DNA from: a virus
Virus record (IMG/VR): IMGVR_UViG_3300035698_017588
Coordinates: 31,002 to 95,001 of that record
Reading direction: 5' to 3' (one strand)
Length of the DNA stretch: 64,000 bases
This document shows positions 1-64,000 of this stretch, piece after piece; the stretch's first letter is position 1; every line of letters starts with the position of its first letter. The position numbers were made by a program, and so were the translations under genes. The notes beneath the pieces are model-generated. The model was not told the DNA's origin. It made no database searches and saw only the letters and a list, made by a program, of their open reading frames with translations.

Positions 1-714
1 CTGACGAGATGATAACTTAGTCCAAAATTGCGGTAATTTCTTAGCATAAACAGAAAATCCACAACAATTAGCGAACAATTTGGAAAAACCAGAAGAACAG
101 ATTCTAATTGATCTGCCTTTATCAGATACTTTAGAGATATCACTTGGAGAAAAACCAAATTGGGTAAAATATTCTTGTATCCGACTGAAACGATCAAGTT
201 CCAAATCATTACCAGCAAATCCGAGCCTGTAGTCCTTATCGGTATGACCTTCAGCAATGTAAATGCCGAACAACCATAATAATTCATCAGTCAATTCTAT
301 GACATTTGGTATCGGATTTATCGATTTGCCGCCAAATGGGTAAATCAACCCATCCCTTACTTTACATCTAGGGTCGTCAATATAATCACTAATAGTCAAT
401 TCTTTTAAATCGTCATCAGGAAGAATGGGAGCGGCTACGTGTATAAAATCATCGGGACTAATATCACGAATCTCTTTCATTCCAATCAAACCGGTTTCAT
501 GGCATTTAGAATACAATCTATGATTTTCAGTGCATACCATCACTTGGCTACCCAGAAAACCATATAATTCTTCTCTATCTCTAACCTTTCTCTTACCAAT
601 ACACTGTACTTCTCTAAGACGATTTTTATGTGTCCAAACATACTCACCAGGGCGAATGTCGCACAGCCTCTTAGAACCATTGATAGTCTGAACAGTAACC
701 TCAGGATTCCAACA
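1..714 (-). mobile_element. Intein with LAGLIDADG homing endonuclease in DnaE (partial)
   Basis: After LAND the frame reads CWNPEVTVQTING (block A), CTENHRLY (block B TxxH), LWLFGIYIAEG (LAGLIDADG block C); segment is AT-richer than the extein. Confidence 0.9.
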
Positions 715-1482
715 ATCATTCGCAAGAACAGTCTTCAATCCAAAATAATCTGCCAAGCCTACTAGATCCCAAAAGACCTCGTAGTCATCCTCAATCCCTG
801 GCATTTGCAATTCGATATAGTAATCCTCACCGAATGCATCCTTAAACTTCTTTACCCACGTCGCAGCAGCTTGAAAACGCTCCTTACGAGTAGTCTCAAC
901 AATGAGATTATCCTCTTTGTCTCGAAGCTCCTTATACCGAAGCTCATGAGCCACGGGACCATTGAGGCACCCGCTGAGAATAATCAAGCCTTCCCGGTGT
1001 TTACAAAGCTTGTCGAACCAAATACGGTTCATTTTACGACTACCAGCCCCGAAGAGCCCATCATCATAAGCTTCCGTGGTCAATTTGAGCAAGTTATGTA
1101 AACCCTGCTCTGTCTTGCAGAGCACGGTAAGGTGACGATTACGATTGATTCTAGTGGCGAGTGCGAAATTCTCAGCACGCCAAGCCTGACTCTTGAGCTT
1201 TATGCCTTGTTCGACCAACGACTGTCTTTGGGGTTCATAATCATTAAAATAAATCTCGCAGCCAAATATACTTTTCAGACCGTGTTTTTTGAATTCAAAA
1301 TGAAAATCTGGAACAGATCCCATATGACCATGTTCAGTGATGGCCATGCCGGGCCATCCATTATCGACACATTTTTCGGCGTATTCTTCGATAGTCGCTA
1401 CACCATCAAGTGCCGAATAAATCGAATGACAATGAAGGTGGGCAAATCCCGAAGATCCGGTATATTCGCTAGGTTCAGGCAT
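1..1482 (-). CDS. dnaE: DNA polymerase III alpha subunit, N-terminal PHP domain, with intein; runs off the left edge
   Basis: Manual translation from ATG at 1482 is open to position 1: MPEPSEYTGSSGFAHLHCHSIYSALDG..AITEHG..FGCEIY..HLTVLCKTEQGLHNLLKL..LIILSGCLNG..YYIELQ..VLAND, the DnaE PHP motifs. Absent from the ORF track because there is no stop inside the window. Confidence 0.93.
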   Translation of the reverse strand, partial: MPEPSEYTGSSGFAHLHCHSIYSALDGVATIEEYAEKCVDNGWPGMAITEHGHMGSVPDFHFEFKKHGLKSIFGCEIYFNDYEPQRQSLVEQGIKLKSQAWRAENFALATRINRNRHLTVLCKTEQGLHNLLKLTTEAYDDGLFGAGSRKMNRIWFDKLCKHREGLIILSGCLNGPVAHELRYKELRDKEDNLIVETTRKERFQAAATWVKKFKDAFGEDYYIELQMPGIEDDYEVFWDLVGLADYFGLKTVLANDCWNPEVTVQTINGSKRLCDIRPGEYVWTHKNRLREVQCIGKRKVRDREELYGFLGSQVMVCTENHRLYSKCHETGLIGMKEIRDISPDDFIHVAAPILPDDDLKELTISDYIDDPRCKVRDGLIYPFGGKSINPIPNVIELTDELLWLFGIYIAEGHTDKDYRLGFAGNDLELDRFSRIQEYFTQFGFSPSDISKVSDKGRSIRICSSGFSKLFANCCGFSVYAKKLPQFWTKLSSRQ

Positions 1483-1505
1483 CGAAAATCCAAAGAGTTG
1501 AAGTA

Positions 1506-2942
1506 ATGGCAAGAAGAAGAACACAAGAAGAATTTATTGAACAAAGCTTAAAGAAACATGGCGAAAAATATGATTATAACAAATCTGATTATATAAATGA
1601 ATATACTAAAATAATAATAATATGCCGAGAGCATGGCGAATTTGAGCAAAAACCGTCAATCCACTTAAAGGGACATGGGTGCAGAAAATGCCGATATGAA
1701 AAATTAGCAGCCAATATGGGTGGTGGATTAACCGGTTTTATTAAGAAAGCTTCTAAAATTCATGATAATAAATACGATTATTCAAAAGTTGAATATTCGA
1801 CATCACAGAAGAAAGTGGTTATCATATGTCCAGAACATGGTGAATTCGAACAATTACCGTGTAATCATATTAATAAGTGTGCTGGTTGTTTGAAGTGTTC
1901 GACCGCTTACCAACCCACAAATAAAGAATTTATAAACAAACTTGTTTATAAATTCGGAGAAAGGCATGATTATTCTAAAACTATATATACATCATCGAAA
2001 GACAGAATTACTGTAATATGTCCAGAGCATGGTGAATTTCAAATTAGAGCTGAATCTTATGTAAGATCTGGATCTTGCCCTAGATGCTGCTCGTCTAACG
2101 AACAATTGGTGATCCACGATTTTGTTACCAGCTTCGAACCAACGGCAAAATCGAATGATAGGGAAGCCATACGCCCTTTAGAATTAGATGTCTATATTCC
2201 AAGCAAAAAACTTGGAATAGAATATAATGGAAATTATTGGCATTCATTTAACAGAAATGAAACAACAGAAGAGAGAAAGAGGCACCAAACAAAATTCGAG
2301 AAATGCGAAAAATCTGGTATAAGATTATTTCAAATAAACACCACGGAATATGAAGACAAATTCGAAATAGTCCAATCTATGATCAGACACAGATTAGGAT
2401 TATCAAAAAAGGTCGGTGCCAGAAAAACAATGGTCAAAGAAATATCTAACAAAGAAGCGGGAATTTTTTTAGACCGCTGTCATATTAGTGGCCACAGAAA
2501 TGCATCTAAAAATTATGGATTGATTCTTGACGACAAATTGATCGCCACAACCACATTTAGTAAATATAAAATAGGTTGGGAAATAATAAGATACGCCAAC
2601 GAGTTAAACATAACCGTGGTAGGCGGTTTTTCTAGATTACTAAAATCATTTATAATCGACAATCGACCGAAAACAATCATGACGTTTGCTGATCTAAGAT
2701 ATGGAAGTGGAAATGTTTATAAAGAATCTGGCTTCGAGTTAGTGAAACGAACGAAACCAGGATATGTCTATCTTGACTCTAATGCAAGATATATGGGGTC
2801 TAGGATAAAATTCCAAAAACATAAACTTGAAAAAATTTTAGAAGTCTTTCATACAGAACTAACGGAATCTGAAAACATGTTTCTCAACGGTTATAGAAGA
2901 ATGTGGGATGCTGGGCATAATCAGTTTATTTTGAATCTCTAA
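1506..2942 (+). CDS. Free-standing homing endonuclease (repeated zinc-ribbon modules + PD-(D/E)xK/Vsr-like nuclease + C-terminal GNAT-like domain)
   Basis: Three ICxEHGEF..CxxC repeats, ELDVYIP..GIEYNGNYWH, C-terminal TFADLRY..VYKESGF; AT-rich and antisense to both neighbours. Confidence 0.8.
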   Translation: MARRRTQEEFIEQSLKKHGEKYDYNKSDYINEYTKIIIICREHGEFEQKPSIHLKGHGCRKCRYEKLAANMGGGLTGFIKKASKIHDNKYDYSKVEYSTSQKKVVIICPEHGEFEQLPCNHINKCAGCLKCSTAYQPTNKEFINKLVYKFGERHDYSKTIYTSSKDRITVICPEHGEFQIRAESYVRSGSCPRCCSSNEQLVIHDFVTSFEPTAKSNDREAIRPLELDVYIPSKKLGIEYNGNYWHSFNRNETTEERKRHQTKFEKCEKSGIRLFQINTTEYEDKFEIVQSMIRHRLGLSKKVGARKTMVKEISNKEAGIFLDRCHISGHRNASKNYGLILDDKLIATTTFSKYKIGWEIIRYANELNITVVGGFSRLLKSFIIDNRPKTIMTFADLRYGSGNVYKESGFELVKRTKPGYVYLDSNARYMGSRIKFQKHKLEKILEVFHTELTESENMFLNGYRRMWDAGHNQFILNL

Positions 2943-3564
2943 AGCTTATGATCTTATCGATATTTTGAATGAGTAGAGGAACGTCCGAGTCCTCAATCTC
3001 TAACACATCGAGAAGTTCATTAAAAGGATCAAATGTGACAGACTCCATTTCCTGAGTAATCAGATAAATCTTGTCACCATATTCCTTATCCCCAACATAC
3101 TTAGCCCTAGGTTGGTACCTATCAAGTGTCATGCGAGAAGCACGGGCTGACCTCTCTCGAATCAATGGATTAGCCACTATTTTGGCTACAAACTCTTTTA
3201 TCTTGTCGAATGGACGGAGTTCGACCCAAAACAGTTGCACAAATCTTTCAGCTGTCTCTGGGTCAGATAAGGATTTAATCAACCTCTTAACGAAGTCTTT
3301 GAAATACCGTTTCGATTTCGAAGAATAACCAGCATTGTAGCCATTCTCATAAGCCAAAGAACAAGCTTTGAGAGTAGAAAGAGAAGCTTCGCCCCTAGTT
3401 GCTTCCGGAAGCCAATATTCAGGAGCAATTATGTTGAGTTGTTTGAATTCGGAATCGAAGATTTTAATGTCCCAGATATCGAAAATATCAAGATAATAAA
3501 CCGAGTTACCTATCTTGATAACAACCACTTTATCTTTTGAACACAGAAATTCAAACTTCGCCAT
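2926..3564 (-). CDS. Hypothetical protein
   Basis: 212-aa ORF abutting the upstream actin-like gene. Confidence 0.65.
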   Translation of the reverse strand: MAKFEFLCSKDKVVVIKIGNSVYYLDIFDIWDIKIFDSEFKQLNIIAPEYWLPEATRGEASLSTLKACSLAYENGYNAGYSSKSKRYFKDFVKRLIKSLSDPETAERFVQLFWVELRPFDKIKEFVAKIVANPLIRERSARASRMTLDRYQPRAKYVGDKEYGDKIYLITQEMESVTFDPFNELLDVLEIEDSDVPLLIQNIDKIISFRDSK

Positions 3565-4850
3565 TAGAACATTTCAGCAGCTTTCAAGCATCCTCGTGCC
3601 ACAGTGAAGAGTGGACTTTTGCAAAGGATGACTTTATTAATCTCGAATGGCACTTCGAGTTCTTTGATCAATTTGATGCATCGATCATTGAATCCGGCAG
3701 GGCTGGCGGTGCCTCCTGCCATGTAGAGGTTGACACCTTCTTCGATTCTGGCTTCATTCTCGTTCTCTTTGAATCCTTCGATGATACCGGTAAGAACATT
3801 ATTAATGAGAATATCATAATGTAACACAATATCCATGCCAAGCCGGTCATCAGGCTCTTTGCCGGGAGTGAGATTAACAGACATTTTACGTTTCGACACA
3901 GTAGTCGGAGTCTCTTTGGATTTCTTCCGGCTATCGGCATTGAATCCATGTCGTTGTGCTGTTTCATAATCAATCCAATCTCCGGAACCAACCCAGCAAA
4001 AGCTGAATATTTCTAGACCGTACTTGACATAGCTGACAGTAACGGTACCAGCACCCCAACTAATACCAATCCCCGTGCCATCGTCTGAGGAATCCAACAC
4101 AATCGCGTGTGATTCCTTGATCGTATGCCGTTCGATATTGGACTTAGTTTCATAACTATCCAAGATGACATTGACTACACGAGTATGGTAATCCAGATTG
4201 ATATCTTTATTAATCGCTTTGGCGGTCGTACAGTAACACAGCTTGACACCATCACCGAATTTGCCGATGTCGTCTTCAGCCGTCTGCAACAAGCCAGTGA
4301 CAATCGTTGAGAGGATCGTCATAGCTTCTTCGTCAGCCGCAACACCGCCCTCAGCCATGGGACGCCGAAGATAATCGTTTTTGGCATAAGCGAATTCTTC
4401 TGCGTCTTTGCCGAGAATGATTGCTTGACCGTCTAGCTCGATCCAACGTGCCGGGCGTTTGGTCCCGTCAGATCTGACCTTGTTGGGATCATCGAGCATA
4501 TTCTTCAAGAATGGAGTGACACGCTCGAAAGGCCAATAACCGTTAACCTCACTGAGGTAGCCGATTTCGCCGTTCTCTTCCTTAAAGGCAAGAACGATAT
4601 TACGGGTTCCGAGGTCGAGTCCTAAGTATTCCATTTTCATTCTCTTTGTTCTACAAATTTCGCCAAGCCGAAACACCCTTGGTTTCTTGGCAACCTTATT
4701 TACTACCGAAGCAATGCGGGTATGCCCACGAACGATATCGATCTTGGACAGTGCGGGCTTGGTAGGTTTAGGAGCAAGAGGGGTATCAGCGATGACAGGG
4801 ATTGGACGCTTTACAGTGTCCGACAATATTCTATTAGGTTCACTCGCCAC
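3564..4850 (-). CDS. Actin-like ATPase (MreB/ParM/MamK superfamily); true start may be ATG at 4640
   Basis: Phosphate-1 GLDLGTRN, RRPMAEGG, connect-1 ESHA, phosphate-2 ISWGAGT, adenosine MAGGT, connect-2 VARG. Confidence 0.85.
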   Translation of the reverse strand: MASEPNRILSDTVKRPIPVIADTPLAPKPTKPALSKIDIVRGHTRIASVVNKVAKKPRVFRLGEICRTKRMKMEYLGLDLGTRNIVLAFKEENGEIGYLSEVNGYWPFERVTPFLKNMLDDPNKVRSDGTKRPARWIELDGQAIILGKDAEEFAYAKNDYLRRPMAEGGVAADEEAMTILSTIVTGLLQTAEDDIGKFGDGVKLCYCTTAKAINKDINLDYHTRVVNVILDSYETKSNIERHTIKESHAIVLDSSDDGTGIGISWGAGTVTVSYVKYGLEIFSFCWVGSGDWIDYETAQRHGFNADSRKKSKETPTTVSKRKMSVNLTPGKEPDDRLGMDIVLHYDILINNVLTGIIEGFKENENEARIEEGVNLYMAGGTASPAGFNDRCIKLIKELEVPFEINKVILCKSPLFTVARGCLKAAEMF

Positions 4851-5106
4851 TCTTTGCCCTTGAACCGAAGCTAGTCTTGGGTGCTTTCTTCATCATCGAA
4901 GCAGGATCGGGTAATGGAACTTCCTGTTTCTTACCGTAGCCATTTTCCTCTCTTGTTGGAAAATCCAACGTCTCCACATTGCCCTTATAGACTGTGGGAG
5001 TCTTGGGTGCTTCAACATTAATATTGATGACGGATTCCTTCTTCGAAAACACCCATGCCCAATAATTTGCTGAAACAAGAAAAAGGATCATCCAGACAAT
5101 TGACAT
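4840..5106 (-). CDS. Small putative membrane-anchored protein
   Basis: Hydrophobic N-terminus followed by a Pro/Lys-rich tail; overlaps both neighbours. Confidence 0.55.
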   Translation of the reverse strand: MSIVWMILFLVSANYWAWVFSKKESVININVEAPKTPTVYKGNVETLDFPTREENGYGKKQEVPLPDPASMMKKAPKTSFGSRAKSGE

Positions 5107-6221
5107 ACATCACCCAAGATCTTGAAGGAAATACCACGATCAGTGCAATGCTCTATGATCCTAGTCATAAAAGTCTGACGTTTAATGGATTCAGAATTAT
5201 CGCCAGCTGCGACCAAAGCACTGAACACACTATTAGAATTGACCAGGATAGACTTTGGAGAGCACGACACCAAGATCTCAATGGCAGTCAGCATATTATT
5301 GGAAGAGACAGAAAAGGGCGGTGCGAAATTGATATTCGACGTGAACTGCTTAACTGCGAACGTCCCAACCGGACCCAAAGACGGAGTGAACAAAGGTCCC
5401 GGACTAGTATGGTCAAGCAAGACTATCTGTGCGAATGTTCGAGACATATCGAATTCCGTGATCATCGCACCCGGCAAAGCGAAATAAAAATCCGCGTCGA
5501 TATCGGGGTCCAAAGCAAAAGTCAAATAATTATACTGACAAAATTGATAATCATTCGAATAAGAGTCAGTCAGCAATACATCATTACCACGGACCTTATC
5601 AAAAAGTTTAATAAACCCGTCGCGGTTTGAATTGTGAACTCCGGTCATTGAACCACGAGATTGTGTAACAACGATCTCGTCTTTTTCAGTAGACAACAAG
5701 TAGTCTAAAGATTGGCGTGAATAATTCGACGACAATGAAGCCCTAACTGTTGGCAACGCTTCTCGGAATTTAACAGATGCGAGCCACCCTTCCAAGACTG
5801 AAACATCATATGACTTAGGGTGCAGCAGTAAACTCAATTCTAAAAACAAGTCGGTGATGTTAGTACACCGATGCAATAATCGTGCCAACGTGCCCTTATG
5901 AGCTATTAAACCGAACGGGATAAAATCCGGCTTAACATCGACATTCGTCAAAACCGGTTGAGTCTTCAAATTAGCTTGGAGAGCAACGTGGTTAATCTTC
6001 TTGCCGAATGGGTTCTGGATTTTAGAACTAAATGGCAAGATCTGAGGAACATACATTGCTTTCACATTTGTAGTATCAAAATCAGCCGGTGGTTCCAAGC
6101 ACTGATACGACAAGTCTGCAATCATTACCCATTCTGTTGGAGATTTCCGGACTTTATCAAAGAGCCCAGAAATAGACAATCCATCAGAAAACTTGATACG
6201 ATGTAATTCTTGATATTTCAT
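5088..6221 (-). CDS. Hypothetical protein
   Basis: 377-aa ORF in a co-oriented run. Confidence 0.7.
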   Translation of the reverse strand: MKYQELHRIKFSDGLSISGLFDKVRKSPTEWVMIADLSYQCLEPPADFDTTNVKAMYVPQILPFSSKIQNPFGKKINHVALQANLKTQPVLTNVDVKPDFIPFGLIAHKGTLARLLHRCTNITDLFLELSLLLHPKSYDVSVLEGWLASVKFREALPTVRASLSSNYSRQSLDYLLSTEKDEIVVTQSRGSMTGVHNSNRDGFIKLFDKVRGNDVLLTDSYSNDYQFCQYNYLTFALDPDIDADFYFALPGAMITEFDMSRTFAQIVLLDHTSPGPLFTPSLGPVGTFAVKQFTSNINFAPPFSVSSNNMLTAIEILVSCSPKSILVNSNSVFSALVAAGDNSESIKRQTFMTRIIEHCTDRGISFKILGDVCQLSG

Positions 6222-6249
6222 AGATTAATAATACAGTGTGGATTTACAC

Positions 6250-7761
6250 TCAACATTCGCCGGATTCCGGAAAGATAAAGTAATCATCCTGACAACACTC
6301 ATCACCAGTTGGCTCTTTAGGACGAACCAACTCGTAAGGATATCTACCGGGTCGAACGCCCTCTGGGCCATACCATTTGAGATCTTCTGAACATGCTGCA
6401 GCATCAGTCCCAGAAATCCAATCGAATTCATGTTTTTCAAATGAACGGCGAGTGAAGCATCCGTCTTGAGGTTCCCATTGTTGTAGATCTGGGTCCTCGA
6501 CTTCTACTTCAGGAAATGCATTAGACAAAGGCGTCGTCTTTTTTATAGCTGTCGCTACACGTTCCACAGCAACATACCGGCCTTCAACTATAGGCCGAGT
6601 AGTGGTAGTACCAGCCAAAATATCAGTCGTAATCAACTGAAAAGCATCTTGAGAAACCAAACGAGTATAATTGACATAAAAAGTGTCATTCTCGCAGTCC
6701 AACCGAAAATGAGTCAAAGTCCCATCAGGACGAACATTCGAATCATCTGGGAATTCACAAGGCTCAGTCCGGATAAAACCGTCCGGAATATCACCACGAT
6801 CACCAGTGGGACCACGTTGACGGGCTTTCCAAACAGTTTCTTCGGGCCAACCACCGGGAATTTCGAATTTGAGAAGTCCGATATTTTGATCAAATTCGAT
6901 CACAATATCATCTGGATTAGCCCCGATGCCATTGACCACTATTTCAAAAGAGCCATCTACTGGATTAATATCCAACTGGAAAATGACATTAGGCACAAGA
7001 TTCAAGGAATTCGTCACAGTTTGTGACAATGCGATATTTGGACCAGTCGTAAGACCTAGAGACTGGTCAATTATTTGCTGGCGTAAACGTGAGAAAACCG
7101 TTTTCTCTTCATCAGCAACAAAAGGGCTGCCAATCACATCAATCCAATATACCAACTGGTCCCCGAACGAAAACGAACCAGGGATTTCATAAAACCCGAA
7201 AAACCTAAGGCTAATAGGTGTGATTGTAGGATGATTAAAATACGTCCCAATCGGAATAGGAACATAAGCTTGGCCGGTAACGACATCATTAACCTTAAAA
7301 GGATAATATGTCGCCTCATTTGGGGCCGGAATACCAACCTCACCATCAGGACCTTGCTCGCCCTGGGGGCCTCGATCGCCAATACAGAGATATCGGTAGT
7401 AATAAGCGACGAGCTTTTGTTCGTTGACGTCGATATTGATTTCGCCATTACCACGATAGCGAATATCGATTAGCCCGTCAGGACTGTAGAAATAATAGTA
7501 ATATGCGTCAGTGCCAGGAGCGATCTTGAAAACGGAAACATCAAGACCTTGAAGAGAATCCTGCAGCGTAACGAGCTTGTTATAAATTACCGGTGTGATC
7601 AACCCATCCTGGACAGGCGATGCAAGAGGAATCAACTCATTCAGCTCATTCTGCACCCAACGAATAGATCCGCTTTGATACCGCCACTCAATTCCATTTG
7701 TGTCGACAAACAGTTGACCGTTTATCGGATTACGAGGGAATTTAGTGACAGCTGCCATCAA
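6250..7761 (-). CDS. Putative virion structural protein with short collagen-like segments
   Basis: FPRNPINGQLF N-terminus typical of tail/baseplate proteins; GDRGPQGEQGPDGEVG and GPTGDRG triplets. Confidence 0.55.
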   Translation of the reverse strand: MMAAVTKFPRNPINGQLFVDTNGIEWRYQSGSIRWVQNELNELIPLASPVQDGLITPVIYNKLVTLQDSLQGLDVSVFKIAPGTDAYYYYFYSPDGLIDIRYRGNGEINIDVNEQKLVAYYYRYLCIGDRGPQGEQGPDGEVGIPAPNEATYYPFKVNDVVTGQAYVPIPIGTYFNHPTITPISLRFFGFYEIPGSFSFGDQLVYWIDVIGSPFVADEEKTVFSRLRQQIIDQSLGLTTGPNIALSQTVTNSLNLVPNVIFQLDINPVDGSFEIVVNGIGANPDDIVIEFDQNIGLLKFEIPGGWPEETVWKARQRGPTGDRGDIPDGFIRTEPCEFPDDSNVRPDGTLTHFRLDCENDTFYVNYTRLVSQDAFQLITTDILAGTTTTRPIVEGRYVAVERVATAIKKTTPLSNAFPEVEVEDPDLQQWEPQDGCFTRRSFEKHEFDWISGTDAAACSEDLKWYGPEGVRPGRYPYELVRPKEPTGDECCQDDYFIFPESGEC

Positions 7762-8861
7762 TCTACGCCTATGTTATCAACTGTGTACAGTGAATCGCCT
7801 TCATGGATAATCTCACTGTTTAGCTGCTCCATTAAAGACTTATTATATTTATCTGCGTGTTTATCACGATCAAAATATCGGCTAAAGAGATCTTGAACTT
7901 GCATCCTGGACGGAGCACCATGACCCCTATTAACTTCGGGCTCAAGGGAATCTTTCAGTCGAAGGAATCTGACGACCTTTGCTCCCTTATCCAACAATTC
8001 TTTCCGGTATTGAGTCGTCAAATCATCAGGGAGATACTGCTCCGCAATAATCCGAAAATGATTCCCCATCACATCATGTTCCGATAAACCAGCCACATCA
8101 TCAAGACCAATCGTTAACATATGAGGGGGAATCATCTGGCCAGGATTATCAGTGTACATCAGAGGACGCAAATCCACGAAGCTATGCTTCCCGGTGTCAC
8201 AATCGTATTCAACAAAACCATGGGGCACAACACCCTCATCGAATGAGAAAGGAATCGGCGACCCCACATAGTGAGTCTTCACGCCAGCCCGATGATAACA
8301 ATGAAAATGTCCGGTGAAGACCTGACCAGCCGCTCGGTGGTCGAAATTAATGGCCTTTTGTTCTTGGAATAAGAAGCAAAGGTTGTACGAGGCCCCGATA
8401 CATCCAATGTGAGTGAGTAAAACGTCGCTTTGGCGACATTCCTTGTCGATCTCGTCGACGACGTCCATATAAGCCTTGTCGACGGCGATGAACGGGATCA
8501 TCCAAAATCGACGGTCAAATAACTCGACGCGATGAATGTCTTCCAGCACGTGACAGACGTCCGCTAACGGTCGGAGTGATGTGATTTTCCAGTTGTACTT
8601 GTAGTACATGTCATGATTGCCTGGAAAGACATACCATTCTTGATCGTATTCTCTTTTCGTAGCCGCGAGAAACTCATAAACGACGTGCATCACTTCAACG
8701 TTAATTGACTCACGATCATGGAAGAGATCACCCAAAACAAAAACGTGTTTAATACCGTTCTTCTGGGCGTAACTCCGAATCGATTTCGCTGCCATCAAAA
8801 TGTCTTTGGTCCGACCGTGAAGACCAAAATGAAAATCTGCCGTTAAAAGGACTTTGCTCAT
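7758..8861 (-). CDS. Mre11/SbcD/gp47-like metallophosphoesterase nuclease
   Basis: ADFH, GDLFH, GNHD, LLTH, GHFH, YVGSP motifs. Confidence 0.9.
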   Translation of the reverse strand: MSKVLLTADFHFGLHGRTKDILMAAKSIRSYAQKNGIKHVFVLGDLFHDRESINVEVMHVVYEFLAATKREYDQEWYVFPGNHDMYYKYNWKITSLRPLADVCHVLEDIHRVELFDRRFWMIPFIAVDKAYMDVVDEIDKECRQSDVLLTHIGCIGASYNLCFLFQEQKAINFDHRAAGQVFTGHFHCYHRAGVKTHYVGSPIPFSFDEGVVPHGFVEYDCDTGKHSFVDLRPLMYTDNPGQMIPPHMLTIGLDDVAGLSEHDVMGNHFRIIAEQYLPDDLTTQYRKELLDKGAKVVRFLRLKDSLEPEVNRGHGAPSRMQVQDLFSRYFDRDKHADKYNKSLMEQLNSEIIHEGDSLYTVDNIGVD

Positions 8862-11694
8862 GTCTGAAACAATTCCAGCTCAAGTAATTGATGAAAATCT
8901 GATCGATGCCTGTTTCCCAATGGAAACCTATCGACCACAACAAAAAGAAGTAATACAAGGGATAGTTCGTTCAATCAACGCAGGCTACAAGTACATCATT
9001 GCCGAATGCCCAACCGGAAGCGGCAAAAGCCCAATCGCTGTGGCAATCGGAGCCCTAGCAGGAACCGAACGTGCTTACTACATCACAACCACAAAACACC
9101 TGCAGGACCAGATCGAAACGGACTTCCCAACCGTCGTCACGCTCAAAGGCCGCAATGCCTATCCTTGCACCGCATACCAGAACTTCCAGACTCGACTCTA
9201 CACGATCCTGGGAAAAGACCGGTACACCCAACAAGCAGGTCAAGAACTCAGCTGCGACGAAGGATACTGCAAAACCAACACCGGCAAAGCCAGCTGCAGC
9301 ATGTGCCTCCCAAGCCAAGAGGACAAAGACTCAGGCCGAGTCCAACTGCCACAGGACATGAACTACAGCTTCTGCCCATACTACGAAAAGCTCTACGGCG
9401 GGATCAACGCCCAAACCTGCTCGATGAACTTCAACAACTTCATCCTGCACCTGAACGCCGGGCACCGATTCTCCAAACGCAAAATCCTCATCATCGACGA
9501 ATGTTTTCATGCACACACATTCATCGAAACAGAAATTGGAAGAATTCCAATTGGAAAAATAGTAAACCAAAATCTGCAAGTAAGGGTAAAAAGCTGGAAT
9601 TTCGAAGAAGAAAAATTCGAATATAAACGAGTCACCAGATGGCTAAAAAGAGATGAAAACCAGACATTCAGAGTTCTGGCTGGCAACAGAATAATGTATC
9701 CCACTATGGACCATAAGATTTATACCCCAAATGGTTTAAAAAAGTTGTCTGATTTAAGGATCGGAGACCAAGTCATGGTAAATCAAAATCAGATCACAGA
9801 TGACCAAGAACAATTGGTCTTAGGGTCCTTGTTGGGTGACGCATCACTTGATATTGTCGAATCAAAAAGAATTTCGAAAAAACATGTCAATAAAGGCAAT
9901 AGAGCAAGAATAAGTTTTCGACATGGGCCGAAACAATATGAATACTTGCTTTGGAAACATTCTTTATTAAAAGGACACGTCGGAAATAAACCCAAACTAG
10001 AAAAATCGAAAGGTTTTGGAAAAACAACAGCCAGATTCCAAACAAATTGCGGGTTTTATGATACGATCATGCCGACAATATTAGGCGGTCGTAAAACACC
10101 AAAAGATTCATGGTTGAATAAAATCGGACTACTCGGTCTGGCAGTGTGGTACATGGATGATGGTGGAAAATCGAATGAGACGTGCAGATTTCACACTCAA
10201 GGATTTGATTATTCAGAAGTGGTTACATTAAGAAATTGGTTAACAACCAAATGGGATCTTGCAGCCAGCGTGCACGAAGAGAAAAAAGAAGATGGGAGAA
10301 TCTATTTCTATATCTCATTAAACAGACAATCATCAAGAAGGCTAATGTGGATTATATCAAAATTTGTGCCAACACATATGAGATATAAATTACTTGAATT
10401 CAAAAAATGCAATCAAGACGGGGTTTTAGACAAGTCCATTGAGAACGATTCATGGCCTCAATACAACGACCAAATAGAAAATCAAGATGTAAAAGAAACG
10501 ACATTTCAACCGATCATCTCGATCGATCAGTATAAATATGATTACACCTATGACTTAGAAGTAGAGGATAATCATAATTATGTTGCAGGAAACACTGTTG
10601 TTTCTAATTGCCACAACACCGAAGCCAAGCTGCTTGATTATCTCGAATGTACAGTGAGCAGCCGACACATCGAAACCAAAATCCCAGAACTCACCAACCC
10701 GATGCAATACGTCACATGGTTGCAACAGATCGGGGCGTTGCAATATCTCAAGGACAAAATCGAAACAGCTCGGGAAAGCCAAAATCTCCGGATGATGACG
10801 ACTTATGAGGGACTGTTCAAGAAGTACATCAATATGATGATCGAGGTCAAGGAAGATCCAACAGGGTGGGTCGTCGAGTACGAAGAAGACAAGAAAACGG
10901 ACACGACCAAAGCGACTCTCAAACCGATTTTCGCTCACCGGGCTGCGAAGAATTTTCTATTCAAGTTCGCTGATCACATCGTCTTCTTGAGTGCGACGAT
11001 TCTCAATGCTAAGACTTTCGCACGAAACCTTGGAATCCAAGAGGGAGAATACGCCGCTATGCGTATCCCATCGCAATTCCCGATTGTTAATCGCCCGATC
11101 ACGACTGATTTCGCCGGTCGATTCACTGGTGGCAAAGCCAAAATGAACCAATGGATCGGTGATATGTCTAATAAGGTAGTCGATATCGCACTCCGTTACA
11201 AAGAGCATCGCGGGATCATCCACACTCACTCATTCGGCATTCAACGAGCCCTCATCGAGAAGCTTCCACCGGTAGTGAGTAATCGATTGATTCAACAATT
11301 CGATTTTCAGACCAAAACCGAAATGATCGAAGCCCATGCGAAACGTCCGGGCTCTATTATCATCGCACCGGCCATGCATGAAGGTGTCGACTTGAAGGAT
11401 GATCTGAGCCGATTCCAGATCCTTTGCAAGGTGCCTTTCGCCAATTTCTACGAGAACAAGCAACTCGAAGCTCGAATGGAGCTTGACTCAGAATATTATG
11501 ACTACATTACCATACTCAAAATTATACAAAGCGTAGGGCGCAGTGTTAGAAGTATGACAGATTGGGCAGATACTTTTATTATTGACGAGTCTTTTGACCG
11601 AATTTATCGGAATAATCAAAATTCTTTTCCATTGTGGTTCAAAGAAGCCGTAACCAAGGAGATACCAAATGTCCGCAAAAAGGAAAAGATTTAA
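8860..11694 (+). CDS. DinG/Rad3-family SF2 helicase with intein
   Basis: Q motif YRPQQ, Walker A PTGSGKS, Cys cluster, DE|CH, SAT, EGVD, KVPF, QSVGRSVR. Confidence 0.92.
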   Translation: MSETIPAQVIDENLIDACFPMETYRPQQKEVIQGIVRSINAGYKYIIAECPTGSGKSPIAVAIGALAGTERAYYITTTKHLQDQIETDFPTVVTLKGRNAYPCTAYQNFQTRLYTILGKDRYTQQAGQELSCDEGYCKTNTGKASCSMCLPSQEDKDSGRVQLPQDMNYSFCPYYEKLYGGINAQTCSMNFNNFILHLNAGHRFSKRKILIIDECFHAHTFIETEIGRIPIGKIVNQNLQVRVKSWNFEEEKFEYKRVTRWLKRDENQTFRVLAGNRIMYPTMDHKIYTPNGLKKLSDLRIGDQVMVNQNQITDDQEQLVLGSLLGDASLDIVESKRISKKHVNKGNRARISFRHGPKQYEYLLWKHSLLKGHVGNKPKLEKSKGFGKTTARFQTNCGFYDTIMPTILGGRKTPKDSWLNKIGLLGLAVWYMDDGGKSNETCRFHTQGFDYSEVVTLRNWLTTKWDLAASVHEEKKEDGRIYFYISLNRQSSRRLMWIISKFVPTHMRYKLLEFKKCNQDGVLDKSIENDSWPQYNDQIENQDVKETTFQPIISIDQYKYDYTYDLEVEDNHNYVAGNTVVSNCHNTEAKLLDYLECTVSSRHIETKIPELTNPMQYVTWLQQIGALQYLKDKIETARESQNLRMMTTYEGLFKKYINMMIEVKEDPTGWVVEYEEDKKTDTTKATLKPIFAHRAAKNFLFKFADHIVFLSATILNAKTFARNLGIQEGEYAAMRIPSQFPIVNRPITTDFAGRFTGGKAKMNQWIGDMSNKVVDIALRYKEHRGIIHTHSFGIQRALIEKLPPVVSNRLIQQFDFQTKTEMIEAHAKRPGSIIIAPAMHEGVDLKDDLSRFQILCKVPFANFYENKQLEARMELDSEYYDYITILKIIQSVGRSVRSMTDWADTFIIDESFDRIYRNNQNSFPLWFKEAVTKEIPNVRKKEKI
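9502..10608 (+). mobile_element. Intein (369 aa) with LAGLIDADG endonuclease in helicase motif II
   Basis: Starts CFHAHT, block B TMDH, LGSLLGDAS and WYMDDG, ends YDLEVEDNHNYVAGNTVVSN|C; removal restores IIDECHN. Confidence 0.93.
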
Positions 11695-13180
11695 TTGCCA
11701 TAAATGCGGAAAATCATCAGAAAAAACCGTTCCCAATTTTTACAAACAACTTAAAATCTACGGTTGTTCATATTGCACAGATTGTGCTATAAAGATAAGG
11801 AATTCTAATAACTCAAAAAGAGAAAAAGAAAGAAATAAATCGAAGATAAAGAATAAAGATCTTGTTGGGGCAATATGTGAGAAATGCGGGCAAACCAGAT
11901 CGATTCAATATAGATTAGCAAAACAATCTAAACTATGCTACTCTTGTGCGGCCAAAGAATCACATAGATCACATCGCGATTCATATTTAATAGGACAAGA
12001 CAAACTAAAAAACAATAATAATTTCAAAAAACTAGTATCAAATGGTATAATGGCGGCTTCAACGCCAGAACAAAGATCAGAGAACGCAAGAAAATCTGCT
12101 GAATATTGGAATAATCCAGAAATTAAAGAATGCATCTTAAAAAGACGCATGGAGCCCGAATACCGCAAAACCATGAGGGAAATTTGGGATAGACCGGGAT
12201 ATAGAAAAGCGGCCTCAAAAAGAGCCAAAGAACACTTTAAAAAGTTGTGGCAAAACGAAGAATTCCGAAACAAAATGGCAATAGCAAGAAGCAAAATGCC
12301 TAGGGAATCAAGCCAACAAAAGATTCTTTCGAATATACTCGATGATCTTAATATAGAACATTTCAAGGAATACCCAATAGGACCTTGGTGTTTTGATTCA
12401 TTCATCCCAGAACATAACTTATTAATAGAAGTACAGGGAGAATATTGGCACTCACTACCAAAGGCTATTAGAAACGATAGATCGAAGAGAACATATATTA
12501 CTAATTATACCGACTACGATGTGTTGTATTTATATGAAAGAGACTTTTATTCCAACAACACTGTCCTGAATAAATTATTAAGTAAATTCGGCATATCTTC
12601 TGTAGATGAAAAAAAATTTGATTTTTCAAATGTATCAATAAAAGTAGAAGAAAATAAGACCATTTCAGAATTTTTATATTCATATCATTATCTCGGGACA
12701 ATAACACACAGTAACAATATTTGTTTTTATCTCAATGATGAATTAATAGCGGTTGGGTGTATAGGGCCATGTTCAAGAAATGAAACGCCAAAAAGACACG
12801 GCTTAACCAACAATGAATGTCGAGAATTAAGAAGATTTTGTATAAAACCTGGATATCATAAGAAAAATTTCGCTAGCTGGTGTTTGAGTAGAATAAGGTC
12901 AGAACACAAAGAATCAAGACCAAAAACAAAAAGAATTTATAGTTTCGCCGATAGCACCATGGGGCACAATGGCACAATCTATAAAGCGGATAACTGGATA
13001 TATGATGGTGACACTCAGCCATCATATTATTATATCAGTAATAATGGTTGGGTTATGCACAAGAAAAGCCTGTATAATATGGCCATAAAAATGGGTTTAA
13101 AAGAAAAAGAGTATGCAGAATTACATGGATACGCAAAGCAACATACAGATAATAAATCAAGGTTTTATAAAGACATCTGA
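11669..13180 (+). CDS. Free-standing homing endonuclease (Zn ribbons, helical repeats, Vsr/DUF559-like nuclease) fused to Mom-like acetyltransferase domain
   Basis: CxxC pairs, FDSFIP..LIEVQGEYWH, then HYLG..ELRRF..SFAD..GHNGTIYKADNWIYDG; AT-rich. Confidence 0.8.
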   Translation: MSAKRKRFNCHKCGKSSEKTVPNFYKQLKIYGCSYCTDCAIKIRNSNNSKREKERNKSKIKNKDLVGAICEKCGQTRSIQYRLAKQSKLCYSCAAKESHRSHRDSYLIGQDKLKNNNNFKKLVSNGIMAASTPEQRSENARKSAEYWNNPEIKECILKRRMEPEYRKTMREIWDRPGYRKAASKRAKEHFKKLWQNEEFRNKMAIARSKMPRESSQQKILSNILDDLNIEHFKEYPIGPWCFDSFIPEHNLLIEVQGEYWHSLPKAIRNDRSKRTYITNYTDYDVLYLYERDFYSNNTVLNKLLSKFGISSVDEKKFDFSNVSIKVEENKTISEFLYSYHYLGTITHSNNICFYLNDELIAVGCIGPCSRNETPKRHGLTNNECRELRRFCIKPGYHKKNFASWCLSRIRSEHKESRPKTKRIYSFADSTMGHNGTIYKADNWIYDGDTQPSYYYISNNGWVMHKKSLYNMAIKMGLKEKEYAELHGYAKQHTDNKSRFYKDI

Positions 13181-13274
13181 GTCTTTCAACCGCGTCTACC
13201 GCAATAATCAAAGCTCGTTCCCTCAGTGGTTCAAAGAAGCGGTAACTGACATTATCCCAAAGGTCGACAGATAA
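13179..13274 (+). pseudogene. Orphaned original 3' end of the helicase gene
   Basis: Reads ESFNRVYRNNQSSFPQWFKEAVTDIIPKVDR*, 19/23 identical to ESFDRIYRNNQNSFPLWFKEAVT starting at 11587; its stop lies 1 nt before the next ATG. Confidence 0.9.
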
Positions 13275-13275
13275 T

Positions 13276-15087
13276 ATGCTTGAAATTGCTAAATTCTCAT
13301 GGTCCAATTACTTAAGCTTCGGTGATTACGTATCAACCGTTGACTTGACCAATTTGAAAGAGTGCTTCATAACCGGGACCATTGAAGACGAAAACGGCAA
13401 TCTGCTCGATGGACGATCCAACGGAGCCGGTAAGAGTAATGTCATTTCGGCCCTTCAATGGACGCTTTTTGGTCGCACCACTCACTCAGCCAACCCCGGC
13501 AATAAAATCAGAAACTGGGGCAGTAAAGCGGATACGTGGGGCAAGGTGGTCCTCGAAAACGGCGATAACATCCTCAGAACACGCACAGCAGATGGAACCA
13601 CGGAAGTCACCTTCTATCACGCTGGAGAAGAAACGTGTGCAACAGCCGACACACTTGGCACGCTCAAAGCACAACAAGCCAAGCTGAACCAAGCATTCAA
13701 GCTCGATTGGGATATCTTCTCCAAAAGCGTTTTCTTTTCATGCTTCGACAAGCCCTGGTTACAAATGAGTGACCAGAAGCGGAAAGAGGTTTTAGAAAAG
13801 CTGCTCAAGTTGGATAGATTGGGATATTACGCCAAGAGTGCTCAAGCGAGAGCCGGTGCTGATACCAGAGATCTTGAGACACAAAAGACTGAAATCAGCA
13901 GCAGAATCCGATTCTTAACCGATCTAAAGACACAGACAGAAGCCCAGAAGAATGCTGCAGACCAATTTGAAGTCAACCGCACTAATCGTATCAACGCCAA
14001 AATCCAACAAAAGAACGACACACAGGTCCAGCTTGACCAATGCCAAGTATACGATATTGAATTAGTACGTGGGTGCTGGGAGCGATATAATGCTCTCAAG
14101 GCCCAAATGACCGAGAAGATCAACGCAGTCCAGACTAACAGGACCAAGACGGCGAATAGCTATAATTATTCTATGCGGCGGGTGGCGGATCTTCAACGAG
14201 AGATCATGGCGTGGGAGAGCAAGAAAGGTACTACGTGTGCGTCTTGCGGTCAGCCGGTTGCCGATGGTCATGTTCATGAGCAAACGACGCCGAAGAGCGA
14301 AGAAAAGGCTTCCTTGGAGTCAACGTTGCCTGATCAAGCTGGTCAGATCGAAGCGATGGATGCGATGATCGCCAAGGTTCAAAAGGTAATGGTCGAACAA
14401 GCACCAAAGATCGAACTGAGCGTTGTAGAAGCAAACGAACGGTATCGGGTGAGCCTCCAGCATCAGATTCAAGGCTTTGATGCCGAGATTGTTCGGATTC
14501 AAGAAGAGGTCGCTCCGAACGTCCAGGCGATGGATGAACTCAAGTCATCGTTGGGTCGGATTAAGCAGGAGATCGGCGAATGTCAGAAGAAGGTCGGAAT
14601 TCTCGAAGAGAGAATCATCCACCTTGAGTACATCCGCAAGGCTTATAGCGATCGATCGAAAGTCAAGAGGGATATTGTCGGACAGCATATTCCCCTAATC
14701 AATGAAAGACTTCGGTATTACTTGGATGTAATGGAGCTTGAAGTCAAAGTACAATTGACTGATAGTCTTGGAGTAGAGAGTAATTATTGGGGGTACGATT
14801 TTCAGAGTAATGGTGAGAAACGTCGTACTGATGTGGCGATGATGCTAGCTACTTATGACCTCCATGAGCAATTGTATGGGCGTCAGTGCAATATGCTTGT
14901 TCTTGATGAGGTTGATGGTCAAATGGATCGTCAGGGGATCAACGCACTGATACATATTATTAAGAATGATTTGGTCAATCGTGCCGGATCGGTTTTTATC
15001 ATTTCGCACAATAATACAATGCAGAGTGTATTCGGAAGCGAAATTAAAGTACGCAAGCGTGCTAAGTTGTCATACCTAGAGTCATAA
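13276..15087 (+). CDS. Rad50/SbcC/gp46-like SMC ATPase
   Basis: Walker A NGAGKS, coiled coil with CASC zinc hook, signature QSNGE, Walker B LVLDE, IISH. Confidence 0.92.
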   Translation: MLEIAKFSWSNYLSFGDYVSTVDLTNLKECFITGTIEDENGNLLDGRSNGAGKSNVISALQWTLFGRTTHSANPGNKIRNWGSKADTWGKVVLENGDNILRTRTADGTTEVTFYHAGEETCATADTLGTLKAQQAKLNQAFKLDWDIFSKSVFFSCFDKPWLQMSDQKRKEVLEKLLKLDRLGYYAKSAQARAGADTRDLETQKTEISSRIRFLTDLKTQTEAQKNAADQFEVNRTNRINAKIQQKNDTQVQLDQCQVYDIELVRGCWERYNALKAQMTEKINAVQTNRTKTANSYNYSMRRVADLQREIMAWESKKGTTCASCGQPVADGHVHEQTTPKSEEKASLESTLPDQAGQIEAMDAMIAKVQKVMVEQAPKIELSVVEANERYRVSLQHQIQGFDAEIVRIQEEVAPNVQAMDELKSSLGRIKQEIGECQKKVGILEERIIHLEYIRKAYSDRSKVKRDIVGQHIPLINERLRYYLDVMELEVKVQLTDSLGVESNYWGYDFQSNGEKRRTDVAMMLATYDLHEQLYGRQCNMLVLDEVDGQMDRQGINALIHIIKNDLVNRAGSVFIISHNNTMQSVFGSEIKVRKRAKLSYLES

Positions 15088-15091
15088 TTTC

Positions 15092-15619
15092 ATGCCAGTT
15101 GATCTAGATAATCTCAGAAGAGCCGCGAACTGCCATAAAGTACAGAAGAACCTGATTCATTATTTTATCGGCAAGGTCGGCAAAGAAAGTATGGGTAGGA
15201 TTGTTGATCCTAGCCAATTGGCCGATATAACTGTGCAGATCCCACAGCTTCACACGAAGTTGGAAATTGTGCCGAACGCTAAGGATTTAAAAATCCAAGA
15301 TGACCACCTATCATTAGAGTGGAATCTATTCGTTCTGGGCACGAAGAGAATGTTCCTGGGGCGTACGGCCCACCAGGATATTATGGCGACACTCCATACT
15401 GTTAAGATGGGTGAACCTGTGAATAGGGTTCATGGTATCGAGTATGGGGTAAACCCGAAGCAGATTATTGCTTTTATTATTCGGGTGTTGAGTAAGCACG
15501 AAGATGGCTACGTTCCTTGGGTGACACCTGAACGTAGTATCGATCAGGTACTCAACTTCGGAATGTTGGGGACAGGATATAGTCACTCAGCCGGTATGGC
15601 TGGTGACATTTATCGCTAA
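15092..15619 (+). CDS. Hypothetical protein
   Basis: 175-aa ORF directly after the Rad50-like gene. Confidence 0.65.
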   Translation: MPVDLDNLRRAANCHKVQKNLIHYFIGKVGKESMGRIVDPSQLADITVQIPQLHTKLEIVPNAKDLKIQDDHLSLEWNLFVLGTKRMFLGRTAHQDIMATLHTVKMGEPVNRVHGIEYGVNPKQIIAFIIRVLSKHEDGYVPWVTPERSIDQVLNFGMLGTGYSHSAGMAGDIYR

Positions 15620-16806
15620 TAGTCGCCTTTGACCATCGCTAGTGTCAAAGCTTCGACCTGGACACGGACGGTGGTCAATTCCTTCTTGGACAGCCCGAGC
15701 ATTGACTCAATGTTCTTGAGTGACACTTTGGCGTCTCCGAATTCTTGCAGGTATCGGTCGTACCAGTACCCTTCGCCGCTCTTGATTTGGCGATAGGCTC
15801 GACAGTTCTCGGTTGGTAGTCGTGCGTCGACCGTTGCGAGGAAGTCATCTGAGATAATTTTGGCAACGTGGTCTTGCTCGGCTTCGTGTGGTACCTCAAT
15901 TGGGCTTGGTGCGTCTGGCCCACACTGACTTGGTGTGAGCATCGTGACGTGGACTTTTTCGGTCACGCTTTGGGTGATGCTCTTGCAGTCTGGTCCACGT
16001 TGGATGGTGATGCCAGATGGGTCGAGGGAGATGACCACTCCGTTTTCTTGTGCTTCTTGTCGGATTGCGGAGATTTGTCCGATGGTCCGGCTTGGGCATG
16101 CCTGGACGTCGAAGTAGACGCTTGCGGCTTGTTCGCTACCTTTGTCGGTGTTGACTTTCTGGTGGCTGATTTTGGAGCTGTTGAGTAGGCTTTCGACGGA
16201 TCTTACGATCTGTTTGTCGGCGTAATCGGTCACGGTATTCGTCCTCGTAGTGGTGGTGATAGGATTTTCCCGTAATTGTTGACGAGTGGCATTAGACAAT
16301 TGTTGACTAAACCACCGAGACATTTGTGTCTCGTCTTGGATTACGGAGTCAGGGTCAGGGTGGCGTTCGCCTACAACAATGGCTCGGATCGGAGATTCAC
16401 CGTCATCGCCTGTGCAACCGCAGTTCTTGCAGGGATTATCACGGCTTTGAATTTCCGATAGAGAACCAGTCTTGTTCTTGTAAGTCCGTGATCCGCACTG
16501 GGTGCATTCGAACTCGTATTTCTTGTGGTAATAGAGCATCACGACGCCACGCCAGATGATGACGTAATAGTCTTGCTCGGCGGCTTCCTTGTCTCGGTAG
16601 TCACCCCCAATGGTGGTACTCATATCTCTAATGTACCTCCGCTTGTGTTTTTCCATTTCGGGGTGGTTTACAACCAACGCCACCACTTCATTTGCCCGGT
16701 CCTGCTCTTCAGCAGTCAAGTTGGCCATCGTTTCATTAGCTAGGCTACCTCGCAGGTAAAGCTCTGGCAGTTGAGTAATAATACTCATAATAGGAAAATC
16801 CTCCAT
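15616..16806 (-). CDS. Putative divergent sigma-70-family factor with zinc-ribbon insertion
   Basis: AAEQDYYVIIWRG (region 2.2-like), CTQC..CKNC insert, MSRWFSQQLSNATRQQLR (region 2.3/2.4-like), C-terminal SLKNIESMLGLSKKEL (region 4 HTH-like). Confidence 0.5.
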   Translation of the reverse strand: MEDFPIMSIITQLPELYLRGSLANETMANLTAEEQDRANEVVALVVNHPEMEKHKRRYIRDMSTTIGGDYRDKEAAEQDYYVIIWRGVVMLYYHKKYEFECTQCGSRTYKNKTGSLSEIQSRDNPCKNCGCTGDDGESPIRAIVVGERHPDPDSVIQDETQMSRWFSQQLSNATRQQLRENPITTTTRTNTVTDYADKQIVRSVESLLNSSKISHQKVNTDKGSEQAASVYFDVQACPSRTIGQISAIRQEAQENGVVISLDPSGITIQRGPDCKSITQSVTEKVHVTMLTPSQCGPDAPSPIEVPHEAEQDHVAKIISDDFLATVDARLPTENCRAYRQIKSGEGYWYDRYLQEFGDAKVSLKNIESMLGLSKKELTTVRVQVEALTLAMVKGDY

Positions 16807-17464
16807 GGCACGTTATTGTGACAGTAAAGAGTTAGAACGATTTTGGTTCGAATGGGCAATGGCATCCAGCACACCCGATTTCGAACCGTTACGACAGGTA
16901 GGAGCGATCTACAGCCGTGTTAAACCCGACCAGATTGTAACACAGAAGACTCAAACGTGCAAGAATCCCTGGCTTCCTCTGAAAGAGCATTTTTTGGTCC
17001 TCTTTGACCCCGTACATGTTACAAGCGAGGCGGGTGACGTTAATTTCGACCTCGAAAGAATACAAGTCAGGGTAGCCGACAGGGTAACACATCAGAGATT
17101 ACTTGACGATGGTTACTACCTGGAGCCGACCGAGTCTTACGCCTGGGAAAGGCTGTTCCTTGAGGTCAAAAAGATGTGTGAAGGAATATCCAGAAAATTC
17201 TCTGTCGAACCTGATTCAAGGATGGAAATCGAACAGGAAGGTCTGGTTATGGTCATCGATAAAATACGGAACAAGAAAATTCGGTATGAGCCAGGCTTGG
17301 CTCCCGTCTTTAATTTTCTGACGACAGCGATCCATCGCTGTATATACAACCACCTGAGGAAATCGACTCGTTATTCAAAGCAGATGCACGAGTTGCGAGA
17401 ACGATTAGACAAGGGTCACCTTGATGTTTCTATGAGAAGTTACAAGCCTATTTCAGGAGTTTGA
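16805..17464 (+). CDS. gp55-like phage late sigma factor (region 2 only)
   Basis: YCDSKEL N-terminus, MCEGISRK, EIEQEGL, YEPGLAPVFNFLTTAIHRCIYNHLRK; near gp46/gp47-like genes as in T4-like phages. Confidence 0.7.
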   Translation: MARYCDSKELERFWFEWAMASSTPDFEPLRQVGAIYSRVKPDQIVTQKTQTCKNPWLPLKEHFLVLFDPVHVTSEAGDVNFDLERIQVRVADRVTHQRLLDDGYYLEPTESYAWERLFLEVKKMCEGISRKFSVEPDSRMEIEQEGLVMVIDKIRNKKIRYEPGLAPVFNFLTTAIHRCIYNHLRKSTRYSKQMHELRERLDKGHLDVSMRSYKPISGV

Positions 17465-17465
17465 A

Positions 17466-17720
17466 ATGAGCAGAGTTAGCGATTTGTTGGATGATGCAGA
17501 TGAATTCATCATCATTACCATGAAGAAAAATAATGATGCCCAATTAGATGTGGGCGTCATTATGGGTTGTGACCCCGGTGGTCCAATGCTTGACGTCCTA
17601 GACAATGTTGTTAAGGACGCTAAAGATGCAGCGAGCAGTTACAGCAAGCGTGCTGAGACGGACAGCGATCAAACCGAAAGTGACGGTAATTCAAAAACCG
17701 GTTACGCAAGCAGCGTCTAA
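17466..17720 (+). CDS. Small acidic hypothetical protein
   Basis: 84-aa ORF starting 1 nt after the previous stop. Confidence 0.5.
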   Translation: MSRVSDLLDDADEFIIITMKKNNDAQLDVGVIMGCDPGGPMLDVLDNVVKDAKDAASSYSKRAETDSDQTESDGNSKTGYASSV

Positions 17721-18633
17721 TAAACAGACCCTTCAGCGTACTACTCAAGTACGTCACCAACCGATTCCACCACGGACCCAAGTACAACCAATTCCACCAA
17801 GCGAAGCGGCCCCGGTGGTCGCTCGAAGAAACCAATCGGTTAACACGGTCCGAGACCGAATCAACAGGACACGGCGGGAATTAGTCCCCCAAGCTCCTAG
17901 ACGAAAAGTCCCACCCAAAGTCACCTATCTCAGTGCTGACCTAACGGTCGATCAGATCGAAAAAGTCAAAGCACTCAAGGGATCAGCCCAAGGCCGATAC
18001 CTGGTGATTTTGGGTAACGGGCCATCTTTAGAGCAAGTCGATACTAACCGCTTAGCACAGTACGACAATATCAAGCTCTGTACGATCAACGTCCCAGACA
18101 AACGATGCTGGCCAACACCATACTGGGCCTTCTATGATCGATCACAATATCATCGTCACAAAGAATTATACAAGGGCTTTGCAGGAACCGTCTTCAATAG
18201 CACCGGCATCAAAGAAGGCAACGTAGGAAGCATCAAGTTCAAACACAACCCCGGACTAGGTTGGAGTAGAGATATTTCTAGGGGAGTATATGTCGGCATG
18301 TCGAGTGTCTACGCCACCCTTCAAATCGCTGTGTACATGCAATTCAACCGGATATACGTCGTCGGTTGCGATATGAGCGAAAGCATGGACCTAGGCAAGA
18401 CCCATTTTTACGGGATAAACCCAGACGTCAAGCCAGAGGAACGCAAAAAGCGTTTTGTCAAGGAAGCGAATTGGTATGATAGGATGACGGAAGTTTTAAA
18501 AGAAGACGAGAAACAAAAAATCGTGTTTTGTAGTAAGGGTGTAAATAAGTGGCCATTCATGAGTCACTTTACTACTGTGAGGCCAGATCAAGCCACACAA
18601 TTTATCATCCAGGATACGGGTTATGCCAGCTAA
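17605..18633 (+). CDS. DUF115/Maf/CstII-like glycosyltransferase-fold protein with basic Pro/Gln-rich N-terminal extension
   Basis: VILGNGPSL, SSVYATLQIAVYMQFNRIYVVGCD, THFYG. Confidence 0.75.
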   Translation: MLLRTLKMQRAVTASVLRRTAIKPKVTVIQKPVTQAASNKQTLQRTTQVRHQPIPPRTQVQPIPPSEAAPVVARRNQSVNTVRDRINRTRRELVPQAPRRKVPPKVTYLSADLTVDQIEKVKALKGSAQGRYLVILGNGPSLEQVDTNRLAQYDNIKLCTINVPDKRCWPTPYWAFYDRSQYHRHKELYKGFAGTVFNSTGIKEGNVGSIKFKHNPGLGWSRDISRGVYVGMSSVYATLQIAVYMQFNRIYVVGCDMSESMDLGKTHFYGINPDVKPEERKKRFVKEANWYDRMTEVLKEDEKQKIVFCSKGVNKWPFMSHFTTVRPDQATQFIIQDTGYAS

Positions 18634-19030
18634 GTTCTATGTCGCGACCACTCTTTCTAATGCAGATCAGGCCAAAATAGCAATTAATCGACTGAGTGAC
18701 TTTGGTCATGAAGTCAGCTACGATTGGACGACCCATGGTTTCGCACCAGTCGAAGTCAGGAAAGAGATCGCAGCCAAGGAATTGCAAGGCGTTATTGATG
18801 CGGATGTTTTATTCGTTATCTGGCCCGGTGGTGGCGGAACCCATATTGAGATGGGTGTCGCGATATCTCTAAACAAGCCGATCATCTTTGTTGCTCCAGA
18901 GAGTCTTGAAAGAGAAGTATCATTTTACCAACTCGACAATGTATTGAGAATGAGTGAAATGAGCAAGGCCATCGAGGTCGCCCACAAGCATCTATCCCAA
19001 TACGAAGGACAATTAGCAGATTATGAGTGA
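18623..19030 (+). CDS. Nucleoside 2-deoxyribosyltransferase / nucleotide N-glycosidase family protein
   Basis: FYVA start, ELQGVIDADVLF, GTHIEMGVA with the catalytic Glu, KPII. Confidence 0.8.
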   Translation: MPAKFYVATTLSNADQAKIAINRLSDFGHEVSYDWTTHGFAPVEVRKEIAAKELQGVIDADVLFVIWPGGGGTHIEMGVAISLNKPIIFVAPESLEREVSFYQLDNVLRMSEMSKAIEVAHKHLSQYEGQLADYE

Positions 19031-19625
19031 CATCAAATGGGGTTCATTGATTATTCAATGCAACGACGCACAATCTATCCGACCAGCTTCTGAGCTTGCT
19101 CACAAACAAAGAGTCGGCAATGTAATCGTCCCGCCCGAGAGCATCGAGCAAAGCATCATGGGACGCAGCATGATGAAGGCGAAATACCATCTCCTGACAA
19201 CAATCAAGAACCCAAGCCAACGGGCTCCAGGCTCTGACAAATTCATCAACATCAACGCAGATGTTTTTGACGTCGAAGGATTCGAAATCGTTCCAATGAA
19301 AACGGATAACCCGCAAGTCTTGCTCAAAGACTTGCGGATGTGCTCTGACTTTCTGAAAAACAACCTCAACCAACAAGTAACTATTGGTTGGAACCTTTCA
19401 GGTCACGGTCTCAAGGACAAAGAGACCCTGCAGCTTTTAGATTCAATCGCCAAGGGCTACAGACCAGATTATATCCGGTTTGATGAATCCCAAGGGCTGA
19501 TCTGCACAATCGCGAAAAAGATTTGTGCGACGAAAATGGCTCTTCCATTCAATGCTGACGTTGAATCTGACTGGAAAATCATCGAAGCTTCGGAAGCCCT
19601 CAAGCTTGCGAAACAACCAGCATGA
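19023..19625 (+). CDS. Hypothetical protein, weakly reminiscent of a degenerate DeoC-like TIM barrel
   Basis: 200 aa; VIVPP, PGSDK, GFEIV spacing loosely follows DeoC; weak. Confidence 0.4.
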   Translation: MSDIKWGSLIIQCNDAQSIRPASELAHKQRVGNVIVPPESIEQSIMGRSMMKAKYHLLTTIKNPSQRAPGSDKFININADVFDVEGFEIVPMKTDNPQVLLKDLRMCSDFLKNNLNQQVTIGWNLSGHGLKDKETLQLLDSIAKGYRPDYIRFDESQGLICTIAKKICATKMALPFNADVESDWKIIEASEALKLAKQPA

Positions 19626-19643
19626 GAACGATCTGGGACTGAA

Positions 19644-19880
19644 ATGAACGAACAGCCCGAATTTTATCCGGCGTGGAAAGTGAAAGGTGGTCTGTTCTGG
19701 TCATTCAGAATCATGTTAGTGCATTTATTGTTCATCTTAACTCCGCTAGCAGGACTCTTCATAGACCCATTGATGGTTCCAGTCGGACTGTGCATCTCAA
19801 TGGGCTGGGCATACACAGAATTTAATAGGTATTCTAAATGGTGGAACAAGACCCTCAGAAAAGACCGAAAACCATTTTGA
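19644..19880 (+). CDS. Small two-helix membrane protein
   Basis: Two hydrophobic segments and a basic C-terminus. Confidence 0.55.
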   Translation: MNEQPEFYPAWKVKGGLFWSFRIMLVHLLFILTPLAGLFIDPLMVPVGLCISMGWAYTEFNRYSKWWNKTLRKDRKPF

Positions 19881-19920
19881 TATCAGACGTCACTTAACTT
19901 CATTTCATTACAGAGATACT

Positions 19921-21051
19921 ATGAAACTTGGAAAAATTAACCTCGTCGTAGACGGACAACATGGCTCAACTGGCAAAGGTCTGATCAACTCATACCTTGC
20001 ATGGCGAGACAGGCCCGAAGTCATCAGTTGCACCAACATGGCAAACGCAGGCCACACCGCCATTCTCCCGGACGGAACAAAATTCGTCGCAAAAGCCCTG
20101 CCAAGCTCCACGATCCTTAACAAACTCGACAACTACTCACCAGAAGTCGTTGTCGGAGCAGGAGCAGCATTCACCGTCGACCAGCTGCTCAAAGAACTGA
20201 AAGAATGCGGCAACCCGAACTTAACCGTCCATCCAAGAGCCGGAGTGATCACGCAAGAACACAAAGAGCGTGAATCCGAACTCAAGGGCGGTACAAAGCA
20301 CATTGCCAGCACAATGCAAGGCTGCGGAGCCTTTTTAGCTGATAAAGTGATGCGAGGACCAGATGTCAAGCTGGCTGGAGACTACGAAGATCTGTCCTTC
20401 TTCGCTCCGAGTTTTCTTGCTGATCGTCTTGGCTCCAAAAGCAAGTATCTGCCCGATCTGTTGATGCAATATTTAACCACCGGTCGCACTATTCTCCATG
20501 AAGGCTCCCAAGGTTTTGGGCTTGATATCAATCACGGGAATCAATACCCGAATTGCACAAGCCGTCAATGTACAGCTTTGCAATCAGTCGCTGATATGGG
20601 GCTGCCCCATCAAGTTATTGGCGACGTTTACATGGTGATCAGGCCCTATCCAATTCGAGTTGGGAATGTGGTAGAAAAGGGCAAGACTGTTGGCTACAGC
20701 GGCGACCCCTACTCCGACAGCAAGGAGATCACTTGGGAGGAAGTCGCGACTCGATGCGGTGCTCCACCCGAAGTGATGGCCGGAGAGCTAACAACGGTCA
20801 CGAAGAGGCTTCGACGGGTGTTCGAGCGGTCAGATATTCAGTTCCGCCAAGCTGCAATGGTCAACGGGGCCACGAAAATTGCTTTGAACTTCGCGAATTA
20901 TGTTGATTGGTCTTGTTATGGCAAGAACAATTGGGATGAACTTGGCGACAAGGTTCACAGTTTCATTGCGAAGGTCGAAGACGCGGCTGGAGTGCGGGTT
21001 GAGCTTGTTGGGACCGGGCCGAGCGTTGAACATGTTGCGGTTCGTCCGTAA
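19921..21051 (+). CDS. purZ: PurZ-type N6-succino-2-amino-deoxyadenylate synthetase (PurA paralogue)
   Basis: DGQHGSTGKG (Ser-Thr where PurA has Asp-Glu), NAGHT, EGSQG, YPNCTSR, RPYPIRVGN, TTVTKRLRR, LNFANY (where PurA has TKLD), VGTGP. Confidence 0.82.
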   Translation: MKLGKINLVVDGQHGSTGKGLINSYLAWRDRPEVISCTNMANAGHTAILPDGTKFVAKALPSSTILNKLDNYSPEVVVGAGAAFTVDQLLKELKECGNPNLTVHPRAGVITQEHKERESELKGGTKHIASTMQGCGAFLADKVMRGPDVKLAGDYEDLSFFAPSFLADRLGSKSKYLPDLLMQYLTTGRTILHEGSQGFGLDINHGNQYPNCTSRQCTALQSVADMGLPHQVIGDVYMVIRPYPIRVGNVVEKGKTVGYSGDPYSDSKEITWEEVATRCGAPPEVMAGELTTVTKRLRRVFERSDIQFRQAAMVNGATKIALNFANYVDWSCYGKNNWDELGDKVHSFIAKVEDAAGVRVELVGTGPSVEHVAVRP

Positions 21052-21147
21052 CGTACATAATCCAGACAATGAGCGACTCAAGGGCTTGAGGGACATGGTT
21101 GTTTCTCAAGCCCTTGCTATATACAAACATAAGGAGGGAGATTCTTT

Positions 21148-21675
21148 ATGACTGAAACAAATCCAATTATGGCCTCGGCTAAATATCCACTTGGTAGCAC
21201 GGCATGGTTCCTGGGATTAGAGCCGCATGAAAGTTATCAATTGGGTGAACAATATGACATGTTCATGTTCGAGCATCCGATTTTCGCACTTAGCCGAACG
21301 CCGTTGCGACATATTTGGAAGAGTAGTCGTGCATTGCCAAAGTTAGAACATGAATCTTTTGACAATATAATCACTCTGGTTACGAGTCGTATCTTAGTCC
21401 AGTCAATGGTTGTCGAGAGTATCGAACGAAGCGAAAATACAGGGGAATTCGTTTATTTGGATAATGATCTAGAGGTCTGCTTACCAGAGCAAGTTCTCTA
21501 TTCTACGAGGCGTGAAGCTTCGCGAGAACAAACACGAATTCTTAAAATGGTCAGAGACTGGGCAATAGCACAATTGGAAACGAACAATGAAATGTTTTCC
21601 ATGCGAAGGAATAGCAAAAAACAACAAAATCGACGTCGTGATCGTCGATCCGGGAAAGCCCCTAATCAGGGGTAA
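21148..21675 (+). CDS. Hypothetical protein
   Basis: 175-aa ORF with a strong AAGGAGG RBS. Confidence 0.7.
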   Translation: MTETNPIMASAKYPLGSTAWFLGLEPHESYQLGEQYDMFMFEHPIFALSRTPLRHIWKSSRALPKLEHESFDNIITLVTSRILVQSMVVESIERSENTGEFVYLDNDLEVCLPEQVLYSTRREASREQTRILKMVRDWAIAQLETNNEMFSMRRNSKKQQNRRRDRRSGKAPNQG

Positions 21676-24600
21676 TTCTAATCAAGCACGATCGGAGTTC
21701 CCGTGGACTAATCCTCGCAATCGGTATGACGTCAATAATAGTGGCGATGTAACGGCACTTGATGCCCTCTTAGTTATCAATGCATTAAATCGAGGCATTG
21801 AATTCGACCCTTTCGTAGAACCAGAATTCTTCTACGATGTGAATGGCAGTCGGACTGTTTCGGCACTAGATGCACTGCAAGTCATCAATTACATTAATGG
21901 CCAAGACACCAACAATAATGGCGTCGTAAACAGCGGAGATCTTGACACACAACGCCTTATCGCAAAGAAAATCGAAGGCGTAAAAAGACAAGCAACCCGT
22001 CTACGGGCACAAGAATCGAACGAGCCAATCAGACTTCAAAGCAGTGGAAACGGGGCAGCATTAAGATTCGAACTATTGTTTCCATTCAGAACAATGGGTG
22101 GAGCTTTCCGATTCACCCTACAATCAGTAGAATGGGGCGAATCAGTATGGTCGCCAGAAATTCGTATCCCAAATTCTGTCTATCACAATGCTTTAAGTGA
22201 CCAACCAGCTGCTGGAGCCAATTATTCTTCTGACATGGCGGACGTCAGACAACAGATGTTGGACGCGGTCTTAGCCGTATACAACAATACTCCGACTTTC
22301 GATAACATCACAGCCGCAAACGTCACTATCCAACAATATGTTAATCAGGGATTCTGTTGGTATGATATCGTCGTCGATTGTGTGCCACCAGCGGGTTTTT
22401 GTGGAGCAGGTCAAGAATATGATTTCACCATCTTTCGAACGACATCGACGAATCGAGCTCTAGCAGCACAGTCAGCTGGATTTTATGCTGAAAAAGTTTT
22501 TTCATTCTCTGGACCAGGAGGAAGTTCAGCCTTAGGTTCGACTTGGAGCACTGATAGAAGACTAACAGATGGAACATTGACCTTCCAATTCAGAAGACCA
22601 ATTTCTATCCAACGAGGAAATATCAATAGCTTCGTAAGTATGACTGTCCCGTGGGACATGAATTTCAGTGACTTTGCGGCCTTGGTGGACCAAACCATCG
22701 GCCCATTGTATGGCGGTGCAGGACAAGGAAATACATCTGTAGAGAATTATACTGGTAGTTTTCTTTTCAACAGCAAAATCGGTGAGAACACTCTTGGAAT
22801 TCGAGTAAAGCAGTTTCCATTTCTTGCAGTAGACCCAGCCACATTGAGCGACCTCTTATTTGAGATCGATGGAAACAATACCAAAATGCTGGTTCCATAT
22901 AATAATGTAACTCCAGGCATTACACAATTATTCTTTAGAGAATGTGGCGGCACCGGTCCAACAAACGTCAGCGGTGGCGGATGCGGACCCTGCAATCCAG
23001 GTGGTGGCTCCAACGGCTCCAACGGCTCCAACGGCTCCAACGGCTCCAACGGCTCCAACGGATCAAACGGCTCCAATGGATCAAACGGCTCTAATGGATC
23101 GAACGGCTCTAATGGATCGAACGGCTCTAATGGCTCAAATGGTACCAATGGACAAGATGGAGGACCAGACAATACTTGTGTTTATGATTTTCTAGAAGTG
23201 CCCGTCTGCAACACTCTGCTTGACCCCAATTTAACGCCTCGGCAAAGAGGATATGGTGTATATGGTGCGAGCCACGAATGGGATCTCACTAATATCGGAT
23301 ATGCTAGTTTTACTATCAACTTCACATTCGGTGGTGGTCAGACCGCATCTACTCAACCAATCATCGTAAACGATACGACGATCTCTGCGTCGCCATTTGT
23401 CGACTATAACACCGAAGATGTGATAAAAAGTGGCGATCAACCGCCATCATTTTTCGCATTGAATAGTTTGATCCTCGAAGCAATATTCAATCTATATAAT
23501 TCGAATAATGCATTCCCATACATCAGTCGAAGTGAAATCCAGGTTTACAATTTCCATGTCCCAACTGGTATAGCACCATCCACGTATATCGTGAAATGGG
23601 GCTTCCGAATTAAGAAGGCCCCCTTCGACGGATTCGAATCAATCAGCGTTACCACGTCAACCAAAACCAACAAGATCTTCTTCAACGACACCGTATCTGG
23701 ATCGACGTTTCCAGGAGTTTCGATCGAAAGATGGCTAAGGTTTGTCGGTGGTTCAACTGGAACATTCAATATCGTTGCTACAATCGACCGCCAATTCGAT
23801 GATGTCGATGACGTGCTGTTGTATCAAAATATCCCAGCCAATATTACACTGGCTGATCTCAAGACATTATTAAACACCCAGAGTTTCTCTAATGTTGGAA
23901 CTGGTGGACAATTCAATGCTGGGCAATTTGAAGTAACCCCATACACAAATGGAACAATGTCTGATCCAGTAAACAATGGATCACTATTCAGAATCGCATA
24001 CTTGTTCACATCACCGCTTCAGCCGGTGATTAATCAAAGAAGATTCATACAAATCGAGGCTGAAGGTCTCAACGACAATATTATCCACAATTATTTCAAC
24101 AAGACAATTAACTTAGATAATTGTGGAGAGATTAATGGTGTGGTGAATGGGAAAACGCCAGCGACATTCACACCATTTCAAATCAGATTCGAACCAGGAC
24201 CAAACCCAAATGTTCCTATAAACATCTACTCTGTTTATGTGAAATACAGTCTAAGAAGCACTGTTAACACAGCAAACAGAACTATCGTTTACATGCCGAT
24301 AAGCGAATATGATGGAACTTCCGCTCCTAACTGTGTGGACTGGGGAATCAACGGTGTAAGTGGAGAACTCAACACTGACTTGAACTTAGCAGAGCTTCAA
24401 ACAACAAGCTTAGACGTATCAGGCAATGAAAGATTCATCTATACCAGATTCAACCAAGGGAGCGGAGAAAGCTTCGCAACTCAGCTGGGCTTTGAATTCG
24501 AATCGCCATGGACCAACAGTCCAAATCGAGTAATCGATGGTGATACCGGTCTTGCGATGCTTCCCGGAATGACAGGATACAAACCCAGCCGGATTGAAAA

Positions 24601-27600
24601 AGCCGAGCTATTGATTCTGGCGGGAAAGCCCGACAACCTAGAAGCACAAACACCAATCGAACTGTCATACTTCCCAGACGAGAGAAAAGTTTACAGCTCT
24701 GTGGGCACCACCCCGACCCACAATCAATTCAACGTAGTTCTGATGGTCTCAAGAAATTCGGGGGCCATTCACGGACAATTGACTACTCCGAACATCACAC
24801 AGTTTGTCGATGATTTGGAACTAGCACTAGGTTCAACATCTTCTGTTGCAGTCGTCGAATTTGGTAAAGTGCCCTCCTTATTCTCCGGAAATAGCAATAC
24901 AGTTCTTGGTTTCACACCATTAACGAACAAACCAGCGATAATCGCAGCAATTGACGGCATCGTTTACAATGCAAGCGAATCAAAGTGGGGACAAGTCCAA
25001 GGCTTAGACGCAGCCGTCACTCTGTTCAATAGCCTTGGAACATCGCCATCACGAAAATTGTTGATCTCACTCAGCAATGGTATTGAGACACGACAAGCAA
25101 GAATCGAAAGAGGCACTAGTCCGACTAGTTGGCTTGTGAGAGCTTCACAGTTTTCATCTAATGGAACAGATGTAGTCTTATCAAATCAAAGCAATGACTT
25201 CCCTGGTATGACATTGCCACTTGGAGTCAGCTACGGTGAACCAGACGACTATACCGATTTTCTAGACAGACTCGCAGGAGCGATCTACGCCTACAACAAT
25301 GTTCCGTACGCCGATCCAAAAAATCTGCTTATTGAACTACCAGTATCATGCACTGAGGGTATTTCAGAGCCGAACGATTTGGTGATTTCGACACAAATCG
25401 GTGCCTCGACTTGGCGAACCATTCTACCTTCTAACAGGATCATAGCTTCAACGGGCAATCCGTTCTTTTGGGGCTATGATTTTGATGAAGGCAGTGGATT
25501 CTTACGCAATATCAGAATCGACGCACAGACCGTCTTTAACGACGCCGTCGTTGGGAACTGGAATAATCTTCCAGCTATCGACTTCAAAAGAGTAGGCATT
25601 GAATTGGAAGAAGCTGGCTGGAACACACTATGCTTGCCTCTTGGAGAGAATTTGCAAGGTGGTGGAGATGGAGGGGGATCGGACGGCGGTATTGTCACAG
25701 ATGGATGTGATCTGAGCAACATTCAAGTCAGCTTGACTTACGATCTGTTCACAAGGAATCCAATCAACATCTATGCCTCGGCTATGAAGTACGTCGTTCG
25801 AGACTTCATCAATCCTTCTATTAGAGCCACAATCATTGTGCCAATTGAAGGATGGAACAATCTGAACCTCTCCTATGGACAAACACCATGTTCATATTGG
25901 GTGAGCAATACGATCCCTACTCAATATAGCCGATATCCCGCCCCGACATCTGGTAGCGTGGTAAATGTATCAGGAGTAGCGAACTTCATTTCGCCATTGT
26001 TCGGACTTGGGGGTAATCCTCAAACGACGATATCCACGGTGCCGACACACGATCAAGATAACGTAATGGGGCGGATCGTTTCTGGTGATCCAAGATGCAC
26101 ACTGACAAGAAGCCAAGTTGGATATCGATCGTGTGTGGTCGAGTCGATGGAACTTCTGCTATTATCGTCACTTGCTAACAATCTACTGGCTGATCCACCA
26201 TTCATTGAAAGAATCTTCGATGAAGAAATTATTTTCTTCGATCCCGGCAACTGTGATGTGTTAGACGTCGTTTTCGCAGTTGACAATTCTGGAAGCATGA
26301 ACGGACCGATCAATAATGTTAAATCCGGTATCGATCAATTGATCGATTTCATCTTTAGTATCAGTCCCTTAGGACGCATTGGTTTGGTGAGTTATGGTCA
26401 ATCATCTAACAATGGTTTACCAATTGTTTATCTCTCGCCCACGTCCGTAGCTACCGCGATAGAAAGAGACACCATTCGACAAGCAGTCCAATTATACCAA
26501 GCAAGTGGTAGTAGAGAACCACACGGTTCAGCAGTAAAAACAGCCGTTGACGAACTATTGGCAGTACCATTTTCTGGTTTAACGTTCTCCGGAGCACCAG
26601 AAAATATCGAGCCACAAAACAACTCGGAAATCAGACCGAGCATTATTAACGGCCAGCCTACTAGCAATTATGAAGCCGTTGGTGTCGTCAATGGAAACTG
26701 CACAGGAACACTAATTGCACCAGAATATGTGTTAACAGCGGCCCACTGCATGTTCGACCAGAACAATGTTAAGATACCGCTCAGCAGTATGAGCTTTGAG
26801 GTTGGCGGAACCGTTTATAATGTAGTCGAAGAGACAACTCATCCAAATTACGATGATGCATTCTTCGAAGTGGGATTTGACGCCTCTATATTAAAACTAT
26901 CGACACCAGTGACTGGAGTAACCCCGTATGGTCTACTAACAGTACCACCAACCGTTGGCGATACATTGACCATAGTGGGCTTCGGAGAGGGTGGCAACAG
27001 TGCATCACCTCAGCCCAACTTTGGCACAAAAAGAGTAGGACAAACGCCACTAGAAAACCTGACTTTCGTCCATTTAAACTGGAGTTATGATCCGGGCGAA
27101 GCGAACACAAGTTTCGGCGATTCGGGAGGACCATCATTTGTCGATGTCAACGGCACAGATTTAATCGCTGGAATCGTTAGCGGCGGTGCCGGTATTCCTA
27201 GGGATACACCGGGTGTGTCATCATTCAACACCAGGATAGACACGATACTACCATGGATCAATTCCGTGTTAAGCGGAGGTGGTGGTGGAGGTAGCGGACC
27301 CGTCGATCGTTCGCAAGTAGTCATATTAATCACTGATGAAGGATCGGCAGATGACGGATATGGTAGTTCCAATGAGTCGGATGCTTTCATTCGGACACAA
27401 GCACAATACGCTGGTGCTAATGATATCCCGATTTTTAGCGTTCAAGTGGCGAACAATTCTGGAGATGGAGTAATCTTCGATTTCCATAAAATCAACGCTC
27501 AGGAAAGCTCAGGTGCGGCAGTCAAGCAGATCGATGGTTTGATTGTTGAACCGTTAATCAAATTGTTCACCAGATTCTGTCTTACAGCAGTAGGCACTTC

Positions 27601-28693
27601 AAACACAGAAGTAGTAACACCGAACCAGTGTACGGGTCTTAACAATGGCAATATGCTGATCGATCTGGAATTCGACAGCGAAGCCTATCCGAATAGACAA
27701 TCTTTTCAATACAATCTTCAAGCGATTGAGATATTGCAAACCACTGGCAATGAAGTATTCTGGCCTTATAACCCACCAGCATCTCTTCAATATGACACCA
27801 GACCAGACGGCAATTGGTTGAACTATCCAAATATCGACCGACAGGGTGTTGAGATGGGTCTGGCACGATGGGAAGGTTTCAGAATCTTCACTGACCTACC
27901 GGATGGAACTGGAGTTGTACAGTGTACTGGTATCAATGTCCGACTAATCGAAGGTCGAGGCAATATCAACATCCCACCAATTGAAATCGCTGGTGTCGGT
28001 CAAGTTGCAAGATGTTTCACAAATGTGACTGTTGCGACAATCAATGAAGGTGGCAACGGAAACCCAACAGTTCAGGTTATCACTCTAGATAACGCTACTG
28101 GTGGAGATTGGCAGATAGAAATACCAGACACCACAGCTGGAACAGTAACATCTGTTTTGGGTTGGGATGCTACGGCCACAGATGTAGAAAACGCATTAAA
28201 CGCTCTCCCGCCACTCACTGGCAGAGTCGCAGTAACAGGAAATAATCCAATATTCACAATTACTTTCAATGCTGGGATTAGCCCAATTAGTGAATTGATT
28301 CTGATAAACAATCTTACCTGTACTGATCAAGCGATCACGATTGTACCAGATGGGCCATATTGTTATGAAGTGCCTAAGCCAGGACCGAATGACAATGTTG
28401 ATCCGCCAGATGAATCATGTAATTTCTGCATCCCAACGGTGACACAAACCGTAAACCTTCATTATGAAGGCATTAGTGCTGGATGTGATACATCGACACG
28501 TAAAATAGCTTGCAGATTCACCAAGATTCCTGGTGATTACAACTATTTCAAATTGGTCAATGGCGTTTTGCAAACGGTACCTGCAGATTATGAAGCAGTT
28601 CCCGGCGACAAGATCGTTTTGTTAAACAAATCGGTCGAACAGACCAGCGTTATTCTCAGTAAAGTCAGTCGGTCATTTACTGAGAAGATATGA
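21587..28693 (+). CDS. 2368-aa multidomain putative virion/adhesin protein: planctomycete-type dockerin pair, (GSN)15 tract, two vWA domains, trypsin-like serine protease
   Basis: YDVNNSGDVTALDALLVINALN / YDVNGSRTVSALDALQVINYIN; DVVFAVDNSGSM MIDAS and VILITDE; IINGQP, CTGTLI, LTAAHC, DASIL, GDSGGP. Confidence 0.85.
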   Translation: MKCFPCEGIAKNNKIDVVIVDPGKPLIRGNSNQARSEFPWTNPRNRYDVNNSGDVTALDALLVINALNRGIEFDPFVEPEFFYDVNGSRTVSALDALQVINYINGQDTNNNGVVNSGDLDTQRLIAKKIEGVKRQATRLRAQESNEPIRLQSSGNGAALRFELLFPFRTMGGAFRFTLQSVEWGESVWSPEIRIPNSVYHNALSDQPAAGANYSSDMADVRQQMLDAVLAVYNNTPTFDNITAANVTIQQYVNQGFCWYDIVVDCVPPAGFCGAGQEYDFTIFRTTSTNRALAAQSAGFYAEKVFSFSGPGGSSALGSTWSTDRRLTDGTLTFQFRRPISIQRGNINSFVSMTVPWDMNFSDFAALVDQTIGPLYGGAGQGNTSVENYTGSFLFNSKIGENTLGIRVKQFPFLAVDPATLSDLLFEIDGNNTKMLVPYNNVTPGITQLFFRECGGTGPTNVSGGGCGPCNPGGGSNGSNGSNGSNGSNGSNGSNGSNGSNGSNGSNGSNGSNGSNGSNGTNGQDGGPDNTCVYDFLEVPVCNTLLDPNLTPRQRGYGVYGASHEWDLTNIGYASFTINFTFGGGQTASTQPIIVNDTTISASPFVDYNTEDVIKSGDQPPSFFALNSLILEAIFNLYNSNNAFPYISRSEIQVYNFHVPTGIAPSTYIVKWGFRIKKAPFDGFESISVTTSTKTNKIFFNDTVSGSTFPGVSIERWLRFVGGSTGTFNIVATIDRQFDDVDDVLLYQNIPANITLADLKTLLNTQSFSNVGTGGQFNAGQFEVTPYTNGTMSDPVNNGSLFRIAYLFTSPLQPVINQRRFIQIEAEGLNDNIIHNYFNKTINLDNCGEINGVVNGKTPATFTPFQIRFEPGPNPNVPINIYSVYVKYSLRSTVNTANRTIVYMPISEYDGTSAPNCVDWGINGVSGELNTDLNLAELQTTSLDVSGNERFIYTRFNQGSGESFATQLGFEFESPWTNSPNRVIDGDTGLAMLPGMTGYKPSRIEKAELLILAGKPDNLEAQTPIELSYFPDERKVYSSVGTTPTHNQFNVVLMVSRNSGAIHGQLTTPNITQFVDDLELALGSTSSVAVVEFGKVPSLFSGNSNTVLGFTPLTNKPAIIAAIDGIVYNASESKWGQVQGLDAAVTLFNSLGTSPSRKLLISLSNGIETRQARIERGTSPTSWLVRASQFSSNGTDVVLSNQSNDFPGMTLPLGVSYGEPDDYTDFLDRLAGAIYAYNNVPYADPKNLLIELPVSCTEGISEPNDLVISTQIGASTWRTILPSNRIIASTGNPFFWGYDFDEGSGFLRNIRIDAQTVFNDAVVGNWNNLPAIDFKRVGIELEEAGWNTLCLPLGENLQGGGDGGGSDGGIVTDGCDLSNIQVSLTYDLFTRNPINIYASAMKYVVRDFINPSIRATIIVPIEGWNNLNLSYGQTPCSYWVSNTIPTQYSRYPAPTSGSVVNVSGVANFISPLFGLGGNPQTTISTVPTHDQDNVMGRIVSGDPRCTLTRSQVGYRSCVVESMELLLLSSLANNLLADPPFIERIFDEEIIFFDPGNCDVLDVVFAVDNSGSMNGPINNVKSGIDQLIDFIFSISPLGRIGLVSYGQSSNNGLPIVYLSPTSVATAIERDTIRQAVQLYQASGSREPHGSAVKTAVDELLAVPFSGLTFSGAPENIEPQNNSEIRPSIINGQPTSNYEAVGVVNGNCTGTLIAPEYVLTAAHCMFDQNNVKIPLSSMSFEVGGTVYNVVEETTHPNYDDAFFEVGFDASILKLSTPVTGVTPYGLLTVPPTVGDTLTIVGFGEGGNSASPQPNFGTKRVGQTPLENLTFVHLNWSYDPGEANTSFGDSGGPSFVDVNGTDLIAGIVSGGAGIPRDTPGVSSFNTRIDTILPWINSVLSGGGGGGSGPVDRSQVVILITDEGSADDGYGSSNESDAFIRTQAQYAGANDIPIFSVQVANNSGDGVIFDFHKINAQESSGAAVKQIDGLIVEPLIKLFTRFCLTAVGTSNTEVVTPNQCTGLNNGNMLIDLEFDSEAYPNRQSFQYNLQAIEILQTTGNEVFWPYNPPASLQYDTRPDGNWLNYPNIDRQGVEMGLARWEGFRIFTDLPDGTGVVQCTGINVRLIEGRGNINIPPIEIAGVGQVARCFTNVTVATINEGGNGNPTVQVITLDNATGGDWQIEIPDTTAGTVTSVLGWDATATDVENALNALPPLTGRVAVTGNNPIFTITFNAGISPISELILINNLTCTDQAITIVPDGPYCYEVPKPGPNDNVDPPDESCNFCIPTVTQTVNLHYEGISAGCDTSTRKIACRFTKIPGDYNYFKLVNGVLQTVPADYEAVPGDKIVLLNKSVEQTSVILSKVSRSFTEKI
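23006..23140 (+). repeat. 15 x 9-bp coding tandem repeat (Gly-Ser-Asn)
   Basis: ggctccaac x6 perfect, then nine synonymous variants. Confidence 0.95.
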
Positions 28694-28727
28694 TATCACC
28701 CCGTCCGACAAAATCGAGCTTGTTTCA

Positions 28728-29240
28728 ATGTTGGGAAAAATAGTCCTGCCAGTCGAATTTTGTAATCGCAATATCTTAAAAAGCGAAAGACTGGCAAGAA
28801 TCACCACCAATATGGCTCAGCACGGGTATACTGAGATTGTCGAAAAGCTCCGTGGGCACAGAAACCCATTGTATGGTCTTTTGCGACAGTGTCAACTTGT
28901 CGGTGGGACCTATCAAAAGATATTCTCATCGAACGAAGTGGTCTTCCACCCCGTTCATCCGTTTCTTTATTCGAAACGAGAACAATTAATAATTTTGAGA
29001 CTTTTCGAAGGGGACATAACAGAATACCTCATTAGCACGATGGTCAATGTTCCAGACCACAAAGCCCAACGACGCAAAACCGTGGGCGACAAGCAATTGT
29101 ACTGGGGAGTGGCAAGCAAATTATCAGAACTAGATGAACTCTTGTTTGGTCAAACACCCCAAGAGATATTGTTACCTGGCGATGTTGCTAACGTTTTTGG
29201 GCTTGAAGTGCTCAGTAGCCTCAAGACGCCTTTCCTGTAG
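28728..29240 (+). CDS. Hypothetical protein
   Basis: 170-aa ORF. Confidence 0.6.
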   Translation: MLGKIVLPVEFCNRNILKSERLARITTNMAQHGYTEIVEKLRGHRNPLYGLLRQCQLVGGTYQKIFSSNEVVFHPVHPFLYSKREQLIILRLFEGDITEYLISTMVNVPDHKAQRRKTVGDKQLYWGVASKLSELDELLFGQTPQEILLPGDVANVFGLEVLSSLKTPFL

Positions 29241-30618
29241 CTCGCTCGAACATTCGACGAACTATTGCGGCCTCAGGGATTTTTGCTTCTTCATAACGCT
29301 GAAGAACGTAATCAGCCATTGCTACAGGATCTTGACCTGAAGCTTTAGCCGCACGAGCAGCAGACATCATCTTTCGATAGATCATCGCACCAGTCGAGAC
29401 AGGCTTTTCCTTTTCCTGTTCAGGAGCCGGTGGTACCGGTGGTGCTTCAACAGGTTGTTCGAGATTCACCATTGGATTTTCCGGTATCAATGTTGGAGGT
29501 AATTGTGTCACCTGAGGCATAGGTACTTCCCTCTGATCTGATGGGCGACCTGGATTCTGAGATATCTCATCAAATCCATCTTGTACAGGCGGAGCACCGC
29601 TCATAGGTCGTACGGCTCCAGAACCCGGTGGTTTTGGCTCTGTTCTCCACCTTTCTGGTTTAGGTGATTGGGTCTTTTGTGCTGGCGGCTTCTTGGTTGG
29701 CATCTTGAATTTATCAGAACCCAATAATTTCGAAGCTTTGGCCAGGATTTCTGCGTTGCCTGATTCTTCACGACTTTTCCAGGCTTTCATCATGAATTTG
29801 CGATCAATTCCAGCTGTTTGTAGCTTGTCGTAAGCCCTATCGGTTACGATCTGCAATAGATGGAAAATAGCAGCTTTGGCGAGGTTCTGAGATCTTTTCT
29901 TGTCATATTTCTCACCCGCCATGATTTTGGTCAATTGGGGCGAAGCGAAGAAACTGGACATTTTGGAGACTACGTCGGTGAACATATTCTCTAGTAGAAT
30001 TTCTTCGGAGATCATGTCCCGATCGTCTTGCTTCGATTCCTTGGGCCACTCTGAAAGGCCACCGGAAGGCTTTCCCTTTGAGTCTGTTTTCTTGGTTTCT
30101 CCGGAGCCGGGCGGACCTTTTACAGCACCACCGGAGCTACGGGAGAGCCTTTCTTGGGTTTCGAGAGCCTTAGTAAGACGTTCGTTGAGCTTGTTGAACC
30201 GTGCGGAGATCATCTTCTGCATTTTCAGAAGGTCTTCGGGGGTGGTTTTACCGCTTGATGCACGTTTTCCGAAAGTTCCTAGCATTTTCTGTAGTGCTGG
30301 GTCTTTTTGGGCCAGGGGTGTATTGGTGTACTTCTTGATGGCGTCTAGAGCGTTGGCTCGGGGTTGACTTGCGGCTGCTTGGACGTTAGAATGGACTTTT
30401 TTGATGTCAGCCCATTTTGCTCCCGTTGCCTTTCGTACTTCCCCCCACCATTCCCGGTTGTTTACGAAATCGCTCGGAGCACCTCTGATTATACGAGTTA
30501 GGTCGCTCTTGTAAGAATCTGGTAAGAGAATGGCTGCAATCGGTGCGAATGCAGGCGGCGTCGGAAGTTCCGCAGCACTCGTGACAGCACTGAGGGCTTT
30601 GCTGAAAATGTTTGGCAT
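29221..30618 (-). CDS. Hypothetical Lys/Pro-rich protein (possible internal virion protein)
   Basis: 465 aa, GAGG RBS, helical blocks separated by low-complexity linkers. Confidence 0.65.
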   Translation of the reverse strand: MPNIFSKALSAVTSAAELPTPPAFAPIAAILLPDSYKSDLTRIIRGAPSDFVNNREWWGEVRKATGAKWADIKKVHSNVQAAASQPRANALDAIKKYTNTPLAQKDPALQKMLGTFGKRASSGKTTPEDLLKMQKMISARFNKLNERLTKALETQERLSRSSGGAVKGPPGSGETKKTDSKGKPSGGLSEWPKESKQDDRDMISEEILLENMFTDVVSKMSSFFASPQLTKIMAGEKYDKKRSQNLAKAAIFHLLQIVTDRAYDKLQTAGIDRKFMMKAWKSREESGNAEILAKASKLLGSDKFKMPTKKPPAQKTQSPKPERWRTEPKPPGSGAVRPMSGAPPVQDGFDEISQNPGRPSDQREVPMPQVTQLPPTLIPENPMVNLEQPVEAPPVPPAPEQEKEKPVSTGAMIYRKMMSAARAAKASGQDPVAMADYVLQRYEEAKIPEAAIVRRMFERATGKAS

Positions 30619-30668
30619 TGTTGACCTCTATAATAATTACTAATGTATTTTTCTACTGGAGGTAACTC

Positions 30669-31334
30669 ATGGTTAAGAATCTTGGCGGTCGAATTGAACT
30701 GGAAGTTGGTAAGAAGGTTCGATTCCTAGATATTCATGGTTGTGTCAGCCCTGATATTTATGAATTCGACACCCCGCACACTGATTACAGAGCAAGGGCA
30801 TCACTAAAGAATGGAGACTGTGTTGTTCAAACGCACTACGATCGCATTCTACCCCTTGAATCGGGAGGAAAAGCAATCGCAGTGTTGGGCGAAAAGGACA
30901 TAACCATTACTTGTCCGAGTTGCCGCAAAGTCGTGACCGCCGAGTCCGGTCAAACCCATTTCACTTGTTGTTCGACATTAGAGGTATTTTTCATGTCAGA
31001 CGCTGTAAACGAAGTCCAAAAGCAGGAAGAGCAAAAGTTCGACCTTGAATCACTCAAGGCTAACTACGAAGTATGGACCAAGGATGGTCAATTCAGCGAG
31101 AACATCGGCTTGACGACAGTCCAGCTGGTCCTTCTCCAAGGCGAAACTCCGCGAAAGATGAGTTTCAATCTCTACGACGGCAAATTATCCACCAGCGGCA
31201 AACAAGTCGATCTTCGCCTCGAAGAATTCAACAAGGGCGAAGTCAACGAGGGCAAGAAAAAATTCTGGTACGACGTGGATTCCACCAAGTACCAAAAAGC
31301 CCTGACGTCCAAGGGATATGAAAAGCTTGCCTAA
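30669..31334 (+). CDS. Hypothetical protein with zinc-ribbon motif
   Basis: GGAGG RBS; CPSC..CC. Confidence 0.65.
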   Translation: MVKNLGGRIELEVGKKVRFLDIHGCVSPDIYEFDTPHTDYRARASLKNGDCVVQTHYDRILPLESGGKAIAVLGEKDITITCPSCRKVVTAESGQTHFTCCSTLEVFFMSDAVNEVQKQEEQKFDLESLKANYEVWTKDGQFSENIGLTTVQLVLLQGETPRKMSFNLYDGKLSTSGKQVDLRLEEFNKGEVNEGKKKFWYDVDSTKYQKALTSKGYEKLA

Positions 31335-31392
31335 GTTACCAAATCGACACAAAGATAGGACGCCCCTTTTACTACTAACGGAGTAACAGTCG

Positions 31393-31581
31393 ATGCTAGT
31401 GCTAAGTCGCAAGAAGAATGAAGAGATCATTATCGGGGAAGGTGAGAACCAAGTCCGACTAATGATCGTGGAGATAAGGGGTGACAAAGTTCGCCTCGGA
31501 ATCGACGCAGATCGAAGCGTACCAGTACACCGTAAAGAAGTGTACGACGCCATCGAACGAGAGAAAAACGGCGGAAAATAA
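31393..31581 (+). CDS. csrA: Carbon storage regulator (translational regulator)
   Basis: MLVLSRKKNEEIIIG..VEIRGDKVRLGIDA..VPVHRKEVYDAI. Confidence 0.95.
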   Translation: MLVLSRKKNEEIIIGEGENQVRLMIVEIRGDKVRLGIDADRSVPVHRKEVYDAIEREKNGGK

Positions 31582-31605
31582 CCGCCGAAACATTCTGTTA
31601 ATCAC

Positions 31606-31640
31606 AAGCCACTCGGGTTATGTAACCCGAGTGGCTTTTT
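31606..31640 (+). terminator. Rho-independent terminator after csrA
   Basis: aagccactcgggtta-tg-taacccgagtggctt perfect inverted repeat ending in a T run. Confidence 0.85.
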
Positions 31641-31663
31641 AATATATTAACAGGAGTAGAAAA

Positions 31664-33829
31664 ATGAAAGTATTAGTCACAGGTGGAACCGGATTCCTAG
31701 GCAGACACCTACAAGCCCGACTAACACTACACGGCAACGCACAATTCTGCTACGCCAATAGCATGGACTGCGACCTACGAAATCAAGCAGCAGTCAACGC
31801 CTTCTTCCTCGAACACAAATTCACCCACGTAATCCACCTAGCAGCAAGTGTTGGGGGAATCGGGGCCAACAAACAAAACCCAGGCAAATACTGTTACGAA
31901 AACCTCATCATGGGCTGCAACGTAATCGAAGCAGCCCGACTCGCAGGCATACGCAAGCTAATCTGTGTTGGAACAGTTTGTTTTCCAAAAGGAACGATGA
32001 TCAACACAAATAGTGGTTGGAAATGTATATCTAATATTAATGAATTTGATGATGTTGTTACTCACACTGGTAAATTAAAACCAGTAACACAAACAATGTG
32101 TCGAGATTATGACGGCCCAATACAACACATTAAAATCAATGGAATACTCGATATTAAATCGACACCAAAGCATCCTTTCTTAACAGAGAGGGGTTGGATC
32201 GAAGCTGTAGAATTACGCCAAGATGATAGAATTTTGGTGCCGATAACTCATAATTATAAAGACCAAAGACTCCAGGTTTTACAAGGCCGAGACTTGTTAA
32301 GATGGGTATATCACCACGAACCGATAAACAAAGTGGAATTCGCACAAAAAGGTGGGACAAATAATCAATGGCGTGATTGGAAACGACATACACCAAAATG
32401 TGCTAGAATCACATCACCATTTATCACCACAAACGATATAGCATGGTTATTCGGAACATATGCTGCCGAAGGATTTAGATGCAAAAATGATACTGGTAAA
32501 AGAGGTTCAAAACATTATTTATATTGGGCGACAAACCATGAAGAACGAAGATTTAGATTAGAAATAAATTCAGAATATTACAAATTGTTTGGAAAAACAA
32601 TGTCAGAAGTCGTGAGAGAGACCGCTACTAATCTGGAAGTAGGAGACAAATATACAATCGATTTGTTTGATGATTTTTACTATGATGGTGGAACAACGGC
32701 GGAATTTAAAAAAGTCCCTGATTCAATAGCAGATTCATCAGATTCCACAATAAAGCTTTTTATTAAGGGATATTGGAAAGGAGATGGCCATTGGGCAGAA
32801 AGAGCTAAAAGGCCCGGACAATACATTGCTACTTGTAATTCTACATCCCTTAGAATGATTTTAGATATTCAAAAACTTTTGCTAAAGTTAGGCATATTTA
32901 GTACAGTCCATCCTCGGAAAAAACAAGGGAAAATAATTATTCAAGGTAGAGAAGTGGAAACAAAAGACTCTTGGTCTATTAGAATAACTGGTAAGTGGGC
33001 TATAATATTTATTGAAACTGTCTTAAACGAAAAACTCGACAGAAAAAATTGGATTAACAGAAAAAATGATGCTATAATCAATTATAACCATGCGTCATTA
33101 GGAATGTCTAAAAACACTCAAGAAGATTTCGTAGGTGTGGTTTATAATATATCTATCAGAGACGACGAATCTTATATTGTACAAAATGTGGCTGTACATA
33201 ATTGCAGTTATCCCAAGCATTGCGAAATACCCTTCGTCGAAGAAGACCTCTGGAAAGGCTACCCAGAGGAAACAAACGCCCCATACGGTATCGCTAAAAA
33301 AGCCATACTAGAAATGCTCAAGGGCTACCATACTCAGTACGGCATGGACTACACCTATCTAATACCCGTCAACATGTACGGCGAATTCGACAACTTCGAC
33401 CCAAAAAGCAGCCACGTCATACCCGCACTAGTAGACAAGATTATCGCGGCGAAACGCAAAGGTTCAAACACAATCGAAGTATGGGGCACCGGGAAAGCCA
33501 CCCGTGAATTCGTCCACGCCTCCGACGTAGCAAACGCTATCGTAAAAGCTTTATACATCGAAACAGACGTGGAGCCACTAAACGTGGGCTCCGGAGAAGA
33601 GATCTCAATTGCAGATCTCGTCGACAAAATCGCCATAGCAGCAGAATGGTCTGGCAAAATGGAATGGTTATCCGATAAACCAGATGGTCAACCACGACGA
33701 CTCATAAGCTCAGAAAAAGCTTACCGAATCCTGGATTATCAGCCAGAAATAACCCTAGATGAAGGGCTCAAAAGATTAGTAGCCTGGAGAGAAGCTACTT
33801 GCTTACCAGAGAATAGCCCCGTTCAGTAA
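31664..33829 (+). CDS. fcl: GDP-L-fucose synthase with intein
   Basis: VTGGTGFLG, HLAASVGGIGAN, EETNAPYGIAK, PVNMYG, SSHVIPAL, WGTGKATREF, KPDGQPRR. Confidence 0.93.
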   Translation: MKVLVTGGTGFLGRHLQARLTLHGNAQFCYANSMDCDLRNQAAVNAFFLEHKFTHVIHLAASVGGIGANKQNPGKYCYENLIMGCNVIEAARLAGIRKLICVGTVCFPKGTMINTNSGWKCISNINEFDDVVTHTGKLKPVTQTMCRDYDGPIQHIKINGILDIKSTPKHPFLTERGWIEAVELRQDDRILVPITHNYKDQRLQVLQGRDLLRWVYHHEPINKVEFAQKGGTNNQWRDWKRHTPKCARITSPFITTNDIAWLFGTYAAEGFRCKNDTGKRGSKHYLYWATNHEERRFRLEINSEYYKLFGKTMSEVVRETATNLEVGDKYTIDLFDDFYYDGGTTAEFKKVPDSIADSSDSTIKLFIKGYWKGDGHWAERAKRPGQYIATCNSTSLRMILDIQKLLLKLGIFSTVHPRKKQGKIIIQGREVETKDSWSIRITGKWAIIFIETVLNEKLDRKNWINRKNDAIINYNHASLGMSKNTQEDFVGVVYNISIRDDESYIVQNVAVHNCSYPKHCEIPFVEEDLWKGYPEETNAPYGIAKKAILEMLKGYHTQYGMDYTYLIPVNMYGEFDNFDPKSSHVIPALVDKIIAAKRKGSNTIEVWGTGKATREFVHASDVANAIVKALYIETDVEPLNVGSGEEISIADLVDKIAIAAEWSGKMEWLSDKPDGQPRRLISSEKAYRILDYQPEITLDEGLKRLVAWREATCLPENSPVQ
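31979..33202 (+). mobile_element. Intein (408 aa) with LAGLIDADG endonuclease in GDP-fucose synthase
   Basis: Starts CFPKGT, block B TPKHPF, FGTYAAEG and FIKGYWKGDG, ends VYNISIRDDESYIVQNVAVHN|C; removal restores VGTVCSYP. Confidence 0.93.
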
Positions 33830-34418
33830 ACCAATCGCCGAACGAATCTTCGATTCTTTTGATCAGTTTATCACAGACAACGCCCTTGAAGGCCATGTGC
33901 TTACCATTAGTAACATGGCCTTCATGATATAACTCTTCTTTGTTATAAGGCTTGCCATCACTGGCAGGCTTCTTATCAGCACTAAGCTCTGCCATGACTT
34001 TATCAATGTCAACAGTTACTCCAAGCTGTGCTGCGATATCCTCTACGATCTTTCGAGGATTTAGCAAGAAATCCTCATATCTCATAATATAATGAGCAGC
34101 TTTATCGAAGAATTGAGACTCAGTCGCGAGGCCACGAGCAACGTCCATCGTTGGCTCCATACCCCACATTCTCTTTCTGCTGGCCAATACGTCGCGAATA
34201 TCGCGATAAGAATAGAAAATGTAAGTCGCTTCGGACAATAACCGATGATCTATACCATGGGCTTTGATGAGATTTACTTTCCGACGTTCTTTGATGTCGT
34301 CATGCCAACCACATAGGAAATCTTCTGGCTCAGTAAATTGAGACAGAATGTGACGAAGAGCGTTATAAAGCCAGGTGCTTCCCGACCGAGGCATTCCATT
34401 AGTCAGTACGACTTGCAT
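33795..34418 (-). CDS. Sulfotransferase
   Basis: GMPRSGSTWL (5'-PSB loop), YRDIRDVLAS (3'-PB), RYEDF. Confidence 0.85.
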   Translation of the reverse strand: MQVVLTNGMPRSGSTWLYNALRHILSQFTEPEDFLCGWHDDIKERRKVNLIKAHGIDHRLLSEATYIFYSYRDIRDVLASRKRMWGMEPTMDVARGLATESQFFDKAAHYIMRYEDFLLNPRKIVEDIAAQLGVTVDIDKVMAELSADKKPASDGKPYNKEELYHEGHVTNGKHMAFKGVVCDKLIKRIEDSFGDWFTERGYSLVSK

Positions 34419-35008
34419 TATCGATAAAACCAGATGTCGAATTGCTTGATATAGGATTTGTAACCGTTCTTGGTAAACAGTTCGGTAAGTTCATCAGAAC
34501 GTTTTGTGTTGCCACGAGTGTGATCATTATGCTCGATCGTCCACCTTTCGACGTCCCATTTATGAAATGGAAAGACATTGAGGATTTCCATCTCATTGCC
34601 TTCAGTGTCGACCGAAATGTAGTCGATTTTCTGAGGACAATTGTGTTTGGTCAACAAATCATCAAGAGTGATCGTCTCGACTTCGATAATTGGACCTGGG
34701 AAATTGGTGGCATCTGCATGACTCAGATGCTCGACCATCCCACCATAAAGATCACTGCATTGAAATTGGACTTTTTCGCCCGACTTTCCATGAACAGCAA
34801 GATTCGATACATCACATTGACGACACTTGCTCAACTTATCGAACAGTTCCGGCTGAGGCTCTACACAAAGGCCCTTCCAACCGTTTTCTTCGAGCCTGAC
34901 GGTGTTCGAAAACGTAAGGCCGTCGTGAGCCCCGACTTCGACGAAGAAGCCTTTCTTGATGCTCTTGAATACCCAGTCGTCTTGACCAAGCTGGCTGTAT
35001 TTTGGCAT
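34418..35008 (-). CDS. FkbM-family methyltransferase
   Basis: YSQLGQD, FVEVGAHDG..SNT, GLCVEP, IDYISVDTEG; start placed at ATG 35008. Confidence 0.88.
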   Translation of the reverse strand: MPKYSQLGQDDWVFKSIKKGFFVEVGAHDGLTFSNTVRLEENGWKGLCVEPQPELFDKLSKCRQCDVSNLAVHGKSGEKVQFQCSDLYGGMVEHLSHADATNFPGPIIEVETITLDDLLTKHNCPQKIDYISVDTEGNEMEILNVFPFHKWDVERWTIEHNDHTRGNTKRSDELTELFTKNGYKSYIKQFDIWFYR

Positions 35009-35009
35009 A

Positions 35010-35624
35010 TTATAACTCAAGTGGTGGCGAAGCTTTGATTTTACGCGATGGAGCAACATCCGGACGAATATGATGACCGATGACAAGGCTCGTGGTGTTC
35101 GAATCAGCATGGACAACGGTATTATACTCAGCCGGAAGCATATGAAGTGTCGGACGGTCACGCGGGCCTGAATTGCGATAGAGATTCAACAACGTAATCT
35201 CATCTGGTTCATTTGCTTTCGTAGCTTTAAGCCATCGTTCTACAAAACGAATAGCTTTGGGTCTGAAATACAAAGTACCACTCAGCCAATGCCCGCCTTT
35301 GGAAGCATGGATCGCCATTTCAGCAGTGCCCATGTTTTCGAAAATCTCTGGGTGCTGGTAAATCTCTGCGTCCGCGTCGACCCAAAGAATCGGTGCTTGA
35401 TACAAACGAAGAGCATGCAAGATTACGGTCGGCTTGAGAGAACACCCCGCAGTCCAATCAGTGACTGGGTTGAGTGGATAAACCGCATGTGGTAGATCGA
35501 ACTTGATGCACGATTTGGTGAAACGGGCTGTGGCTCGTTTATAATAATCACCCAAATGACTATGGACCGTATAAGCAGTAACGATCGTAGGGAAATGTGG
35601 GCGATGTAGGATGTCTTTCAGCAT
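35010..35624 (-). CDS. Putative nucleotide-diphospho-sugar transferase
   Basis: KPTVI..ILWVDADA (DxD), SGTLYF, LPAEY. Confidence 0.7.
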   Translation of the reverse strand: MLKDILHRPHFPTIVTAYTVHSHLGDYYKRATARFTKSCIKFDLPHAVYPLNPVTDWTAGCSLKPTVILHALRLYQAPILWVDADAEIYQHPEIFENMGTAEMAIHASKGGHWLSGTLYFRPKAIRFVERWLKATKANEPDEITLLNLYRNSGPRDRPTLHMLPAEYNTVVHADSNTTSLVIGHHIRPDVAPSRKIKASPPLEL

Positions 35625-36262
35625 AATCTCTCTTCAATAGGAAGTTTGGACCTTGTGTGCCATGTATTGGCGTCCTGTGAACCCACCTTGATATAATGAG
35701 CATCATGCTCATCGATCTCTCGTTTCTTCAAAGCCCAATTCTTGTGTTCGAAGACGGGAGAATTATCCCATTTGTCGATCAACAAATTAAGTTCACGCAG
35801 ATTATGCATCAATTCAGTATCTGAATATTGATGAATGTAGCTTGTGTGATAGATGATTCGATTAAGACGTTTCAAGCAACTCATCGTCATGATGGGAATT
35901 GTCATCGAATCTTGCTTGATATACCCATCATGCACATGAACAGCGGCCACTTTACCGGCCAAGACTTTTTTGACCCATCGGTCCCAATGCAAAGGAGCAT
36001 AGAAATCGTCGGAAGCGAGGATGATAATATCATCATCTTCTGCTTCGACCGCATCTGTCAACATCTTGCAGGCATGGGTTACGCCTTTAACGTTCCCCGA
36101 CACAAGAACTTCAGCACCAGGAATATGGATTGCATCCTTCTGTTCTTGTGTGTTAACAGCCACCAGCAATCTGAAATTCTTATCATCGGCATTGGCTAGC
36201 CAATGATGATAAGTTGCAGACATCATGGTTGGGCGAATGGTTGGCCAAAGCAAATGAATCAT
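35618..36262 (-). CDS. GT-A fold glycosyltransferase
   Basis: PTIRP start, IILASDDF, YSDTE. Confidence 0.7.
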   Translation of the reverse strand: MIHLLWPTIRPTMMSATYHHWLANADDKNFRLLVAVNTQEQKDAIHIPGAEVLVSGNVKGVTHACKMLTDAVEAEDDDIIILASDDFYAPLHWDRWVKKVLAGKVAAVHVHDGYIKQDSMTIPIMTMSCLKRLNRIIYHTSYIHQYSDTELMHNLRELNLLIDKWDNSPVFEHKNWALKKREIDEHDAHYIKVGSQDANTWHTRSKLPIEERLC

Positions 36263-36337
36263 AATATACCACGCAACAGAATTAGTCTATCAACAATATT
36301 TACCAACCAAAGACTACATTCTAAATTCGCCGAAACC

Positions 36338-37711
36338 CTACTCAGGCTCTGCAGTGCCCGGAACGATCATGGTTTTAGTAGCTGGGAACCGGCCATGCCA
36401 GCAAGCAAGAACCTCACGCATCCGAGCAGCATACGTATAATGAGCCCCAAGACCGGTACGAAGCTCACATTGGTAGAGGAATTTGTCGGCGGTTGTAATG
36501 TGCTCGTAAGCACATTGAGCACCAAGTGGGAGATAATACACATAAGACGGATCGCCCTTCTGGGCCATCTTTAAAGCACGTGCCACCAACCTCTCGCCAC
36601 ACTCTCGAAGACCGTCGAGGTCTTTCGCCGCATCGGGGTTGCTCAGACTCAGCTTACTGACCTGATCATCCGCGAAGTAACAACCAACCGGGGTCAAATC
36701 GAAAGTCTTTGTACCGGTTCTATGACGATTCAAATCACGGAGTTCTGCAATAGTCAAGGCTGCCCATCCAAATCGAACAGCAGTTCGACGAATTGTAGGA
36801 CCAAAATAATCATACCTACCATTATGATCTTCGAGATCACCGACTATAGCCGCTTGTAGATCATTTTCTTTCATTTTGGGCGGAGTAATCTCGCAATAAG
36901 CACCAGCACTATGCAGCTTTGAAACAGAAAGCGGGGTCTGCTCATACGCAGTCTTACGAACTGTCTCAAGCTCTTTCGTAAGTCCGGAACTGAATGATTC
37001 ATCGGGGCGAGCGTGACGAGTCAATCGAGGGGTAGCAAGACCGAGATTCTCAGTCATCAACTCAGCAAGTTCGACGGATTCAGCGTTGTAATCGGACCAA
37101 AGCATCTTGATCAGATCTACCCAGCCACGAGCACTCATTTCGAGCATGACGTTAGTCTGGCAACTCATTGGTAGGAAATATCGAGCCCTATCAAAGGCGA
37201 AATTCCGCCGCATTCGAGGAAGAGCTTTATCTCCCTTTTCCATTCCATCTGGGAGATTCATGATGCTTGGGTCAACTTCCGCAGCTTCCGACCAGATCTC
37301 ATATGCTGTTTCATACGCTGCAAAGGCTTCTGCCATCAAATCATTGTAATCGGCATCAGCTTTTGGCGGTTTAACGATATTCTCTAGTTTGAGCTTCACG
37401 TACCGAGTCGAAGATTCCTGACCACCAGCTGTCGGACTCCATTGCCACAGACGCAAAGCCATCCAAAGTGATACATCATCAATGAACATGGCAACCGGAG
37501 CCATGTCGGTGATGGACCGGTGTCCATAATCGACCATCTTAAAAATCGAATCAACAGCTTTGTCAGGGTCCATACCCTCGACTTTGGACAGAATGGCTTC
37601 TAGACCCTCATTATTGCGAGAGTACCGAGCCCCGGTAGCTGCGAGCATTTCTGGTGTTAGCTTAACTGTTTGTTGGGCTGTAGAATCAATGCCTACACAA
37701 GTGACTTTCAT
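36338..37711 (-). CDS. thyX: FAD-dependent thymidylate synthase, long duplicated-domain type
   Basis: ARYSR, YGHRSI, QESSTRY, FDRARYFLP, RDLNRHR, ELRT. Confidence 0.8.
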   Translation of the reverse strand: MKVTCVGIDSTAQQTVKLTPEMLAATGARYSRNNEGLEAILSKVEGMDPDKAVDSIFKMVDYGHRSITDMAPVAMFIDDVSLWMALRLWQWSPTAGGQESSTRYVKLKLENIVKPPKADADYNDLMAEAFAAYETAYEIWSEAAEVDPSIMNLPDGMEKGDKALPRMRRNFAFDRARYFLPMSCQTNVMLEMSARGWVDLIKMLWSDYNAESVELAELMTENLGLATPRLTRHARPDESFSSGLTKELETVRKTAYEQTPLSVSKLHSAGAYCEITPPKMKENDLQAAIVGDLEDHNGRYDYFGPTIRRTAVRFGWAALTIAELRDLNRHRTGTKTFDLTPVGCYFADDQVSKLSLSNPDAAKDLDGLRECGERLVARALKMAQKGDPSYVYYLPLGAQCAYEHITTADKFLYQCELRTGLGAHYTYAARMREVLACWHGRFPATKTMIVPGTAEPE

Positions 37712-38107
37712 TTAATCTTGGCTTTGTACAGAGGTTAAAATTTCTGAATCGGGTTCTTGAATCAATTTAACACTTCCGAGATTCAACCAACGTTGTGTAG
37801 GGAGGATCAGCACCGAAAGAATTACTGGAGCACGGGCTTTTGTGACAATTTTACCAGCGGAGTGTTTCCGCACGGCTTGCAGAGATTTAGCCACTTCATC
37901 TGGATTAAAACCGTAGCTTTCGAGACCTTCTGAACCCGATATCAAACCTGTTATGGTACCATATTGTGGATCAGGACCGTAATACGATTGTGCTACAGAA
38001 ACACAAAGCATACAAATGTGTTCGTGCTTCCGGCCATCCAAGAAGGGCTCGTTTTCGAATCTTTTGACTATCACCTCGATTTCAGCATCACAGATTTCGC
38101 AATACAT
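37712..38107 (-). CDS. Hypothetical protein with CxxC pairs
   Basis: 131-aa ORF abutting thyX. Confidence 0.55.
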   Translation of the reverse strand: MYCEICDAEIEVIVKRFENEPFLDGRKHEHICMLCVSVAQSYYGPDPQYGTITGLISGSEGLESYGFNPDEVAKSLQAVRKHSAGKIVTKARAPVILSVLILPTQRWLNLGSVKLIQEPDSEILTSVQSQD

Positions 38108-38157
38108 TCTCTTACTCCAAAAAAGATTTATTACACTTTAACACGGGAAGTCATCTG

Positions 38158-38826
38158 ATGCGTAATCTTGTATTTCTTGTTGCGATTCTAATTAGTGCAA
38201 CATCACACGCCACATCTGGTAGACGATTCGGCCCAGAAGTCTACACCGTAGACGCTCTTGAGATAAATTGGAGATATACTTGGCACGAAGCTTGGGGACC
38301 AAATCTCAACAGAATCAAGGTAGCAAAGATCAGCTTCTGTCAATTAATCTATTGGGACGCAGTTTCACACGACCCTTACGAAAAAGCACCACGGAAAGGC
38401 TGGGCAAGTTGTGGATGGACGATGTATGAGGTCAAAACGGAGACCAAAAACGGCAAGACAGAAAAAATCAGAGAGCTAAAAGACCATCAAACCAAAGTCA
38501 GCTTCCCAAGACGCAATTGGAATGACGGCTATTGGTACGTCACTGTCCGAGACGGGACGCACACAATTAAGGTCAGAACTAAAATTTTAATCGGTGGGAT
38601 CGATGGGACAGACACTCTAATCGATCCGGATTCAGCCGATAGAAATCTACGGCACGAAAAACGCACCAGTCCGATAAGCCTCCACAGAGAAATTATGAAA
38701 GCTCGTCAGGATGTATTGCGGGCACGGCGTGAACGCCATCAGAAGGAGGAAGCTCTGACACCAAATGATCAGGAGTCTGTTCGTCGGCAGGATGATCTTG
38801 ATTCACTGGAGCCGGTTGATCAGTAG
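38158..38826 (+). CDS. Hypothetical protein with signal peptide
   Basis: MRNLVFLVAILISATSHA signal-like N-terminus. Confidence 0.6.
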   Translation: MRNLVFLVAILISATSHATSGRRFGPEVYTVDALEINWRYTWHEAWGPNLNRIKVAKISFCQLIYWDAVSHDPYEKAPRKGWASCGWTMYEVKTETKNGKTEKIRELKDHQTKVSFPRRNWNDGYWYVTVRDGTHTIKVRTKILIGGIDGTDTLIDPDSADRNLRHEKRTSPISLHREIMKARQDVLRARRERHQKEEALTPNDQESVRRQDDLDSLEPVDQ

Positions 38827-39370
38827 CCGGTTGATCAACGTCCACCTGTTGGAACTCGAACTTGTCGCGATCCGTCAAGTATAATTGGCGGAAGTCTTCC
38901 TCTTTGATCATTTCCATCGCCTGGCGCACTTCTTGACTGTGACGACCCCAACGACGGGCAATACTATCAAACCAACCAAATTCCCGATCGTGGGGACGCA
39001 TCTTGAACTCAACACGACCTAGATCATCAAGCTTGACCTGACCATCCTTATTCCGTTTGATCTCCAAATGATATAATTCGTGGTCGATCAGAGCCCGTTG
39101 GCCATCCTCGGACAAATGTCCAACAAGAGTGCCATCAAAAGTGATTTCAGCGTCACCACGACCCATGGTTCGGTCTTTGAGAGGGACAGCTCGTACCACG
39201 GCGTAAGCTGGTAAACCGTGGTGCATGACAGCTGGTCCTCCAGCAGTGTCATAAGCATCAATCAAATCAATGATAGCACTGTGATCACTCAAATGAGGAT
39301 GAAATTGGGCCGCAACTTCTTCCATCAATCCCCTGGTGAGGGTGCTCGATTTTCGGTATGTCTTTGGCAT
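38693..39370 (-). CDS. Putative phage metallopeptidase
   Basis: ALIDHELYH (HExxH), RPHD..F...ARRWG. Confidence 0.75.
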   Translation of the reverse strand: MPKTYRKSSTLTRGLMEEVAAQFHPHLSDHSAIIDLIDAYDTAGGPAVMHHGLPAYAVVRAVPLKDRTMGRGDAEITFDGTLVGHLSEDGQRALIDHELYHLEIKRNKDGQVKLDDLGRVEFKMRPHDREFGWFDSIARRWGRHSQEVRQAMEMIKEEDFRQLYLTDRDKFEFQQVDVDQPATDQPAPVNQDHPADEQTPDHLVSELPPSDGVHAVPAIHPDELS

Positions 39371-39444
39371 CTATTCACCTATCGTAGGGTTCGGTAACAG
39401 TCGAATAACACGTTATTCGGTTATATAATCGGGACAAAAACACA

Positions 39445-39876
39445 ATGGAGAGTGTGTTTTCAAACCGGACAAAACATGTGACGAAGGAATCAATTGTGAA
39501 AAACTTTGAAAAGCAATTAATCGACGCCGAAGAACAAATAGATGATTCGTGCGTCGAGTTCATAATTATCAAAGACAAATTGGACAAGGGAAAGGTCCAT
39601 TTCGTCGGCAAGAATATCTATGTCGATAAGACACACGTGATCAGTGTAATGGAACGACACACAACTAAAGAACAACAAGCAGTCACCTTGGCGTCTTTCG
39701 CAAAGATGTACGAGGTACCAATCAAAGAATTATTTCAGTTGAAGCATTACTATAGAGTCAGAGTATGGAAACTGACTCTAAGATTTTGGTTCATGAATAT
39801 CGTTTTTGTTACAATCGGCATCGCATTGGGTTTACTTTGGTTCTATGAAATTATACAAATCAACACCAGTCTTTGA
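39445..39876 (+). CDS. Hypothetical membrane protein
   Basis: C-terminal hydrophobic helix. Confidence 0.55.
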   Translation: MESVFSNRTKHVTKESIVKNFEKQLIDAEEQIDDSCVEFIIIKDKLDKGKVHFVGKNIYVDKTHVISVMERHTTKEQQAVTLASFAKMYEVPIKELFQLKHYYRVRVWKLTLRFWFMNIVFVTIGIALGLLWFYEIIQINTSL

Positions 39877-40327
39877 TCGCTATACTGGCAAAAGAGAAGC
39901 GTGCGAGCAAATCCAAGATGGCATTATTTGTGATGTATGCGGCGTCGAACTCAACTACGAGTTCGACGACGAAAACTCTCCCCATGTCTCTTTCGAAATC
40001 CACGATCTAACAGGCTGTGAACCATATTATCACGAAGATCGTCTAAAGTTCACAGCAAAAGAAGCTTTTGAACTATTCGAAATCGATTGGGATGACGATA
40101 TTGAAATGGACAATTATGTGACCTTCAATGATAACCCATTCGTTTATTGTCGATCGCGACCATGTCTTGAAGATGTCCTTAAGGACACTTTATTCGCTCA
40201 AGCACCATTCGAGGACGAAGTCTGGCTTCAAAACGCAATGATGGAAGCCAGATTAAAAATGATTGAACGTGTTTTAAGGCAGAAACTTTTTACTCCCGAG
40301 CGTTTGGGAATCAGTTTCGAAGATTAG
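39806..40327 (+). CDS. Hypothetical acidic protein
   Basis: 173-aa ORF; likely start at MKLYKS. Confidence 0.55.
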   Translation: MLQSASHWVYFGSMKLYKSTPVFDRYTGKREACEQIQDGIICDVCGVELNYEFDDENSPHVSFEIHDLTGCEPYYHEDRLKFTAKEAFELFEIDWDDDIEMDNYVTFNDNPFVYCRSRPCLEDVLKDTLFAQAPFEDEVWLQNAMMEARLKMIERVLRQKLFTPERLGISFED

Positions 40328-40396
40328 GGCCTACAGTCGGGTGACTTAACCGGTCTTCAAAACCGGAAATGGTGGATTCGAGTTCCACTAGGCCCT
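40327..40396 (+). tRNA. Atypical tRNA, anticodon UCA (opal-reading), Trp-like anticodon arm, reduced D arm
   Basis: Acceptor GGGCCTA/TAGGCCC; anticodon arm CCGGT-CTTCAAA-ACCGG; T arm GTGGA-TTCGAGT-TCCAC; D arm only AGTC-GGGT-GACT. Confidence 0.7.
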
Positions 40397-40399
40397 CTC

Positions 40400-40472
40400 G
40401 TCCCTGTAGCTCAATTGGTAGAGCGGTGGATTTCAAATCTACTGGTTGTCGGTTCAATTCCGACCAGGGACA
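40400..40472 (+). tRNA. tRNA, anticodon UCA (opal suppressor)
   Basis: Canonical cloverleaf: GTCCCTG/CAGGGAC, GCTC-AATTGGTA-GAGC, GTGGA-TTTCAAA-TCTAC, GTCGG-TTCAATT-CCGAC; short variable loop. Confidence 0.9.
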
Positions 40473-40486
40473 CTACACAAAGGAAT

Positions 40487-40768
40487 ATGATGGGAAATTC
40501 ATTAAATGCCATCTCAGCCGATGAAGACAAATACATCCACCGATGTAAGATACTCAATGTCAAACCCCAAGAAGACAAAGACCCATACTCTCTTCATGCA
40601 GAATGGGTAGACGAAACATTCTGGGCGAAAACCCAAGATTCTTGGGAAGAATATCAAAAATCTGGACAGATAAAGAAGCTGGATCGAGCTATTAAAGTAA
40701 AACAAGCGATCGTTGACCAACAACAAACAGAACTTAATGTACTGATTGAGTATCGCAAGACAATGTGA
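40487..40768 (+). CDS. Hypothetical protein
   Basis: ATG at 40487 preceded by AAGGA; the listed 40415 start lies inside the tRNA. Confidence 0.6.
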   Translation: MMGNSLNAISADEDKYIHRCKILNVKPQEDKDPYSLHAEWVDETFWAKTQDSWEEYQKSGQIKKLDRAIKVKQAIVDQQQTELNVLIEYRKTM

Positions 40769-40814
40769 TCCCAATAGCCGCAAAATTATCTTAACTAATT
40801 TGCGGGGAATCCAA

Positions 40815-41543
40815 ATGTCATACGTTCTAGAACTATCCGGCGTCGTTTCTTATGACGACAATACCGAAAAATCGTTTCTTGCAGTAGACGACATCAAAGA
40901 TGATATCGTCCTTCAAGACCAACAGGCTTTCCTTGACGTAAGCCAACGATTCCGAACCCTCATCGCGGCCAATGGCGGCGACCTACACACCCCACAAAAT
41001 CTACCACGATCTGGTAAAACCATACGGGAAACAGTGGTTAGTATAAGGTGTCTATACACCATTGGCCAAGATAACTACGAATTCACCATTACCAGTAACG
41101 ATCCAAACGGATTCATCACTACTGGTAACGGCAATTGGATGCAATTTTGGAATCTCTACGGAGAGCAAGCCAATCAACTATTCTTCGCAGCATGGGGTGG
41201 TGCTTCCGCCTACAATGTTGACTTTGCCGACAGAACATACTTTACGTTCACGAACAACTCAATGGAAGACGGACCATTAATTGTCGGTGCTTACCTCGAC
41301 AACATCGGTCCAACACTTTACCAAGAATTCCTCATCGATCCGAACAAACAAGCAGCCTTCTTGTTTGATTTTGCGTCTCAAAGTAATTTTTGGGTTCACG
41401 CTCGACGAGCTGGAGACCCGGCCCCATGGCCCGCAGCATTAAACACGCAAATCAGCATAATTGGCATTGCTGGTGCAGAACTCGACGTTACCGGCAGCTA
41501 CCAAGCATTCAACTTCGGATTGAATAGTATCGTTGCTAGTTAA
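40815..41543 (+). CDS. Hypothetical protein, tandem paralogue 1
   Basis: Begins MSYVLELSGVVSYDDNTEKSFLAVDDIKDDIVLQDQQAF. Confidence 0.75.
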   Translation: MSYVLELSGVVSYDDNTEKSFLAVDDIKDDIVLQDQQAFLDVSQRFRTLIAANGGDLHTPQNLPRSGKTIRETVVSIRCLYTIGQDNYEFTITSNDPNGFITTGNGNWMQFWNLYGEQANQLFFAAWGGASAYNVDFADRTYFTFTNNSMEDGPLIVGAYLDNIGPTLYQEFLIDPNKQAAFLFDFASQSNFWVHARRAGDPAPWPAALNTQISIIGIAGAELDVTGSYQAFNFGLNSIVAS

Positions 41544-41630
41544 CATCATACTATCTTTCGCCCAAAATCAAGTCGCAATCTTTGTCTAATCCGACAGCAA
41601 AGTTAAATCGACTAATTGCGGGGGATCACA

Positions 41631-42353
41631 ATGTCATACGTTCTTGAATTCAGTGGTGTCGTCTCTTACACCGACAACACCGAAAAATCTTTTCTAGCAG
41701 TCGATGATATCAAGGACGACATAGTCCTTCAAGACCAGCAAGCATTTGCCGATGTGGGTAGAGTGTTCAGAATCCTGGCAATTGAAGCGGGCGGAGAGCT
41801 TGCACTCCCTCGCACCATCCCACAATCTGGAAAGACGGTCAAGAATACCAACGCCAAAATCAACTGTTGGTATACTATTGGAGAAGAAAGCTTCGAATTC
41901 TCCATAATAGAGTCGGACACTACTGGCCTGACTACCATTGGTGACGGAAACATCGCACAATTCATGAGTAATTATGGAAATGGGGCGAACAGCTTCGTCA
42001 ACAGAATCTACAAAGGTGCCACATTATATGGCACAAAATTCACAAATCCAGCTCTTGTGTTCATCAGAAATGACGTTTTTGCTCCCGCCCAACATATAGT
42101 TGGATTTTATTCCCAAGTCAACCCGACTTTGGAATTCATGTTGGAAAAGATTATCGACCCAAGCAACGAAGCCGCGATAATTATTAACAGAGATGGGCTA
42201 GTAGCTCCTTTTGTTCATGCGAGAATTGTTGGAAACCCACCCCCACAGCCAATCGACATCAACACCCAAGTCAATTTCACTAGTATAGCACAAGTGGATT
42301 TGACGATCAATTCGGTCCAGAATTTTAGTCTGACCAACGGGGTGCTTGCATAA
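41631..42353 (+). CDS. Hypothetical protein, tandem paralogue 2
   Basis: Begins MSYVLEFSGVVSYTDNTEKSFLAVDDIKDDIVLQDQQAF. Confidence 0.75.
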   Translation: MSYVLEFSGVVSYTDNTEKSFLAVDDIKDDIVLQDQQAFADVGRVFRILAIEAGGELALPRTIPQSGKTVKNTNAKINCWYTIGEESFEFSIIESDTTGLTTIGDGNIAQFMSNYGNGANSFVNRIYKGATLYGTKFTNPALVFIRNDVFAPAQHIVGFYSQVNPTLEFMLEKIIDPSNEAAIIINRDGLVAPFVHARIVGNPPPQPIDINTQVNFTSIAQVDLTINSVQNFSLTNGVLA

Positions 42354-42414
42354 TACTCGCCGTTTTATCAAAAGTAGATACGACGTCCAATTTCATCTCT
42401 AACGGAAAAACATC

Positions 42415-42726
42415 ATGTTGTGAGCATATTGCTACGTAATAGTCACCTCGGATCTAACTGATCCACAAAAGGCAGTGCAAGGAATGCACGCGGCCATTGA
42501 ATCGGCCAGATCAGGATTGATCACAGGACCACACCCTAATTTGGTGTTTTGTATGGTCCCCGACTCTGAATCTCTAAGTCAGCTGTCGAAAAAACTCAAA
42601 ATCCGTGAAGTCGATCATCGTATATTCGTAGAACCGGATCTCGACGACAAGCCTACTGCTATAGCCACACGAACCGTAAGTGGCAAAGAGCGTAAACTAT
42701 TCTCAAATTTCCCGTTGGTGAGATAA
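42415..42726 (+). CDS. Peptidyl-tRNA hydrolase (PTH2/PTRHD1-like) with in-frame TGA at codon 3
   Basis: ATG TTG TGA then AYCYVIVTSDLTDPQKAVQGMHAAIES..LVFCMV..IFVEPDL..TAIAT..FSNFPL; the YVIV..DL strand lies upstream of the listed GTG start. Confidence 0.75.
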
Positions 42727-42728
42727 TT

Positions 42729-43028
42729 ATGTCAGCACGAGAACCCAGAGACGTAAAAGAATTTCGAACCGAAGCCGAATTAGAAGAAGCTGCGAGCGGG
42801 AATGACGTCCGAAAACTCGATTGGGAAGGAGAAGGATATTATGCCATCTACCAATATGGTCAACGATGTCCACGAGGATGCTGCTATGATAGCGTCTACG
42901 AGGCCAGACCAATAGCCGACCATATTTCCGATCTGGAAGCACATATCGAAGATCTTTCTTCCGACCTAAGTCATTACAAAGATCTCAACCACAAATACGA
43001 CCTACTAGCCAAGTACACAAAGGAATAA
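42729..43028 (+). CDS. Hypothetical protein
   Basis: 99-aa ORF between the two ATG-TTG-TGA genes. Confidence 0.6.
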   Translation: MSAREPRDVKEFRTEAELEEAASGNDVRKLDWEGEGYYAIYQYGQRCPRGCCYDSVYEARPIADHISDLEAHIEDLSSDLSHYKDLNHKYDLLAKYTKE

Positions 43029-43030
43029 TC

Positions 43031-43564
43031 ATGTTGTGATTACCGCGAGCCCCGCCCTGGAAACCGATTCTCCGACAATTTTTACGATTAATCAATTTTC
43101 AAGGCACAGACATTATGACTACTCAAACAATTGAAACCCACACTTCAAAATGGGGTTTCCACCCCTGCACACGCGAAACTTGCCAAAAACTCAAGGAAGC
43201 TCATCTCTTGTTGCTCCGTGCTTTACGAGACATCAAAAGACACCAACGATGGAGCAACAAACTTGAGCCCGAAGGAGAAGAACCAAAGCACCCTTCTTTC
43301 CTGGTAAAAGACGGGCGTTTCTATCGCAGTGAAAAAGCAAAAGAAGCAAAGAACATGACTTATGGTATTACGCTTGGGACAAGCTATTGGCCCGTAGGAT
43401 TTAGATGTGAAATCCACTACTACGAACACATTCTATCCCAATACCGAAATGCCAGGAGGCCACAGGCCACAGAAGAAGAGGTAGAGCCTCTTAATTTACC
43501 AGATGACTTATGGCTTATCATCGAAAAGCTCAAAGGCTTTTATAAAATCAGCCCTGCATCCTAG
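43031..43564 (+). CDS. Hypothetical protein (ATG 43115) with in-frame leader M-L-opal-LPRAPPW
   Basis: AAGGAATAATC ATG TTG TGA TTA CCG CGA GCC CCG CCC TGG..., open and in frame (84 nt) with the 149-aa ORF. Confidence 0.65.
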
Positions 43565-44066
43565 TAATGTTGTTCTGCGGAGTATTAAGTTCTTCGGGAG
43601 TGGGCTGATAACGATGTTGCATAAGGTATGCATCCTCATGATTGTTATCATAAAAGTCCCGAAGAACAGAAATGGCTTTGAATCCTAAGTTCTTGAAAAA
43701 GAGCTGAGCATTCAAATTAGTCTCACGAATTTCAAGTGCAATTCTGTTTCGACGTTCGTGAGACAATTTGCCAAGCAATTTGCCAAGCAATTGGGACCCA
43801 ATTGTCTTTCGTTGTTCAGATGGTGTGACAGCGAAGTTCAAAATGTGCAATCGATCCTTGTGTAGTTCATAGATCATATATCCCACAATTTCATCATCAA
43901 GCTTTGCGACAATTCCGATACAATTTCGTTGACGCAAGCATCTAATGAAGTCATCTTCGATCCAGGCATGTTGAAAACATTTTGATTCAATATCCAAGAC
44001 TTCGGGCATATCTCTGCGGATCATCCAACGGATGTGGACGTTCGGAGTTTTACAATCCTTTGCCAT
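43548..44066 (-). CDS. rimI: Ribosomal-protein-alanine N-acetyltransferase, planctomycete-like
   Basis: VHIRWMIRRDMPEVLDIE..CLRQRNCIG..LHILNFAV..EIRETNLNAQLFF..EDAYLM. Confidence 0.9.
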   Translation of the reverse strand: MAKDCKTPNVHIRWMIRRDMPEVLDIESKCFQHAWIEDDFIRCLRQRNCIGIVAKLDDEIVGYMIYELHKDRLHILNFAVTPSEQRKTIGSQLLGKLLGKLSHERRNRIALEIRETNLNAQLFFKNLGFKAISVLRDFYDNNHEDAYLMQHRYQPTPEELNTPQNNITRMQG

Positions 44067-44141
44067 CTTATTATCGCCAATAAATGGGAGCAACTTGAGT
44101 ACGTCGTATCTACTCAATAAGTTCATAGCGTAATTTCCATT

Positions 44142-44882
44142 TTAAGGTTTTTTGCAGGAGTGATTCTTACAATAACAATCGGGTGGGCACGGGCAATTTA
44201 GAGGGGATTCATTGGCATGATCACAATAAATCGGGCTCTGAAACTCTCGAAGTTTCGGTTTCTCAGGAGAATCCAAGTTAGCTATAGGTGACTCCGACAA
44301 TCCGACACGATTTACGTGTTCATCGATTTGTTGCCGAGCTTCTCTAACGGCAGTCTCAAACACTTCCTCTGTCACAGTGGCGATGAAGTCCAAATTGGAT
44401 CGATCTTGATCAGCATGATCCAATAAATTGATCATTTCTGTCATTTCGGACTTGGTCGGTCTCTTACCGTCTTTCATTTTCTGTTTGAGTAATTCCTTAA
44501 CCTGCCGAATTTCAGTATTCTGCCGTTCTTCAATGTCACTCGCGTACGCGATCAGAGTCTTTTTCTGATCAGGAAGTTCATATCTTGGCATTCCCTCACC
44601 ATTGTATCGACGGATGGTACAGGGGGTTCCCTCTCCCTTACCAATCGATGTAAGCACTTCAGCGAATTGTAAGAGGGACATATCAACCTTAATCAGAGAT
44701 TTCCCAAATTCTGGGCAATGACGATCGAAGGGGTCCATGGAATCTCCGCCGTCAGAGACGGCAATTTCAATCCCAATCCAGTGTGAGTGCTTGATTTTGG
44801 AACCGTAAAGGTCTGTATCCCCGGAGGTTTTTACCACCCGCATGGTACCCCTATTAGTCGCTTCCATTGTATTCTCTTGCAC
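44142..44882 (-). CDS. Hypothetical phage protein
   Basis: 246-aa ORF with Cys-rich tail. Confidence 0.65.
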   Translation of the reverse strand: MQENTMEATNRGTMRVVKTSGDTDLYGSKIKHSHWIGIEIAVSDGGDSMDPFDRHCPEFGKSLIKVDMSLLQFAEVLTSIGKGEGTPCTIRRYNGEGMPRYELPDQKKTLIAYASDIEERQNTEIRQVKELLKQKMKDGKRPTKSEMTEMINLLDHADQDRSNLDFIATVTEEVFETAVREARQQIDEHVNRVGLSESPIANLDSPEKPKLREFQSPIYCDHANESPLNCPCPPDCYCKNHSCKKP

Positions 44883-44922
44883 TAGATAAATGTATTAATA
44901 GAACTATCGATTTAACACGCAA

Positions 44923-45543
44923 ATGGATTTTTGCAACAGACTCTCAGAGTCATATTCATCGAACTGGAGAAAAACCATGAAACGATTAATCGCATTGCTG
45001 GTCCTACTCACCTGCACCACGCTAAGAGCCGAAGACAAACCAAACGTTATTATCATTCAAGCCGCCGATATGGGTCTGAATGACATGAGTTACCATGCAC
45101 AAGAGTACCCTCAAACACGGGCTCTTGATTCTTTTATCGCAAACGGCGTCATCTTCAGCAGAGCCTATTCCGTCGCCCCCGATAACGTACCAGGACGATT
45201 CGGGGTTTTAACTGGCTTGTACCCACAAAAATTCGGCATTGAAGCGAACCCACGAGACGAACACGCCAAAGAAGAAGTCAAATTCTGGCCGAAAGACGCG
45301 AAACACATTGGTTACTACGCCGGAAAAGCAGGATACGAATCAGCTTACTTCGGAGACTGGGAATTCGGATATGATCCTGGTGAATTACCATGGGAGACTG
45401 GATTTGGAGAATATGCTGGATGTGTCCGACGACACTCAAGTTATTATGTCCAACCTGCCATGTCAAGCAAGGGAAAAGTCGATAAGTTCATGCTGCAACC
45501 AGCAGGAACAGAGCTATGGAAGAGTGTCGAAAATGGAATCTAG
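44923..45543 (+). CDS. Truncated, catalytically degenerate sulfatase-like protein with signal peptide
   Basis: KPNVIIIQAADMG, NVPGR in place of CxPxR, GDWEFG in place of GKWHLG; only about 190 aa. Confidence 0.7.
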   Translation: MDFCNRLSESYSSNWRKTMKRLIALLVLLTCTTLRAEDKPNVIIIQAADMGLNDMSYHAQEYPQTRALDSFIANGVIFSRAYSVAPDNVPGRFGVLTGLYPQKFGIEANPRDEHAKEEVKFWPKDAKHIGYYAGKAGYESAYFGDWEFGYDPGELPWETGFGEYAGCVRRHSSYYVQPAMSSKGKVDKFMLQPAGTELWKSVENGI

Positions 45544-45615
45544 ACAATCGTGAAGTGGAAAATGTTTCAAGAGGGGGAGAAATTTGCGATCGACCAGAAG
45601 TACAAGGACTTCGAT

Positions 45616-45960
45616 TCAAGACGATAAATTGTTCTTGTACTTATCAACTTGGGTAATCTCTTCCGCGAAGATATTATGACAAGTGCCGCTATGGGAAATC
45701 GATTTATTGATTTTCTCCAGCGGCACTCGCCCTGTTAAAATCATAAGACAATCCATAAGACAATCTCCTTCGCCAATCTTTTTGAAAGCATCGGTAAGCT
45801 TAGCATATTCCTGCTGTACTAATTCCGGTGTTCCGTGCGTCAAAAGAGTGCCGGTATTCTTATCAAACAAGACCGCGATTTCTGGGCCTATACTAGTAGC
45901 GTCATCTGGGCCACGATGCCAAATGTAATTTCCGTCTTGTAAATCATAATAAAATTCCAT
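45616..45960 (-). CDS. Hypothetical protein
   Basis: 114-aa ORF. Confidence 0.5.
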   Translation of the reverse strand: MEFYYDLQDGNYIWHRGPDDATSIGPEIAVLFDKNTGTLLTHGTPELVQQEYAKLTDAFKKIGEGDCLMDCLMILTGRVPLEKINKSISHSGTCHNIFAEEITQVDKYKNNLSS

Positions 45961-46056
45961 TTATGATGTGCCGCCAGTTAGAATTGTGAGACAAAAGTTC
46001 ACTTTACCTAATACGCCGCACACTATAGACTAAAGACGGGTCTTCGAGGCTCTCCT

Positions 46057-46266
46057 TTAGCTTTCCTTGCGTTTCGATGCATCTGATCGATTGTCTACAG
46101 GTCTCGCCGCCCGAAGCACTTTTCGGGGCTCTTCTCTGGATCGAAAACCATATGGACAGTGGCGACAACTGTTCTCACAACAATAGCCTCTACCACTGAG
46201 AAAATGGGCGGTCAGAACCATCTTACCATCCTCGTAATAAAAATCCTTTTGTGGATCTAACTTCAT
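46057..46266 (-). CDS. DUF5522-like small Cys-rich protein
   Basis: DFYYEDGKMVLT..RGYCCENSCRHCPY. Confidence 0.8.
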   Translation of the reverse strand: MKLDPQKDFYYEDGKMVLTAHFLSGRGYCCENSCRHCPYGFRSREEPRKVLRAARPVDNRSDASKRKES

Positions 46267-46280
46267 TGCAGGAGTGACCT

Positions 46281-46514
46281 ATGAATTGCCAATATTACTG
46301 TCGCATAAGAGGTTTGGACGACGATGAATGGGCAGGATACCAAGCAAAAGATCACATCGAAGCCGCATCGGAGTACGCCAAAGACGTATCAAGGCAAGTC
46401 ACAGAACATGATCCAAACAGTTATGTGAAAGACATAACCGTAGAAGTATACAGTGTCAAGTCAGAAGAATTTTGGAGAATCGATATTGACATGATTCACA
46501 TAAGAAGAATATGA
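46281..46514 (+). CDS. Hypothetical protein
   Basis: AGGAG RBS; fills the gap between minus-strand genes. Confidence 0.55.
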   Translation: MNCQYYCRIRGLDDDEWAGYQAKDHIEAASEYAKDVSRQVTEHDPNSYVKDITVEVYSVKSEEFWRIDIDMIHIRRI

Positions 46515-46946
46515 TCAAGCAGGCTGCTTAAGACACCATTTCGATTTTTCGTCGATCATAATACCGCAGAGGTGGTCGTATTCGTGCTGGAAAACCACGG
46601 CTTCGGTACCACCAATAACCTTCTCTATCTTCTGGCCGATGATATTATCATATCGGACTACCAAACCCGGCGACCGCAAAACATCGAACGATTGACCCGG
46701 TAAAGAAAGACACCCCTCTTGGCATTTGAAAACATCCGTGTGAACTTTCACGATCTCTGGATTGACAACCAGCTCCCCAGAAGCCCAAAAGAACCGTTTA
46801 TCGGAACCAACTTGTGGGGCTGAGATACCAATACCATCGTTTTCTTGCATTATCTGCAACGATTTCAACGCTTCTTCCAAGGTCGGCGGCTCGGGATTTG
46901 TGCATGGTACGCGGAGGTTTGGGCTCGGATCTTTTACTAATTGCAT
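46515..46946 (-). CDS. def: Peptide deformylase
   Basis: GIGISAPQVG, EGCLS, QHEYDHL. Confidence 0.93.
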   Translation of the reverse strand: MQLVKDPSPNLRVPCTNPEPPTLEEALKSLQIMQENDGIGISAPQVGSDKRFFWASGELVVNPEIVKVHTDVFKCQEGCLSLPGQSFDVLRSPGLVVRYDNIIGQKIEKVIGGTEAVVFQHEYDHLCGIMIDEKSKWCLKQPA

Positions 46947-47148
46947 TTGGATTCACTGCTTGTTGATGATCAAGGGCTTCATTGATAAGTCGGTATTGCA
47001 TATGTAGGGGCTGCTCTGCTAACAACTCCCACATTGCATTAGCTGAACGTTCCAATTTCCGAGGATGGATCTTAGAACGACGTGCAGCCTCAGAATAGAG
47101 TTCCTCTAAGTCTTTCATGTCTATCTCCAGAATGAACCATTAGTATGT

Positions 47149-47811
47149 TCATTCTGATGAATCGTCAGACTCAAGGCATGGCGGAGTATCAGCACTCGGA
47201 TCGACACTGTCGTGATCCACAGACTCAGCAGACGATTCATACGCAGGCTGCTCAGCAAATGCCAAAGAAAACGTCGAAATGCCCTTAGCAACTTCGACAG
47301 CAGATTCAGTGCCAAGGTATTCATTGGCCTCCGCGAATCGTTTAGTATAAGCGGCCCAGAGAGGTTGGCCCTTATGAAAGACTTTTTTCGCTTTTTCAAG
47401 GCCATCCGGAAGAGACATTGAATCAGCAGTATTGCAGATTCGATCGGCGATTTTCAAGACCAATGCACCAATCGATTTGTCAACAAATGAATCAATGTAA
47501 GTTGCTTTCGCTTCTAGATCTCGATCATCGCCTTCGAAAGTCAACTCTTTCACCAAATCGGCGACTTCCGTTCCCCAATCTTTTCGAATATCAGCGTCAG
47601 TAGCACTGGTATCCTCCACCAAATCGTGGAACATAGCCGCTTCCCATAGCACTTTGTACTTCTGGTCGACGATCCCCCATCCCTGTAACTGACGCATCAG
47701 ATCTAGTGGATGAATGATATACGGGATTCGACAGTCACCGATCTTCTTTCTGACTTGGCGACCGTGATGCTTGATTGCGTAATTGAGTTGATGTTCGAAA
47801 GTGATTTTCAT
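47149..47811 (-). CDS. HD-domain small alarmone ((p)ppGpp) hydrolase-like protein
   Basis: HGRQVRK..PYIIHP, HDLVEDT, VKELT, KIADRICN. Confidence 0.85.
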   Translation of the reverse strand: MKITFEHQLNYAIKHHGRQVRKKIGDCRIPYIIHPLDLMRQLQGWGIVDQKYKVLWEAAMFHDLVEDTSATDADIRKDWGTEVADLVKELTFEGDDRDLEAKATYIDSFVDKSIGALVLKIADRICNTADSMSLPDGLEKAKKVFHKGQPLWAAYTKRFAEANEYLGTESAVEVAKGISTFSLAFAEQPAYESSAESVDHDSVDPSADTPPCLESDDSSE

Positions 47812-48581
47812 CTTGAATGATCTTCAAAGTAAATGTCGGAATTGACGGTTTCAGGAATCAAGTCAGAGACTTTCTCTTCGTATTGCCGAATCTTGCCTCC
47901 ATTTCTGGAATCAGAAAGCAAACGATTCAGAGTCCGAATGTCCCTAATATCTTGATCATCAATGTACATGTCAAGAGCAATTCTCTTAACACGTTCGATA
48001 TAGGGTGGCATCGTAGCATCAATGTCTTGAGGCGACAGAACCGGACTAAAGTCCTGAGTTCTGACCAAGTCACGAGTATAGCCAACATGAGCTGGGACAC
48101 GGCTAGTCCGGAACACCATATCCCACTGCATACCACGCCTTTGCCATTCTTCTTCATCGACATCATCCGGTCGATCTTGATCAGTCCAGTATGAGTAATC
48201 GGTAACAGCGAGATCCGGCAAAGAATTGTTCAACATGTCGACGAAAGAATCATGCTGAGTGAACACGAGAATCAGGAACCCATCCCCGGTAGGGAAAAGA
48301 ACCGTTGAGCATGAATAATCGACGCTGGGATCTCGCTCCCCTGCCAAGACGTTTTTCATACGATCATTGATGTCATTTCTAACAAAGCCAGCTGGGTTGA
48401 CCTTCGATGGTCCAAGCCCGACTGACCAGAGATCATAGAAATAGACAATTTCACGAGTCACGTAATCTGTGAACATTTCTCCAGCTTCTTCCTTCACCTT
48501 GACGGCGAGAGAACTGAGAGCCGTATGTAAATGGTTCAGTGGTGACTCAGTTCGAAACGCATTGTAAAGGTTAAGATTCAT
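47808..48581 (-). CDS. Hypothetical phage protein
   Basis: 257 aa; DYSYW..DRPDDVDEEEWQRR..W. Confidence 0.65.
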   Translation of the reverse strand: MNLNLYNAFRTESPLNHLHTALSSLAVKVKEEAGEMFTDYVTREIVYFYDLWSVGLGPSKVNPAGFVRNDINDRMKNVLAGERDPSVDYSCSTVLFPTGDGFLILVFTQHDSFVDMLNNSLPDLAVTDYSYWTDQDRPDDVDEEEWQRRGMQWDMVFRTSRVPAHVGYTRDLVRTQDFSPVLSPQDIDATMPPYIERVKRIALDMYIDDQDIRDIRTLNRLLSDSRNGGKIRQYEEKVSDLIPETVNSDIYFEDHSR

Positions 48582-49275
48582 GGATATTTCCTGTTCGGTG
48601 TCGTGGGCGACGGTGCAAGATACGTGGGTTGCTTACCTGAACTGTAGCGTTCTTTATGATGGAACAGCAGTTGGAGCATTGAGTAGGGGTGATTACCTAC
48701 TCATTAAAAAACATGATGGAAGTGTCTCGATCCACGGTGGCAGTTTAAATCAACCACGCAACTACATCCGTTGTACAGAAGTAAAGACCAAAGAAAAATC
48801 CATCATATTTATCAACAAGAAGGAACGTTTGGTAGTTGAAGTAGCGAAGCTCCATTGGATGCAACCAATAAGATCATGGTCAGAAAACAAAGTCGCCATC
48901 TACAAAAGCGAACGACAACTGGTCGAGAAATTCTGCAAGAATATCAAAACACTTCTACCAGAAGCATATGGCGGAGAAGTGGTTCTTGAGTACCGGATTC
49001 CTGGAAATGGAACAGTCGATATCGGAATCTTCAAGCCCAACGAAACTTGGCTGATTGAAGTCAAGAGAAAAAGAGCGACACAGGCAACAACCGGCCAGAT
49101 TCTAAAATACCGTGATCATTACTCCGAAGAGCATCAACCCAATCTTCTGCTTGTAGCCCCTGATATCTCAGACAACGGGCTCGCTTACGCTGAATCGAAC
49201 AATATTCGGTTCATCCCTCTTGATTGGGACCCGATTCCCGGCGATTTTGAGAGACTGCTCGCAAAAAGTCGGTGA
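48580..49275 (+). CDS. nucS: NucS/EndoMS-like mismatch endonuclease
   Basis: CSVLYDG, LLIKKHDGSVSIH, PRNY, SERQL, VDI..LIEVK, GQILKY, LLVAPDIS. Confidence 0.8.
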   Translation: MDISCSVSWATVQDTWVAYLNCSVLYDGTAVGALSRGDYLLIKKHDGSVSIHGGSLNQPRNYIRCTEVKTKEKSIIFINKKERLVVEVAKLHWMQPIRSWSENKVAIYKSERQLVEKFCKNIKTLLPEAYGGEVVLEYRIPGNGTVDIGIFKPNETWLIEVKRKRATQATTGQILKYRDHYSEEHQPNLLLVAPDISDNGLAYAESNNIRFIPLDWDPIPGDFERLLAKSR

Positions 49276-49290
49276 AGAGTGGGACTTACC

Positions 49291-50052
49291 CTAATAGAGT
49301 CCGCCAATTAAATCGCCAGTACGGCTCTGCCAAGCCTGAATGAAATTAGCAGCTTCTAACATTCGATCAGGCGTACCACAATCGAACCAAGCTTGATGAA
49401 TTCGATTATAGGTCACGTGCTTACGCTTGATGTAAAGATTAATCAGATCCGTAATCTCATATTGACCACGGGAGCCCTTCTCCAATTCTCTAGCGTAAGC
49501 TGGAGCATCTGCATCAAAATGATAGGCACCAGTAACAGCCCATTGTGATGGCGGCTGCAGAGGCTTCTCGACAACGAAATCGATAACGCGATACTCACCA
49601 AAAGACACCACACCATAATCTGACGGATCAGCTACCTTGCAAATGTTCAAGGAATTTGGAGCCGGAGGATTACCAACATTATCGATGAAAATATTGTCGC
49701 CCAATAGCAAGGTCGATGGCCGACCATGAAGCCAATTATCCGCAATAGTATAAGCCTGAGCAATACCGCCAGTAGGATCATCTTGAATCGTGTAAAAGAT
49801 TCTAACATCGTCACGGACTTGCATATCCAGAAGATCTCTAGTCAATTCTAGACTACGTTGACCGTTCGTGATTACCATTATATCCTTAATTCCAGCCGTA
49901 ACCATGGTTGAAATAGGATACAGAATCATCGGTTTATCATAGACCGGCAAAAGATGTTTAGAAATCACATCAGTGCACGGAGTAAGACGAGTTCCAAGAC
50001 CACCAGCAAGGATAATGCCAGCTCTATCTTTCAAACCATTCATCATTATCAA
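49291..50052 (-). CDS. rmlA: Glucose-1-phosphate thymidylyltransferase
   Basis: GIILAGGLGTRL, SKHLLPVYDKPMI, LGDNIF, VEKP, RGQYEITD. Confidence 0.92.
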   Translation of the reverse strand: MIMMNGLKDRAGIILAGGLGTRLTPCTDVISKHLLPVYDKPMILYPISTMVTAGIKDIMVITNGQRSLELTRDLLDMQVRDDVRIFYTIQDDPTGGIAQAYTIADNWLHGRPSTLLLGDNIFIDNVGNPPAPNSLNICKVADPSDYGVVSFGEYRVIDFVVEKPLQPPSQWAVTGAYHFDADAPAYARELEKGSRGQYEITDLINLYIKRKHVTYNRIHQAWFDCGTPDRMLEAANFIQAWQSRTGDLIGGLY

Positions 50053-50977
50053 GATACCATTTTACAGTAGAACGAAGATCTTTATCGACCGATTTCTGAG
50101 GTTTCCAGTTCCAACGAGAACAAGCACTGTAATTATCAACGCTGTAACGAAAATCGTGACCCGGTCGGTCAGCCACATGATTCATTAAACGACGAAGACC
50201 TCGATATCCAGACAAAGTCTCATAATGGTCGATGATTTGTTCTACGATCTGATTGTTAGTCAGACAATCTTTGGCACCAACAACGATTGATTCGTCATAA
50301 TGCGACGAATTCATCACAGTCCAAATGAATGAACAAAAATCGTCGACATGAATCCAATCCCGGATGTTACTACCATCACCATAAATATGGATCGGGTTTT
50401 TCAGCATCAATGATTGGATTGTCTTCGGAATGAACTTGTTTGCAGCTTGATGAGGACCGAAGTTGTTCGTACAATTAATCGTAGTGGCGTTAAGGCCATA
50501 TGTCTGACGATAAGATCGCACCAAATGATCACAAGCAGCTTTCGAGGCTGAATATGGTGAATTTGGTCGGTATTGTGATTCTACTGTGAATAGAGGATCA
50601 TGCTCATCATCTAATGAACCAAAGACCTCATCAGTCGAAATATGGATCAAACGAGCATCAAAATGCCGGGCTAATTCCAGAACGTTCTGAGTAGCCGCCA
50701 CATTATTCATAACCGTCGATATGGGATTTCTAATGCTGACGTCAACATGTGACTGAGCAGCAAAATGCACGATAACATGGATACCATCAGTATCGATTAA
50801 TCGAGAGGGTACTCCTTCAGCCAAATCAGCAAGAATATGAGAATAACTGTCAGGACCACCCAAAATATAACTCGGGTTGACTTTATCAACACCCACTACC
50901 GAGATATTACTACCCCTCAAGCTCTTTCGAAAGTTGGTCCCAATGAAGCCCGAGGCTCCGGTAATCAATAATCGCAT
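50024..50977 (-). CDS. rmlB: dTDP-glucose 4,6-dehydratase
   Basis: ITGASGFIG, HFAAQSHVD, ISTDEVFG, PYSASKA, DRPGHDFRY. Confidence 0.93.
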   Translation of the reverse strand: MRLLITGASGFIGTNFRKSLRGSNISVVGVDKVNPSYILGGPDSYSHILADLAEGVPSRLIDTDGIHVIVHFAAQSHVDVSIRNPISTVMNNVAATQNVLELARHFDARLIHISTDEVFGSLDDEHDPLFTVESQYRPNSPYSASKAACDHLVRSYRQTYGLNATTINCTNNFGPHQAANKFIPKTIQSLMLKNPIHIYGDGSNIRDWIHVDDFCSFIWTVMNSSHYDESIVVGAKDCLTNNQIVEQIIDHYETLSGYRGLRRLMNHVADRPGHDFRYSVDNYSACSRWNWKPQKSVDKDLRSTVKWYLDNDEWFER

Positions 50978-51818
50978 TCGAATCAGATCTGTTAGCAAAG
51001 CACCGGTCCACAGCTGCACTTACATCAGTCCATTGCACTCCGGCTTCTGTCGATTTCTCATTAGAAATAACACAATTAGACCTGGGTACGTCAACAAAAG
51101 AATTAAATTCTTCGATGGTCATCCACTTCGGCGAATTTACGAATCCATGTTTTTCTGCAATCGCTAGAACTTCGGGAGCCGTGATCGGACCAGTATTCAC
51201 CATATTATAAACACCAGGCTCAATATCAAACTCCCAAAACAATGGGAGATTAGCAACGAATTCTTCCACCCAAGTAACACTATTCTGGGTAACAACCTGC
51301 TGATCGTAAGCCAATAATTTATCAAGGTAATTCCTCGATCCTTCTCGAATCGAAAACGGCATCCGGATTCGCCAGATATAACAGTTATCCTTGACTACCT
51401 TTTCTCCATGAGCCTTTGTGCCTGAATACCAACTAGAATTGTCAGTCTCAAATGAGAAATTAGGGGCATCAGTCTCATCGAAGACCTTATCATAGCCATC
51501 GTAAAGGCATCCAGAGCTAATGTGACCCCAATTCACATCAGCTGTCTTGGTAGCAATTGAAATTATCTCAGGAAGGATAACGTTCGCACGGTAACATTCA
51601 TATTTCTCTTCTTCACAAGCGGCTACATTGGGCTTGCCAGTATAACCAGCAGCATTGATCACAAAATCGCAACGTCCGTTAATAAAGTCGAATAACTCGA
51701 ACGGATGATAATAGTCCAACTCCACACGGCTTGGAGCTACATATGGAATTTTACATTGGTCAAGGTATTCAAGAATGAATGAACCAATATAACCAGAACC
51801 ACCTAGAACAAGAATCAT
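50910..51818 (-). CDS. RmlD-like / bifunctional 3,5-epimerase-4-reductase (NRS/ER type)
   Basis: GGSGYIG, NAAGYTGKPNV..CE, HISSGC, YSGTK, RIRMP. Confidence 0.8.
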   Translation of the reverse strand: MILVLGGSGYIGSFILEYLDQCKIPYVAPSRVELDYYHPFELFDFINGRCDFVINAAGYTGKPNVAACEEEKYECYRANVILPEIISIATKTADVNWGHISSGCLYDGYDKVFDETDAPNFSFETDNSSWYSGTKAHGEKVVKDNCYIWRIRMPFSIREGSRNYLDKLLAYDQQVVTQNSVTWVEEFVANLPLFWEFDIEPGVYNMVNTGPITAPEVLAIAEKHGFVNSPKWMTIEEFNSFVDVPRSNCVISNEKSTEAGVQWTDVSAAVDRCFANRSDSNAIIDYRSLGLHWDQLSKELEG

Positions 51819-51853
51819 GAAACCTACCTCTGATAAACAATTTTGTGGTTTAT

Positions 51854-52243
51854 CTAGAGACCAATCGCTTCATTGGGTGTCTTGAATCCGTCTTCAGCAT
51901 CATCCGGATCGACAGGTTGGATTTCTTGCATTATCTTGTCAGTGATTATATCCACACTCTGACAATGTGGACATCGATAAGCATCAGGTTCATATGCGGT
52001 TATATCAGATAAATCACCGCAGTTCACCCAATACACTTCTTCACAAGCTTTACATTTAATAGAAGAAAGTGCTTGGCTTGATTCATTTCGGAACACGACC
52101 GCATTGTACATCAATGATCTGGTCATTTCAGCATAATTCAGAATATAGTTGACAGCCTGCCGATCAGCGGGCATTAAGTAAACTTTCAGAAATTTAAGAA
52201 TCGCTATATTTTCATCAAGCAGGTTAACCACGATCAGCTCCAA
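51854..52243 (-). CDS. Hypothetical zinc-ribbon protein
   Basis: CKAC..CPHC. Confidence 0.5.
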   Translation of the reverse strand: MELIVVNLLDENIAILKFLKVYLMPADRQAVNYILNYAEMTRSLMYNAVVFRNESSQALSSIKCKACEEVYWVNCGDLSDITAYEPDAYRCPHCQSVDIITDKIMQEIQPVDPDDAEDGFKTPNEAIGL

Positions 52244-52922
52244 TCTTGCGTAATTCGACTTTTTTCAATGGCATATTAGAATGTTCACAGTGGCGTCGTT
52301 CCAGTGAACATGGATTATTGAAGTAAAGAACAAGATCCTCTTTGACTTGCAAAAATTTCTCACCACCCCGACGCCATTTCTGCCACATCATTGCATCACT
52401 GATGATTTGAAAGTCTTCAAACATCCCATATTTATCATGCAACGTACGACGCCAAACAGGACAAGGACCCATGGTCCCACCAGGGAAAGGCTGACGTGAC
52501 AAACCACCCTTATATTGCCATGTCTCGTGGTCAAATTGGTTAGGAATACCAGATTGTAGAACGTAAGAATAAGCCGTGGCGTAAGACTTATTCAAACTGA
52601 GAACGTTCGTCATTTTCTTGATGTAATCAGGGTGCCACATGTCATCAACATTAGCATTGACAACATACTCAGTATTGCACTGACTGATTCCATTATTCCA
52701 GGTGGAATAAAGACCAACATGGTCTTCATACCGAATTTCAGACACGTTCTCATTCTCTTTCAGAAAATCAGCATAAATTTCAGCTTCATTTTCTAAATTC
52801 TGGCAATTCAATAAGACAACATCCATTTCGTCGAACGCAGATTGACGACGAAGATTCTCTATCTTCGCTTCCAGAAACTTGTCTGCTTTATAAAGCCCGA
52901 CCAATACCGTTATCTTTTTCAT
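52224..52922 (-). CDS. GT2-family glycosyltransferase
   Basis: WNNGI, YVVNANVDD, PCPVWRR..HDKYG.F, SDAMMW. Confidence 0.82.
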   Translation of the reverse strand: MKKITVLVGLYKADKFLEAKIENLRRQSAFDEMDVVLLNCQNLENEAEIYADFLKENENVSEIRYEDHVGLYSTWNNGISQCNTEYVVNANVDDMWHPDYIKKMTNVLSLNKSYATAYSYVLQSGIPNQFDHETWQYKGGLSRQPFPGGTMGPCPVWRRTLHDKYGMFEDFQIISDAMMWQKWRRGGEKFLQVKEDLVLYFNNPCSLERRHCEHSNMPLKKVELRKIGADRG

Positions 52923-52974
52923 ACAATCACAAATCGTTTTTCTAGAGTGTTACATCAAACAGTATTCGCTGGAG

Positions 52975-53529
52975 ATGGTTATGAGGTCCAACATTCAACA
53001 TCGAAACAGTTTATCTACCGTGGATAGCGAGATTACGCCCCAAAAGCCTACTAGAACAAATGGAGTAGCAAAAAGGTATATAATACTAAAACGCGACAAA
53101 TTCCGTTGCCATTACTGTCAAGGCACACTAAACATGGACGGAATGACAATCGACCACAAAATCCCAAAAGCCTACAACGGCAGCAACGACAACAGCAATC
53201 TTGTAGCAAGCTGCATCGAATGCAACCAATTAAAAGGCACGATCCCCTACAATGTCTTCATGGAGGCCATGCTTGGTGGCTACATCGAAGAATTAATCGA
53301 AGATCACCGTGCTTTGTTATCAGCTTTCGATAGGGTCAAAAACCAAGGCACCGAATTAGCAAAGAAGATCGTAAATCATTCGGCCATTGTTCGATCAATC
53401 GGTCGACACCTCGAAAGAGGCGAAGTCAATCTGGATATTCTAGAAGACCTCGAACAGCATATCGAAATGCTTGGACGACTCAAGAACGATTACGAAGAAT
53501 ATGTCTGCCACCATGCCCCGGATTTTTAG
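52975..53529 (+). CDS. HNH endonuclease
   Basis: RDKFRCHYC..TIDHKIP..G..NLVASCIECNQLKG. Confidence 0.88.
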   Translation: MVMRSNIQHRNSLSTVDSEITPQKPTRTNGVAKRYIILKRDKFRCHYCQGTLNMDGMTIDHKIPKAYNGSNDNSNLVASCIECNQLKGTIPYNVFMEAMLGGYIEELIEDHRALLSAFDRVKNQGTELAKKIVNHSAIVRSIGRHLERGEVNLDILEDLEQHIEMLGRLKNDYEEYVCHHAPDF

Positions 53530-53721
53530 AGAGGAAAACCAATAGCAACGGTTTTCTCATTCGTCGACGCTAATACGCGATCAATGATCTTTCCCCTATT
53601 CTCTTTACACTCAGGACATATATCCACTGATGGTCTTGGGGCCACAGTAGACCAGTTGTCCCACAATTTTATGGTTTCTTCTACTTCTGTTTTACAGAAG
53701 TCGCATATCTCAGTAATCATA

Positions 53722-54666
53722 TCAATTTTTCTCGAAAATCCACGGAAAACCGTCTTCTATCCTTCCTTTGAATCCACAGGCGTTCTTGTGGCCACCGCCA
53801 CCCCAAGCAGAAGCAATAACGGAAGCGTCAAAGGAAGGCACAGAACGAACAGAAAACAACAACCCGCCATCTGGGAAAATGGAGTACATGATGGCGACTT
53901 CAACTCTTTCATTATCTGGCTTCTCTGTTTCTAATTCCAAGATCCTGTGTCCAGTCATGCTTATCAATTCACGGACTGAACAATTAACAACTTTGGCCCT
54001 CACCGTGTTACCACGTTCAGGACCAGTGTAAAGCTCTACTAAATTCGCATACTCAGCTAACTCATCGGCCATCCGATTTTGAGTTTCTAGAATCATCGAA
54101 CCTTTTTCACGTATCTGCCTGAATCCAGCGGCACCATTCAATTCTTCGGCAACAAAATCCCACACTGAAAATTCGAAAGCCAAAGTTTGGAGATAAGCAT
54201 TGACCTCATGTGAATACTCCACATTCCAATTCCACAGATCACGATCCTTCACGAAATCAATTATCGACGGCATCTCACCATCGAAGTAATGAGGATGTTG
54301 AGCCTGCATTTCCCTATACAAGAGGCTCGCACCACATTCATCCTCATCGAAGATTGCGAAGTCTAGATCTTTCAAGGCCGCAGCAGCAGTCTTATGGTGA
54401 TCAAGAACCAAAACACTCCGAGCGACCTTCTGAATATCGAGTAAATCGTCCTCAGAAAAAGAGAGATCGACTACCAAAATATTCTTGCCCGCGAATTTCT
54501 CAAGATCCTGTTCATTAATCTTGGTCGAGGGACCTAAAGCAATATACTCAATGTCTTGTAAACCATAGTCGCCGACCGTAGACCAGACAAGCCAAGCACA
54601 ACAAAAACCATCACCACAATTTCGGTGATAAATGCAAATGTCAGTCTGAGAAAAGTCAAAATTCAT
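53722..54666 (-). CDS. DHH/DHHA1 phosphoesterase
   Basis: YHRNCGDG, VVDLS, LDHH, DRDLW, SVRS, GGGGHKNACGF. Confidence 0.9.
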   Translation of the reverse strand: MNFDFSQTDICIYHRNCGDGFCCAWLVWSTVGDYGLQDIEYIALGPSTKINEQDLEKFAGKNILVVDLSFSEDDLLDIQKVARSVLVLDHHKTAAAALKDLDFAIFDEDECGASLLYREMQAQHPHYFDGEMPSIIDFVKDRDLWNWNVEYSHEVNAYLQTLAFEFSVWDFVAEELNGAAGFRQIREKGSMILETQNRMADELAEYANLVELYTGPERGNTVRAKVVNCSVRELISMTGHRILELETEKPDNERVEVAIMYSIFPDGGLLFSVRSVPSFDASVIASAWGGGGHKNACGFKGRIEDGFPWIFEKN

Positions 54667-54891
54667 GTAGTTCCCGAATCTTTCTTGGTTTTAAGTGCAC
54701 ACAACTCTTTTTGGCGATCCTGCTGAGCCTGACACCGGGCCTCTCTTTCTTTGGCGGAAAGAGCCCTAAGATCTTGCATAGTCTGCACGTATGTCGGCAT
54801 ATCCTGATTGTCAGGTGTCGCACCACTATGAATCAGTTTAGTGCAAGGAGGAGTGGGATGAAACCCCATCTCTCTCAATGAAATAGACTTC

Positions 54892-55458
54892 TTAGAATCC
54901 GTCACGTTCAGGGCTCATTCTTTTTGGTTTGACACCAACTAATGCAATGACCCATTCTAGACCACGCCAGAAATTTAATACTTCAAGAATTGCATTAGTG
55001 GCATTAGTCAATGTGCAATAATATTTATTGTACGGAGGTATGTGGTGCATAGCATGTTGCTTCTTAGACTGAATCAACCCAGTATCCCATAAGAATTTGA
55101 TAACAGGATTTTTAGACTTACTATGATTCCAGGTGTGGACTTCATTTCCGAAGCTAGCAAGAACGGCAGTCAACACAATCGTCCAATGTAGCCAACCGAA
55201 CAACCAAAACAAAATGATCGCCCCAAGAGCTATCACAAAAGGCTGATAGTTACGGCTAATAAAGGTACTCATGTACCCTATCAAACCAGGATTACGATGA
55301 TGGTCGATATTAGGAACAACTACCGACTCACCTATCAAAGGCCACGTAGGAAGACCGTACGTATCTTCCAGCCAATGAAAAAGACCGGTTAAGAAATCAG
55401 CAATTAATATACACAGTGCGATTTTAAATAACATCCTAAGTTCCCCCGAACGAAGCAA
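54892..55458 (-). CDS. CarF/TMEM189 (FAD4/Kua-family) lipid desaturase
   Basis: ADFLTGLFHWLEDTYG, HHRNP, NEVHTWNH, HAMHH, YCTLTN; transmembrane segments. Confidence 0.85.
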   Translation of the reverse strand: MLRSGELRMLFKIALCILIADFLTGLFHWLEDTYGLPTWPLIGESVVVPNIDHHRNPGLIGYMSTFISRNYQPFVIALGAIILFWLFGWLHWTIVLTAVLASFGNEVHTWNHSKSKNPVIKFLWDTGLIQSKKQHAMHHIPPYNKYYCTLTNATNAILEVLNFWRGLEWVIALVGVKPKRMSPERDGF

Positions 55459-55474
55459 CTTAGGTTTGAAGAGA

Positions 55475-55999
55475 TTACACTCGCATAGTGTTAAGAATAG
55501 TAATTGCAGAAGGGTCCCAAACTACCGCATACTGATCTCCACCCGTGTCAGAAGAATCGGGTAAAGCAAGAGACCATCTAAACAATTTCAGAACGTTCTT
55601 AGCCCAAACGTCCTCTTGATGGCGATAAAAATCGATCCAAACTTGTTGTATTAGATCATGTGGGCCTTCTGTAGAGTCGAGCGTCAAATCAAGGGCCTGA
55701 TTTAATGCTTCACGAGGATTCTCTCCCCAATTTTCTAAATGCGTGCGTGCTTGGGGAGCGGACTTCATCATCCTAGCCACACGAGAACGGAGCCTACTAG
55801 TATCCCCAACATTGGGACATACATTCGAGACATTAATATCACACTTTTGTAAGACACCCTCCGGCCCATCTGCGTAGCCTTTGGCCACTTTCTCATTATC
55901 CGTGAAATACCACCCCGGCCCATACTGATCATTACCCTGCCCAAGCGAGGAAAGGTCCCACGTCTTGCGGGGTCTGAGTGAACCGTGATAAAAAATCAT
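55475..55999 (-). CDS. ADP-ribosyltransferase-like protein
   Basis: FYHGS, YGPGWYFTD..VAKGYA, YAVVWDP. Confidence 0.65.
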   Translation of the reverse strand: MIFYHGSLRPRKTWDLSSLGQGNDQYGPGWYFTDNEKVAKGYADGPEGVLQKCDINVSNVCPNVGDTSRLRSRVARMMKSAPQARTHLENWGENPREALNQALDLTLDSTEGPHDLIQQVWIDFYRHQEDVWAKNVLKLFRWSLALPDSSDTGGDQYAVVWDPSAITILNTMRV

Positions 56000-56427
56000 T
56001 TCTTAGATCTGATACTTTGGAGTACACGCTTGACAAATCCGAGATTGTGCCTCTCATAAAAATGAGTCTTTCTCAGATTTGGACCATTGCGATAGTAAAT
56101 TGCCGTGAAGGGTAATGACATTTTATTATCACCCAAGATTTTCACTGCGATCTCTCGATCATTGTCGTAATCCAGTATTGCCAAATGGTAGTCGGCTTTG
56201 TCTCGAATTACTTCGTTCGCTGCCGAAACTATCGCATCTGCTTTATACTGGAGACAGGGGGCACACCATGACGCACCGAGAACAACTACTAACGGTTTGC
56301 CGGTTCGTTTGTGTTCTTCGACAGCATTCTGATACTCAAAGCGAGCGTCTTTCAGAACATCTGTAGGACTTTGAGCTTGAGCCGTCGTAGCGACCATTAC
56401 CAAAATCAGGCAGATCAAGTAACGCAT
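55996..56427 (-). CDS. Secreted thioredoxin-fold protein
   Basis: Signal peptide, GKPLVVVLGASWCAPC. Confidence 0.8.
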   Translation of the reverse strand: MRYLICLILVMVATTAQAQSPTDVLKDARFEYQNAVEEHKRTGKPLVVVLGASWCAPCLQYKADAIVSAANEVIRDKADYHLAILDYDNDREIAVKILGDNKMSLPFTAIYYRNGPNLRKTHFYERHNLGFVKRVLQSIRSKK

Positions 56428-56484
56428 TGATTTTTATTCCTTTAAAGTGTGGGTACGAATCCATGTTGTCGATCAAGGTGTTAA

Positions 56485-56724
56485 TTAGTTTTGGTCTTCA
56501 TCCGCAAGATTACACAAGTGATGACCGAATGACTTAAAACGCTTATCATCCGTTTCGGTTTCCAACAACAATTGCCCAAGTGCTAATGCAAAATCAAAAT
56601 CGAGTTTACACTGAATCATTGAACTTACTTCGAAGTGCTTAACACGATCCTTTTTGGGCTTGCAACGCTTTTTGGGAGCATCAGAAGGATACGAATCAGG
56701 CGTATGGGGATATTCGTCAGACAT
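56485..56724 (-). CDS. Hypothetical protein
   Basis: 79-aa ORF. Confidence 0.5.
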   Translation of the reverse strand: MSDEYPHTPDSYPSDAPKKRCKPKKDRVKHFEVSSMIQCKLDFDFALALGQLLLETETDDKRFKSFGHHLCNLADEDQN

Positions 56725-56804
56725 TAAAAAATCTCTAGAAGATTAGCGACAAAGAAATATTCATCGATTAAGGATTAAATTCCGAAATCTAATTTTTGTG
56801 GCAG

Positions 56805-57185
56805 CTACCTATCTTGGGCATCAGCCATATCAGCAAAAGAATCATAGATCGGGGCGTCCATGTCCAATTTCCGGCGATCATAAAGACCAATCCGTTCACA
56901 GATCCGCATCATTTGGGAAGGACGTTCTTCTTTCTCCATAAGAATCAAAGCACCAGCACAATGCTTAGCCTTCTTCTCGACTTCATCAGGCAATAGATCG
57001 CCTTCCTCATGCCCAGCTTTTTCGAGCGTGTTATAATCAAGCGTTTTGTGATACGGGAAAGACCCTCTCTCTAAAGAGTCTTCGAGATCCTGGACACGAT
57101 CATAAGTTAGGTACGCTTTGATATCGCACCGGAAGGGGCAATCTGAACACGGTTCATATTTATCATAATCCATTAAATCATCCAA
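56805..57185 (-). CDS. Hypothetical phage protein
   Basis: PCSDCPFR..FPYHKT..HCAGAL pattern. Confidence 0.65.
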   Translation of the reverse strand: MDDLMDYDKYEPCSDCPFRCDIKAYLTYDRVQDLEDSLERGSFPYHKTLDYNTLEKAGHEEGDLLPDEVEKKAKHCAGALILMEKEERPSQMMRICERIGLYDRRKLDMDAPIYDSFADMADAQDR

Positions 57186-57265
57186 TCAATCTTACGGCAT
57201 TGAGCAATCTGTTTGAATGTACCGACCCCGAACAAAATCGACGAAAGATCGATCCTGACGTCCAA

Positions 57266-58126
57266 TCAAGCATTGTCCTTACGCTTGACGACCCAATCCT
57301 TAACTAATTGGAACAGTTCTTGAGCACCGACAGAATTAGTATAAATCCTATTTTGCCAACGTTTGTCCTTATGCCACCAGACTACCACCTGCAGATCTCT
57401 CCGTTTTTTGCATATACCGTCATAACTGCGGTCCGATCCATCAATCACAGCAAAATGGAAATACTTATACGCCCCAAGACTATTAAGTGTATCCATAAAA
57501 CCATTGACTAATTCAACGTGTTCATCTGAATTTAAAGCGAACACGATTAAAGGACGTTTAGAAATGATCGATTTTTCATAAGCTTTCTCATATGAAAGAA
57601 GCTTTAATTTCGTTTTTTCTTCAACTTCCGGCGTGCTTGGGGGCTCGATCTCGGTGGGGATTTTTGGTTTGAAATTTTCGATGAGCCTCTTTTTAGAACC
57701 AAGAGGCTCAGGATAAGGAAACCCATCGATACCAAAATCGGCCCCACCTGATGGTAAAAGAAGAACCGTACTACCGTCCTCCTTATCAAATCGAAAGTAT
57801 TCCGGATTAGAGCCCGGAACCTCCTTCCCAGTCAGACTGAAATTGATCGTCTTGGGGGTTTCTACGGATTTCTCAGTGTTTGAAATCATATCGAGAGTGG
57901 GCAACGGCACCTCTGGTTTAACCACCACGGGCTCCGGCTTAACGGGCTCCGGCTTAACTGTCTCAGCTTTTGATTTAACAGCTTTAGGTTTACCCAGCAA
58001 AGTAAATTCCTGACCAAATGCCGGAATAGAAAACAACATCAAAACTGCCACAAAACACGAACGTGTCATCTCACCCTCCAATGTGCACATTAACGTGCGA
58101 ATATAGGCTTCGCACAAATCGGACAA
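57266..58126 (-). CDS. Hypothetical secreted protein, Pro-rich linker, degenerate thioredoxin-like C-terminus
   Basis: Signal-like MTRSCFVAVLMLFSIPAFG; VKPEP repeat; YEKAYEKS..RPLIVF. Confidence 0.55.
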   Translation of the reverse strand: MSDLCEAYIRTLMCTLEGEMTRSCFVAVLMLFSIPAFGQEFTLLGKPKAVKSKAETVKPEPVKPEPVVVKPEVPLPTLDMISNTEKSVETPKTINFSLTGKEVPGSNPEYFRFDKEDGSTVLLLPSGGADFGIDGFPYPEPLGSKKRLIENFKPKIPTEIEPPSTPEVEEKTKLKLLSYEKAYEKSIISKRPLIVFALNSDEHVELVNGFMDTLNSLGAYKYFHFAVIDGSDRSYDGICKKRRDLQVVVWWHKDKRWQNRIYTNSVGAQELFQLVKDWVVKRKDNA

Positions 58127-58271
58127 TCGACATGAAGAGTAACGCCACCGCCCTTACTTTCAGTCGACCTTACCTCATCCTGCCTCATTTTCAACACACT
58201 CTTACAGTATGAACAGGTAACCGTGAAGACCTTATCCTCAGGAACCTCACCACGCTCAAGAATATCCACAA

Positions 58272-58604
58272 CTATCTCCCATATTTCCGAACTTCCTCGG
58301 TCCAAGATGCAGCAATCTCAGACACTTCCTTCTTATATTCCTCAGGCGACGGAGGAACCAACAACTTCGACCAATGCGTGTAATAGTTCTCAATGAAATC
58401 GTCATCAAGGGGAGTTCCAACCCATGGAGCCTCTTCGATGGGGCATCGCCACCAAACCACCGGCCCGAAATCCTCATGCCAATCATCAATATCATACAAC
58501 ACCTGATAATCACGCAAACAATCAGGGTCCGAACCAGGAGAAGGATAATAAAGACTCATCGACCCGACTCCACTTGGGACAACCCAACAACTTGACCAAT
58601 CCAA
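58272..58604 (-). CDS. Hypothetical phage protein
   Basis: DWHEDFGPVVWWRCPIEEAPWVGTPLDDDF..YTHW. Confidence 0.6.
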   Translation of the reverse strand: MDWSSCWVVPSGVGSMSLYYPSPGSDPDCLRDYQVLYDIDDWHEDFGPVVWWRCPIEEAPWVGTPLDDDFIENYYTHWSKLLVPPSPEEYKKEVSEIAASWTEEVRKYGR

Positions 58605-58803
58605 TTGTGCTTAAAATCATTAACATTGATCTTCTTACCCAATGCCATTGGATCAGTCTCAATGTTCGAGGTCATCATCGTCGCCGACTTTTATTAGTGC
58701 GACCGCCAGTGCGTCGATGATTCGTCGATCGCGATCTGTCCGCAGCGGCGGTGCCTGCTTCGCCCTTTCGTGTGGCATCATCATGTTTTGATTCCCGGTA
58801 GCC

Positions 58804-58893
58804 GCACAACAACGATGATGCAAACGACGGGCGGCATACGTCGAATACAATGGTTAATCTTCTATCGCCCGCGTTTGATCACGAGCGTTCTCT
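58804..58893 (+). repeat. attC-like site 1
   Basis: gcacAAC..GATGCAAACG..CGTTTGATC-acgagc-GTTctct. Confidence 0.75.
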
Positions 58894-59204
58894 CTCTCTA
58901 CTTGCGGCTTTTCGCAAGCCAGCGGAGCCACGCTAAGTGCCACCGCAATTCACGTTCTTCCACCCGCGTGACCGCATTGTCTTCGCAAAATTCTCTGATC
59001 GTCATTACGGCCTCAACGGTGTCCACCACCCCTGCGAATCTCCGTATTGTGCCATCCACGCTGTCACGTTGACCAACACGACCCCAAATAGCCACGCACT
59101 ACCGCCGACGCAAAACACATTCCATCCAATGAGTACGCCCGTTTTTGCGATGGTTCTCCACGGCCAATCTTCGATCGGTGTCCCCCTTGGCGGATCGTAC
59201 GGAT

Positions 59205-59429
59205 TCATTGCTCGTCTTCCCTTGCTGCTCGCTTGTATTCTGCGTTGCATGGCTGGCAATACTCGGCGTCTTCGATTCCGTGTTCGCACACTTCCTCTGG
59301 ATTGTCCTGCATCCACAATTCAAGCTCAACAATTGAATCGCTGATTGATTCGGCCTTGTGCGTGTGTGGTCGCCATTCTTGTCGACTGTTGGCTTCGTCG
59401 TCAAATACTACTAAAACTGGCTTGCTCAT
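59205..59429 (-). CDS. Small hypothetical cassette protein
   Basis: MSKPVLVVFDD..CEHG..YCQPC; followed by further small overlapping minus-strand ORFs down to 58898. Confidence 0.55.
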   Translation of the reverse strand: MSKPVLVVFDDEANSRQEWRPHTHKAESISDSIVELELWMQDNPEEVCEHGIEDAEYCQPCNAEYKRAAREDEQ

Positions 59430-59441
59430 TGGTTTCTCGCG

Positions 59442-59461
59442 GCTGAACAAAAAATTGGTGA
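59442..59461 (+). repeat. Left half of an attC-like site, cut by the IS right end
   Basis: gctgAAC-aaaaa-ATTG resembles the start of the 62428 site (tgcgAAC-aaaaa-ATTG); no right arm found. Confidence 0.5.
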
Positions 59462-59670
59462 GTAAACATCCCCACGGATAAATCCGGGGGCTTTTGTGAA
59501 TAACCTCAAGCACAATTCCCAAAGGCAGTGCCGTCAACGATTCGTCGTGCGATTTGGTGGTTGTTAGTTCTCCTGTAATTGGCCTCATCTTTGGACAGGG
59601 ATTTAAGCCGACGCTTTGCCGACTTTGTTCCGACAGATTGAAGAATGTCCCGGCGAGCCTGAAACCAAAC

Positions 59671-60183
59671 TCATTTGGCCTTAAGCTCGTCGGCGGGAAA
59701 AGCATTGCCGTCGGAATCGACGGCAATCTTAGCTACGCCGAAATCGACGCTGAGTACGCTACTGGAAACATCCTTCGGGACGTCATCGAGCTTGATCGAA
59801 ACAAGCAAGTAGAAAACGCCTTTTACGTAAACCAAGTCAGCCTGGTCGCCTTTAATTGCTTCCTGCAACCGAGACTCTTGATAGCCAGCGATCACCATTG
59901 GAATTACAAGTCGGCCGTCAAGCGACCCAAGGCTAACATGCGTCAGCCCCTTGAATCGCATAATCCGTTCGTCATAGACAATGGTAGATTGCTCGCGAAG
60001 ATCGCGGTAGCAAAGGCGGTGGATGCTGGGCTGCGAAAACACCTTGGCATCAAAGCCGACCTTGGCATCAAAGCCGACCTTGGCGGCGTGACTAGCCGAC
60101 AGATAGAACGCCTTGAAAGTACGCAACAATGCGTCTTTCTGGGTGGCGTCAGGAAGCAATTTGATTTTGACGGTGAGTTGCAT
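59671..60183 (-). pseudogene. tnpB: Truncated TnpB
   Basis: MQLTVKIKLLP..QKDALLRT, GDQADLVY..FYL, RuvC-I VLSVDFGV..IAVDSDG; RuvC-II, zinc finger and RuvC-III are missing. Confidence 0.8.
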
Positions 60184-60189
60184 ACGAGA

Positions 60190-60217
60190 ACTATAGCCAG
60201 ATACGTTCATAAGTCAA
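60190..60217 (-). promoter_or_regulatory. Putative sigma-70 promoter for a leaderless tnpB transcript
   Basis: TTGACT-16 nt-TATAGT, with 6 nt between the -10 box and the ATG. Confidence 0.5.
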
Positions 60218-60316
60218 GCAGGTTGTTTATTTCTTCGGGATAGCGAGGTTTTCGATGACCGCCGGGAGAATCAATCGACTTTTAGGATCAATGTTGGCGT
60301 CATCTGGTTACACGAG

Positions 60317-60409
60317 TTGGAACAAGCGGATGCACCGATCCGCGTTAAAATTGGTTTGGTTTGAAAGTTTGAGTCTACCGTGGCAACCCGGTAAACATTA
60401 GCGTTAGGT
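60317..60409 (+). repeat. attC-like site 2 (arms pair poorly, probably chimeric)
   Basis: ttggAAC-aagcg-GATGCACC..GGTAAAC-attagc-GTTaggt. Confidence 0.7.
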
Positions 60410-60895
60410 GGACGACGGCTGCACGATACAATCGTCGCAACGTTCAAACGCCGATTCGGTTGTGCCATCGCAATCGGGGCAAACCCACTTGCCGCTTGCG
60501 GCGTCGTTGGCTTGCTCACACAATCGGCGGCACTCGCTTTCGACATACGACTGCGACCGCACCACACCATCGACGAAATCCGTCGAAGTCCATCCGCGAT
60601 TGTTCGGCAGGTCTGGGTCTCTCGCATCCCAAGCGTGAGCGCAATCAAATCCGACCCACCACGCATCGTCGTCGCCCTTGCCGCAATCCGTATCCGGCTG
60701 TGAAAACGTGCAACCGCCGTGAACGTCCACGGGTTGCTCCATCGTTTCCACGCCGTGCCACGGGTGACCCTTCGGAACGCGGACGTATCCGCACCGATAG
60801 CCGCCGTCGTTGTGGACAACCTGCCACTCGAAACCTAAATGCTCACCCTTTGCCAAGACGCAATCTGGGCGGGAAATCGCAACGCTTAAACACAT
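60404..60895 (-). CDS. Cassette gene: conserved phage hypothetical protein
   Basis: CGYVRVPKGHPWHG..VHGG.TF..WWVGFDCAH; stop codon inside the R' box; AGGAG RBS inside the next R'' box. Confidence 0.8.
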   Translation of the reverse strand: MCLSVAISRPDCVLAKGEHLGFEWQVVHNDGGYRCGYVRVPKGHPWHGVETMEQPVDVHGGCTFSQPDTDCGKGDDDAWWVGFDCAHAWDARDPDLPNNRGWTSTDFVDGVVRSQSYVESECRRLCEQANDAASGKWVCPDCDGTTESAFERCDDCIVQPSST

Positions 60896-60902
60896 GTCGC
60901 AC

Positions 60903-60991
60903 TCCTAACAATTGATTGCACCGATTGCCGTCGATGCGTGTTTGAAATGGTTAATTTCACCGTCGGCAATCGGTGAATCAATGCGTTACGA
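60903..60991 (+). repeat. attC-like site 3
   Basis: tcctAAC-aattg-ATTGCACCgattgccg..cggcaatcGGTGAAT-caatgc-GTTacga. Confidence 0.9.
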
Positions 60992-61291
60992 CGACGACTT
61001 CCGCTCGAAGTGCATCGTCATTTGATCGTCGCTGAATCCTGTCGGTGTGATGTCGCTATCGGGATTGCACGTATGCCAAGCGAACAGCAAATCTTTCGCT
61101 GCTGCAATGTGGACGAACTTTTTCGTGAACCACTGAAAGTCGTCAAACCACTGCCGGGGTGATCGATCTTTCTCTGGGCCGTTCCAAAACAGCCCGTAGT
61201 AAACTTCGCGGAACAACACGTCACCGCCAATTTCTTGGTGCAATGCGGACAGCACCGCTTCCACCACTTCTGTTCTGCTTTTCGTAATCAT
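60986..61291 (-). CDS. Cassette gene: hypothetical protein
   Basis: ATG 61291 with AGGAG RBS; TAA inside the R' box. Confidence 0.65.
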   Translation of the reverse strand: MITKSRTEVVEAVLSALHQEIGGDVLFREVYYGLFWNGPEKDRSPRQWFDDFQWFTKKFVHIAAAKDLLFAWHTCNPDSDITPTGFSDDQMTMHFERKSSS

Positions 61292-61314
61292 GTCATCTCC
61301 TGGATAGGTCGCGA

Positions 61315-61404
61315 TCGTAACAATGGGTTGCACCATGTCGGGCTTGCACGTCTTTTCGCAATGGAGAGTCAACCGTCCCGACACGGTGAACCCAAGCGTT
61401 CGTC
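61315..61404 (+). repeat. attC-like site 4
   Basis: tcgtAAC-aatgg-GTTGCACC..tgtcggg..cccgaca..GGTGAAC-ccaagc-GTTcgtc. Confidence 0.9.
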
Positions 61405-61978
61405 ATACCGAGCTTGCGGCTGCCAACTCGATGTCAACCGTTTCGTTGTCGTATGGATTGTGACCTATCCACCTGATGTTTTTGAGACAATACGTTTTGC
61501 AAAGATACTCGGTAATTCGCTGCATGATCTCCGCCGTTGGCGGCCTCCACGCCGTTTGAAACTCAATCAAAATCGGCGAACCGTCGCCCCCAAGTTCGTG
61601 GACTTTCAATCCGTAGGTGCCCCATTTGGTACCCCACTCTTTCGTTTGCCAGTCAAACCAATCGGCTGCGCCGTGCTTGGAAAACAGATCGGTAATTTCA
61701 TCTTCGGTCAAAGCAACTCGCTCCCACTGGTCGCGTTCATCGTGCTTGGGTCCGTTGCAATCTTTCGACACTTCGCCGCTAGTCTTGTGGACATAGCGGC
61801 ATTTCGGATTTGACGCGACAATGCCAGCTAGCTCATCTGGCAACTTTGACATCAACTCGCAAAGGTTTGCACCCTTCAGCGACTCGAAATCAATCTCGTC
61901 GTAATCCTCTTTGCCGATGGCTTCGAGTGCGAGCCAGTCTCTAGCACAAAGCCCAATGGTCAGGAAATTGTTTGGCAT
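61403..61978 (-). CDS. Cassette gene: DUF1281/YubB-like ferredoxin-fold protein
   Basis: MPN start, DWFDWQTKEWGTKW, FQTAWRPP. Confidence 0.78.
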   Translation of the reverse strand: MPNNFLTIGLCARDWLALEAIGKEDYDEIDFESLKGANLCELMSKLPDELAGIVASNPKCRYVHKTSGEVSKDCNGPKHDERDQWERVALTEDEITDLFSKHGAADWFDWQTKEWGTKWGTYGLKVHELGGDGSPILIEFQTAWRPPTAEIMQRITEYLCKTYCLKNIRWIGHNPYDNETVDIELAAASSV

Positions 61979-61994
61979 CTATTGGTCCTCGGAT

Positions 61995-62086
61995 GACGAA
62001 CAAAGCGATGATGTGGATCGCTCGTTCAATGTTGTTTGGTTTGGTCAATGTCTTTCGCTCGCGACCACATATCGCAAGCGTTCGCA
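61995..62086 (+). repeat. attC-like site 5
   Basis: gacgAAC-aaagc-GATGATGTgg..ccACATATC-gcaagc-GTTcgca. Confidence 0.9.
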
Positions 62087-62089
62087 GGA

Positions 62090-62410
62090 CTAAACCTGCA
62101 CAACCAAAACCTCTTTGCCTGCCAGCGGGTTCGGCATCGCCGCATATCGCTTCATGGCCGCTTCGTTTTCTTCGACCGTCATCTCTCGCAACGGGTAATC
62201 TCCGACGTGGCTTGGATCGTGCTGGCCGTCCCAAAATCGCTCGTCCGTTACTTGCTCTCGCAACCAAGGCTCCACGGCTCGCATCACTCGCGGAATCATG
62301 TGCGTCATGATTCCGCCGTCACGGGTGATGAAATCCAAGTCCTGATAGATGTCCTGCATTTTCGTATGCAGCTTGCTGGTTGTAAGGTTTCTCAATCTCT
62401 GAATGTCCAT
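62090..62410 (-). CDS. Cassette gene: hypothetical phage protein
   Basis: AAGGAG RBS then MDIQRLRNLTT.KLHT..DIY..THMIPR..PWL. Confidence 0.7.
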   Translation of the reverse strand: MDIQRLRNLTTSKLHTKMQDIYQDLDFITRDGGIMTHMIPRVMRAVEPWLREQVTDERFWDGQHDPSHVGDYPLREMTVEENEAAMKRYAAMPNPLAGKEVLVVQV

Positions 62411-62427
62411 GTCAAAACTCCTTAGCC

Positions 62428-62518
62428 TGCGAACAAAAAATTGCATCGAAGTCGCGGTCGTGCTCTTTTCAAATAGTTAGGTTCATCGCCGCGACTCGAT
62501 GAATTTTAGACGTTCTGC
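62428..62518 (+). repeat. attC-like site 6
   Basis: tgcgAAC-aaaaa-ATTGCATCgaagtcgcgg..ccgcgactcGATGAAT-tttagac-GTTctgc. Confidence 0.88.
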
Positions 62519-62836
62519 TTACGACAAAACACGAATGGCCTGGAACTCCCACAGACCTGTAGGGTTGAATCGCCATCGGAAATACTCACCTTCTTCGTCG
62601 CGGTCCCAATTGTCTTCGTCGCAAATCCATTCGCGAACGGCACCATCAACGAAATCCGTGCCGGTCAGTTCGATCAATTGCGACATCGCTGCATGTCCAG
62701 ATCCACACAACTGCGATACACGAATCTCCCCAATCTCGACAAGCAACCACGACGATAACGCGGCCTCGCCGTCGGTTAACGGGTTGACCGTCGAAGTAGA
62801 ACAAGCCGTTGGATGCGGATCGGCGGGAGAATTCAT
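62519..62836 (-). CDS. Cassette gene: hypothetical protein starting inside the attC loop
   Basis: AAGGA RBS and ATG (MNSPADPHPTACST) lie within site 7. Confidence 0.55.
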   Translation of the reverse strand: MNSPADPHPTACSTSTVNPLTDGEAALSSWLLVEIGEIRVSQLCGSGHAAMSQLIELTGTDFVDGAVREWICDEDNWDRDEEGEYFRWRFNPTGLWEFQAIRVLS

Positions 62837-62906
62837 TCGTGATTCCTTTAAGTCTTTTGGTTTGCAGAATTTCTTCATCGCCGACCGATCAACGGCAGCG
62901 TTAGGA
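62796..62906 (+). repeat. attC-like site 7
   Basis: gtagAAC-aagcc-GTTGGATG..tcggcg..cgccga..GATCAAC-ggcagc-GTTagga. Confidence 0.82.
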
Positions 62907-63149
62907 TGACGAAAACACCGAGCGAAGAACGCCAGCAACGTCGCCAATGATCTGGCGTTGCTGCTCTGGGATGCTGCCCAGATTGCTTAACAGCGTCAAC
63001 TCCTCAACGGCTCCATCCATCCTCTGTTGCAGACCGGGTATCTTCGCCAGTCGTCCGTGTGGGCTGTCTGGCTTGGCGATAAACAACGGCCAATCACCGG
63101 CAATGCCGGGTGCCATCGCCTTTTCTTCGGTAACGTAAAAATCTGCCAT
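62901..63149 (-). CDS. Cassette gene: hypothetical protein
   Basis: 82 aa filling the cassette; TAA in R'; AGGA RBS from the next R''. Confidence 0.65.
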   Translation of the reverse strand: MADFYVTEEKAMAPGIAGDWPLFIAKPDSPHGRLAKIPGLQQRMDGAVEELTLLSNLGSIPEQQRQIIGDVAGVLRSVFSSS

Positions 63150-63157
63150 GGTCGCGA

Positions 63158-63248
63158 TCCTAACAATTGATCGATCCCGTTTGCGGTCGAGATCAATTGG
63201 TTGAGTTTAGTTTTCCCGCCGCAAAACGGGATAATCAAAGCGTTATGC
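63158..63248 (+). repeat. attC-like site 8
   Basis: tcctAAC-aattg-ATCGATCCcgtttgcgg..ccgcaaaacgGGATAAT-caaagc-GTTatgc. Confidence 0.85.
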
Positions 63249-63465
63249 GGATTTACGTTCCGCGTCTTTTTCGAGCGTGGTCTTGAATCCGAAATTGCCC
63301 GCAACGTGAAAACACACAACGCCTTCGGGGCGCATGAATCCCGGTGCGGCCTTGCTGCCGTTGGCTCGCAGTTCCGCCAATGCCTGCGAAGAGGGAACCA
63401 AACGTTAAAGGCGTGCTAACAAAGTCATGAACCGGAGCAACCGGCAACGTCTCTTTTGTATTCAT
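63243..63465 (-). pseudogene. Deletion-fusion remnant: C5 DNA methyltransferase N-terminus joined out of frame to an RNA-ligase-like C-terminus
   Basis: LTFGSLFAGIGG (MTase motif I), then in another frame (63377-63243) AELRANGSKAAPGFMRPEGVVCFH..FKTTLEKD..* with TAA in R'. Confidence 0.65.
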
Positions 63466-63503
63466 AATAACTTTCGGTTGCCCGGTTATGACAAGCGTTC
63501 ATC
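63414..63503 (+). repeat. attC-like site 9
   Basis: tgctAAC-aaagt-CATGAACCggagcaacc..ggttgcccGGTTATG-acaagc-GTTcatc. Confidence 0.9.
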
Positions 63504-63507
63504 GGAC

Positions 63508-63948
63508 CTACCTGTAGTTCTCTATCGCCTTGAGCAATTCGGGGCGAGGTCCAAAATCCCGAATATTCAACTCGATGTCGCGTTTCGACATCCACAACCA
63601 TTCACCGTCGCAGGCGACCCTAGCCGCCTTCGCACCTCTCGCCTTGCGACGATGGTTGAACTCGATGAACTCAAACACTGGTTCGCTGCTCAATGCGATC
63701 ACCTCCTCGACTCGCCGATCGTAGTCCGATTGTGCTTTTCCCAAATCTCGGAACTTGTTCGCGTCCGCAATCTGGCCGTTGTCGCGAAAGTCCCATACGT
63801 GATACGTCGTCCAGTTTGCGTGTTCCCGTCCTTCCACGACGCGATCAAACCATACCTCCTCTCGCATCGTGCGACCATTGAAAAATTGCCGAACTGTGCT
63901 GCAATCGTCGTTCGTCATGTGTCGGCCAAAAATACTTATCTCGCTCAT
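63508..63948 (-). CDS. Cassette gene: hypothetical protein
   Basis: AGGA RBS then MSEISIFG; fills the cassette. Confidence 0.65.
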   Translation of the reverse strand: MSEISIFGRHMTNDDCSTVRQFFNGRTMREEVWFDRVVEGREHANWTTYHVWDFRDNGQIADANKFRDLGKAQSDYDRRVEEVIALSSEPVFEFIEFNHRRKARGAKAARVACDGEWLWMSKRDIELNIRDFGPRPELLKAIENYR

Positions 63949-63966
63949 GAAATTTCCTGACGGCAC

Positions 63967-64000
63967 GATGAACAATGCGATGATGCCGATCGCTCGTTCA
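63967..64000 (+). repeat. attC-like site 10 (cut by the window edge)
   Basis: gatgAAC-aatgc-GATGATGCcgatcgctcgttca, nearly identical to the left arm of site 5. Confidence 0.85.

Follow-up and report, generated by a model that had tools for sequence, protein, structure and literature searches.

Can a phage genome of several hundred kilobases, copied by a family C DNA polymerase, carry 2-aminoadenine (Z) in place of adenine? PurZ is the enzyme by which some small phages exchange adenine for 2-aminoadenine. To our knowledge, experimental confirmation of Z-genomes has been confined to small siphoviruses and podoviruses, of about 40-80 kb, which rely on DpoZ or PrimPol. The question is raised by a PurZ-like gene in a 64,000-nt stretch of viral DNA, referred to here as the window, which comprises bases 31002-95001 of a 95,001-bp IMG/VR virus record (IMGVR_UViG_3300035698_017588). 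A reading of this stretch made without database searches, here called the sequence-only reading, had described the virus as a jumbo-type phage with a DnaE polymerase. Both parts of that description hold. CheckV puts the contig at 27% completeness, which implies a genome of roughly 350 kb, 73% of it unseen; coding density with table 11 is 94%. The family C polymerase is split among several minus-strand ORFs of the contig and is interrupted by a Hint domain/intein. The window opens with the C-terminal end of the first DnaE piece (1..1524, minus strand; PHP domain, Hint and the start of the Pol III alpha domain), and the remaining replicase pieces lie upstream of it; Pfam matches on the contig ORFs include PHP (5e-36), DNA_pol3_alpha, the finger domain and HHH_6. 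A DnaB-like helicase is also encoded on the contig, as is a RecA with an intein and a LAGLIDADG domain, and resemblance to PolA is confined to one protein of 394 aa, at 30.7 bits and thus below the cut-off.

The gene itself, annotated here as a homologue of PurZ-type 2-aminoadenylosuccinate (dSMP) synthetases, is a full-length, stop-free ORF of 376 aa with an ATG start (19921..21051, plus strand). The three motifs to which attention had been drawn earlier (GSTGKG, NFxxY and TTVTKRLRR) can all be read in its translation, in the form of GQHGSTGKG (the P-loop, with Ser16), LNFANY (with Phe324 and Tyr327) and TTVTKRLRR (with Arg296). The ORF matches Pfam Adenylsucc_synt at 1.4e-33 and PHROG 1211, '2-aminooxy adenylosuccinate synthetase', at 5.2e-63. 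Among PDB sequences, the top solved-structure matches are phiVC8 PurZ (6fm1/6fko, 1.7e-43) and S-2L PurZ (7odx, 9.3e-42); Pyrococcus horikoshii PurA (2.6e-35) comes behind both PurZ structures, and there are further matches to the 'PurA-like adenylosuccinate synthetase' 7vf6 (2.4e-19) and to E. coli PurA (about 4e-14). Together with the pocket residues and the trees described below, these profile matches identify the predicted product as a PurZ-type synthetase and not PurA, in agreement with what had been claimed from the signature motifs.

Residue correspondences in the substrate pocket were read from a MAFFT alignment of 172 sequences, with the PurZ determinants taken, in phiVC8 numbering, from the metaGPA preprint (10.1101/2025.10.22.683976) and from PMC8342488. 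Asp13 is 99% conserved in PurA, and Ser stands in its place in all phage PurZ/PurZ0 (Poubanne et al., PMC12884076); the window protein has Ser16, in GSTGKG, at this position, which is Asp13 in E. coli and S14 in phiVC8. F295 and Y298 of phiVC8 PurZ, which contact the adenine ring of ATP (10.1101/2025.10.22.683976), correspond to Phe324 and Tyr327 of the LNFANY motif, where E. coli has K and V in TKLD and PurZ0 has M and Q in TMLDQ. Thr291 aligns with phiVC8 T262, a Gly in E. coli. The PurZ-specific positions of phiVC8 that include W252, Y244, G256 and P233 (10.1101/2025.10.22.683976) are represented by Trp272, Tyr264, Gly280 and Pro244, respectively. The sole differing position among the tabulated determinants is F12, which is His14 in the window protein and Trp or Phe in most relatives. 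The Ser, Thr, Phe and Tyr of the pocket are invariant in 32/32 IMG/VR relatives, and the catalytic-position Ser is kept in 125 of 127 representatives. Within the alignment, this invariance across relatives indicates purifying selection on what is predicted to be a PurZ pocket.

An intermediate substrate specificity had been suggested for the protein on the ground that the TTVTKRLRR loop keeps an Arg where S-2L PurZ has Leu. At the sequence level this difference is real: the Arg296 column holds Leu in S-2L, SH-Ab 15497 and PMBT28, K267 in phiVC8 and R303 in E. coli. The suggestion built on it does not stand. R303 has been equated with phiVC8 K267, which in this dGMP-specific enzyme lies 8.5 Å from C2' and therefore cannot stabilise a ribonucleotide (Czernecki et al., PMC8342488), and the deoxy preference has been attributed to a PurZ-specific insertion (PMC8342488) that is present in the window protein as the Tyr264/Trp272 segment. 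Because K267 is too far from C2', the insertion is present, and L, K and R are all found at this column among validated PurZ/PurZ0, Arg296 is not evidence for intermediate specificity.

The position of the protein among PurA, PurZ and PurZ0 was examined with FastTree (LG+gamma, 349 columns) and IQ-TREE (LG+G4, 1000 UFBoot, 56 taxa), both trees being rooted on E. coli PurA alone and built without archaeal PurA outgroups. In the FastTree phylogeny, the window protein lies in a 25-tip clade (0.998) within a 71-tip clade (0.953) that holds every huge-phage contig, and the sister of this huge-phage clade contains the PurZ proteins of phiVC8, Bm1, S-2L, SH-Ab 15497, PMBT28 and Kokobel2, with a support of 0.993 for the union. 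IQ-TREE gives the huge-phage clade a UFBoot value of 92 and its union with the group containing characterised PurZ a value of 85. PurZ0 falls outside the union in both trees, and near the root in FastTree. The window protein thus groups with characterised PurZ to the exclusion of both PurA and PurZ0. The alternative raised by the sequence-only reading, an early-branching PurZ, is contradicted because PurZ0 lies outside; on these trees the protein belongs to a distinct subfamily inside the ATP-type PurZ.

Among deposited phage genomes, 204 records match the window PurZ, all at less than 60% identity. The closest is Bacillus phage vB_BpsS-140 at 42.5%, PurZ phages reach 33-38% and PurZ0 actinophages 26-29%, and the largest genome among the best 100 of the 204 records is 83 kb. 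In a metagenome-scale collection the protein belongs to a dense family with 55-99% identity, on contigs of up to 408 kb, and in IMG/VR relatives with 39-62% identity were found on 35 loci or contigs, again of up to 408 kb. Five of these IMG/VR relatives, at 356-395 kb, have direct terminal repeats and an estimated completeness of 100%. An exhaustive search of representatives returned 2,997 clusters at E <= 1e-3; many of the top representative matches are 730-800 aa long and align in two separate stretches, as would fit copies that bear an intein. A scan of species-representative prokaryote genomes gave no relative, and the clade is confined to uncultured huge phages, whose longer contigs measure about 230-410 kb.

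The earlier description of this as a new lineage agrees with the PurZ literature searched, which does not discuss a huge-phage lineage combining PurZ with DnaE and makes no mention of huge or jumbo genomes, family C polymerases or a DERA-fold partner. A literature search for PurZ or adenylosuccinate synthetase in jumbo or huge phages likewise gave nothing relevant, with only PurB for PhiMa05. Already known are PurZ, its signatures, the involvement of NDT enzymes and the bulk numbers of metagenomic homologues, the last because more than 2,000 viruses have been predicted to carry dZ-DNA from PurZ homology (PMC13128860).

The canonical partner genes, which had been reported missing from the window, are missing from the whole 95-kb contig (27% of the genome) as well. 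Six-frame profile searches of the contig gave no match for a DatZ/YfbR-type HD domain (HD_3), for MazG (PF03819) or for DUF550 (PF04447), and found neither dUTPase nor PurB; tblastn searches of the contig with S-2L DatZ, MazZ and PrimPol were negative. When phiVC8 and SH-Ab DatZ, the SH-Ab DUF5664-DUF550 protein, Litotes NDT-Dut and Archimedes Dut were compared by blastp with the contig ORFs and the 35 loci, the one match obtained was in a 22-kb contig. The only HD protein of the 95-kb contig (47149-47811, minus strand) was considered as a DatZ candidate and rejected, its relatives being MESH1/SpoT-type (p)ppGpp hydrolases. A DpoZ (family A) replicase is also absent, the contig having the split DnaE instead. 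The same pattern is seen in the DnaE-type relatives. DpoZ is not universal among Z phages, since S-2L uses PrimPol.

Twelve large relatives were searched for partners and replicases, and they split into two types. Type A (G001, G002, G004, G006, G007, G008, G011 and G012, together with the window) has a split DnaE and a small, weak PolA-like protein. No DatZ-type HD protein was found in any of its eight members outside the window, five of which are at least 98% complete; the DERA-fold gene discussed below is present in all eight, and an NDT-like gene was detected by profile in six, with a divergent one in G002. MazG exceeded the cut-off in one of the 12 relatives, G004. Type B (G003, G005 and G009) has a full-length PolA and no DnaE. 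G003 and G005 have a DatZ-type HD protein and G009, at 64% completeness, gave none; type B as a whole gave no MazG over the cut-off, no DERA-fold gene and, by profile, no NDT-like gene. The type B HD proteins are YfbR/DatZ-like and carry the Y20-S/T22 signature found on dZ-enriched contigs (10.1101/2025.10.22.683976), and the ORF adjoining the DatZ-like HD gene of G003 matches MazZ weakly. Since complete DnaE-type relatives are also without DatZ and DUF550, the partner gap is not only an effect of sampling. Because type B pairs PurZ with a DatZ-like HD protein and a full-length PolA, PurZ does stand in canonical Z-type company within the clade. As predicted from gene content, huge-phage PurZ occurs both with near-canonical partners (type B) and without them (type A). 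Some relatives encode a PurB-like lyase, and second dUTPase-fold paralogues also occur among them.

Upstream of purZ, all on the plus strand, lie a gene for an MptE-like/sialyltransferase-like protein with a low-complexity N-terminus (17605..18633; PF01973 at 1.2e-7, below the cut-off, and PHROG 4603 at 6e-4; syntenic in 22 of 35 loci), one for a 135-aa NDT-superfamily protein resembling nucleoside-monophosphate N-glycosidases (18623..19030; Pfam Nuc_deoxyrib_tr at 2.1e-6; syntenic with purZ in 17 of 35 loci), one for a divergent, shortened, 200-aa member of a DERA-fold family (19023..19625; the family fold comes from a model of L009:8543-9241), and a hydrophobic ORF of 78 aa (19644..19880) with a homologue only in the near-identical contig L007. 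Downstream of purZ, also on the plus strand, is a conserved ORF of 175 aa (21148..21675; syntenic in 19 of 35 loci) with no Pfam or PHROG match. Synteny for the order MptE-like, NDT-like, DERA-like, purZ and downstream ORF extends to 17-22 of the 35 loci, with identities of only 22-46%. In relatives, an Endo IV-like TIM-barrel gene that the window does not have lies between purZ and the 175-aa ORF.

The profile of the NDT-like family matches the CMP N-glycosidase BcmB (4jen) at 3e-7, followed by BlsM and MilB. Across 13 homologues Tyr6, Pro68 and Glu76 are invariant and Asp61 is near-invariant; an invariant Asn13 lies near the position of DmtZ Asp12, in an uncertain alignment register. An AF2 model of the window protein (pLDDT 89.5) has NDTs, BcmB, DNPH1 and MilB as its Foldseek neighbours. 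DmtZ, the NDT-family dAMP hydrolase/deoxyribose-5-phosphate transferase (PMC12884076), is a member of this superfamily too; the window protein retains both the Tyr/Asp(Asn)/Glu triad and the 'transferase' Pro, and has structural neighbours in common with DmtZ, namely DNPH1, MilB and the NDTs of D. psychrophila, B. psychrosaccharolyticus and E. faecalis. It is nevertheless probably not a DmtZ orthologue, showing no BLAST similarity and an hhalign probability of only 6.6%. Unlike DmtZ, the window protein has CMP N-glycosidases as its nearest sequence relatives and a DERA-fold gene as its partner, a pairing not on record for Z phages. NDT-family enzymes have been experimentally tied to Z metabolism (PMC12884076; 10.1101/2025.10.22.683976), and the product of 18623-19030 may hydrolyse dNMPs or act on them as a transferase, perhaps in a role analogous to that of DmtZ.

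The DERA fold is visible from predicted structure only, the family profile having given nothing against PDB sequences, and it was tested on the homologue L009:8543-9241, not on the window's own copy. The model of this homologue (pLDDT 89.8, pTM 0.87) matches DERA in its top 48 rows (Z 23.1, rmsd 2.2 Å over 197 of 217 residues, TM 0.73-0.80), and the next fold type follows at Z 16. Judged from corresponding motifs, the family appears to carry Arg at the position of the Schiff-base Lys, K167, and Lys at that of the relay Lys, K201, in a register that the insignificant hhalign comparison with E. coli DeoC is too weak to fix. The window copy is 18-23% identical to the family and is without the PIKVSGN stretch that carries the K201-like lysine. 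NDT-type hydrolases yield deoxyribose-5-phosphate, which is the substrate of DERA, and the product of the one neighbour feeding the other is a plausible chemical link between the two. E. coli DeoC served as the coupling enzyme in the DmtZ assay (Poubanne et al., PMC12884076). In G002, the NDT-DERA pair lies far from purZ among pyrimidine enzymes. At such distant sites, G002 and G004 have dCTP-deaminase-like, ThyX and RNase T-like genes in the company of the pair or of the DERA-like gene. The substrate may therefore be pyrimidine-based, a nucleotide of that class, and proximity to purZ may be no more than a matter of position.

Set against the known Z systems, the window PurZ has the fold and family of the phiVC8 (6FM1/6FKO), S-2L (7ODX), SH-Ab 15497 and PMBT28 enzymes, with 33-37% full-length identity, and the same pocket, with Ser at E. 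coli Asp13 and the equivalents of Thr262, Phe295/Tyr298 and Tyr244/Trp252 including the insertion. It differs from them in belonging to the separate huge-phage clade, in the His that replaces Phe12 and in longer insertions before the TTVTK loop; its phage differs in a genome 5-10 times larger, in the use of DnaE, not DpoZ (PolA) or PrimPol, and in having no adjacent DatZ/MazZ. The PurZ0 actinophages (Wayne and Ghobes; here Litotes, Archimedes, Goodman and Galactica), which have DutZ and DmtZ, likewise combine a catalytic Ser with an NDT-superfamily gene and no DatZ. The window PurZ is, however, only 26-29% identical to PurZ0, has F/Y where PurZ0 has the M/Q of TMLDQ-type motifs and lies outside the PurZ0 branch; no dUTPase was found on the contig, and its NDT-like protein is probably not a DmtZ orthologue.

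The reading we favour, with a probability of roughly 0.7, is that 19921-21051 encodes a functional PurZ-type enzyme that feeds dZTP synthesis. The activity itself, in which dGMP, Asp and ATP or dATP give dSMP, is highly probable on the strength of the sequence comparisons. The enzyme would condense dGMP and aspartate, with phosphate from ATP or dATP, into N6-succino-2-amino-2'-deoxyadenylate; host PurB and host kinases would carry this to dZMP and then dZTP, and the DnaE-type replicase of the phage would place Z opposite T, the efficient use of dZTP by a family C polymerase being a presumed step. The neighbouring NDT-like and DERA-fold genes would be candidates for the destruction of dAMP, first to adenine and deoxyribose-5-phosphate and then by further breakdown, as a functional analogue of DatZ or DmtZ. 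On this reading, the odds somewhat favour detectable dZ in the virion DNA, and complete A-to-Z replacement is doubtful. A role of the NDT/DERA pair as an adenine-exclusion device must be called unlikely. Equally unlikely is the fullest form of the proposal, DnaE-type huge phages of ~350-400 kb with 2-aminoadenine genomes in which an NDT N-glycosidase and a DERA-fold enzyme exclude adenine by removing dAMP, and not DatZ/MazZ or DutZ/DmtZ. Several observations speak against the favoured reading: the canonical partners are missing from the 95-kb contig, and DatZ from the eight DnaE-type relatives; the closest solved relatives of the NDT-like protein act on CMP or hm-dUMP; the NDT-DERA pair of G002 lies among pyrimidine enzymes; the window's DERA-like copy is without a conserved lysine motif; and the window PurZ has His at the F12 position.

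Its most serious competitor, to which we give a clear minority share, is that PurZ is active but, for want of DatZ and MazZ, only part of the adenine in the phage DNA is replaced (a hybrid A/Z genome), or that synthesis of Z is limited to a certain stage of infection. Without the removal of dATP, known systems give only partial substitution. The absence of DatZ from every DnaE-type relative and the single MazG among them point this way, as does the literature, which counts an enzyme that removes dATP among those required for full replacement (PMC8342488) and in which clusters, when co-expressed, give partial incorporation (10.1101/2025.10.22.683976). Other sinks for dATP or dAMP may nevertheless exist, such as the NDT-like gene or the dUTPase-fold paralogues of relatives, and functional convergence in such sinks has been seen in PurZ0 phages (Poubanne et al., PMC12884076). 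The unseen 73% of the genome may also hold partners.

Huge phages often carry nucleotide-biosynthesis genes, and the gene might be an auxiliary purine gene whose product, like an ordinary PurA, turns IMP into adenylosuccinate and so raises the AMP/dATP supply for a very large genome. Membership in Pfam Adenylsucc_synt and the PurB-like lyase of some relatives would fit such a role. We consider it very improbable: the Asp13 that is 99% conserved in PurA (PMC12884076) is Ser in the window protein and throughout its IMG/VR relatives, the GTP-binding TKLD is replaced by NFANY, the protein nests among PurZ and not PurA in the trees, and its PDB score is 1e-43 to PurZ against 1e-14 to E. coli PurA. 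Slighter still is the chance that purZ has lost its function or is decaying, and persists as a passenger of a conserved block, for although the region of ~13.3-21.7 kb is syntenic as a whole, including genes unrelated to nucleotides (SMC-like and others), and the neighbouring DERA-like copy looks degenerate, the ORF is full length and without stops, the copy in a second contig is 99% identical, and active-site residues stay invariant across more than 100 clusters (at 90% identity) of relatives that are 39-86% identical.

Should the favoured reading and its consequence for virion DNA prove right, the window phage and its many uncultured relatives, an abundant lineage in metagenomes with more than 100 protein clusters at 90% identity and 35 IMG/VR contigs, would be candidates for the largest "Z-DNA" genomes. 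Z-DNA would then extend to genomes 5-10 times larger, and these would be the largest known 2-aminoadenine genomes and the first copied by a family C polymerase, which would raise the question of how such a polymerase handles dZTP versus dATP. If the neighbouring pair did exclude adenine, it would be a third solution to this problem, after DatZ/MazZ and DutZ/DmtZ. If the DNA is ordinary, the clade would be a natural case of PurZ without a Z-genome function, which would also be informative. Other genes seen in passing are those for an intein-bearing helicase, a Mom-like domain and an SMC-like ATPase in the window, and for a ThyX-like protein on the contig.

Two relatives, G003 (L042, G003:C1:91977-95489) and G005 (L043, G005:C1:44756-48235), are complete huge phages of 363-377 kb that encode PurZ, and each carries in addition a gene for a YfbR/DatZ-like HD protein with the Y20-S/T22 signature. 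In both genomes, a full-length PolA gene is found ~10 kb from the HD gene, and in G003 the ORF beside the HD gene is a weak match to the MazZ of S-2L. These phages may be better candidates for Z-genomes than the window's own phage. In relatives, an Endo IV-like gene (AP_endonuc_2 TIM-barrel, 5.7e-10) lies immediately 3' of purZ, as in locus L009 (11252-12082), with equivalents in L008, L010, L013, L017 and L036; the window's contig lacks it.

The window also encodes a 503-aa protein (11669-13180, + strand) in which an HNH/homing-endonuclease-like N-terminal part is fused to a Mom-family domain at the C-terminus; the domain is matched by Pfam at 5.5e-20 and by the PHROG entry "Mom-like DNA modification protein" at 3.8e-27. 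This protein suggests a second DNA modification directed at purines in this phage. LAGLIDADG-bearing inteins split three proteins: a DEAD/ResIII helicase (8854-11694, +), an NAD-dependent epimerase/dehydratase (31664-33829, +) and, at contig positions 17440-19662 (-), RecA. Many PurZ homologues of the relatives are 730-800 aa long, which is consistent with inteins there too.

Two neighbouring tRNA genes (40327-40473), labelled tRNA-SeC by ARAGORN, both have the anticodon UCA, which reads UGA. Global recoding is disfavoured, because under table 11 the ORFs are long and the coding density is 94%; the pair may therefore be suppressors serving particular genes.

Among the other window genes, a 2,368-aa multidomain protein (21587-28693, +) combines dockerin, collagen-like GSN repeat, VWA and trypsin-like protease domains, and homologues of 1,600-2,000 aa occupy the same position in relatives. 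On the - strand, a homologue of the MESH1/SpoT-like small alarmone hydrolases (47149-47811; PDB 4yf1 and 3nr1, about 3e-12) adjoins a peptide deformylase homologue (46515-46946). Also encoded on this strand are a volactin-family actin homologue (3564-4850; Pfam PF25216, 3.9e-38) and a ThyX-like protein (36338-37711), which at 457 aa is roughly double the normal size; its Pfam Thy1 match (2.7e-18) spans residues 19-224, and its C-terminal half has no assignment. Finally, between 58000 and 64000 the GC content reaches 50-53%, and the ORFs there become short and overlapping, on both strands.

What the first reader, a model, noticed from the sequence alone, without database searches (positions are those of the whole stretch)
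40327..40472. Two tandem, unrelated tRNAs that both read UGA
Seen: both anticodon loops are YTTCAAA (anticodon UCA). The first has the classic tRNA-Trp arm CCGGT..ACCGG with a shrunken D arm; the second is a canonical cloverleaf. Neither has the long variable arm of tRNA-Sec. Many genes here end at TGA, so the code is not globally reassigned. Inference: dedicated opal suppressors for conditional readthrough.
Basis: partly seen in the sequence, partly recalled or inferred. Interest (0 to 1): 0.75.

Follow-up and report, generated by a model that had tools for sequence, protein, structure and literature searches.

The report
Phage UGA-reading tRNAs unlocking stop-gated genes
A large phage that otherwise uses the normal genetic code carries two tRNAs that read the stop codon UGA, and 2-2.7 kb downstream it keeps a UGA as the third codon of a small tRNA-hydrolase-like gene and of a ribosome-stalling leader, so these genes are probably made only when the phage's own tRNAs override the stop.

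Summary
ARAGORN finds only two tRNAs in the whole 95-kb phage contig. They lie in tandem and both have anticodon UCA. tRNA2 is a canonical cloverleaf. tRNA1 has the E. coli tRNA-Trp anticodon arm with C34 changed to U, and a shrunken D arm. Neither is tRNA-Sec.

The visible code is standard. TGA ends 41 of 106 ORFs, 15 of them as ATGA overlaps.

The "conditional readthrough" idea is partly right, but the targets are gates at gene starts, not gene ends.
- A PTH2-like gene starts ATG TTG TGA, and no other start precedes its conserved first strand.
- A leader 616 bp further on reads M-L-UGA-L-P-R-A-P-P. RAPP is a known ribosome-arrest motif.

An independent metagenome contig with a 72% identical protein has a tRNA(UCA) 63 nt upstream of ATG TGT TGA. 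A third relative has ATG ACT TAT TGA. Sister lineages use TAG with an adjacent tRNA(CUA): 12 amber/CUA pairs, 2 opal/UCA pairs, no mismatch.

So these tRNAs look like the key of an opal version of a suppressor-tRNA-gated Pth2-like module. This scan noted that module before on other DNA, and I found no paper describing it.

Nothing is experimental and the inserted amino acid is unknown. The contig is about 27% of the genome, so wider late-gene recoding is not excluded.

The parts
40327..40396 (+). tRNA1, anticodon UCA. It has a 7-bp acceptor stem, a 4-bp D stem with a 4-nt loop, an anticodon arm ACCGGT-CTTCAAA-ACCGG, a TTCGAGT T loop and discriminator U73. No CCA is encoded.
   Evidence: ARAGORN. 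A cloverleaf is the MFE fold. The arm is identical to E. coli trpT except C34->T. There is no Rfam tRNA hit, and the Sec model scores 41.4 bits against a gathering score of 47. No relative was found in IMG/VR.
40400..40472 (+). tRNA2, anticodon UCA. It is a canonical 73-nt cloverleaf with G1-C72, U2-A71, C3-G70 and discriminator A73. No CCA is encoded.
   Evidence: ARAGORN. Rfam tRNA 72.4 bits. MFE cloverleaf with z -4.7. It shares its architecture with the L037 tRNA(UCA) and with CUA tRNAs of the module, and 17 of 21 pairs covary. Its nearest neighbours among 193 tRNAs are module CUA tRNAs.
40487..42353 (+). Three ORFs of unknown function (40487-40768, 40746-41543, 41616-42353) lying between the tRNAs and the gated gene. 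They are absent from relative L037, where the tRNA lies 63 nt upstream of the gated gene.
   Evidence: No Pfam or PHROG hits. Synteny with L037. The 13-mer ACACAAAGGAATA flanks this block, at 40475 and 43015.
42415..42726 (+). PTH2-like hydrolase gene starting ATG TTG TGA, with the opal codon at 42421-42423 as codon 3. The next in-frame ATG/GTG/TTG is the GTG at 42475, about 14 codons after the start of the conserved first strand YCYVIV.
   Evidence: phrog_3668 matches from residue 6. All homologues need this first strand. L037 has ATG TGT TGA and L038 has ATG ACT TAT TGA. The family profile matches solved Pth2 2zv3 at E 1.7e-7, and 23 of 30 members hit Pfam PTH2.
42729..43028 (+). 99-aa ORF starting 2 nt after the stop of the PTH2-like gene. 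It may be translationally coupled to that gene. Function unknown.
   Evidence: ORF list. No Pfam or PHROG hit.
43031..43060 (+). Leader reading ATG TTG TGA TTA CCG CGA GCC CCG CCC TGG, that is M-L-opal-L-P-R-A-P-P-W. The opal codon is at 43037-43039 and RAPP is at 43046-43057. In this window the leader runs in frame into the next ORF.
   Evidence: Sequence. Conserved as M-L-opal-L-P-R-G-P-P in L038 and M-F-opal-L-A-R-P-P-stop in L037. L058 has an amber version, M-K-amber-G-N-R-A-P-P. RAPP and RGPP are robust arrest motifs (PMC12992588, PMC10951233).
43115..43564 (+). 149-aa protein of unknown function (WGFHPC motif) downstream of the leader. It is a conserved partner of the PTH2-like gene in L037, L038 and L010.
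   Evidence: tblastn against the loci. No Pfam or PHROG hit. No Atlas look-alike.

Best explanation
The two tRNAs are phage-encoded UGA-decoding tRNAs. They act as the key of a small regulon that is locked by stop codons.

Two translation starts on the same strand, 2.0 and 2.7 kb downstream, have UGA as their third codon.
- The first belongs to a PTH2-like (peptidyl-tRNA-hydrolase-like) gene.
- The second belongs to a short leader that then encodes the ribosome-arrest motif R-A-P-P, in front of a conserved 149-aa protein.

Without the phage tRNAs, ribosomes would end after a dipeptide. With them, the hydrolase-like protein is made and ribosomes reach the arrest motif. In relatives, the codons of that motif pair with the Shine-Dalgarno sequence of the next gene, so a stalled ribosome would free it.

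Shown from sequence:
- both tRNAs and their anticodons;
- the gates, and the lack of any alternative start;
- conservation of the gates in relatives;
- the match between gate codon and anticodon across lineages.

Inferred:
- that the tRNAs are expressed and charged;
- that they insert Trp, which I think likely because a U34 tRNA also reads UGG, so a non-Trp identity would miscode;
- that suppression is weak or favoured near the start, which would spare the phage's many normal UGA stops;
- that RAPP stalls the ribosome here.

Why the phage couples a hydrolase-like enzyme to its own suppressor is unknown. The enzyme might clear peptidyl-tRNA made by readthrough, or it might act as negative feedback on the suppressor.
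For: - These are the only two tRNAs in the 95 kb, and both have anticodon UCA. tRNA2 scores 72.4 bits against Rfam tRNA.
- The PTH2-like gene starts ATG TTG TGA. Homology begins at residue 6, before any other in-frame start.
- L037 (72% identical protein, syntenic) has a tRNA(UCA) 63 nt upstream of AGGAG-N8-ATG TGT TGA. Codons 4-12 differ from the window by synonymous changes (TGC/TGT, GTC/GTG, CTA/CTT).
- L038 (49% identical) has AAGGAG-ATG ACT TAT TGA.
- In a clade with 100/99 support, 9 of the 10 PTH2-like genes carry such a gate: 3 opal, 5 amber, 1 ochre. The start of the tenth (L049) could not be read.
- Gate type and the anticodon of the tRNA in the same locus agree: amber/CUA 12, opal/UCA 2, mismatches 0. 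Fisher's exact p is about 0.011 by my arithmetic.
- The leader M-L-UGA-L-P-R-A-P-P is conserved in L038 and L037 and recurs as an amber version in L058.
- The PP codons pair with the downstream Shine-Dalgarno sequence in L038 (z -4.5) and L058 (z -3.6).
- The tRNA2 type keeps its cloverleaf through compensatory changes in 17 of 21 pairs.
- The code is otherwise standard.
Against: - Nothing is experimental. Transcription, CCA addition, charging and decoding are all unknown.
- TGA ends 39% of the ORFs on this contig, so an efficient suppressor should be costly.
- tRNA1 fails the Rfam tRNA model and has no known relative, so it could be decaying.
- The window's own PTH2-like protein is below Pfam's PTH2 cut-off (12.5 against 23 bits), and the catalytic Lys of canonical Pth2 is not evident.
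- In the window and in L037, the pairing between leader and Shine-Dalgarno sequence is no better than in shuffles.
- The opal lineage is a single clade, so opal/UCA covariation counts as one evolutionary event.
It may be TGA called under code 4.
- Only about 27% of the genome is in hand.
Confidence: 0.68

Rival explanations
1. The tRNAs serve a genome-wide TGA-to-Trp recoding (code 4) of late structural and lysis genes, which lie in the unseen part of this jumbo phage. This would match the recoded gut phages in which replication genes stay in the standard code. On this reading, the two early gates are only the visible edge of that recoding.
For: CheckV puts the contig at 27% complete, and it holds mostly replication and nucleotide-metabolism genes. 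In recoded phages, the suppressor tRNAs and replication genes are written in the standard code while late genes are recoded (bioRxiv 10.1101/2021.08.26.457843).
Against: TGA is the second commonest stop here (41 of 106) rather than depleted, unlike the relatives of recoded phages described in that paper. A 2368-aa ORF with a stretch resembling tail fibre has no in-frame TGA. The gates sit at codons 3-4, always directly after the ATG, which is not how recoded sense codons are distributed. The amber counterpart of the module occurs in large phage contigs, and the published standard-code jumbo phage XacN1 has CUA suppressors for which no readthrough targets were found (PMC5852040). No RF1 or TrpRS gene is present.
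Confidence: 0.12
2. The tRNAs are mainly replacement tRNA-Trp genes. A U34-C35-A36 anticodon also reads UGG, so they could supply Trp decoding when the host tRNA-Trp is depleted or cleaved by a defence nuclease. Their changed anticodon would escape that nuclease. UGA reading would then be a side effect.
For: tRNA1 carries the exact E. coli tRNA-Trp anticodon arm apart from position 34. By wobble rules (general knowledge), a U34 tRNA reads both A- and G-ending codons. Phage tRNAs that evade anticodon nucleases are a known theme (general knowledge, not tested here).
Against: This does not explain the conserved in-frame TGA gates, or their switch to TAG where the tRNA is CUA. A CUA tRNA cannot read any sense codon. 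Both tRNAs lack the bacterial Trp discriminator G73 and A1-U72.
Confidence: 0.1
3. The host uses a code in which UGA is a sense codon (code 4 or 25). The phage would simply carry host-like tRNAs.
For: The two UCA tRNAs, and ARAGORN's default labels.
Against: TGA ends 41 of 106 ORFs, 15 of them as ATGA overlaps. Code 4 does not improve coding density. Apart from the two gates, no ORF pair joined across a TGA has convincing coding support on both sides.
Confidence: 0.02
4. One or both are non-functional relics, or tRNA-Sec-like genes.
For: tRNA1 has a reduced D arm, fails the Rfam tRNA model and scores best against the Sec model (41.4 bits).
Against: The Sec score is below the gathering score, and there is no long variable arm and no 8- or 9-bp acceptor stem. 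tRNA2 is canonical and is conserved with compensatory changes in L037. tRNA1 still folds as a cloverleaf as its MFE structure.
Confidence: 0.08

Closest known systems
Stop-codon-recoded phages with their own suppressor tRNAs (code 4 Agate and Jade phages, code 15 crAss-like and Lak phages; Borges et al., bioRxiv 10.1101/2021.08.26.457843)
   Same: A phage of a standard-code host carries a suppressor tRNA. Expression of some phage genes would depend on that tRNA. The tRNA and the replication genes are written in the standard code.
   Different: Here TGA remains a frequent true stop (39%). Only two start-proximal codons are affected in 95 kb. The targets are a hydrolase-like gene and a leader, not structural or lysis genes. 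The gate position (codons 2-8) is conserved across lineages.
Suppressor-tRNA-gated Pth2-like gene module, noted earlier by this scan on other DNA (e1-933198, e1-5642810, e1-5750493 and others; unpublished AI notes)
   Same: A PTH2-like gene with an early in-frame stop lies next to a tRNA whose anticodon reads that stop. The module is found in large phages with an otherwise standard code. Stop and anticodon change together.
   Different: This is the rarer opal form. It has two unrelated tRNAs(UCA), three ORFs inserted between key and lock, and a second lock in an RAPP arrest leader.
prfB (RF2) autoregulation through an in-frame UGA near the start of the gene
   Same: An early in-frame UGA makes synthesis of a translation-termination-related protein depend on how UGA is being decoded in the cell.
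   Different: prfB needs a +1 frameshift and senses the concentration of its own product. Here the codon is read in frame by a dedicated tRNA, and any feedback by the hydrolase-like protein is only conjecture.
RAPP/RGPP ribosome-arrest leaders (ApdA, ApdP, ApcA; PMC7897499, PMC10951233, PMC12992588)
   Same: A short upstream ORF contains R-A-P-P or R-G-P-P just before a regulated gene. In L038 and L058 the motif's codons pair with the downstream Shine-Dalgarno sequence.
   Different: The known leaders are longer secretory or membrane peptides that are released by protein-localisation machinery. Here the motif is 3 codons after a stop codon, so only suppression would let the ribosome reach it.
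CUA suppressor tRNAs of standard-code jumbo phages such as Xanthomonas phage XacN1 (PMC5852040), and PTH2 genes of jumbo phages (PMC7824862)
   Same: Large phages with the standard code carry suppressor tRNAs and an archaeo-eukaryotic-type PTH2 gene.
   Different: Those papers report the two features separately and found no target for the suppressors. In XacN1 the homologous domain is the C-terminal part of a 279-aa ORF without a gate.

Membership tests
Canonical elongator tRNA (Rfam RF00005) | Score at or above the gathering score and a full cloverleaf | tested here: met
   tRNA2 scores 72.4 bits against a gathering score of 29 and matches model positions 1-71. Its MFE fold is a cloverleaf.
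Canonical elongator tRNA (Rfam RF00005) | The same test applied to tRNA1 | tested here: not met
   There is no RF00005 hit even at E 10. ARAGORN does accept it, and its MFE fold is a cloverleaf with a 4-bp D stem and 4-nt D loop. It is therefore a non-canonical tRNA-like gene.
tRNA-Sec (RF01852) | Long variable arm, extended acceptor stem, and a score above the gathering score | tested here: not met
   41.4 bits against a gathering score of 47. The variable arm is absent (0 of 16 model positions) and the acceptor stem has 7 bp.
Bacterial tRNA-Trp | Anticodon arm of tRNA-Trp | tested here: met
   tRNA1 is identical to E. coli trpT over the 18-nt arm, except C34->T. tRNA2 is not.
Bacterial tRNA-Trp | Discriminator G73 and A1-U72 (E. 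coli TrpRS identity elements, from general knowledge) | tested here: not met
   tRNA1 has U73 and G1-C72. tRNA2 has A73 and G1-C72.
Genome-wide code 4 (TGA=Trp) phage | Many genes with in-frame TGA, and better coding density under code 4 | tested here: not met
   Density is 0.863 under code 11 and 0.870 under TGA-as-sense. Only two supported in-frame TGAs were found. Only 27% of the genome has been seen.
Genome-wide code 4 (TGA=Trp) phage | TGA not used, or rarely used, as a terminator | tested here: not met
   41 of 106 ORFs end in TGA, 15 of them as ATGA overlaps.
Suppressor-tRNA-gated Pth2-like module (scan-internal, unpublished) | A stop codon 2-8 codons after a ribosome-binding site and ATG, with no other start before the conserved first strand | tested here: met
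   ATG TTG TGA at 42415. The homology begins at residue 6, while the next in-frame start is residue 21.
Suppressor-tRNA-gated Pth2-like module (scan-internal, unpublished) | A tRNA on the same strand nearby whose anticodon reads the gate codon, with covariation across relatives | tested here: met
   UCA tRNAs lie 1.9 kb upstream here and 63 nt upstream in L037. Counts are amber/CUA 12, opal/UCA 2, mismatches 0.
PTH2 peptidyl-tRNA hydrolase (PF01981) | Pfam gathering score | tested here: not met
   The window protein scores 12.5 bits against a cut-off of 23. However, 23 of 30 family members match PTH2, the best at E 1.8e-10.
PTH2 peptidyl-tRNA hydrolase (PF01981) | Full-length similarity to solved Pth2 structures | tested here: met
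   The family profile matches 2zv3_A at E 1.7e-7 (profile 3-99 against chain 2-114). It also matches 24bt, 1rzw and 1q7s.
PTH2 peptidyl-tRNA hydrolase (PF01981) | Catalytic Asp and Lys of archaeal Pth2 (residue roles from general knowledge) | tested here: inconclusive
   The invariant D of EPD aligns with the D of the DAG motif. The G-K Lys region carries a 2-residue deletion and has no conserved Lys.
RAPP-type arrest leader | An R-A-P-P or R-G-P-P motif in a short ORF upstream of a gene | tested here: met
   Window RAPP, L038 RGPP and L058 RAPP. L037 has only RPP followed by a stop.
RAPP-type arrest leader | Ribosome stalling at the motif that regulates the downstream gene | not testable with these tools
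   The only evidence is predicted pairing of the PP codons with the downstream Shine-Dalgarno sequence in L038 and L058.

The most novel reading that the evidence does not exclude
The module could be a self-contained translational circuit. The phage's own stop-reading tRNAs would switch on a hydrolase-like enzyme that acts back on those tRNAs, or on the peptidyl-tRNAs they create. That would hold suppression at a low set-point. A second sensor, a stop-gated RAPP arrest leader, would report suppressor activity to further genes. If so, phages would run a private tRNA-based signalling channel on top of the standard code. That would also explain the long-puzzling suppressor tRNAs of standard-code jumbo phages.
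Probability: 0.18. Interest if true: 0.88.

Novelty: new variant of a known kind. Interest (0 to 1): 0.72.

Why it matters
Suppressor tRNAs are annotated in many large phages that use the standard code, and their targets have been unknown. The XacN1 authors, for example, looked for amber readthrough targets and found none (PMC5852040).

This locus gives such tRNAs a concrete, testable target. The target is a stop codon two or three codons after the start of a conserved hydrolase-like gene and of an arrest-peptide leader. The stop and the anticodon change together across lineages.

If this is confirmed:
- Part of the annotated "tRNA-Sup", "tRNA-Pyl" and "tRNA-SeC" calls in phages would be explained.
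- Gene callers would need to expect these hidden genes, which they currently truncate or miss.
- It would be a natural example of a gene switch operated by an orthogonal tRNA, which is of interest for synthetic biology.

The opal form matters for a further reason. UGA is also a common terminator in the same genome, so the system must discriminate by context or work at low efficiency.

Tried and rejected
- Global code tests: coding density under codes 11, TGA-sense, TAG-sense and TAA-sense showed no signal for recoding.
- Codon-bias scoring of every ORF pair joined across a TGA gave no convincing extra cases. The three in-frame minus-strand ORFs at window 3564-6221 were not supported.
- A scan for RBS-ATG-(1-8 codons)-stop-ORF gave 6 TGA, 2 TAG and 1 TAA hits. 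All TGA hits except 43031 lie inside or at the ends of other genes.
- Close relatives: none in INPHARED by megablast. IMG/VR had no tandem UCA pair and no relative of the 265-aa or 149-aa proteins. My first tRNA pattern was mis-typed.
- A 94% identical relative contig (L072) ends just before the tRNA region.
The codon behind the W of homologue P0005, and the contexts of P0003-P0008, could therefore not be read.
- The contig has no RF-1, class Ib aaRS or CCA-adding enzyme.
- The promoter and terminator scan was uninformative.
- The Atlas search gave nothing for the 149-aa protein.
- blastn of tRNA1 against E. coli genomes found nothing, so I aligned it to trpT directly instead.
- The +4 base after TGA does not separate the gates (G, T, A, C) from true stops (T in 21 of 41).
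- Selenocysteine, host code 4/25 and assembly error were each considered and rejected, as set out under the rival explanations.
Full report
**What is there.** The window is bases 31002-95001 of a single 95,001-nt IMG/VR virus record. The record has no terminal repeats and its ends are cut inside ORFs. CheckV estimates it at 27% complete. The recognisable genes belong to replication and nucleotide metabolism: helicase, SbcCD-like nuclease, a PurZ-like adenylosuccinate synthetase, thymidylate-synthase-like and nucleotide-sugar enzymes. This is therefore a fragment of a large, probably jumbo, phage.

**The two tRNAs.** ARAGORN finds only two tRNA genes in the whole record. They are in tandem on the + strand at window 40327-40397 and 40400-40473, and both have anticodon UCA.
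- tRNA2 is a textbook cloverleaf. It scores 72.4 bits against Rfam tRNA and its fold has z -4.7.
- tRNA1 is not canonical. It has a 4-bp D stem with a 4-nt loop and gets no Rfam tRNA hit. It scores 41.4 bits on the Sec model, below the gathering score of 47, and has no variable arm. A cloverleaf is still its minimum-energy fold.
- The anticodon arm of tRNA1 equals that of E. coli trpT except for C34->T.
- The discriminators are U73 (tRNA1) and A73 (tRNA2). Neither tRNA encodes CCA.

**The code of the phage.** TGA ends 41 of 106 greedy ORFs, and 15 of these are ATGA overlaps with the next start. Reading TGA as sense does not improve coding density. Codon-bias scoring of all TGA-joined ORF pairs gave no convincing fusions. 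The visible 95 kb is therefore written in the standard code. A host with code 4 or 25 is excluded in practice.

**The targets.** Two places on the same strand, 2.0 and 2.7 kb downstream of the tRNAs, share the 12-mer ATCATGTTGTGA.

*Target 1: the PTH2-like gene.*
- At 42415 the reading ATG TTG TGA GCA TAT TGC TAC GTA ATA GTC... gives M-L-opal-A-Y-C-Y-V-I-V.
- The product matches phrog_3668 "hydrolase" from residue 6.
- A profile of 30 family members matches solved archaeal and eukaryotic Pth2 structures over its full length (2zv3, E 1.7e-7). Twenty-three of the 30 hit Pfam PTH2. The window's own protein is below the Pfam cut-off.
- Every homologue begins with the same first strand, (K/R)-L-Y-V-I-V-R-x-D-L.
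- In the window, the first canonical in-frame start after the TGA lies about 14 codons beyond the start of that strand. The protein can therefore be made whole only by starting at the ATG and reading the UGA.

*Independent relatives with the same gate.*
- Metagenome contig L037 (JACCDJ010116991.1) encodes a 72% identical protein and is syntenic with the window: metallopeptidase, the 143-aa ORF, tRNA, PTH2-like gene and the 149-aa ORF.
- L037 has a tRNA(UCA) ending 63 nt before AGGAG-N8-ATG TGT TGA ACA TAT TGT TAC.
- Codons after the gate differ from the window by synonymous changes, so this stretch is under protein-level selection.
- L038 (49% identical) has AAGGAG-ATG ACT TAT TGA.
- The L037 tRNA is of the tRNA2 type. 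It shares G1-C72, U2-A71, C3-G70, A73 and the D loop AATTGG, with compensatory changes in the acceptor, D and T stems.
- tRNA1 has no counterpart in L037.

*Sister lineages and covariation.*
- In a maximum-likelihood tree of 30 PTH2-like proteins, the three opal-gated genes fall in a clade with 100/99 support. The clade also holds five amber-gated genes, one ochre-gated gene and one gene (L049) whose start could not be read.
- The amber genes read, for example, M-T-H-TAG, M-D-A-TAG, M-R-TAG and M-S-TAG. Each follows a good Shine-Dalgarno sequence and has no other start.
- In most of these contigs a tRNA(CUA) lies 30-400 nt away.
- Over all 57 fetched loci I counted 12 distinct loci with an in-frame amber and a CUA-type tRNA in the same locus, 2 with opal and UCA, and no mismatch. 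By my own arithmetic, Fisher's exact p is about 0.011. The opal cases form one clade and so count as one event.
- Among 193 distinct tRNAs from these loci, four of the five nearest neighbours of tRNA2 are module CUA tRNAs.
- Several amber genes carry a second TAG at a homologous internal position.

*Target 2: the leader.*
- At 43031 the window reads M-L-opal-L-P-R-A-P-P-W.
- L038 has M-L-opal-L-P-R-G-P-P, and L037 has M-F-opal-L-A-R-P-P-stop. In each case the leader sits in front of a homologue of the 149-aa protein.
- In the two relatives the leader is a separate small ORF in another frame. The in-frame continuation into the 149-aa ORF in the window is therefore probably incidental.
- L058 has an amber version, M-K-TAG-G-N-R-A-P-P, upstream of a different gene next to its PTH2-like gene and tRNA(CUA).
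- RAPP and RGPP are the two most robust stand-alone ribosome-arrest motifs, and they are strongly avoided in bacterial proteomes (PMC12992588; structures in PMC10951233).
- In L038 and L058 the Pro-Pro codons (CCUCC) pair with the Shine-Dalgarno sequence of the next gene in hairpins far more stable than shuffles (z -4.5 and -3.6). In the window and in L037 the predicted pairing is not significant.
- The inference is a translational attenuator that opens only when a ribosome gets past the stop and stalls on the motif.

**How it most likely works.** The tRNAs are transcribed with, or ahead of, the downstream genes. They are processed, given CCA by the host and charged by a host synthetase; no aaRS, release factor or CCA-adding enzyme is present on the contig. 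They then read UGA at codon 3 of the two starts.

The inserted residue is unknown. Trp is my favoured guess, for three reasons. A U34 anticodon also reads UGG, so any other identity would miscode Trp codons (wobble rules, general knowledge). tRNA1 carries a Trp anticodon arm. Homologue P0005 shows W at the gate position.

How the many ordinary UGA stops are spared is not shown. Weak suppression, or poor RF2 action on di- and tripeptidyl-tRNA close to the start (minigene literature, general knowledge), are possible reasons.

Why a Pth2-like enzyme is tied to its own suppressor is also open. It might clean up peptidyl-tRNA generated by readthrough. Alternatively, it might give negative feedback on the suppressor, in the manner of prfB.

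**Rivals.**
- Late-gene code-4 recoding in the unseen 73% of the genome cannot be excluded. It fits poorly with the high use of TGA as a stop, with the fixed start-proximal position of the gates, and with a 2368-aa ORF resembling tail fibre that has no TGA.
- A replacement tRNA-Trp role does not explain the gates or their amber equivalents.
- Sec, host code 4/25 and assembly error are rejected.

**Relation to what is known.** Published work describes several pieces separately:
- phage suppressor tRNAs in recoded phages, and one standard-code relative that acquired a TGA suppressor (bioRxiv 10.1101/2021.08.26.457843);
- CUA suppressors without known targets in the standard-code jumbo phage XacN1 (PMC5852040);
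- PTH2 genes in jumbo phages (PMC7824862).

Four full-text searches found no paper that links these features or describes start-proximal stop gates. That is a limited search, not proof of absence.

This scan itself has noted the amber form many times, and one opal form, on other DNA. Those are unchecked AI notes. I reached the module independently, before reading them. New here are the tandem pair of unrelated UCA tRNAs, the separation of key and lock by three inserted ORFs, and the opal-gated RAPP leader as a second lock.

**Verdict.** The best reading, at confidence about 0.68, is that the tRNAs are the key of an opal-gated Pth2-like and arrest-leader regulon in a standard-code jumbo phage. 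I class it as a new variant of a known kind (phage suppressor-tRNA-dependent gene expression), of high interest, and entirely untested at the bench.

Noticed in passing
L012:10403-10662, L018:10348-10503, L046:527-597, L030:9849-9926, L013:5211-5451, L016:9736-9889, L021:9909-9984: Next to PTH2-like genes in other phages there are tRNAs with enlarged anticodon loops. Some have 8-nt loops holding CCUA or UCUA. Others have 9-nt loops (C/A)(G/C)UAAAGAA or CCUAAUGAC, which ARAGORN calls Phe(AAA) or Ile(AAU). They often come in tandem pairs, so a pair of odd tRNAs beside this gene is a recurring layout.
   Followed up: partly
L010:9959-10310, L019:9944-10300, L024:9980-10310, L053:9962-10280: Several amber-type PTH2-like genes carry a second in-frame TAG at a homologous internal position, after the first helix.
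   Followed up: partly
window 40475-40487 and 43015-43027: The 13-mer ACACAAAGGAATA occurs exactly twice in the window (0.17 expected by chance). One copy is directly after tRNA2, in front of the first inserted ORF. The other is in front of the opal-gated leader. It may mark the recombination that put three ORFs between the tRNAs and the gated genes, or it may be a shared translation-initiation region.
   Followed up: partly
L038:966-1075 and L058:9585-9700: There are strong hairpins (z -4.5 and -3.6) in which the Pro-Pro codons of the stop-gated RGPP or RAPP leader pair with the Shine-Dalgarno sequence of the next gene. This looks like a translational attenuator that would open on suppression.
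   Followed up: partly
L009:1990-2065 (IMGVR_UViG_3300024331_000152, 142.8 kb): Another phage tRNA(UCA) has the same Trp-type anticodon arm, U73 and an encoded CCA. It lies beside a tmRNA and a tRNA-Thr. I did not check whether that phage has opal gates.
   Followed up: no
window 43548-44126 (- strand): A GNAT acetyltransferase gene (Pfam Acetyltransf_1, E 4e-16) converges on the end of the gated 149-aa gene. GNAT toxins that acetylate aminoacyl-tRNA are counteracted by Pth in bacteria (general knowledge). A link here is pure speculation.
   Followed up: no
L070:967-1806 (Xanthomonas phage XacN1 ORF364) and L071:1018-1803 (Stenotrophomonas phage RAS14): In these cultured jumbo phages the PTH2-like domain is the C-terminal part of a protein of about 260-280 aa, and it has no stop gate. 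XacN1 nevertheless carries two CUA suppressor tRNAs whose targets its authors could not find.
   Followed up: partly
L048:100-465: There is an ochre-gated member: AAGGAG-ATG CAT TAA followed by the conserved strand. The 1.4-kb contig holds no tRNA. L033 and L036 show tRNA(UUA) genes near PTH2-like genes.
   Followed up: no
window 3564-6221 (- strand): Three consecutive ORFs (377, 61 and 428 aa) lie in one frame, separated only by TGA codons. Codon-bias scoring did not support a fusion, and I did not test it by homology.
   Followed up: partly

Follow-up and report, generated by a model that had tools for sequence, protein, structure and literature searches.

How can a phage gene be expressed when the third codon of its reading frame is a stop codon, and how is it related to two tRNAs of matching anticodon that are encoded upstream of it? 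This question is raised by a locus in the 64,000-nt stretch of viral DNA analyzed here (the window), which is contained in a contig of 95,001 nt. The features of the locus are as follows.

40327..40397 (+): tRNA(UCA) no. 1, 71 nt, with a reduced D arm (ARAGORN)
40400..40473 (+): tRNA(UCA) no. 2, a canonical 74-nt opal suppressor (ARAGORN; Rfam RF00005, 72.4 bits)
42415..42423 (+): leader ATG TTG TGA (Met-Leu-opal), the proposed gate, read from the sequence and of a design shared with homologues
42424..42726 (+): body of the PTH2-like ORF, 100 codons plus TAA, in frame with the leader and assigned by fold and profile
42729..43028 (+): 99-aa ORF from the ORF list, between the two leaders
43031..43060 (+): second leader ATG TTG TGA, recognized as a repeated 12-mer, reading M-L-opal-L-P-R-A-P-P-W with an arrest-like RAPP motif
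43115..43564 (+): 149-aa conserved partner gene with its own ATG, its homologues starting at the same Met

In the first leader, ATG (42415-42417) and TTG (42418-42420) are followed by TGA as codon 3 (42421-42423). The sequence then continues with GCA TAT TGC TAC GTA ATA GTC, and the frame is open up to the TAA at 42724-42726. A preliminary description of this DNA had claimed that ATG TTG TGA runs into a peptidyl-tRNA hydrolase (PTH) domain without a standard start before its first strand. When the frame was scanned, no ATG, GTG or TTG was indeed found between the leader TGA and the first beta-strand of the PTH2-like ORF. The earliest standard starts 3' of the TGA are GTG 42475 (codon 21) and then ATG 42484, and for this reason gene callers report just products of 80-83 aa. 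The SD sequence before the leader ATG is weak (GGAA).

The two UCA tRNAs that had been placed about 2 kb upstream were found 1.9 kb upstream, on the same strand as the gated gene and not adjacent to it. They are the sole tRNAs of the contig. tRNA(UCA) no. 1 adopts a cloverleaf fold (-28 kcal/mol), and no. 2 shares 81 % identity with the UCA tRNA of a related locus (L090), which lies 278 nt upstream of a TGA-leader gene there. The 1.9 kb from the tRNAs to the gated gene is filled by two paralogous ORFs, 40746-41543 (MSYVLELSG...) and 41616-42353 (MSYVLEFSG...).

We propose that the locus encodes a miniature protein of the PTH2 fold which is made through readthrough of UGA codon 3 by tRNA(UCA). 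The probability of this reading is put at roughly 80 %, and we infer readthrough in vivo from the comparison of sequences. Translation would begin at ATG 42415 and reach the UGA as the third codon. If no suppressor is present, Met-Leu would be released and no PTH2-like protein would be made, and with the phage tRNA(UCA), the UGA would be decoded and the full 103-residue protein would be produced. Because the stop sits in a non-conserved leader, any inserted residue should be tolerated and a failed attempt would cost one dipeptide. The output of the gene would be a readout of the phage suppressor tRNA being expressed, charged and active. The purpose may be to couple the amount of a putative tRNA-end hydrolase to suppressor activity, and such a coupling could allow the suppressor tRNA to be recycled or kept limited, or could hold expression back until a suppressor has appeared.

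When 151 loci from IMG/VR, JGI/ENA metagenomes, GTDB genomes and GenBank phages were compared, they formed 118 clusters at 90 % identity. A stop, not a sense codon, was found at the leader position in about 67 of the 118 clusters (57 stand-alone genes and ~10 HD-fusions). The 57 stand-alone clusters share one design, namely ATG, one to eight sense codons, an in-frame stop and then the first strand, and no canonical start was observed between the stop and the strand in any of them. Among 69 leader-stop clusters, the stop is at codon 3 in 30, at codon 4 in 11 and at codon 5 in 13, and an SD-like motif precedes the leader ATG in 47. All three stop types are found as leader stops (for example ATG ACT TAC TGA in L029, ATG AGG TAG in L032 and ATG CAT TAA in L039/L068), and nine internal stops were counted in 7418 codons of the gene bodies. 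The first tree contains a well-supported clade with the window in which 20 of 21 rows have a leader stop. The early stop and the upstream strand are both conserved among sequences down to ~30 % identity. In a second branch of the family, the genes start with an ordinary ATG and are directly followed by a tRNA(CUA). One protein-only homologue (P0005) reads M-L-W at the stop position, its W representing either TGG or a code-4 gene call.

Several minor observations were made on these loci. Besides the leader TAG, a further in-frame TAG is found near codon 33, in the loop past helix 1, of L001/L081, L082, L086, L087, L101, L113-L119, L128 and L153. Odd tRNAs adjoin some family members, including tandem tRNA-Phe(AAA), tRNA-Ile(AAU) and tRNAs with 8-nt anticodon loops (ccta, tcta, gtta, ttcg), in L004-L008, L013-L014, L012, L021, L003, L009, L027 and L037; the PTH2-like family may be a companion of non-standard decoders in general. 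In the tRNA-rich regions of L016, L017, L019 and L020, tmRNA genes are found a few kb from the PTH2-like/suppressor tRNA cassette. Leader-TAG cassettes with tRNA(CUA) also occur on planctomycete-binned contigs (L065, a 1.68-Mb contig of a Planctomycetota MAG, and L066 and L069, Planctomycetia, Frigoriglobus), which suggests a prophage or chromosomal copy and would be in line with a window phage that infects planctomycetes.

The type of the leader stop was compared with the anticodon of suppressor tRNAs in the fetched flanks (3-6 kb). In all 37 informative clusters, i.e. those with a suppressor tRNA in the flank, the stop matches the anticodon (TAG/CUA 33, TGA/UCA 4; mismatches 0; Fisher's exact p 1.5e-5). 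In the TAG/CUA clusters the tRNA is often 30-400 nt from the gene. The TGA/UCA clusters are the window, L028 (tRNA at ~60 nt), L090 (278 nt) and L076, where two UCA tRNAs lie 2.5 kb upstream in a window-like arrangement. No suppressor tRNA was found within the fetched 3-6 kb in 19 leader-stop clusters. TGA leaders are scattered among TAG leaders in the 118-row tree, which is poorly resolved, and this distribution suggests that the stop type was switched more than once in the family.

In 63 of 67 clusters the leader stop is followed by a purine, and in none of the 67 by T (p 9e-12 versus first codon positions of the same genes). At the real terminal stops of these genes, T was the next base in 11 of 63. 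Genes with a TAG leader terminate with TGA (28), TAA (26) or rarely TAG (3), and genes with a TGA leader never terminate with TGA. Both the purine context and the avoidance of the suppressible codon at the terminus agree with a leader stop whose suppression is intended.

The design is also carried by cultured phages. Fusions of an HD-like phosphohydrolase with a PTH2-like domain, each with an in-frame ATG-(1-4 codons)-TAG, were found in L061-L063, L002, L034, L075 and L085, of which L061 is phage XacN1 (AP018399.1, 243741-244595). The HD-PTH2 fusion is present in XacN1, Xoo-sp13, RAS14 and CM1, and a TAG leader is present in XacN1, Xoo-sp13 and RAS14, the three whose leaders were read. The C-terminal domains of XacN1 and Xoo-sp13 score 25.3 and 29.5 bits with Pfam PTH2, above the 23-bit cut-off. 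XacN1 ORF364 is preceded by an in-frame ATG AAG TAG and has an ATG 5 codons past the TAG, so that fusions of the XacN1 type could start without readthrough. In the case of RAS14, no canonical start follows the TAG before a GTG inside the conserved N-terminus, and the annotated GTG start of this gene is probably wrong because it cuts that N-terminus. XacN1 has two tRNA(CUA) for which its authors were unable to find targets, their search having covered readthrough of annotated 3' stops only (PMC5852040). With XacN1, Xoo-sp13, RAS14 and CM1 in culture, direct experiments can be performed. Taken together, the match of stop and anticodon, the purine context, the terminal avoidance and the leaders of the cultured phages strongly support suppressor-dependent synthesis, and the claim that full-length PTH needs readthrough of UGA by a suppressor tRNA has thereby gained strong comparative support. 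Three other parts of the preliminary description, namely limiting RF2 as the trigger, a sensor of termination status as the purpose, and a link to drop-off at lambda bar minigenes, drew no support from the present analyses.

What, then, is the protein behind the stop? When the window sequence was searched by itself, Pfam PTH2 (PF01981) was matched with an E-value of 0.18 and 12.5 bits, below the 23-bit cut-off, and PHROG 3668 ('hydrolase') with 4e-5. A profile of 44 family sequences matched the PTH2 chains of the PDB with an E-value of 1e-6. The AlphaFold2 model of the readthrough product, built with the family alignment, has a pLDDT of 95.6, and its best 14 Foldseek matches in the PDB all belong to the PTH2 family (TM 0.64-0.78; E-values 7e-6 to 5e-4). 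The chains matched are 3erj, 2zv3, 1wn2, 1q7s, 1xty, 2gax and 1rlk, and the proteins include AF2095, MJ0051, PH1539, Bit1 and S. solfataricus Pth2. The original assignment as PTH is thus upheld by the fold and the family profile, and not by the single-sequence Pfam score.

In the model, strand 1 (residues 5-11) begins directly past the stop and helix 1 comprises residues 16-32; short forms started at the GTG or ATG would, according to the model, be without the core strand 1 and part of helix 1. His25, Glu73 and Thr81 are invariant in the family, and D13, L14, Q22, P74 and D75 are nearly invariant. The fold and the motifs R-x-D-L...Q..H-A and T-A-I-A are shared with archaeal and eukaryotic PTH2 (PF01981; 1xty, 2zv3, 1q7s). 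However, the phage family is ~15 residues shorter, shows an invariant E-P-D where the archaeal and eukaryotic proteins have D-A-G, and has Q-Q/K in place of the Gly-Lys loop. At the position of this loop a Q or K is found and the segment is two residues shorter, as judged by alignment. Mutagenesis of S. solfataricus Pth2 reportedly identified a Lys and an Asp as catalytic, and this Lys appears not to be conserved in the phage family. We use the name 'PTH2-like' because the fold and profile match PTH2 while the Gly-Lys loop is replaced and the single-sequence Pfam score is sub-threshold. The fold points to a putative hydrolase activity, and the 3' end of tRNA is the probable site of action of the modeled protein.

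The leader of the gated gene has a counterpart nearby. The 12-mer ATCATGTTGTGA is present in two copies in the 95-kb contig, which open the two leaders, and about 0.01 further copy would be expected. In the TGA relative L029, ML-opal-LPRGPP is found immediately 3' of the PTH2-like gene. A stop followed by R-[AG]-P-P within 21 codons was detected on the gene strand of 21 of the 151 loci and on the opposite strand of 0 of 151, and such stop-gated leaders are mostly 350-460 nt 5' of the PTH2-like gene. With LPRAPPW after its stop, the leader at 43031 resembles RAPP/RGPP arrest leader peptides (ApdA, ApdP, SecM type), from which the window leader differs in that its candidate motif is reached only after stop readthrough. 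A weak hairpin near the second leader (CCUGGAAA with UUUUCAAGG) overlaps the AAGG before ATG 43115, with a fold z-score of -0.1, and the RNA folds around both leaders were no better than those of shuffled sequences.

A tblastn search of the fetched loci recovered homologues of the 149-aa protein. At least 20 leader-stop loci (the window, L028, L029, L032, L074, L076, L086 and others) have one downstream of the PTH2-like gene, as its direct neighbour in about half of the cases, and the family shares the motifs W-G-x-H-P-C, K-L-K-E-x-H and Q-Y-R-x-x-R-x-P. The protein model has a pLDDT of 92. No Pfam, PHROG or Foldseek match to the 149-aa protein was obtained (best VIA Z just 4.5), and a viral scan with it gave zero matches. 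For the 99-aa ORF between the leaders, no homologue was found among the fetched loci.

It is conceivable, if rather doubtful, that the suppressor tRNA, the leader-stop PTH2-like gene and the 149-aa partner form a self-contained feedback module in which the hydrolase acts on the suppressor tRNA. The hydrolase would then recycle peptidyl-suppressor-tRNA that has dropped off, or deacylate the suppressor tRNA, and its readthrough-dependent synthesis would set or sharpen stop suppression in a standard-code host. If this is true, RF2 autoregulation would have a counterpart based on a tRNA, and a change of the genetic code might begin with such a module, which would be present in more than 60 phage lineages, the cultured XacN1 among them. 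The RF2 gene (prfB) has an early in-frame UGA that is bypassed by a +1 frameshift and by which release factor is sensed. The gated gene resembles prfB in that an early in-frame stop lies in a termination- or translation-related gene and must be bypassed to obtain the product, whose synthesis would thus tell how the stop is handled. Here, however, the frame is unchanged and the component sensed would be the suppressor tRNA.

Alternatively, ATG-X-stop could be a free-standing minigene that loads or stalls ribosomes, with the PTH2-like ORF translated by reinitiation or non-canonical initiation and no suppressor tRNA involved. The bar minigenes of phage lambda consist of SD-AUG-AUA-stop and cause drop-off of peptidyl-tRNA, and Pth clears the drop-off products. 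An SD, ATG, one sense codon and a stop are likewise found in the three-codon leaders, which are the commonest ones (30/69 clusters). ATG TTG TGA is moreover repeated before another gene that has its own ATG, and XacN1-type fusions have the ATG 5 codons past the stop. Unlike the window leader, however, the bar minigenes are free-standing, without an in-frame fusion to a downstream domain. From the stop to strand 1, the window and most stand-alone clusters have no ATG, GTG or TTG at which such initiation could take place, and a minigene does not predict the 37/37 anticodon match, the purine context or the avoidance of the leader codon as terminal stop. We therefore consider a minigene improbable and retain readthrough by the suppressor tRNA as the preferred explanation.

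The TGA might also be a case of ordinary recoding, in a phage of a stop-recoded lineage that uses TGA as a sense codon in late genes, and not a dedicated gate. Ivanova et al. (2014) are said to have described stop-codon recoding in phages. Recoding with suppressor tRNAs is by now well documented, and in-frame stops are proposed to become readable by a suppressor tRNA of the phage itself (Borges et al., bioRxiv 10.1101/2021.08.26.457843). Consistent with this, some relatives contain one more in-frame TAG, near codon 33 or at another position, and the analysis covers 95 kb of a genome that is possibly larger.

When the code of the contig was analyzed, TGA was found to end 41 of 102 ORFs (TAA 42, TAG 19). 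The coding density was 0.89 with the standard code (greedy ORFs) and 0.88 with TGA as sense, and an ORF of 2368 aa contains zero in-frame TGA. Because the standard code reads well, TGA is a working terminator in the contig and the in-frame TGA of the leader is an exception. Apart from the second identical leader, no other ORF of the 95-kb contig requires TGA readthrough. In the family, stops are clustered within the initial 3-10 codons (~67 in leaders, compared with 9 in 7418 body codons), and in the genes flanking the TAG-leader loci no excess of interior TAG was seen, although this test is noisy and weakly informative. Genome-wide recoding of TGA was rejected for the 95 kb at hand (of a genome that may be larger) on the basis of the unchanged density and the frequent use of TGA as terminator, and ordinary recoding is accordingly judged quite improbable. 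Two long ORFs that appear under code 4 were also rejected. That at 59005-60819 (-) is a degenerate TnpB/OrfB_IS605-like relic with seven TGA and probable frame changes, and that at 60986-61978 is in fact two separate genes.

Backup stops downstream of TGA-terminated genes in the contig are no nearer than those of other genes, which would be unexpected under strong suppression. The base after the true TGA terminators of the contig is T in 20 of 41; it is G at the gated leader and T at the second leader (TGA 43037).

The gate proposed here shares a feature with the recoded phages (codes 4 and 15), for which expression of stop-bearing genes only after appearance of the suppressor tRNA has been proposed as well. 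By analogy, it may be placed conceptually with the suppressor-tRNA-based gating of those phages. In recoded phages, stops are spread through 26-71 % of the genes and the recoded codon has become scarce among terminators, whereas the window genome keeps TGA as a common terminator, and here one stop is found in the non-conserved leader of one tRNA-linked gene family. Of the features of code 4-like phages, a phage-encoded suppressor tRNA was found in the contig, and many in-frame stops and a rise in density were not. The preprint of Borges et al. (bioRxiv 10.1101/2021.08.26.457843) makes no mention of a hydrolase.

A decaying pseudogene, a sequencing error, or expression as a short GTG- or ATG-started form would be suggested by the 80-83-aa forms that gene callers picked. 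To evaluate this, the closest relative with DNA (L028, 72 % identity) is informative, as it has ATG TGT TGA at the same position; the TGA is retained and the codons on both sides of it are changed. The shortened 80-aa gene call of exactly the window sequence is on record for 5 contigs. Since the TGA is kept amid changed flanks and the call is shared by 5 contigs, the leader TGA is not a sequencing error. In the segment 5' of the GTG, the window and L028 differ by 6 synonymous and 6 non-synonymous codons, and in the remainder of the gene by 30 synonymous and 21 non-synonymous codons; the mix before the GTG is much like that of the remainder of the gene. As described above, the stop and the strand upstream are conserved down to ~30 % identity, and the objection that the GTG-started form would suffice is countered by the model (pLDDT 95.6), in which that form would be without strand 1 and part of helix 1. 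A decayed, erroneous or shortened gene is thus very improbable.

That the leader UGA encodes selenocysteine is extremely improbable: ARAGORN calls both tRNAs 'SeC' and the top Rfam match of tRNA no. 1 is the tRNA-Sec model, but the label derives from the anticodon alone, the match (41.4 bits) is under the 47-bit cut-off, both tRNAs are short (71 and 74 nt) and without a long variable arm, the corresponding codon of relatives is TAG or TAA, accompanied by CUA tRNAs, and no significant RNA structure was found 3' of the UGA. tRNA no. 1 was rejected as a Sec tRNA as it is too short and its Rfam score is below the cut-off.

In full-text literature searches, no description was found of a PTH2-like gene, or of any other, that is gated by a leader stop corresponding to a suppressor tRNA of the phage. 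Many standard-code phages have suppressor tRNAs without a known target, and the leader stop of a tRNA-linked hydrolase-like gene would be a concrete and conserved target for such tRNAs. Should it work as proposed, the gate would act as a one-codon switch of natural origin by which suppressor activity is reported. It would also represent a minimal stage, open to testing, on the evolutionary path to stop-codon reassignment, and could be a ready part for synthetic biology built on orthogonal suppressors.

Elsewhere in the window, the ORF 3564-4850 (-) showed a strong match to the actin-like Pfam family Volactin (PF25216; E-value 3e-37).

Follow-up and report, generated by a model that had tools for sequence, protein, structure and literature searches.

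The window, a stretch of 64,000 nucleotides from a large-phage record of 95,001 bp, ends in a cassette array that makes up the last 5 kb of the record (58.8-64.0 kb). On balance we favor the view that this is a genuine cassette array without an integrase or attI (a CALIN), that it is of an attC family travelling with phages, and that it is joined to a large phage. The array holds nine complete attC sites and a tenth interrupted by the contig end. In make-up these are eight intact sites, one degenerate and one truncated, accompanied by one insertion-sequence remnant and one decayed cassette. The analysis established the structure of the sites, the cassette boundaries, their polarity, their kinship with IntI-linked arrays and the lack of an integrase in cis. 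The kind of array, integrase-less cassettes in phages, is already known (Qi et al. 2023, PMC9892861); because phage integrons and CALINs have been published, the phage-side integron system proposed in the first-pass annotation is not a new kind.

attC sites and cassette genes

An arm-alignment scanner was run over the whole 95,001-bp record. It returned eight strong sites, every one within 58.8-63.5 kb, and none scoring 9 or more in the remaining 89.5 kb of phage sequence. The sites were also scored with a covariance model, R1, made from 15 sites of another assembly that adjoin a true IntI (alignment A5). In A5, 18 of the 19 stem pairs covary, with changes on both sides, and the observed value was reached by none of 500 shuffles; 91.9% of cells are paired, against 64% when shuffled and 30-40% with the partner slid. 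On the + strand R1 gave the eight window sites 46.6-69.6 bits (E 1e-9 to 6.5e-16), against at most 12.4 bits at the same places on the - strand, and it had no matches elsewhere in the record.

58804-58893, + strand: attC site 1, 90 bp; R1 47.9 bits, E 4.6e-10; extra bases g and a in the 5' arm
59441-59457, + strand: remnant of a disrupted attC, an orphan R'' with left-arm stub GGCTGAACAAAAAATTG; partner arm absent, no site here by R1
60317-60409, + strand: attC site 2, degenerate, 93 bp; R1 14.7 bits; arms not complementary, from two different sites
60903-60991, + strand: attC site 3, 89 bp; R1 56.4 bits
61315-61404, + strand: attC site 4, 90 bp; R1 55.5 bits
61995-62086, + strand: attC site 5, 92 bp; R1 60.4 bits
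62428-62518, + strand: attC site 6, 91 bp; R1 64.3 bits; 83% identity with an attC of L052, an IntI-bearing phage
62796-62906, + strand: attC site 7, 111 bp; R1 49.9 bits; three extra bases by the scanner
63158-63248, + strand: attC site 8, 91 bp; R1 46.6 bits
63414-63503, + strand: attC site 9, 90 bp; R1 69.6 bits; 78% identical to an attC of phage L058
63967-64000, + strand: left arm of a tenth attC, interrupted by the contig end; near-identical to the left arm of site 5

Nine complete sites of 89-111 bp had been counted before, and the same lengths were measured here; they fall in the defined range of 57-141 bp. In all nine the inverse core ends in AAC and the core starts with GTT. The hairpin has the L box, asymmetric spacers of 5 and 6 nt, and one arm with an extrahelical g and a at a distance of 6 bp, a pattern of extra bases also found in the class 1 control. 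Beyond GTT/AAC, each R' matches the next R'' at 4.44 of 6 bases as against 1.88 for non-neighbours (0 of 100,000 permutations reached this value, p<1e-5), with complementarity absent from the adjoining pairs S1/S2 and S8/S9. The matching claimed in the first-pass annotation was thus reproduced, and together with the covariance model it supports the claim that the sites are set out as cassettes. Rfam at gathering scores had a tRNA as its sole match in this window. The repeats were confirmed at the sequence level as integron attC sites, and recombination by IntI is predicted for them.

At least two attC in one orientation with no intI nearby define a CALIN, and the array has eight strong sites, all +. 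The window had been said to lack an integrase; TIGR02249 and PF00589 found no match over the whole 95-kb record, neither an integron integrase nor a tyrosine recombinase. The motif AAC|AAYTTATT of attI was not found at 58.5-58.8 kb either, so that the array is not a complete integron.

58898-59432, - strand: three overlapping small ORFs of 35 or 65 aa, 67 aa (membrane-like) and 75 aa, in one interval
59671-60210, - strand: TnpB/Cas12f-like N-terminal fragment, 179 aa, an insertion-sequence remnant inside the array
60404-60895, - strand: 163-aa cassette ORF; PHROG 2164, E 3.7e-26; exact protein on three other contigs
60986-61294, - strand: 102-aa cassette ORF, fitting its interval; AGGAG 5 nt before ATG
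61403-61978, - strand: 191-aa cassette ORF of a widespread, function-unassigned family; 82 homologs, family on 12 viral contigs
62090-62410, - strand: 106-aa cassette ORF with a DUF7736 domain; Pfam PF24875, E 7.6e-12
62519-62836, - strand: 105-aa cassette ORF, ATG in the loop of site 7; exact protein on five contigs
62901-63149, - strand: 82-aa cassette ORF; exact protein on five contigs
63249-63413, no strand assigned: decayed cassette, a short interval lacking an intact gene, with no complementarity between its two ends
63508-63948, - strand: 146-aa cassette ORF; exact protein on five other contigs, the longest of 47,448 bp

The description of mostly one ORF per interval holds apart from 58894-60316, with the three small overlapping ORFs and the TnpB-like fragment, and 63249-63413. 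The 65-aa form of the small ORF is recorded in other assemblies. A family match was found for none of the three small ORFs and not for the 102-aa ORF. The 179-aa fragment matched PADLOC Cas12f (E 1.9e-7), NF040570 (E 1.6e-3), TIGR01765 (E 3.8e-3) and PHROG 506 transposase (E 4.3e-5). The cargo had been called phage-like, which is right for part of it: two of ten ORFs match PHROG families, and members of the 191-aa family are present on 12 IMG/VR contigs. The boundaries of the 191-aa gene, GTTCGTCAT and ATGACGAAC, also enclose it in L001 and L002.

Gene orientation and integrase-bearing phages

All the cassette genes in the window are on the bottom (recombining) strand, the reverse of the class 1 control. 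Of 30 intervals, 27 had their longest ORF on the bottom strand, as did 16 of the 17 intervals on IntI-bearing viral contigs. The strand was read from the extra bases, which are in the 5' arm of the + strand with a spacing of 6 bp; Nivina et al. describe extra bases on the L'' side spaced 6 bp. These bases adjoin the gene stop in the class 1 dfrA14 control, whereas in the window they adjoin the gene start. The canonical cassette layout, in which the gene is on the attC top strand and its stop adjoins R''/L'', was therefore not found. Here the attC end contains the stop of one gene and provides the following gene with its ribosome-binding context and start. In the case of the 163-aa ORF, GTTAGGAG is followed by 6 nt and ATG, and the stop TAA is inside the neighbouring R box.

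Because the genes are on the folding and recombining strand, they run towards attI and intI. A search for both beyond 64000 had been advised, but the polarity of the sites puts them to the left of 58804; judged by this polarity, the missing attI and intI should have been at 58.6 kb, the point at which phage genes set in. The usual picture of integrons is of bacterial devices with cassette expression driven by the attI promoter. With genes opposite to the canonical strand that promoter is unable to express them, and the reversed-gene phage attC family would imply expression from the far end of the array or phage transcription. The cassette genes are co-oriented with the neighbouring phage genes, and the two would share one leftward reading direction.

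The same attC family and layout were found beside a true IntI and the attI motif in at least five IMG/VR phage records. In L052, L053, L056, L057 and L058 IntI scored 267-310 bits, and R1 scored 28-83 bits on their arrays; terminal repeats are present in two of the five, three are rated 100% complete, and L056 has a terminase. IntI-linked attC arrays occur in complete phage genomes of ~40 kb. IntI of L006 scored 311 bits (cut-off 265), and its first cassette is bounded by GTTACCATG and CATGGTAAC. The attI junction AAC|AAYTTATT is common to all IntI-bearing records, and the window sites are 78-83% identical to attCs of IntI phages. The unrelated phage L014 has one cassette of the same family with phage genes on both sides. 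The family was met with phage records and not in the genomes searched, and by its distribution it appears to belong with phages and to travel with them. The earlier suggestion that an IntI from elsewhere serves a phage-side system gains from the IntI found beside this family in complete phage genomes.

The junction with the phage

58272-58559, - strand: last conserved phage gene, 95 aa; PHROG 34095; conserved from end to end in L032, a distant relative
58560-58803, - strand: junction zone, with a 40-aa ORF (58556-58678) and a 41-aa ORF (58659-58784, leftmost cassette)

The array is probably, though not proven to be, physically part of the phage, as far as the contigs allow us to infer. The stop of the 40-aa ORF overlaps the start of the 95-aa phage gene, and genuine phage sequence extends to 58,557 or beyond. 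Two relatives, L030 and L031 (94-97% identical), diverge at 58463-58465 and have other genes at the locus; the scanner and R1 found no attC at all in the nearest relatives. Gene content at the locus varies among relatives; an invariant gene order is what the first-pass annotation had named as counting against its reading. Its claim that the phage shuffles cassettes was not supported, as the nearest relatives are without the array altogether and show no reordered cassettes.

Could the large phage lack cassettes, the record being an assembly chimera with an array piece from an integron-bearing temperate phage, plasmid or host in the same sample? The array is terminal, the contig stops within a repeated attC arm, near relatives have no array, and an exact pattern crossing the junction is absent from all other records of the collection, all of which would fit such a join. 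Yet identical proteins from 36.3-58.56 kb and from 60.4-63.95 kb have the same longest contig, of 47,448 bp, whose ends are unlike those of the 95-kb record, so that genes identical to those on either side of the junction are together on a second contig. Another longest contig, of 16,131 bp, goes with the two small ORFs nearest the junction, a point for the chimera; therefore the 47-kb contig may differ beside the junction. The G+C content climbs from 0.44 to 0.52 in the terminal array, which would also suit a chimera, but relatives in two other metagenomes have a different G+C-rich ORFan block at exactly this place, and for this reason we regard the rise as a trait of the locus. Moreover, the two parts have no visible repeat in common where they meet, their genes point the same way, and the junction is bridged by overlapping small ORFs. 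Taken together, these data make a chimera unlikely, if the most serious of the alternatives.

It is more doubtful still that the record is an integrated prophage with 58.7-64.0 kb as the sedentary chromosomal integron of its host. There is a published precedent in the Vibrio anguillarum prophage p16, the array is open-ended in length (by inference at least 19 kb), and the polarity of its attC sites points to the phage side as the place of the missing attI and intI. Against this, the 95 kb hold no integrase or recombinase, and the replication and recombination module of the carrier is T4-like and of virulent type (UvsX, a gp41-type helicase and SbcC). The relatives diverge at different points, 58,465 and 58,557, not at one att site, and the attC family goes with phage records, not with the genomes searched. 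That the repeats are attC-like intergenic hairpins (terminators or REP-like elements) is hardly credible: the lack of IntI in cis would agree with it, but the same family stands beside a true IntI and attI in at least six records, R' and R'' of neighbouring sites complement each other, the extra bases have the canonical geometry, one cassette recurs elsewhere with identical boundaries, and terminator-like sites are not enriched over shuffles.

For an array joined to the phage, we propose that its attI-proximal end, with attI and intI themselves missing, abuts the phage, a large one of virulent type, at a variable edge of accessory genes. Recombination with an integron-bearing phage or a host element may have brought the array to this recombination-prone locus, and its cassettes would be movable only if a co-resident integron-bearing phage, a prophage or the host provided IntI in trans. 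The sequence ATTGTGC at 58604-58610 is a possible cassette boundary, and its TTGTGC is complementary to R'' of site 1; the base before TTGTGC is A, where G is expected at G|TT. Insertion by IntI at attG sites (consensus G|WT; Loot et al., bioRxiv 10.1101/2022.09.11.507474) is a possible way for cassettes to enter a genome without an att site. This secondary-site route is not supported here, because the candidate boundary is A|TT.

Relation to known integrons

Qi, Rajabal, Ghaly, Tetu and Gillings (2023, Front Microbiol, PMC9892861) reported phage CALINs with at least two attC each, TJE1 having three. In the cases described there, as in the window, attC cassettes are in phage DNA with no intI nearby, virulent phages are among the carriers, the cargo is mostly function-unassigned and a trans integrase is proposed. 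Unlike TJE1, the window has nine attC and a partial tenth, and its array is probably longer. In contrast to those CALINs as that paper presents them, the window genes are all on the bottom strand, the site family is tied to IntI phages, and the carrier is a large-phage fragment known from metagenomes alone. The paper also covers complete integrons in temperate phages, namely Vibrio anguillarum p16, Shewanella M16-3 and P1 with class 1 integrons (PMC9892861). L052, L053, L056, L057 and L058 resemble these in holding IntI, attI and an array, whereas the window is without IntI and attI; in these relatives the cassette genes run to intI on the same strand, while the p16, M16-3 and P1 cases are described with the usual orientation.

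With sedentary chromosomal integrons and class 1 cassettes the window shares the R''/L''/L'/R' order, spacers of 5 and 6 nt, extra bases 6 bp apart and G|TT boundaries, as well as attCs that resemble one another along the array and cassettes with a single small promoterless gene each; it differs from them, by the class 1 control, in having its genes on the opposite strand. The phage family shares with the inverted integron-integrase group (Treponema and others) a common strand for intI and cassette genes. In the Treponema-type group, however, intI is inverted, is read in the direction of attI and has the cassettes downstream, whereas in the phage family the polarity and position of intI relative to attC are canonical and the cassette genes are flipped.

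A wider reading, which we put forward only tentatively, is that a large phage of virulent type banks at least 19 kb of swappable accessory cassettes, within a phage-specific network in which the recombining strand carries the genes and reading proceeds to attI; IntI and attI would be encoded by small temperate phages, and integrase-less phages in the same hosts would borrow IntI. Given an attC family that lives in phages with its genes reversed, cassette capture may be part of the phage trade in accessory, possibly counter-defence, genes. The complete IntI-bearing phage genomes offer matched integrases and attI, with which strand choice and trans-mobilisation are directly testable at the bench. 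As for its length, the array probably continues past the contig end, and we infer at least 19 kb.

attC sites and cassettes at the contig end

The source, an IMG/VR virus record, is 95,001 bp long, has no terminal repeats and is rated 27% complete by CheckV. Because the window (bases 31002-95001) runs to the last base of this record, the cassette array at window positions 58804-64000 lies at its very end. The array has nine complete attC sites of 90, 93, 89, 90, 92, 91, 111, 91 and 90 bp and a tenth that is cut off by the contig end; further cassettes are expected beyond it. We searched the whole record with a scanner that aligns both attC arms inward from AAC and GTT, and obtained eight strong sites, every one within 58.8-63.5 kb. 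It returned no attC sites from the 89.5 kb that are phage DNA. Because the window's sites, aligned with MAFFT, yielded only a poor consensus fold, we used a covariance model (R1) built from 15 attC sites that come from a different assembly, the MAG G001; in the alignment behind R1, compensatory changes occurred at 18 of 19 stem pairs. On the + strand, R1 gave eight window sites scores of 46.6-69.6 bits; on the - strand their scores did not exceed 12.4 bits, and the rest of the record held nothing further. The site at 60317-60409 is degenerate, with an R1 score of 14.7 bits and arms derived from two different sites. The nine-site array proposed in the first-pass annotation is thus borne out by the scanner and R1 (eight strong sites) and by site lengths of 89-111 bp. 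The complementarity that it had described between each R' and the next R'' was also upheld: neighbours matched at 4.44 of 6 positions and other pairings at 1.88 of 6, and none of 100,000 permutations reached as high a value.

Most cassette proteins remained without a name in Pfam, NCBIfam, PHROGs and PADLOC. Two of ten ORFs matched PHROG families to which no function is assigned, and one cassette ORF contains DUF7736. Apart from a transposon fragment, no cassette ORF matched a defence model. The family of the 191-aa cassette protein has 82 relatives and is found on 12 viral contigs. Part of the array is decaying: it holds a fragment of a TnpB/Cas12f-like protein, the orphan stub of a left arm and a hybrid site, and one interval is empty. 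One region looks like the scar of an insertion sequence:

Window 59441-60409: scar-like region inside the array, with an N-terminal fragment (179 aa) of a TnpB/Cas12f-like protein, the stub of an orphan attC left arm, and a hybrid attC with unpaired arms

We also noted that a 105-aa cassette ORF (62519-62836) has its start codon within the loop of an attC, the 111-bp one at 62796-62906, so this site holds both a gene start and a recombination structure.

Orientation of the cassette genes

According to Nivina et al., the extrahelical bases belong to the L'' arm (the 3' arm of the bottom strand, which recombines) and are separated by a 6-bp stem. In the window sites the + strand has an extra g and, six pairs further in, an extra a, both in its 5' arm; by this geometry, + is the top strand. 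The same scanner was run on a class 1 integron as a control, in which the extra bases of dfrA14 were g and a, in the arm adjoining the stop codon. Unlike in dfrA14, the extra bases in the window adjoin the gene start.

The cassette genes are all on the - strand. Each is preceded by GTT, a run that resembles a Shine-Dalgarno sequence and a few spacer nucleotides (GTTAGGAG, 6 nt and ATG in one case), and the stop codons of several fall inside the next R box. When the window and the G001 contigs were taken together, 27 of 30 intervals had their longest ORF on the bottom strand. Since the genes lie on the bottom strand while the attC top strand is +, opposite to the dfrA14 control, the cassette genes are reversed relative to those of bacterial integrons.

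Phages with integrons and with CALINs (attC clusters without an integrase) have been published, and phage attC sites recombine with IntI1 in assays (PMC9892861); this array therefore belongs to a known kind. It differs from the published phage CALINs in size (PMC9892861), and from published phage integrons and CALINs in its carrier, a large phage of virulent type, in the uniform reversal of its genes and in its link to a family of complete phage genomes that bear IntI. The arrangement observed here differs from that of the published 'inverted integrase' group, whose intI has been flipped so that it reads towards attI. Our literature search turned up no account of arrays whose genes all lie on the bottom strand.

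Phages of the same attC family with an integrase

G001 encodes a true integron integrase on a 4.8-kb contig; its TIGR02249 score is 311 bits, where the cut-off is 265. A junction, G/TTACCATG, lies ~70 bp upstream of the IntI start and the first attC starts with CATGGTAAC, so that the first cassette is bounded 9/9. On this platform the attC top strand is directed away from intI, as in class 1, and the cassette genes run towards intI. The 191-aa cassette also occurs in G001, at 73-76% identity, with the same boundaries GTTCGTCAT and ATGACGAAC and other neighbours. G001 is labelled Microbacteriaceae, and its 41 attC matches are on the short contigs C221, C158, C106, C32, C282, C261 and C200. Its integron contigs are probably mis-binned mobile DNA. 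A host chromosomal integron of the G001 lineage was rejected, as 40 G001 relatives lack the attC family save for one weak match and a phage- or plasmid-type replication initiator adjoins intI on the IntI contig.

Scanning IMG/VR with an alignment of IntI homologs revealed more than 500 viral stretches encoding a relative, the seven best of which were 51-60% identical to the G001 IntI. In five of these seven records (L052, L053, L056, L057 and L058) IntI scored 267-310 bits, above the curated NCBIfam cut-off. Two of the five have direct terminal repeats, three are rated 100% complete, and L056 encodes a large terminase subunit (E 7.8e-112). Together with L055, L052, L053 and L056-L058 are IMG/VR contigs of 18-44 kb with arrays of the window's attC family, and all six share the attI junction AAC/AAYTTATT. 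R1 scored the IntI-linked viral arrays at 28-83 bits, on the strand directed away from intI, and the genes were on the bottom strand, running towards intI, in 16 of 17 intervals. Two window sites, 62428-62518 and 63414-63503, were 83% and 78% identical to attC sites of two IntI-linked phages.

Read along the gene strand, the order in the IntI-bearing phages is cassettes, attI, intI, and in the window it is cassettes followed by phage genes, in one direction throughout. The absent attI/intI platform would therefore lie at 58.6 kb. The first-pass annotation had proposed to search for it beyond 64000, at the wrong end of the array by this polarity.

An unrelated phage contig (L014), which encodes a tape-measure protein and exonuclease VIII, contains a decayed integron with phage genes on either side:

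L014 11300-11990: attI motif, truncated intI start, one attC and one cassette, bounded 9/9 by GTTCGTCGG and CCGACGAAC

L014 also carries a member of the 191-aa family, without flanking attC sites.

Probable linkage of the array to the phage

The phage DNA extends to ~58.6 kb and encodes a helicase, an SbcC-like protein, HNH endonucleases, a giant tail-fibre-like protein and a DHH phosphoesterase; the 31 kb upstream of the window encode a UvsX-like recombinase, a DnaB/gp41-type helicase and a polymerase fragment. The first-pass annotation had seen no integrase in the window, and we detected neither an integron integrase nor any tyrosine recombinase in the entire 95-kb record. In the window, a tRNA was the sole Rfam match at gathering scores, and promoter-like and terminator-like sites were not above shuffled expectation. 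G+C stays within 0.39-0.485 as far as 58 kb, beyond which it is 0.50-0.53.

Single-protein searches of IMG/VR gave no close relatives of the phage, and a metagenome scan was the sole source of those used here. Two metagenome contigs, L030 and L031 (94-97% identical to the phage), match it up to 58,465, inside the last conserved phage gene. Past this breakpoint, L030:1-5580 and L031:1-3341 share a block of small same-strand ORFans that is richer in G+C, with an extra 1.6 kb in L030. These variable blocks showed no attC, no family matches and no likeness to cassette arrays. A distant relative keeps the last phage gene to 58,557 and diverges after it. The matches to 58,465 and 58,557 indicate that the phage DNA is genuine up to a point ~50-250 bp short of where the first cassette features lie. 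Within the lineage this locus varies, and the rise in G+C there is not peculiar to this record.

Exact look-ups in JGI, Logan and ENA of proteins from the phage (36.3-58.56 kb) and the cassettes (60.4-63.95 kb) gave 3-5 contigs each, of which one of 47,448 bp was in every case the longest. For proteins from 13-30.6 kb the longest contigs were others, so the ends of the 47,448-bp contig differ from those of the 95-kb record. From these look-ups, the 47,448-bp contig must cross the junction and continue for at least 19 kb to the right of it, which takes it 14 kb or more beyond the end of the window. Taken with the different, G+C-rich block that the relatives carry at the same locus, this makes it unlikely that the assembler joined unrelated phage and cassette DNA into a chimera, although the exact junction patterns occurred in no other record of the viral and metagenome contig collections and the 41-aa and 65-aa ORFs of two junction-proximal cassettes had a longest contig of 16,131 bp, unlike their neighbours. 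The 16,131-bp result reflects either differing gene calling or other cassettes at that place in the 47-kb contig. That the array is instead flanking host DNA next to an integrated phage is quite improbable, given that no integrase was detected, that the replication genes are of virulent type and that relatives diverge at differing coordinates, not at one att site. We consider it probable that the array is truly part of the phage.

A variant of the small ORFs at 58556-59095, at least 90% identical, was found in JGI on a 10,114-bp contig. The differing longest contig in this stretch may represent cassette-level polymorphism adjoining the phage.

No attI motif was found at the junction. TTGTGC at 58605-58610 is complementary to R'' of the first site and could, as a weak lead, mark the start of the leftmost cassette; a 6-mer match in that span is expected by chance about once in 20. 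The base preceding it is A, and IntI products keep a G there (attG consensus GWT). Insertion by IntI at a secondary site was therefore rejected, and we favour entry of the array by a route other than IntI.
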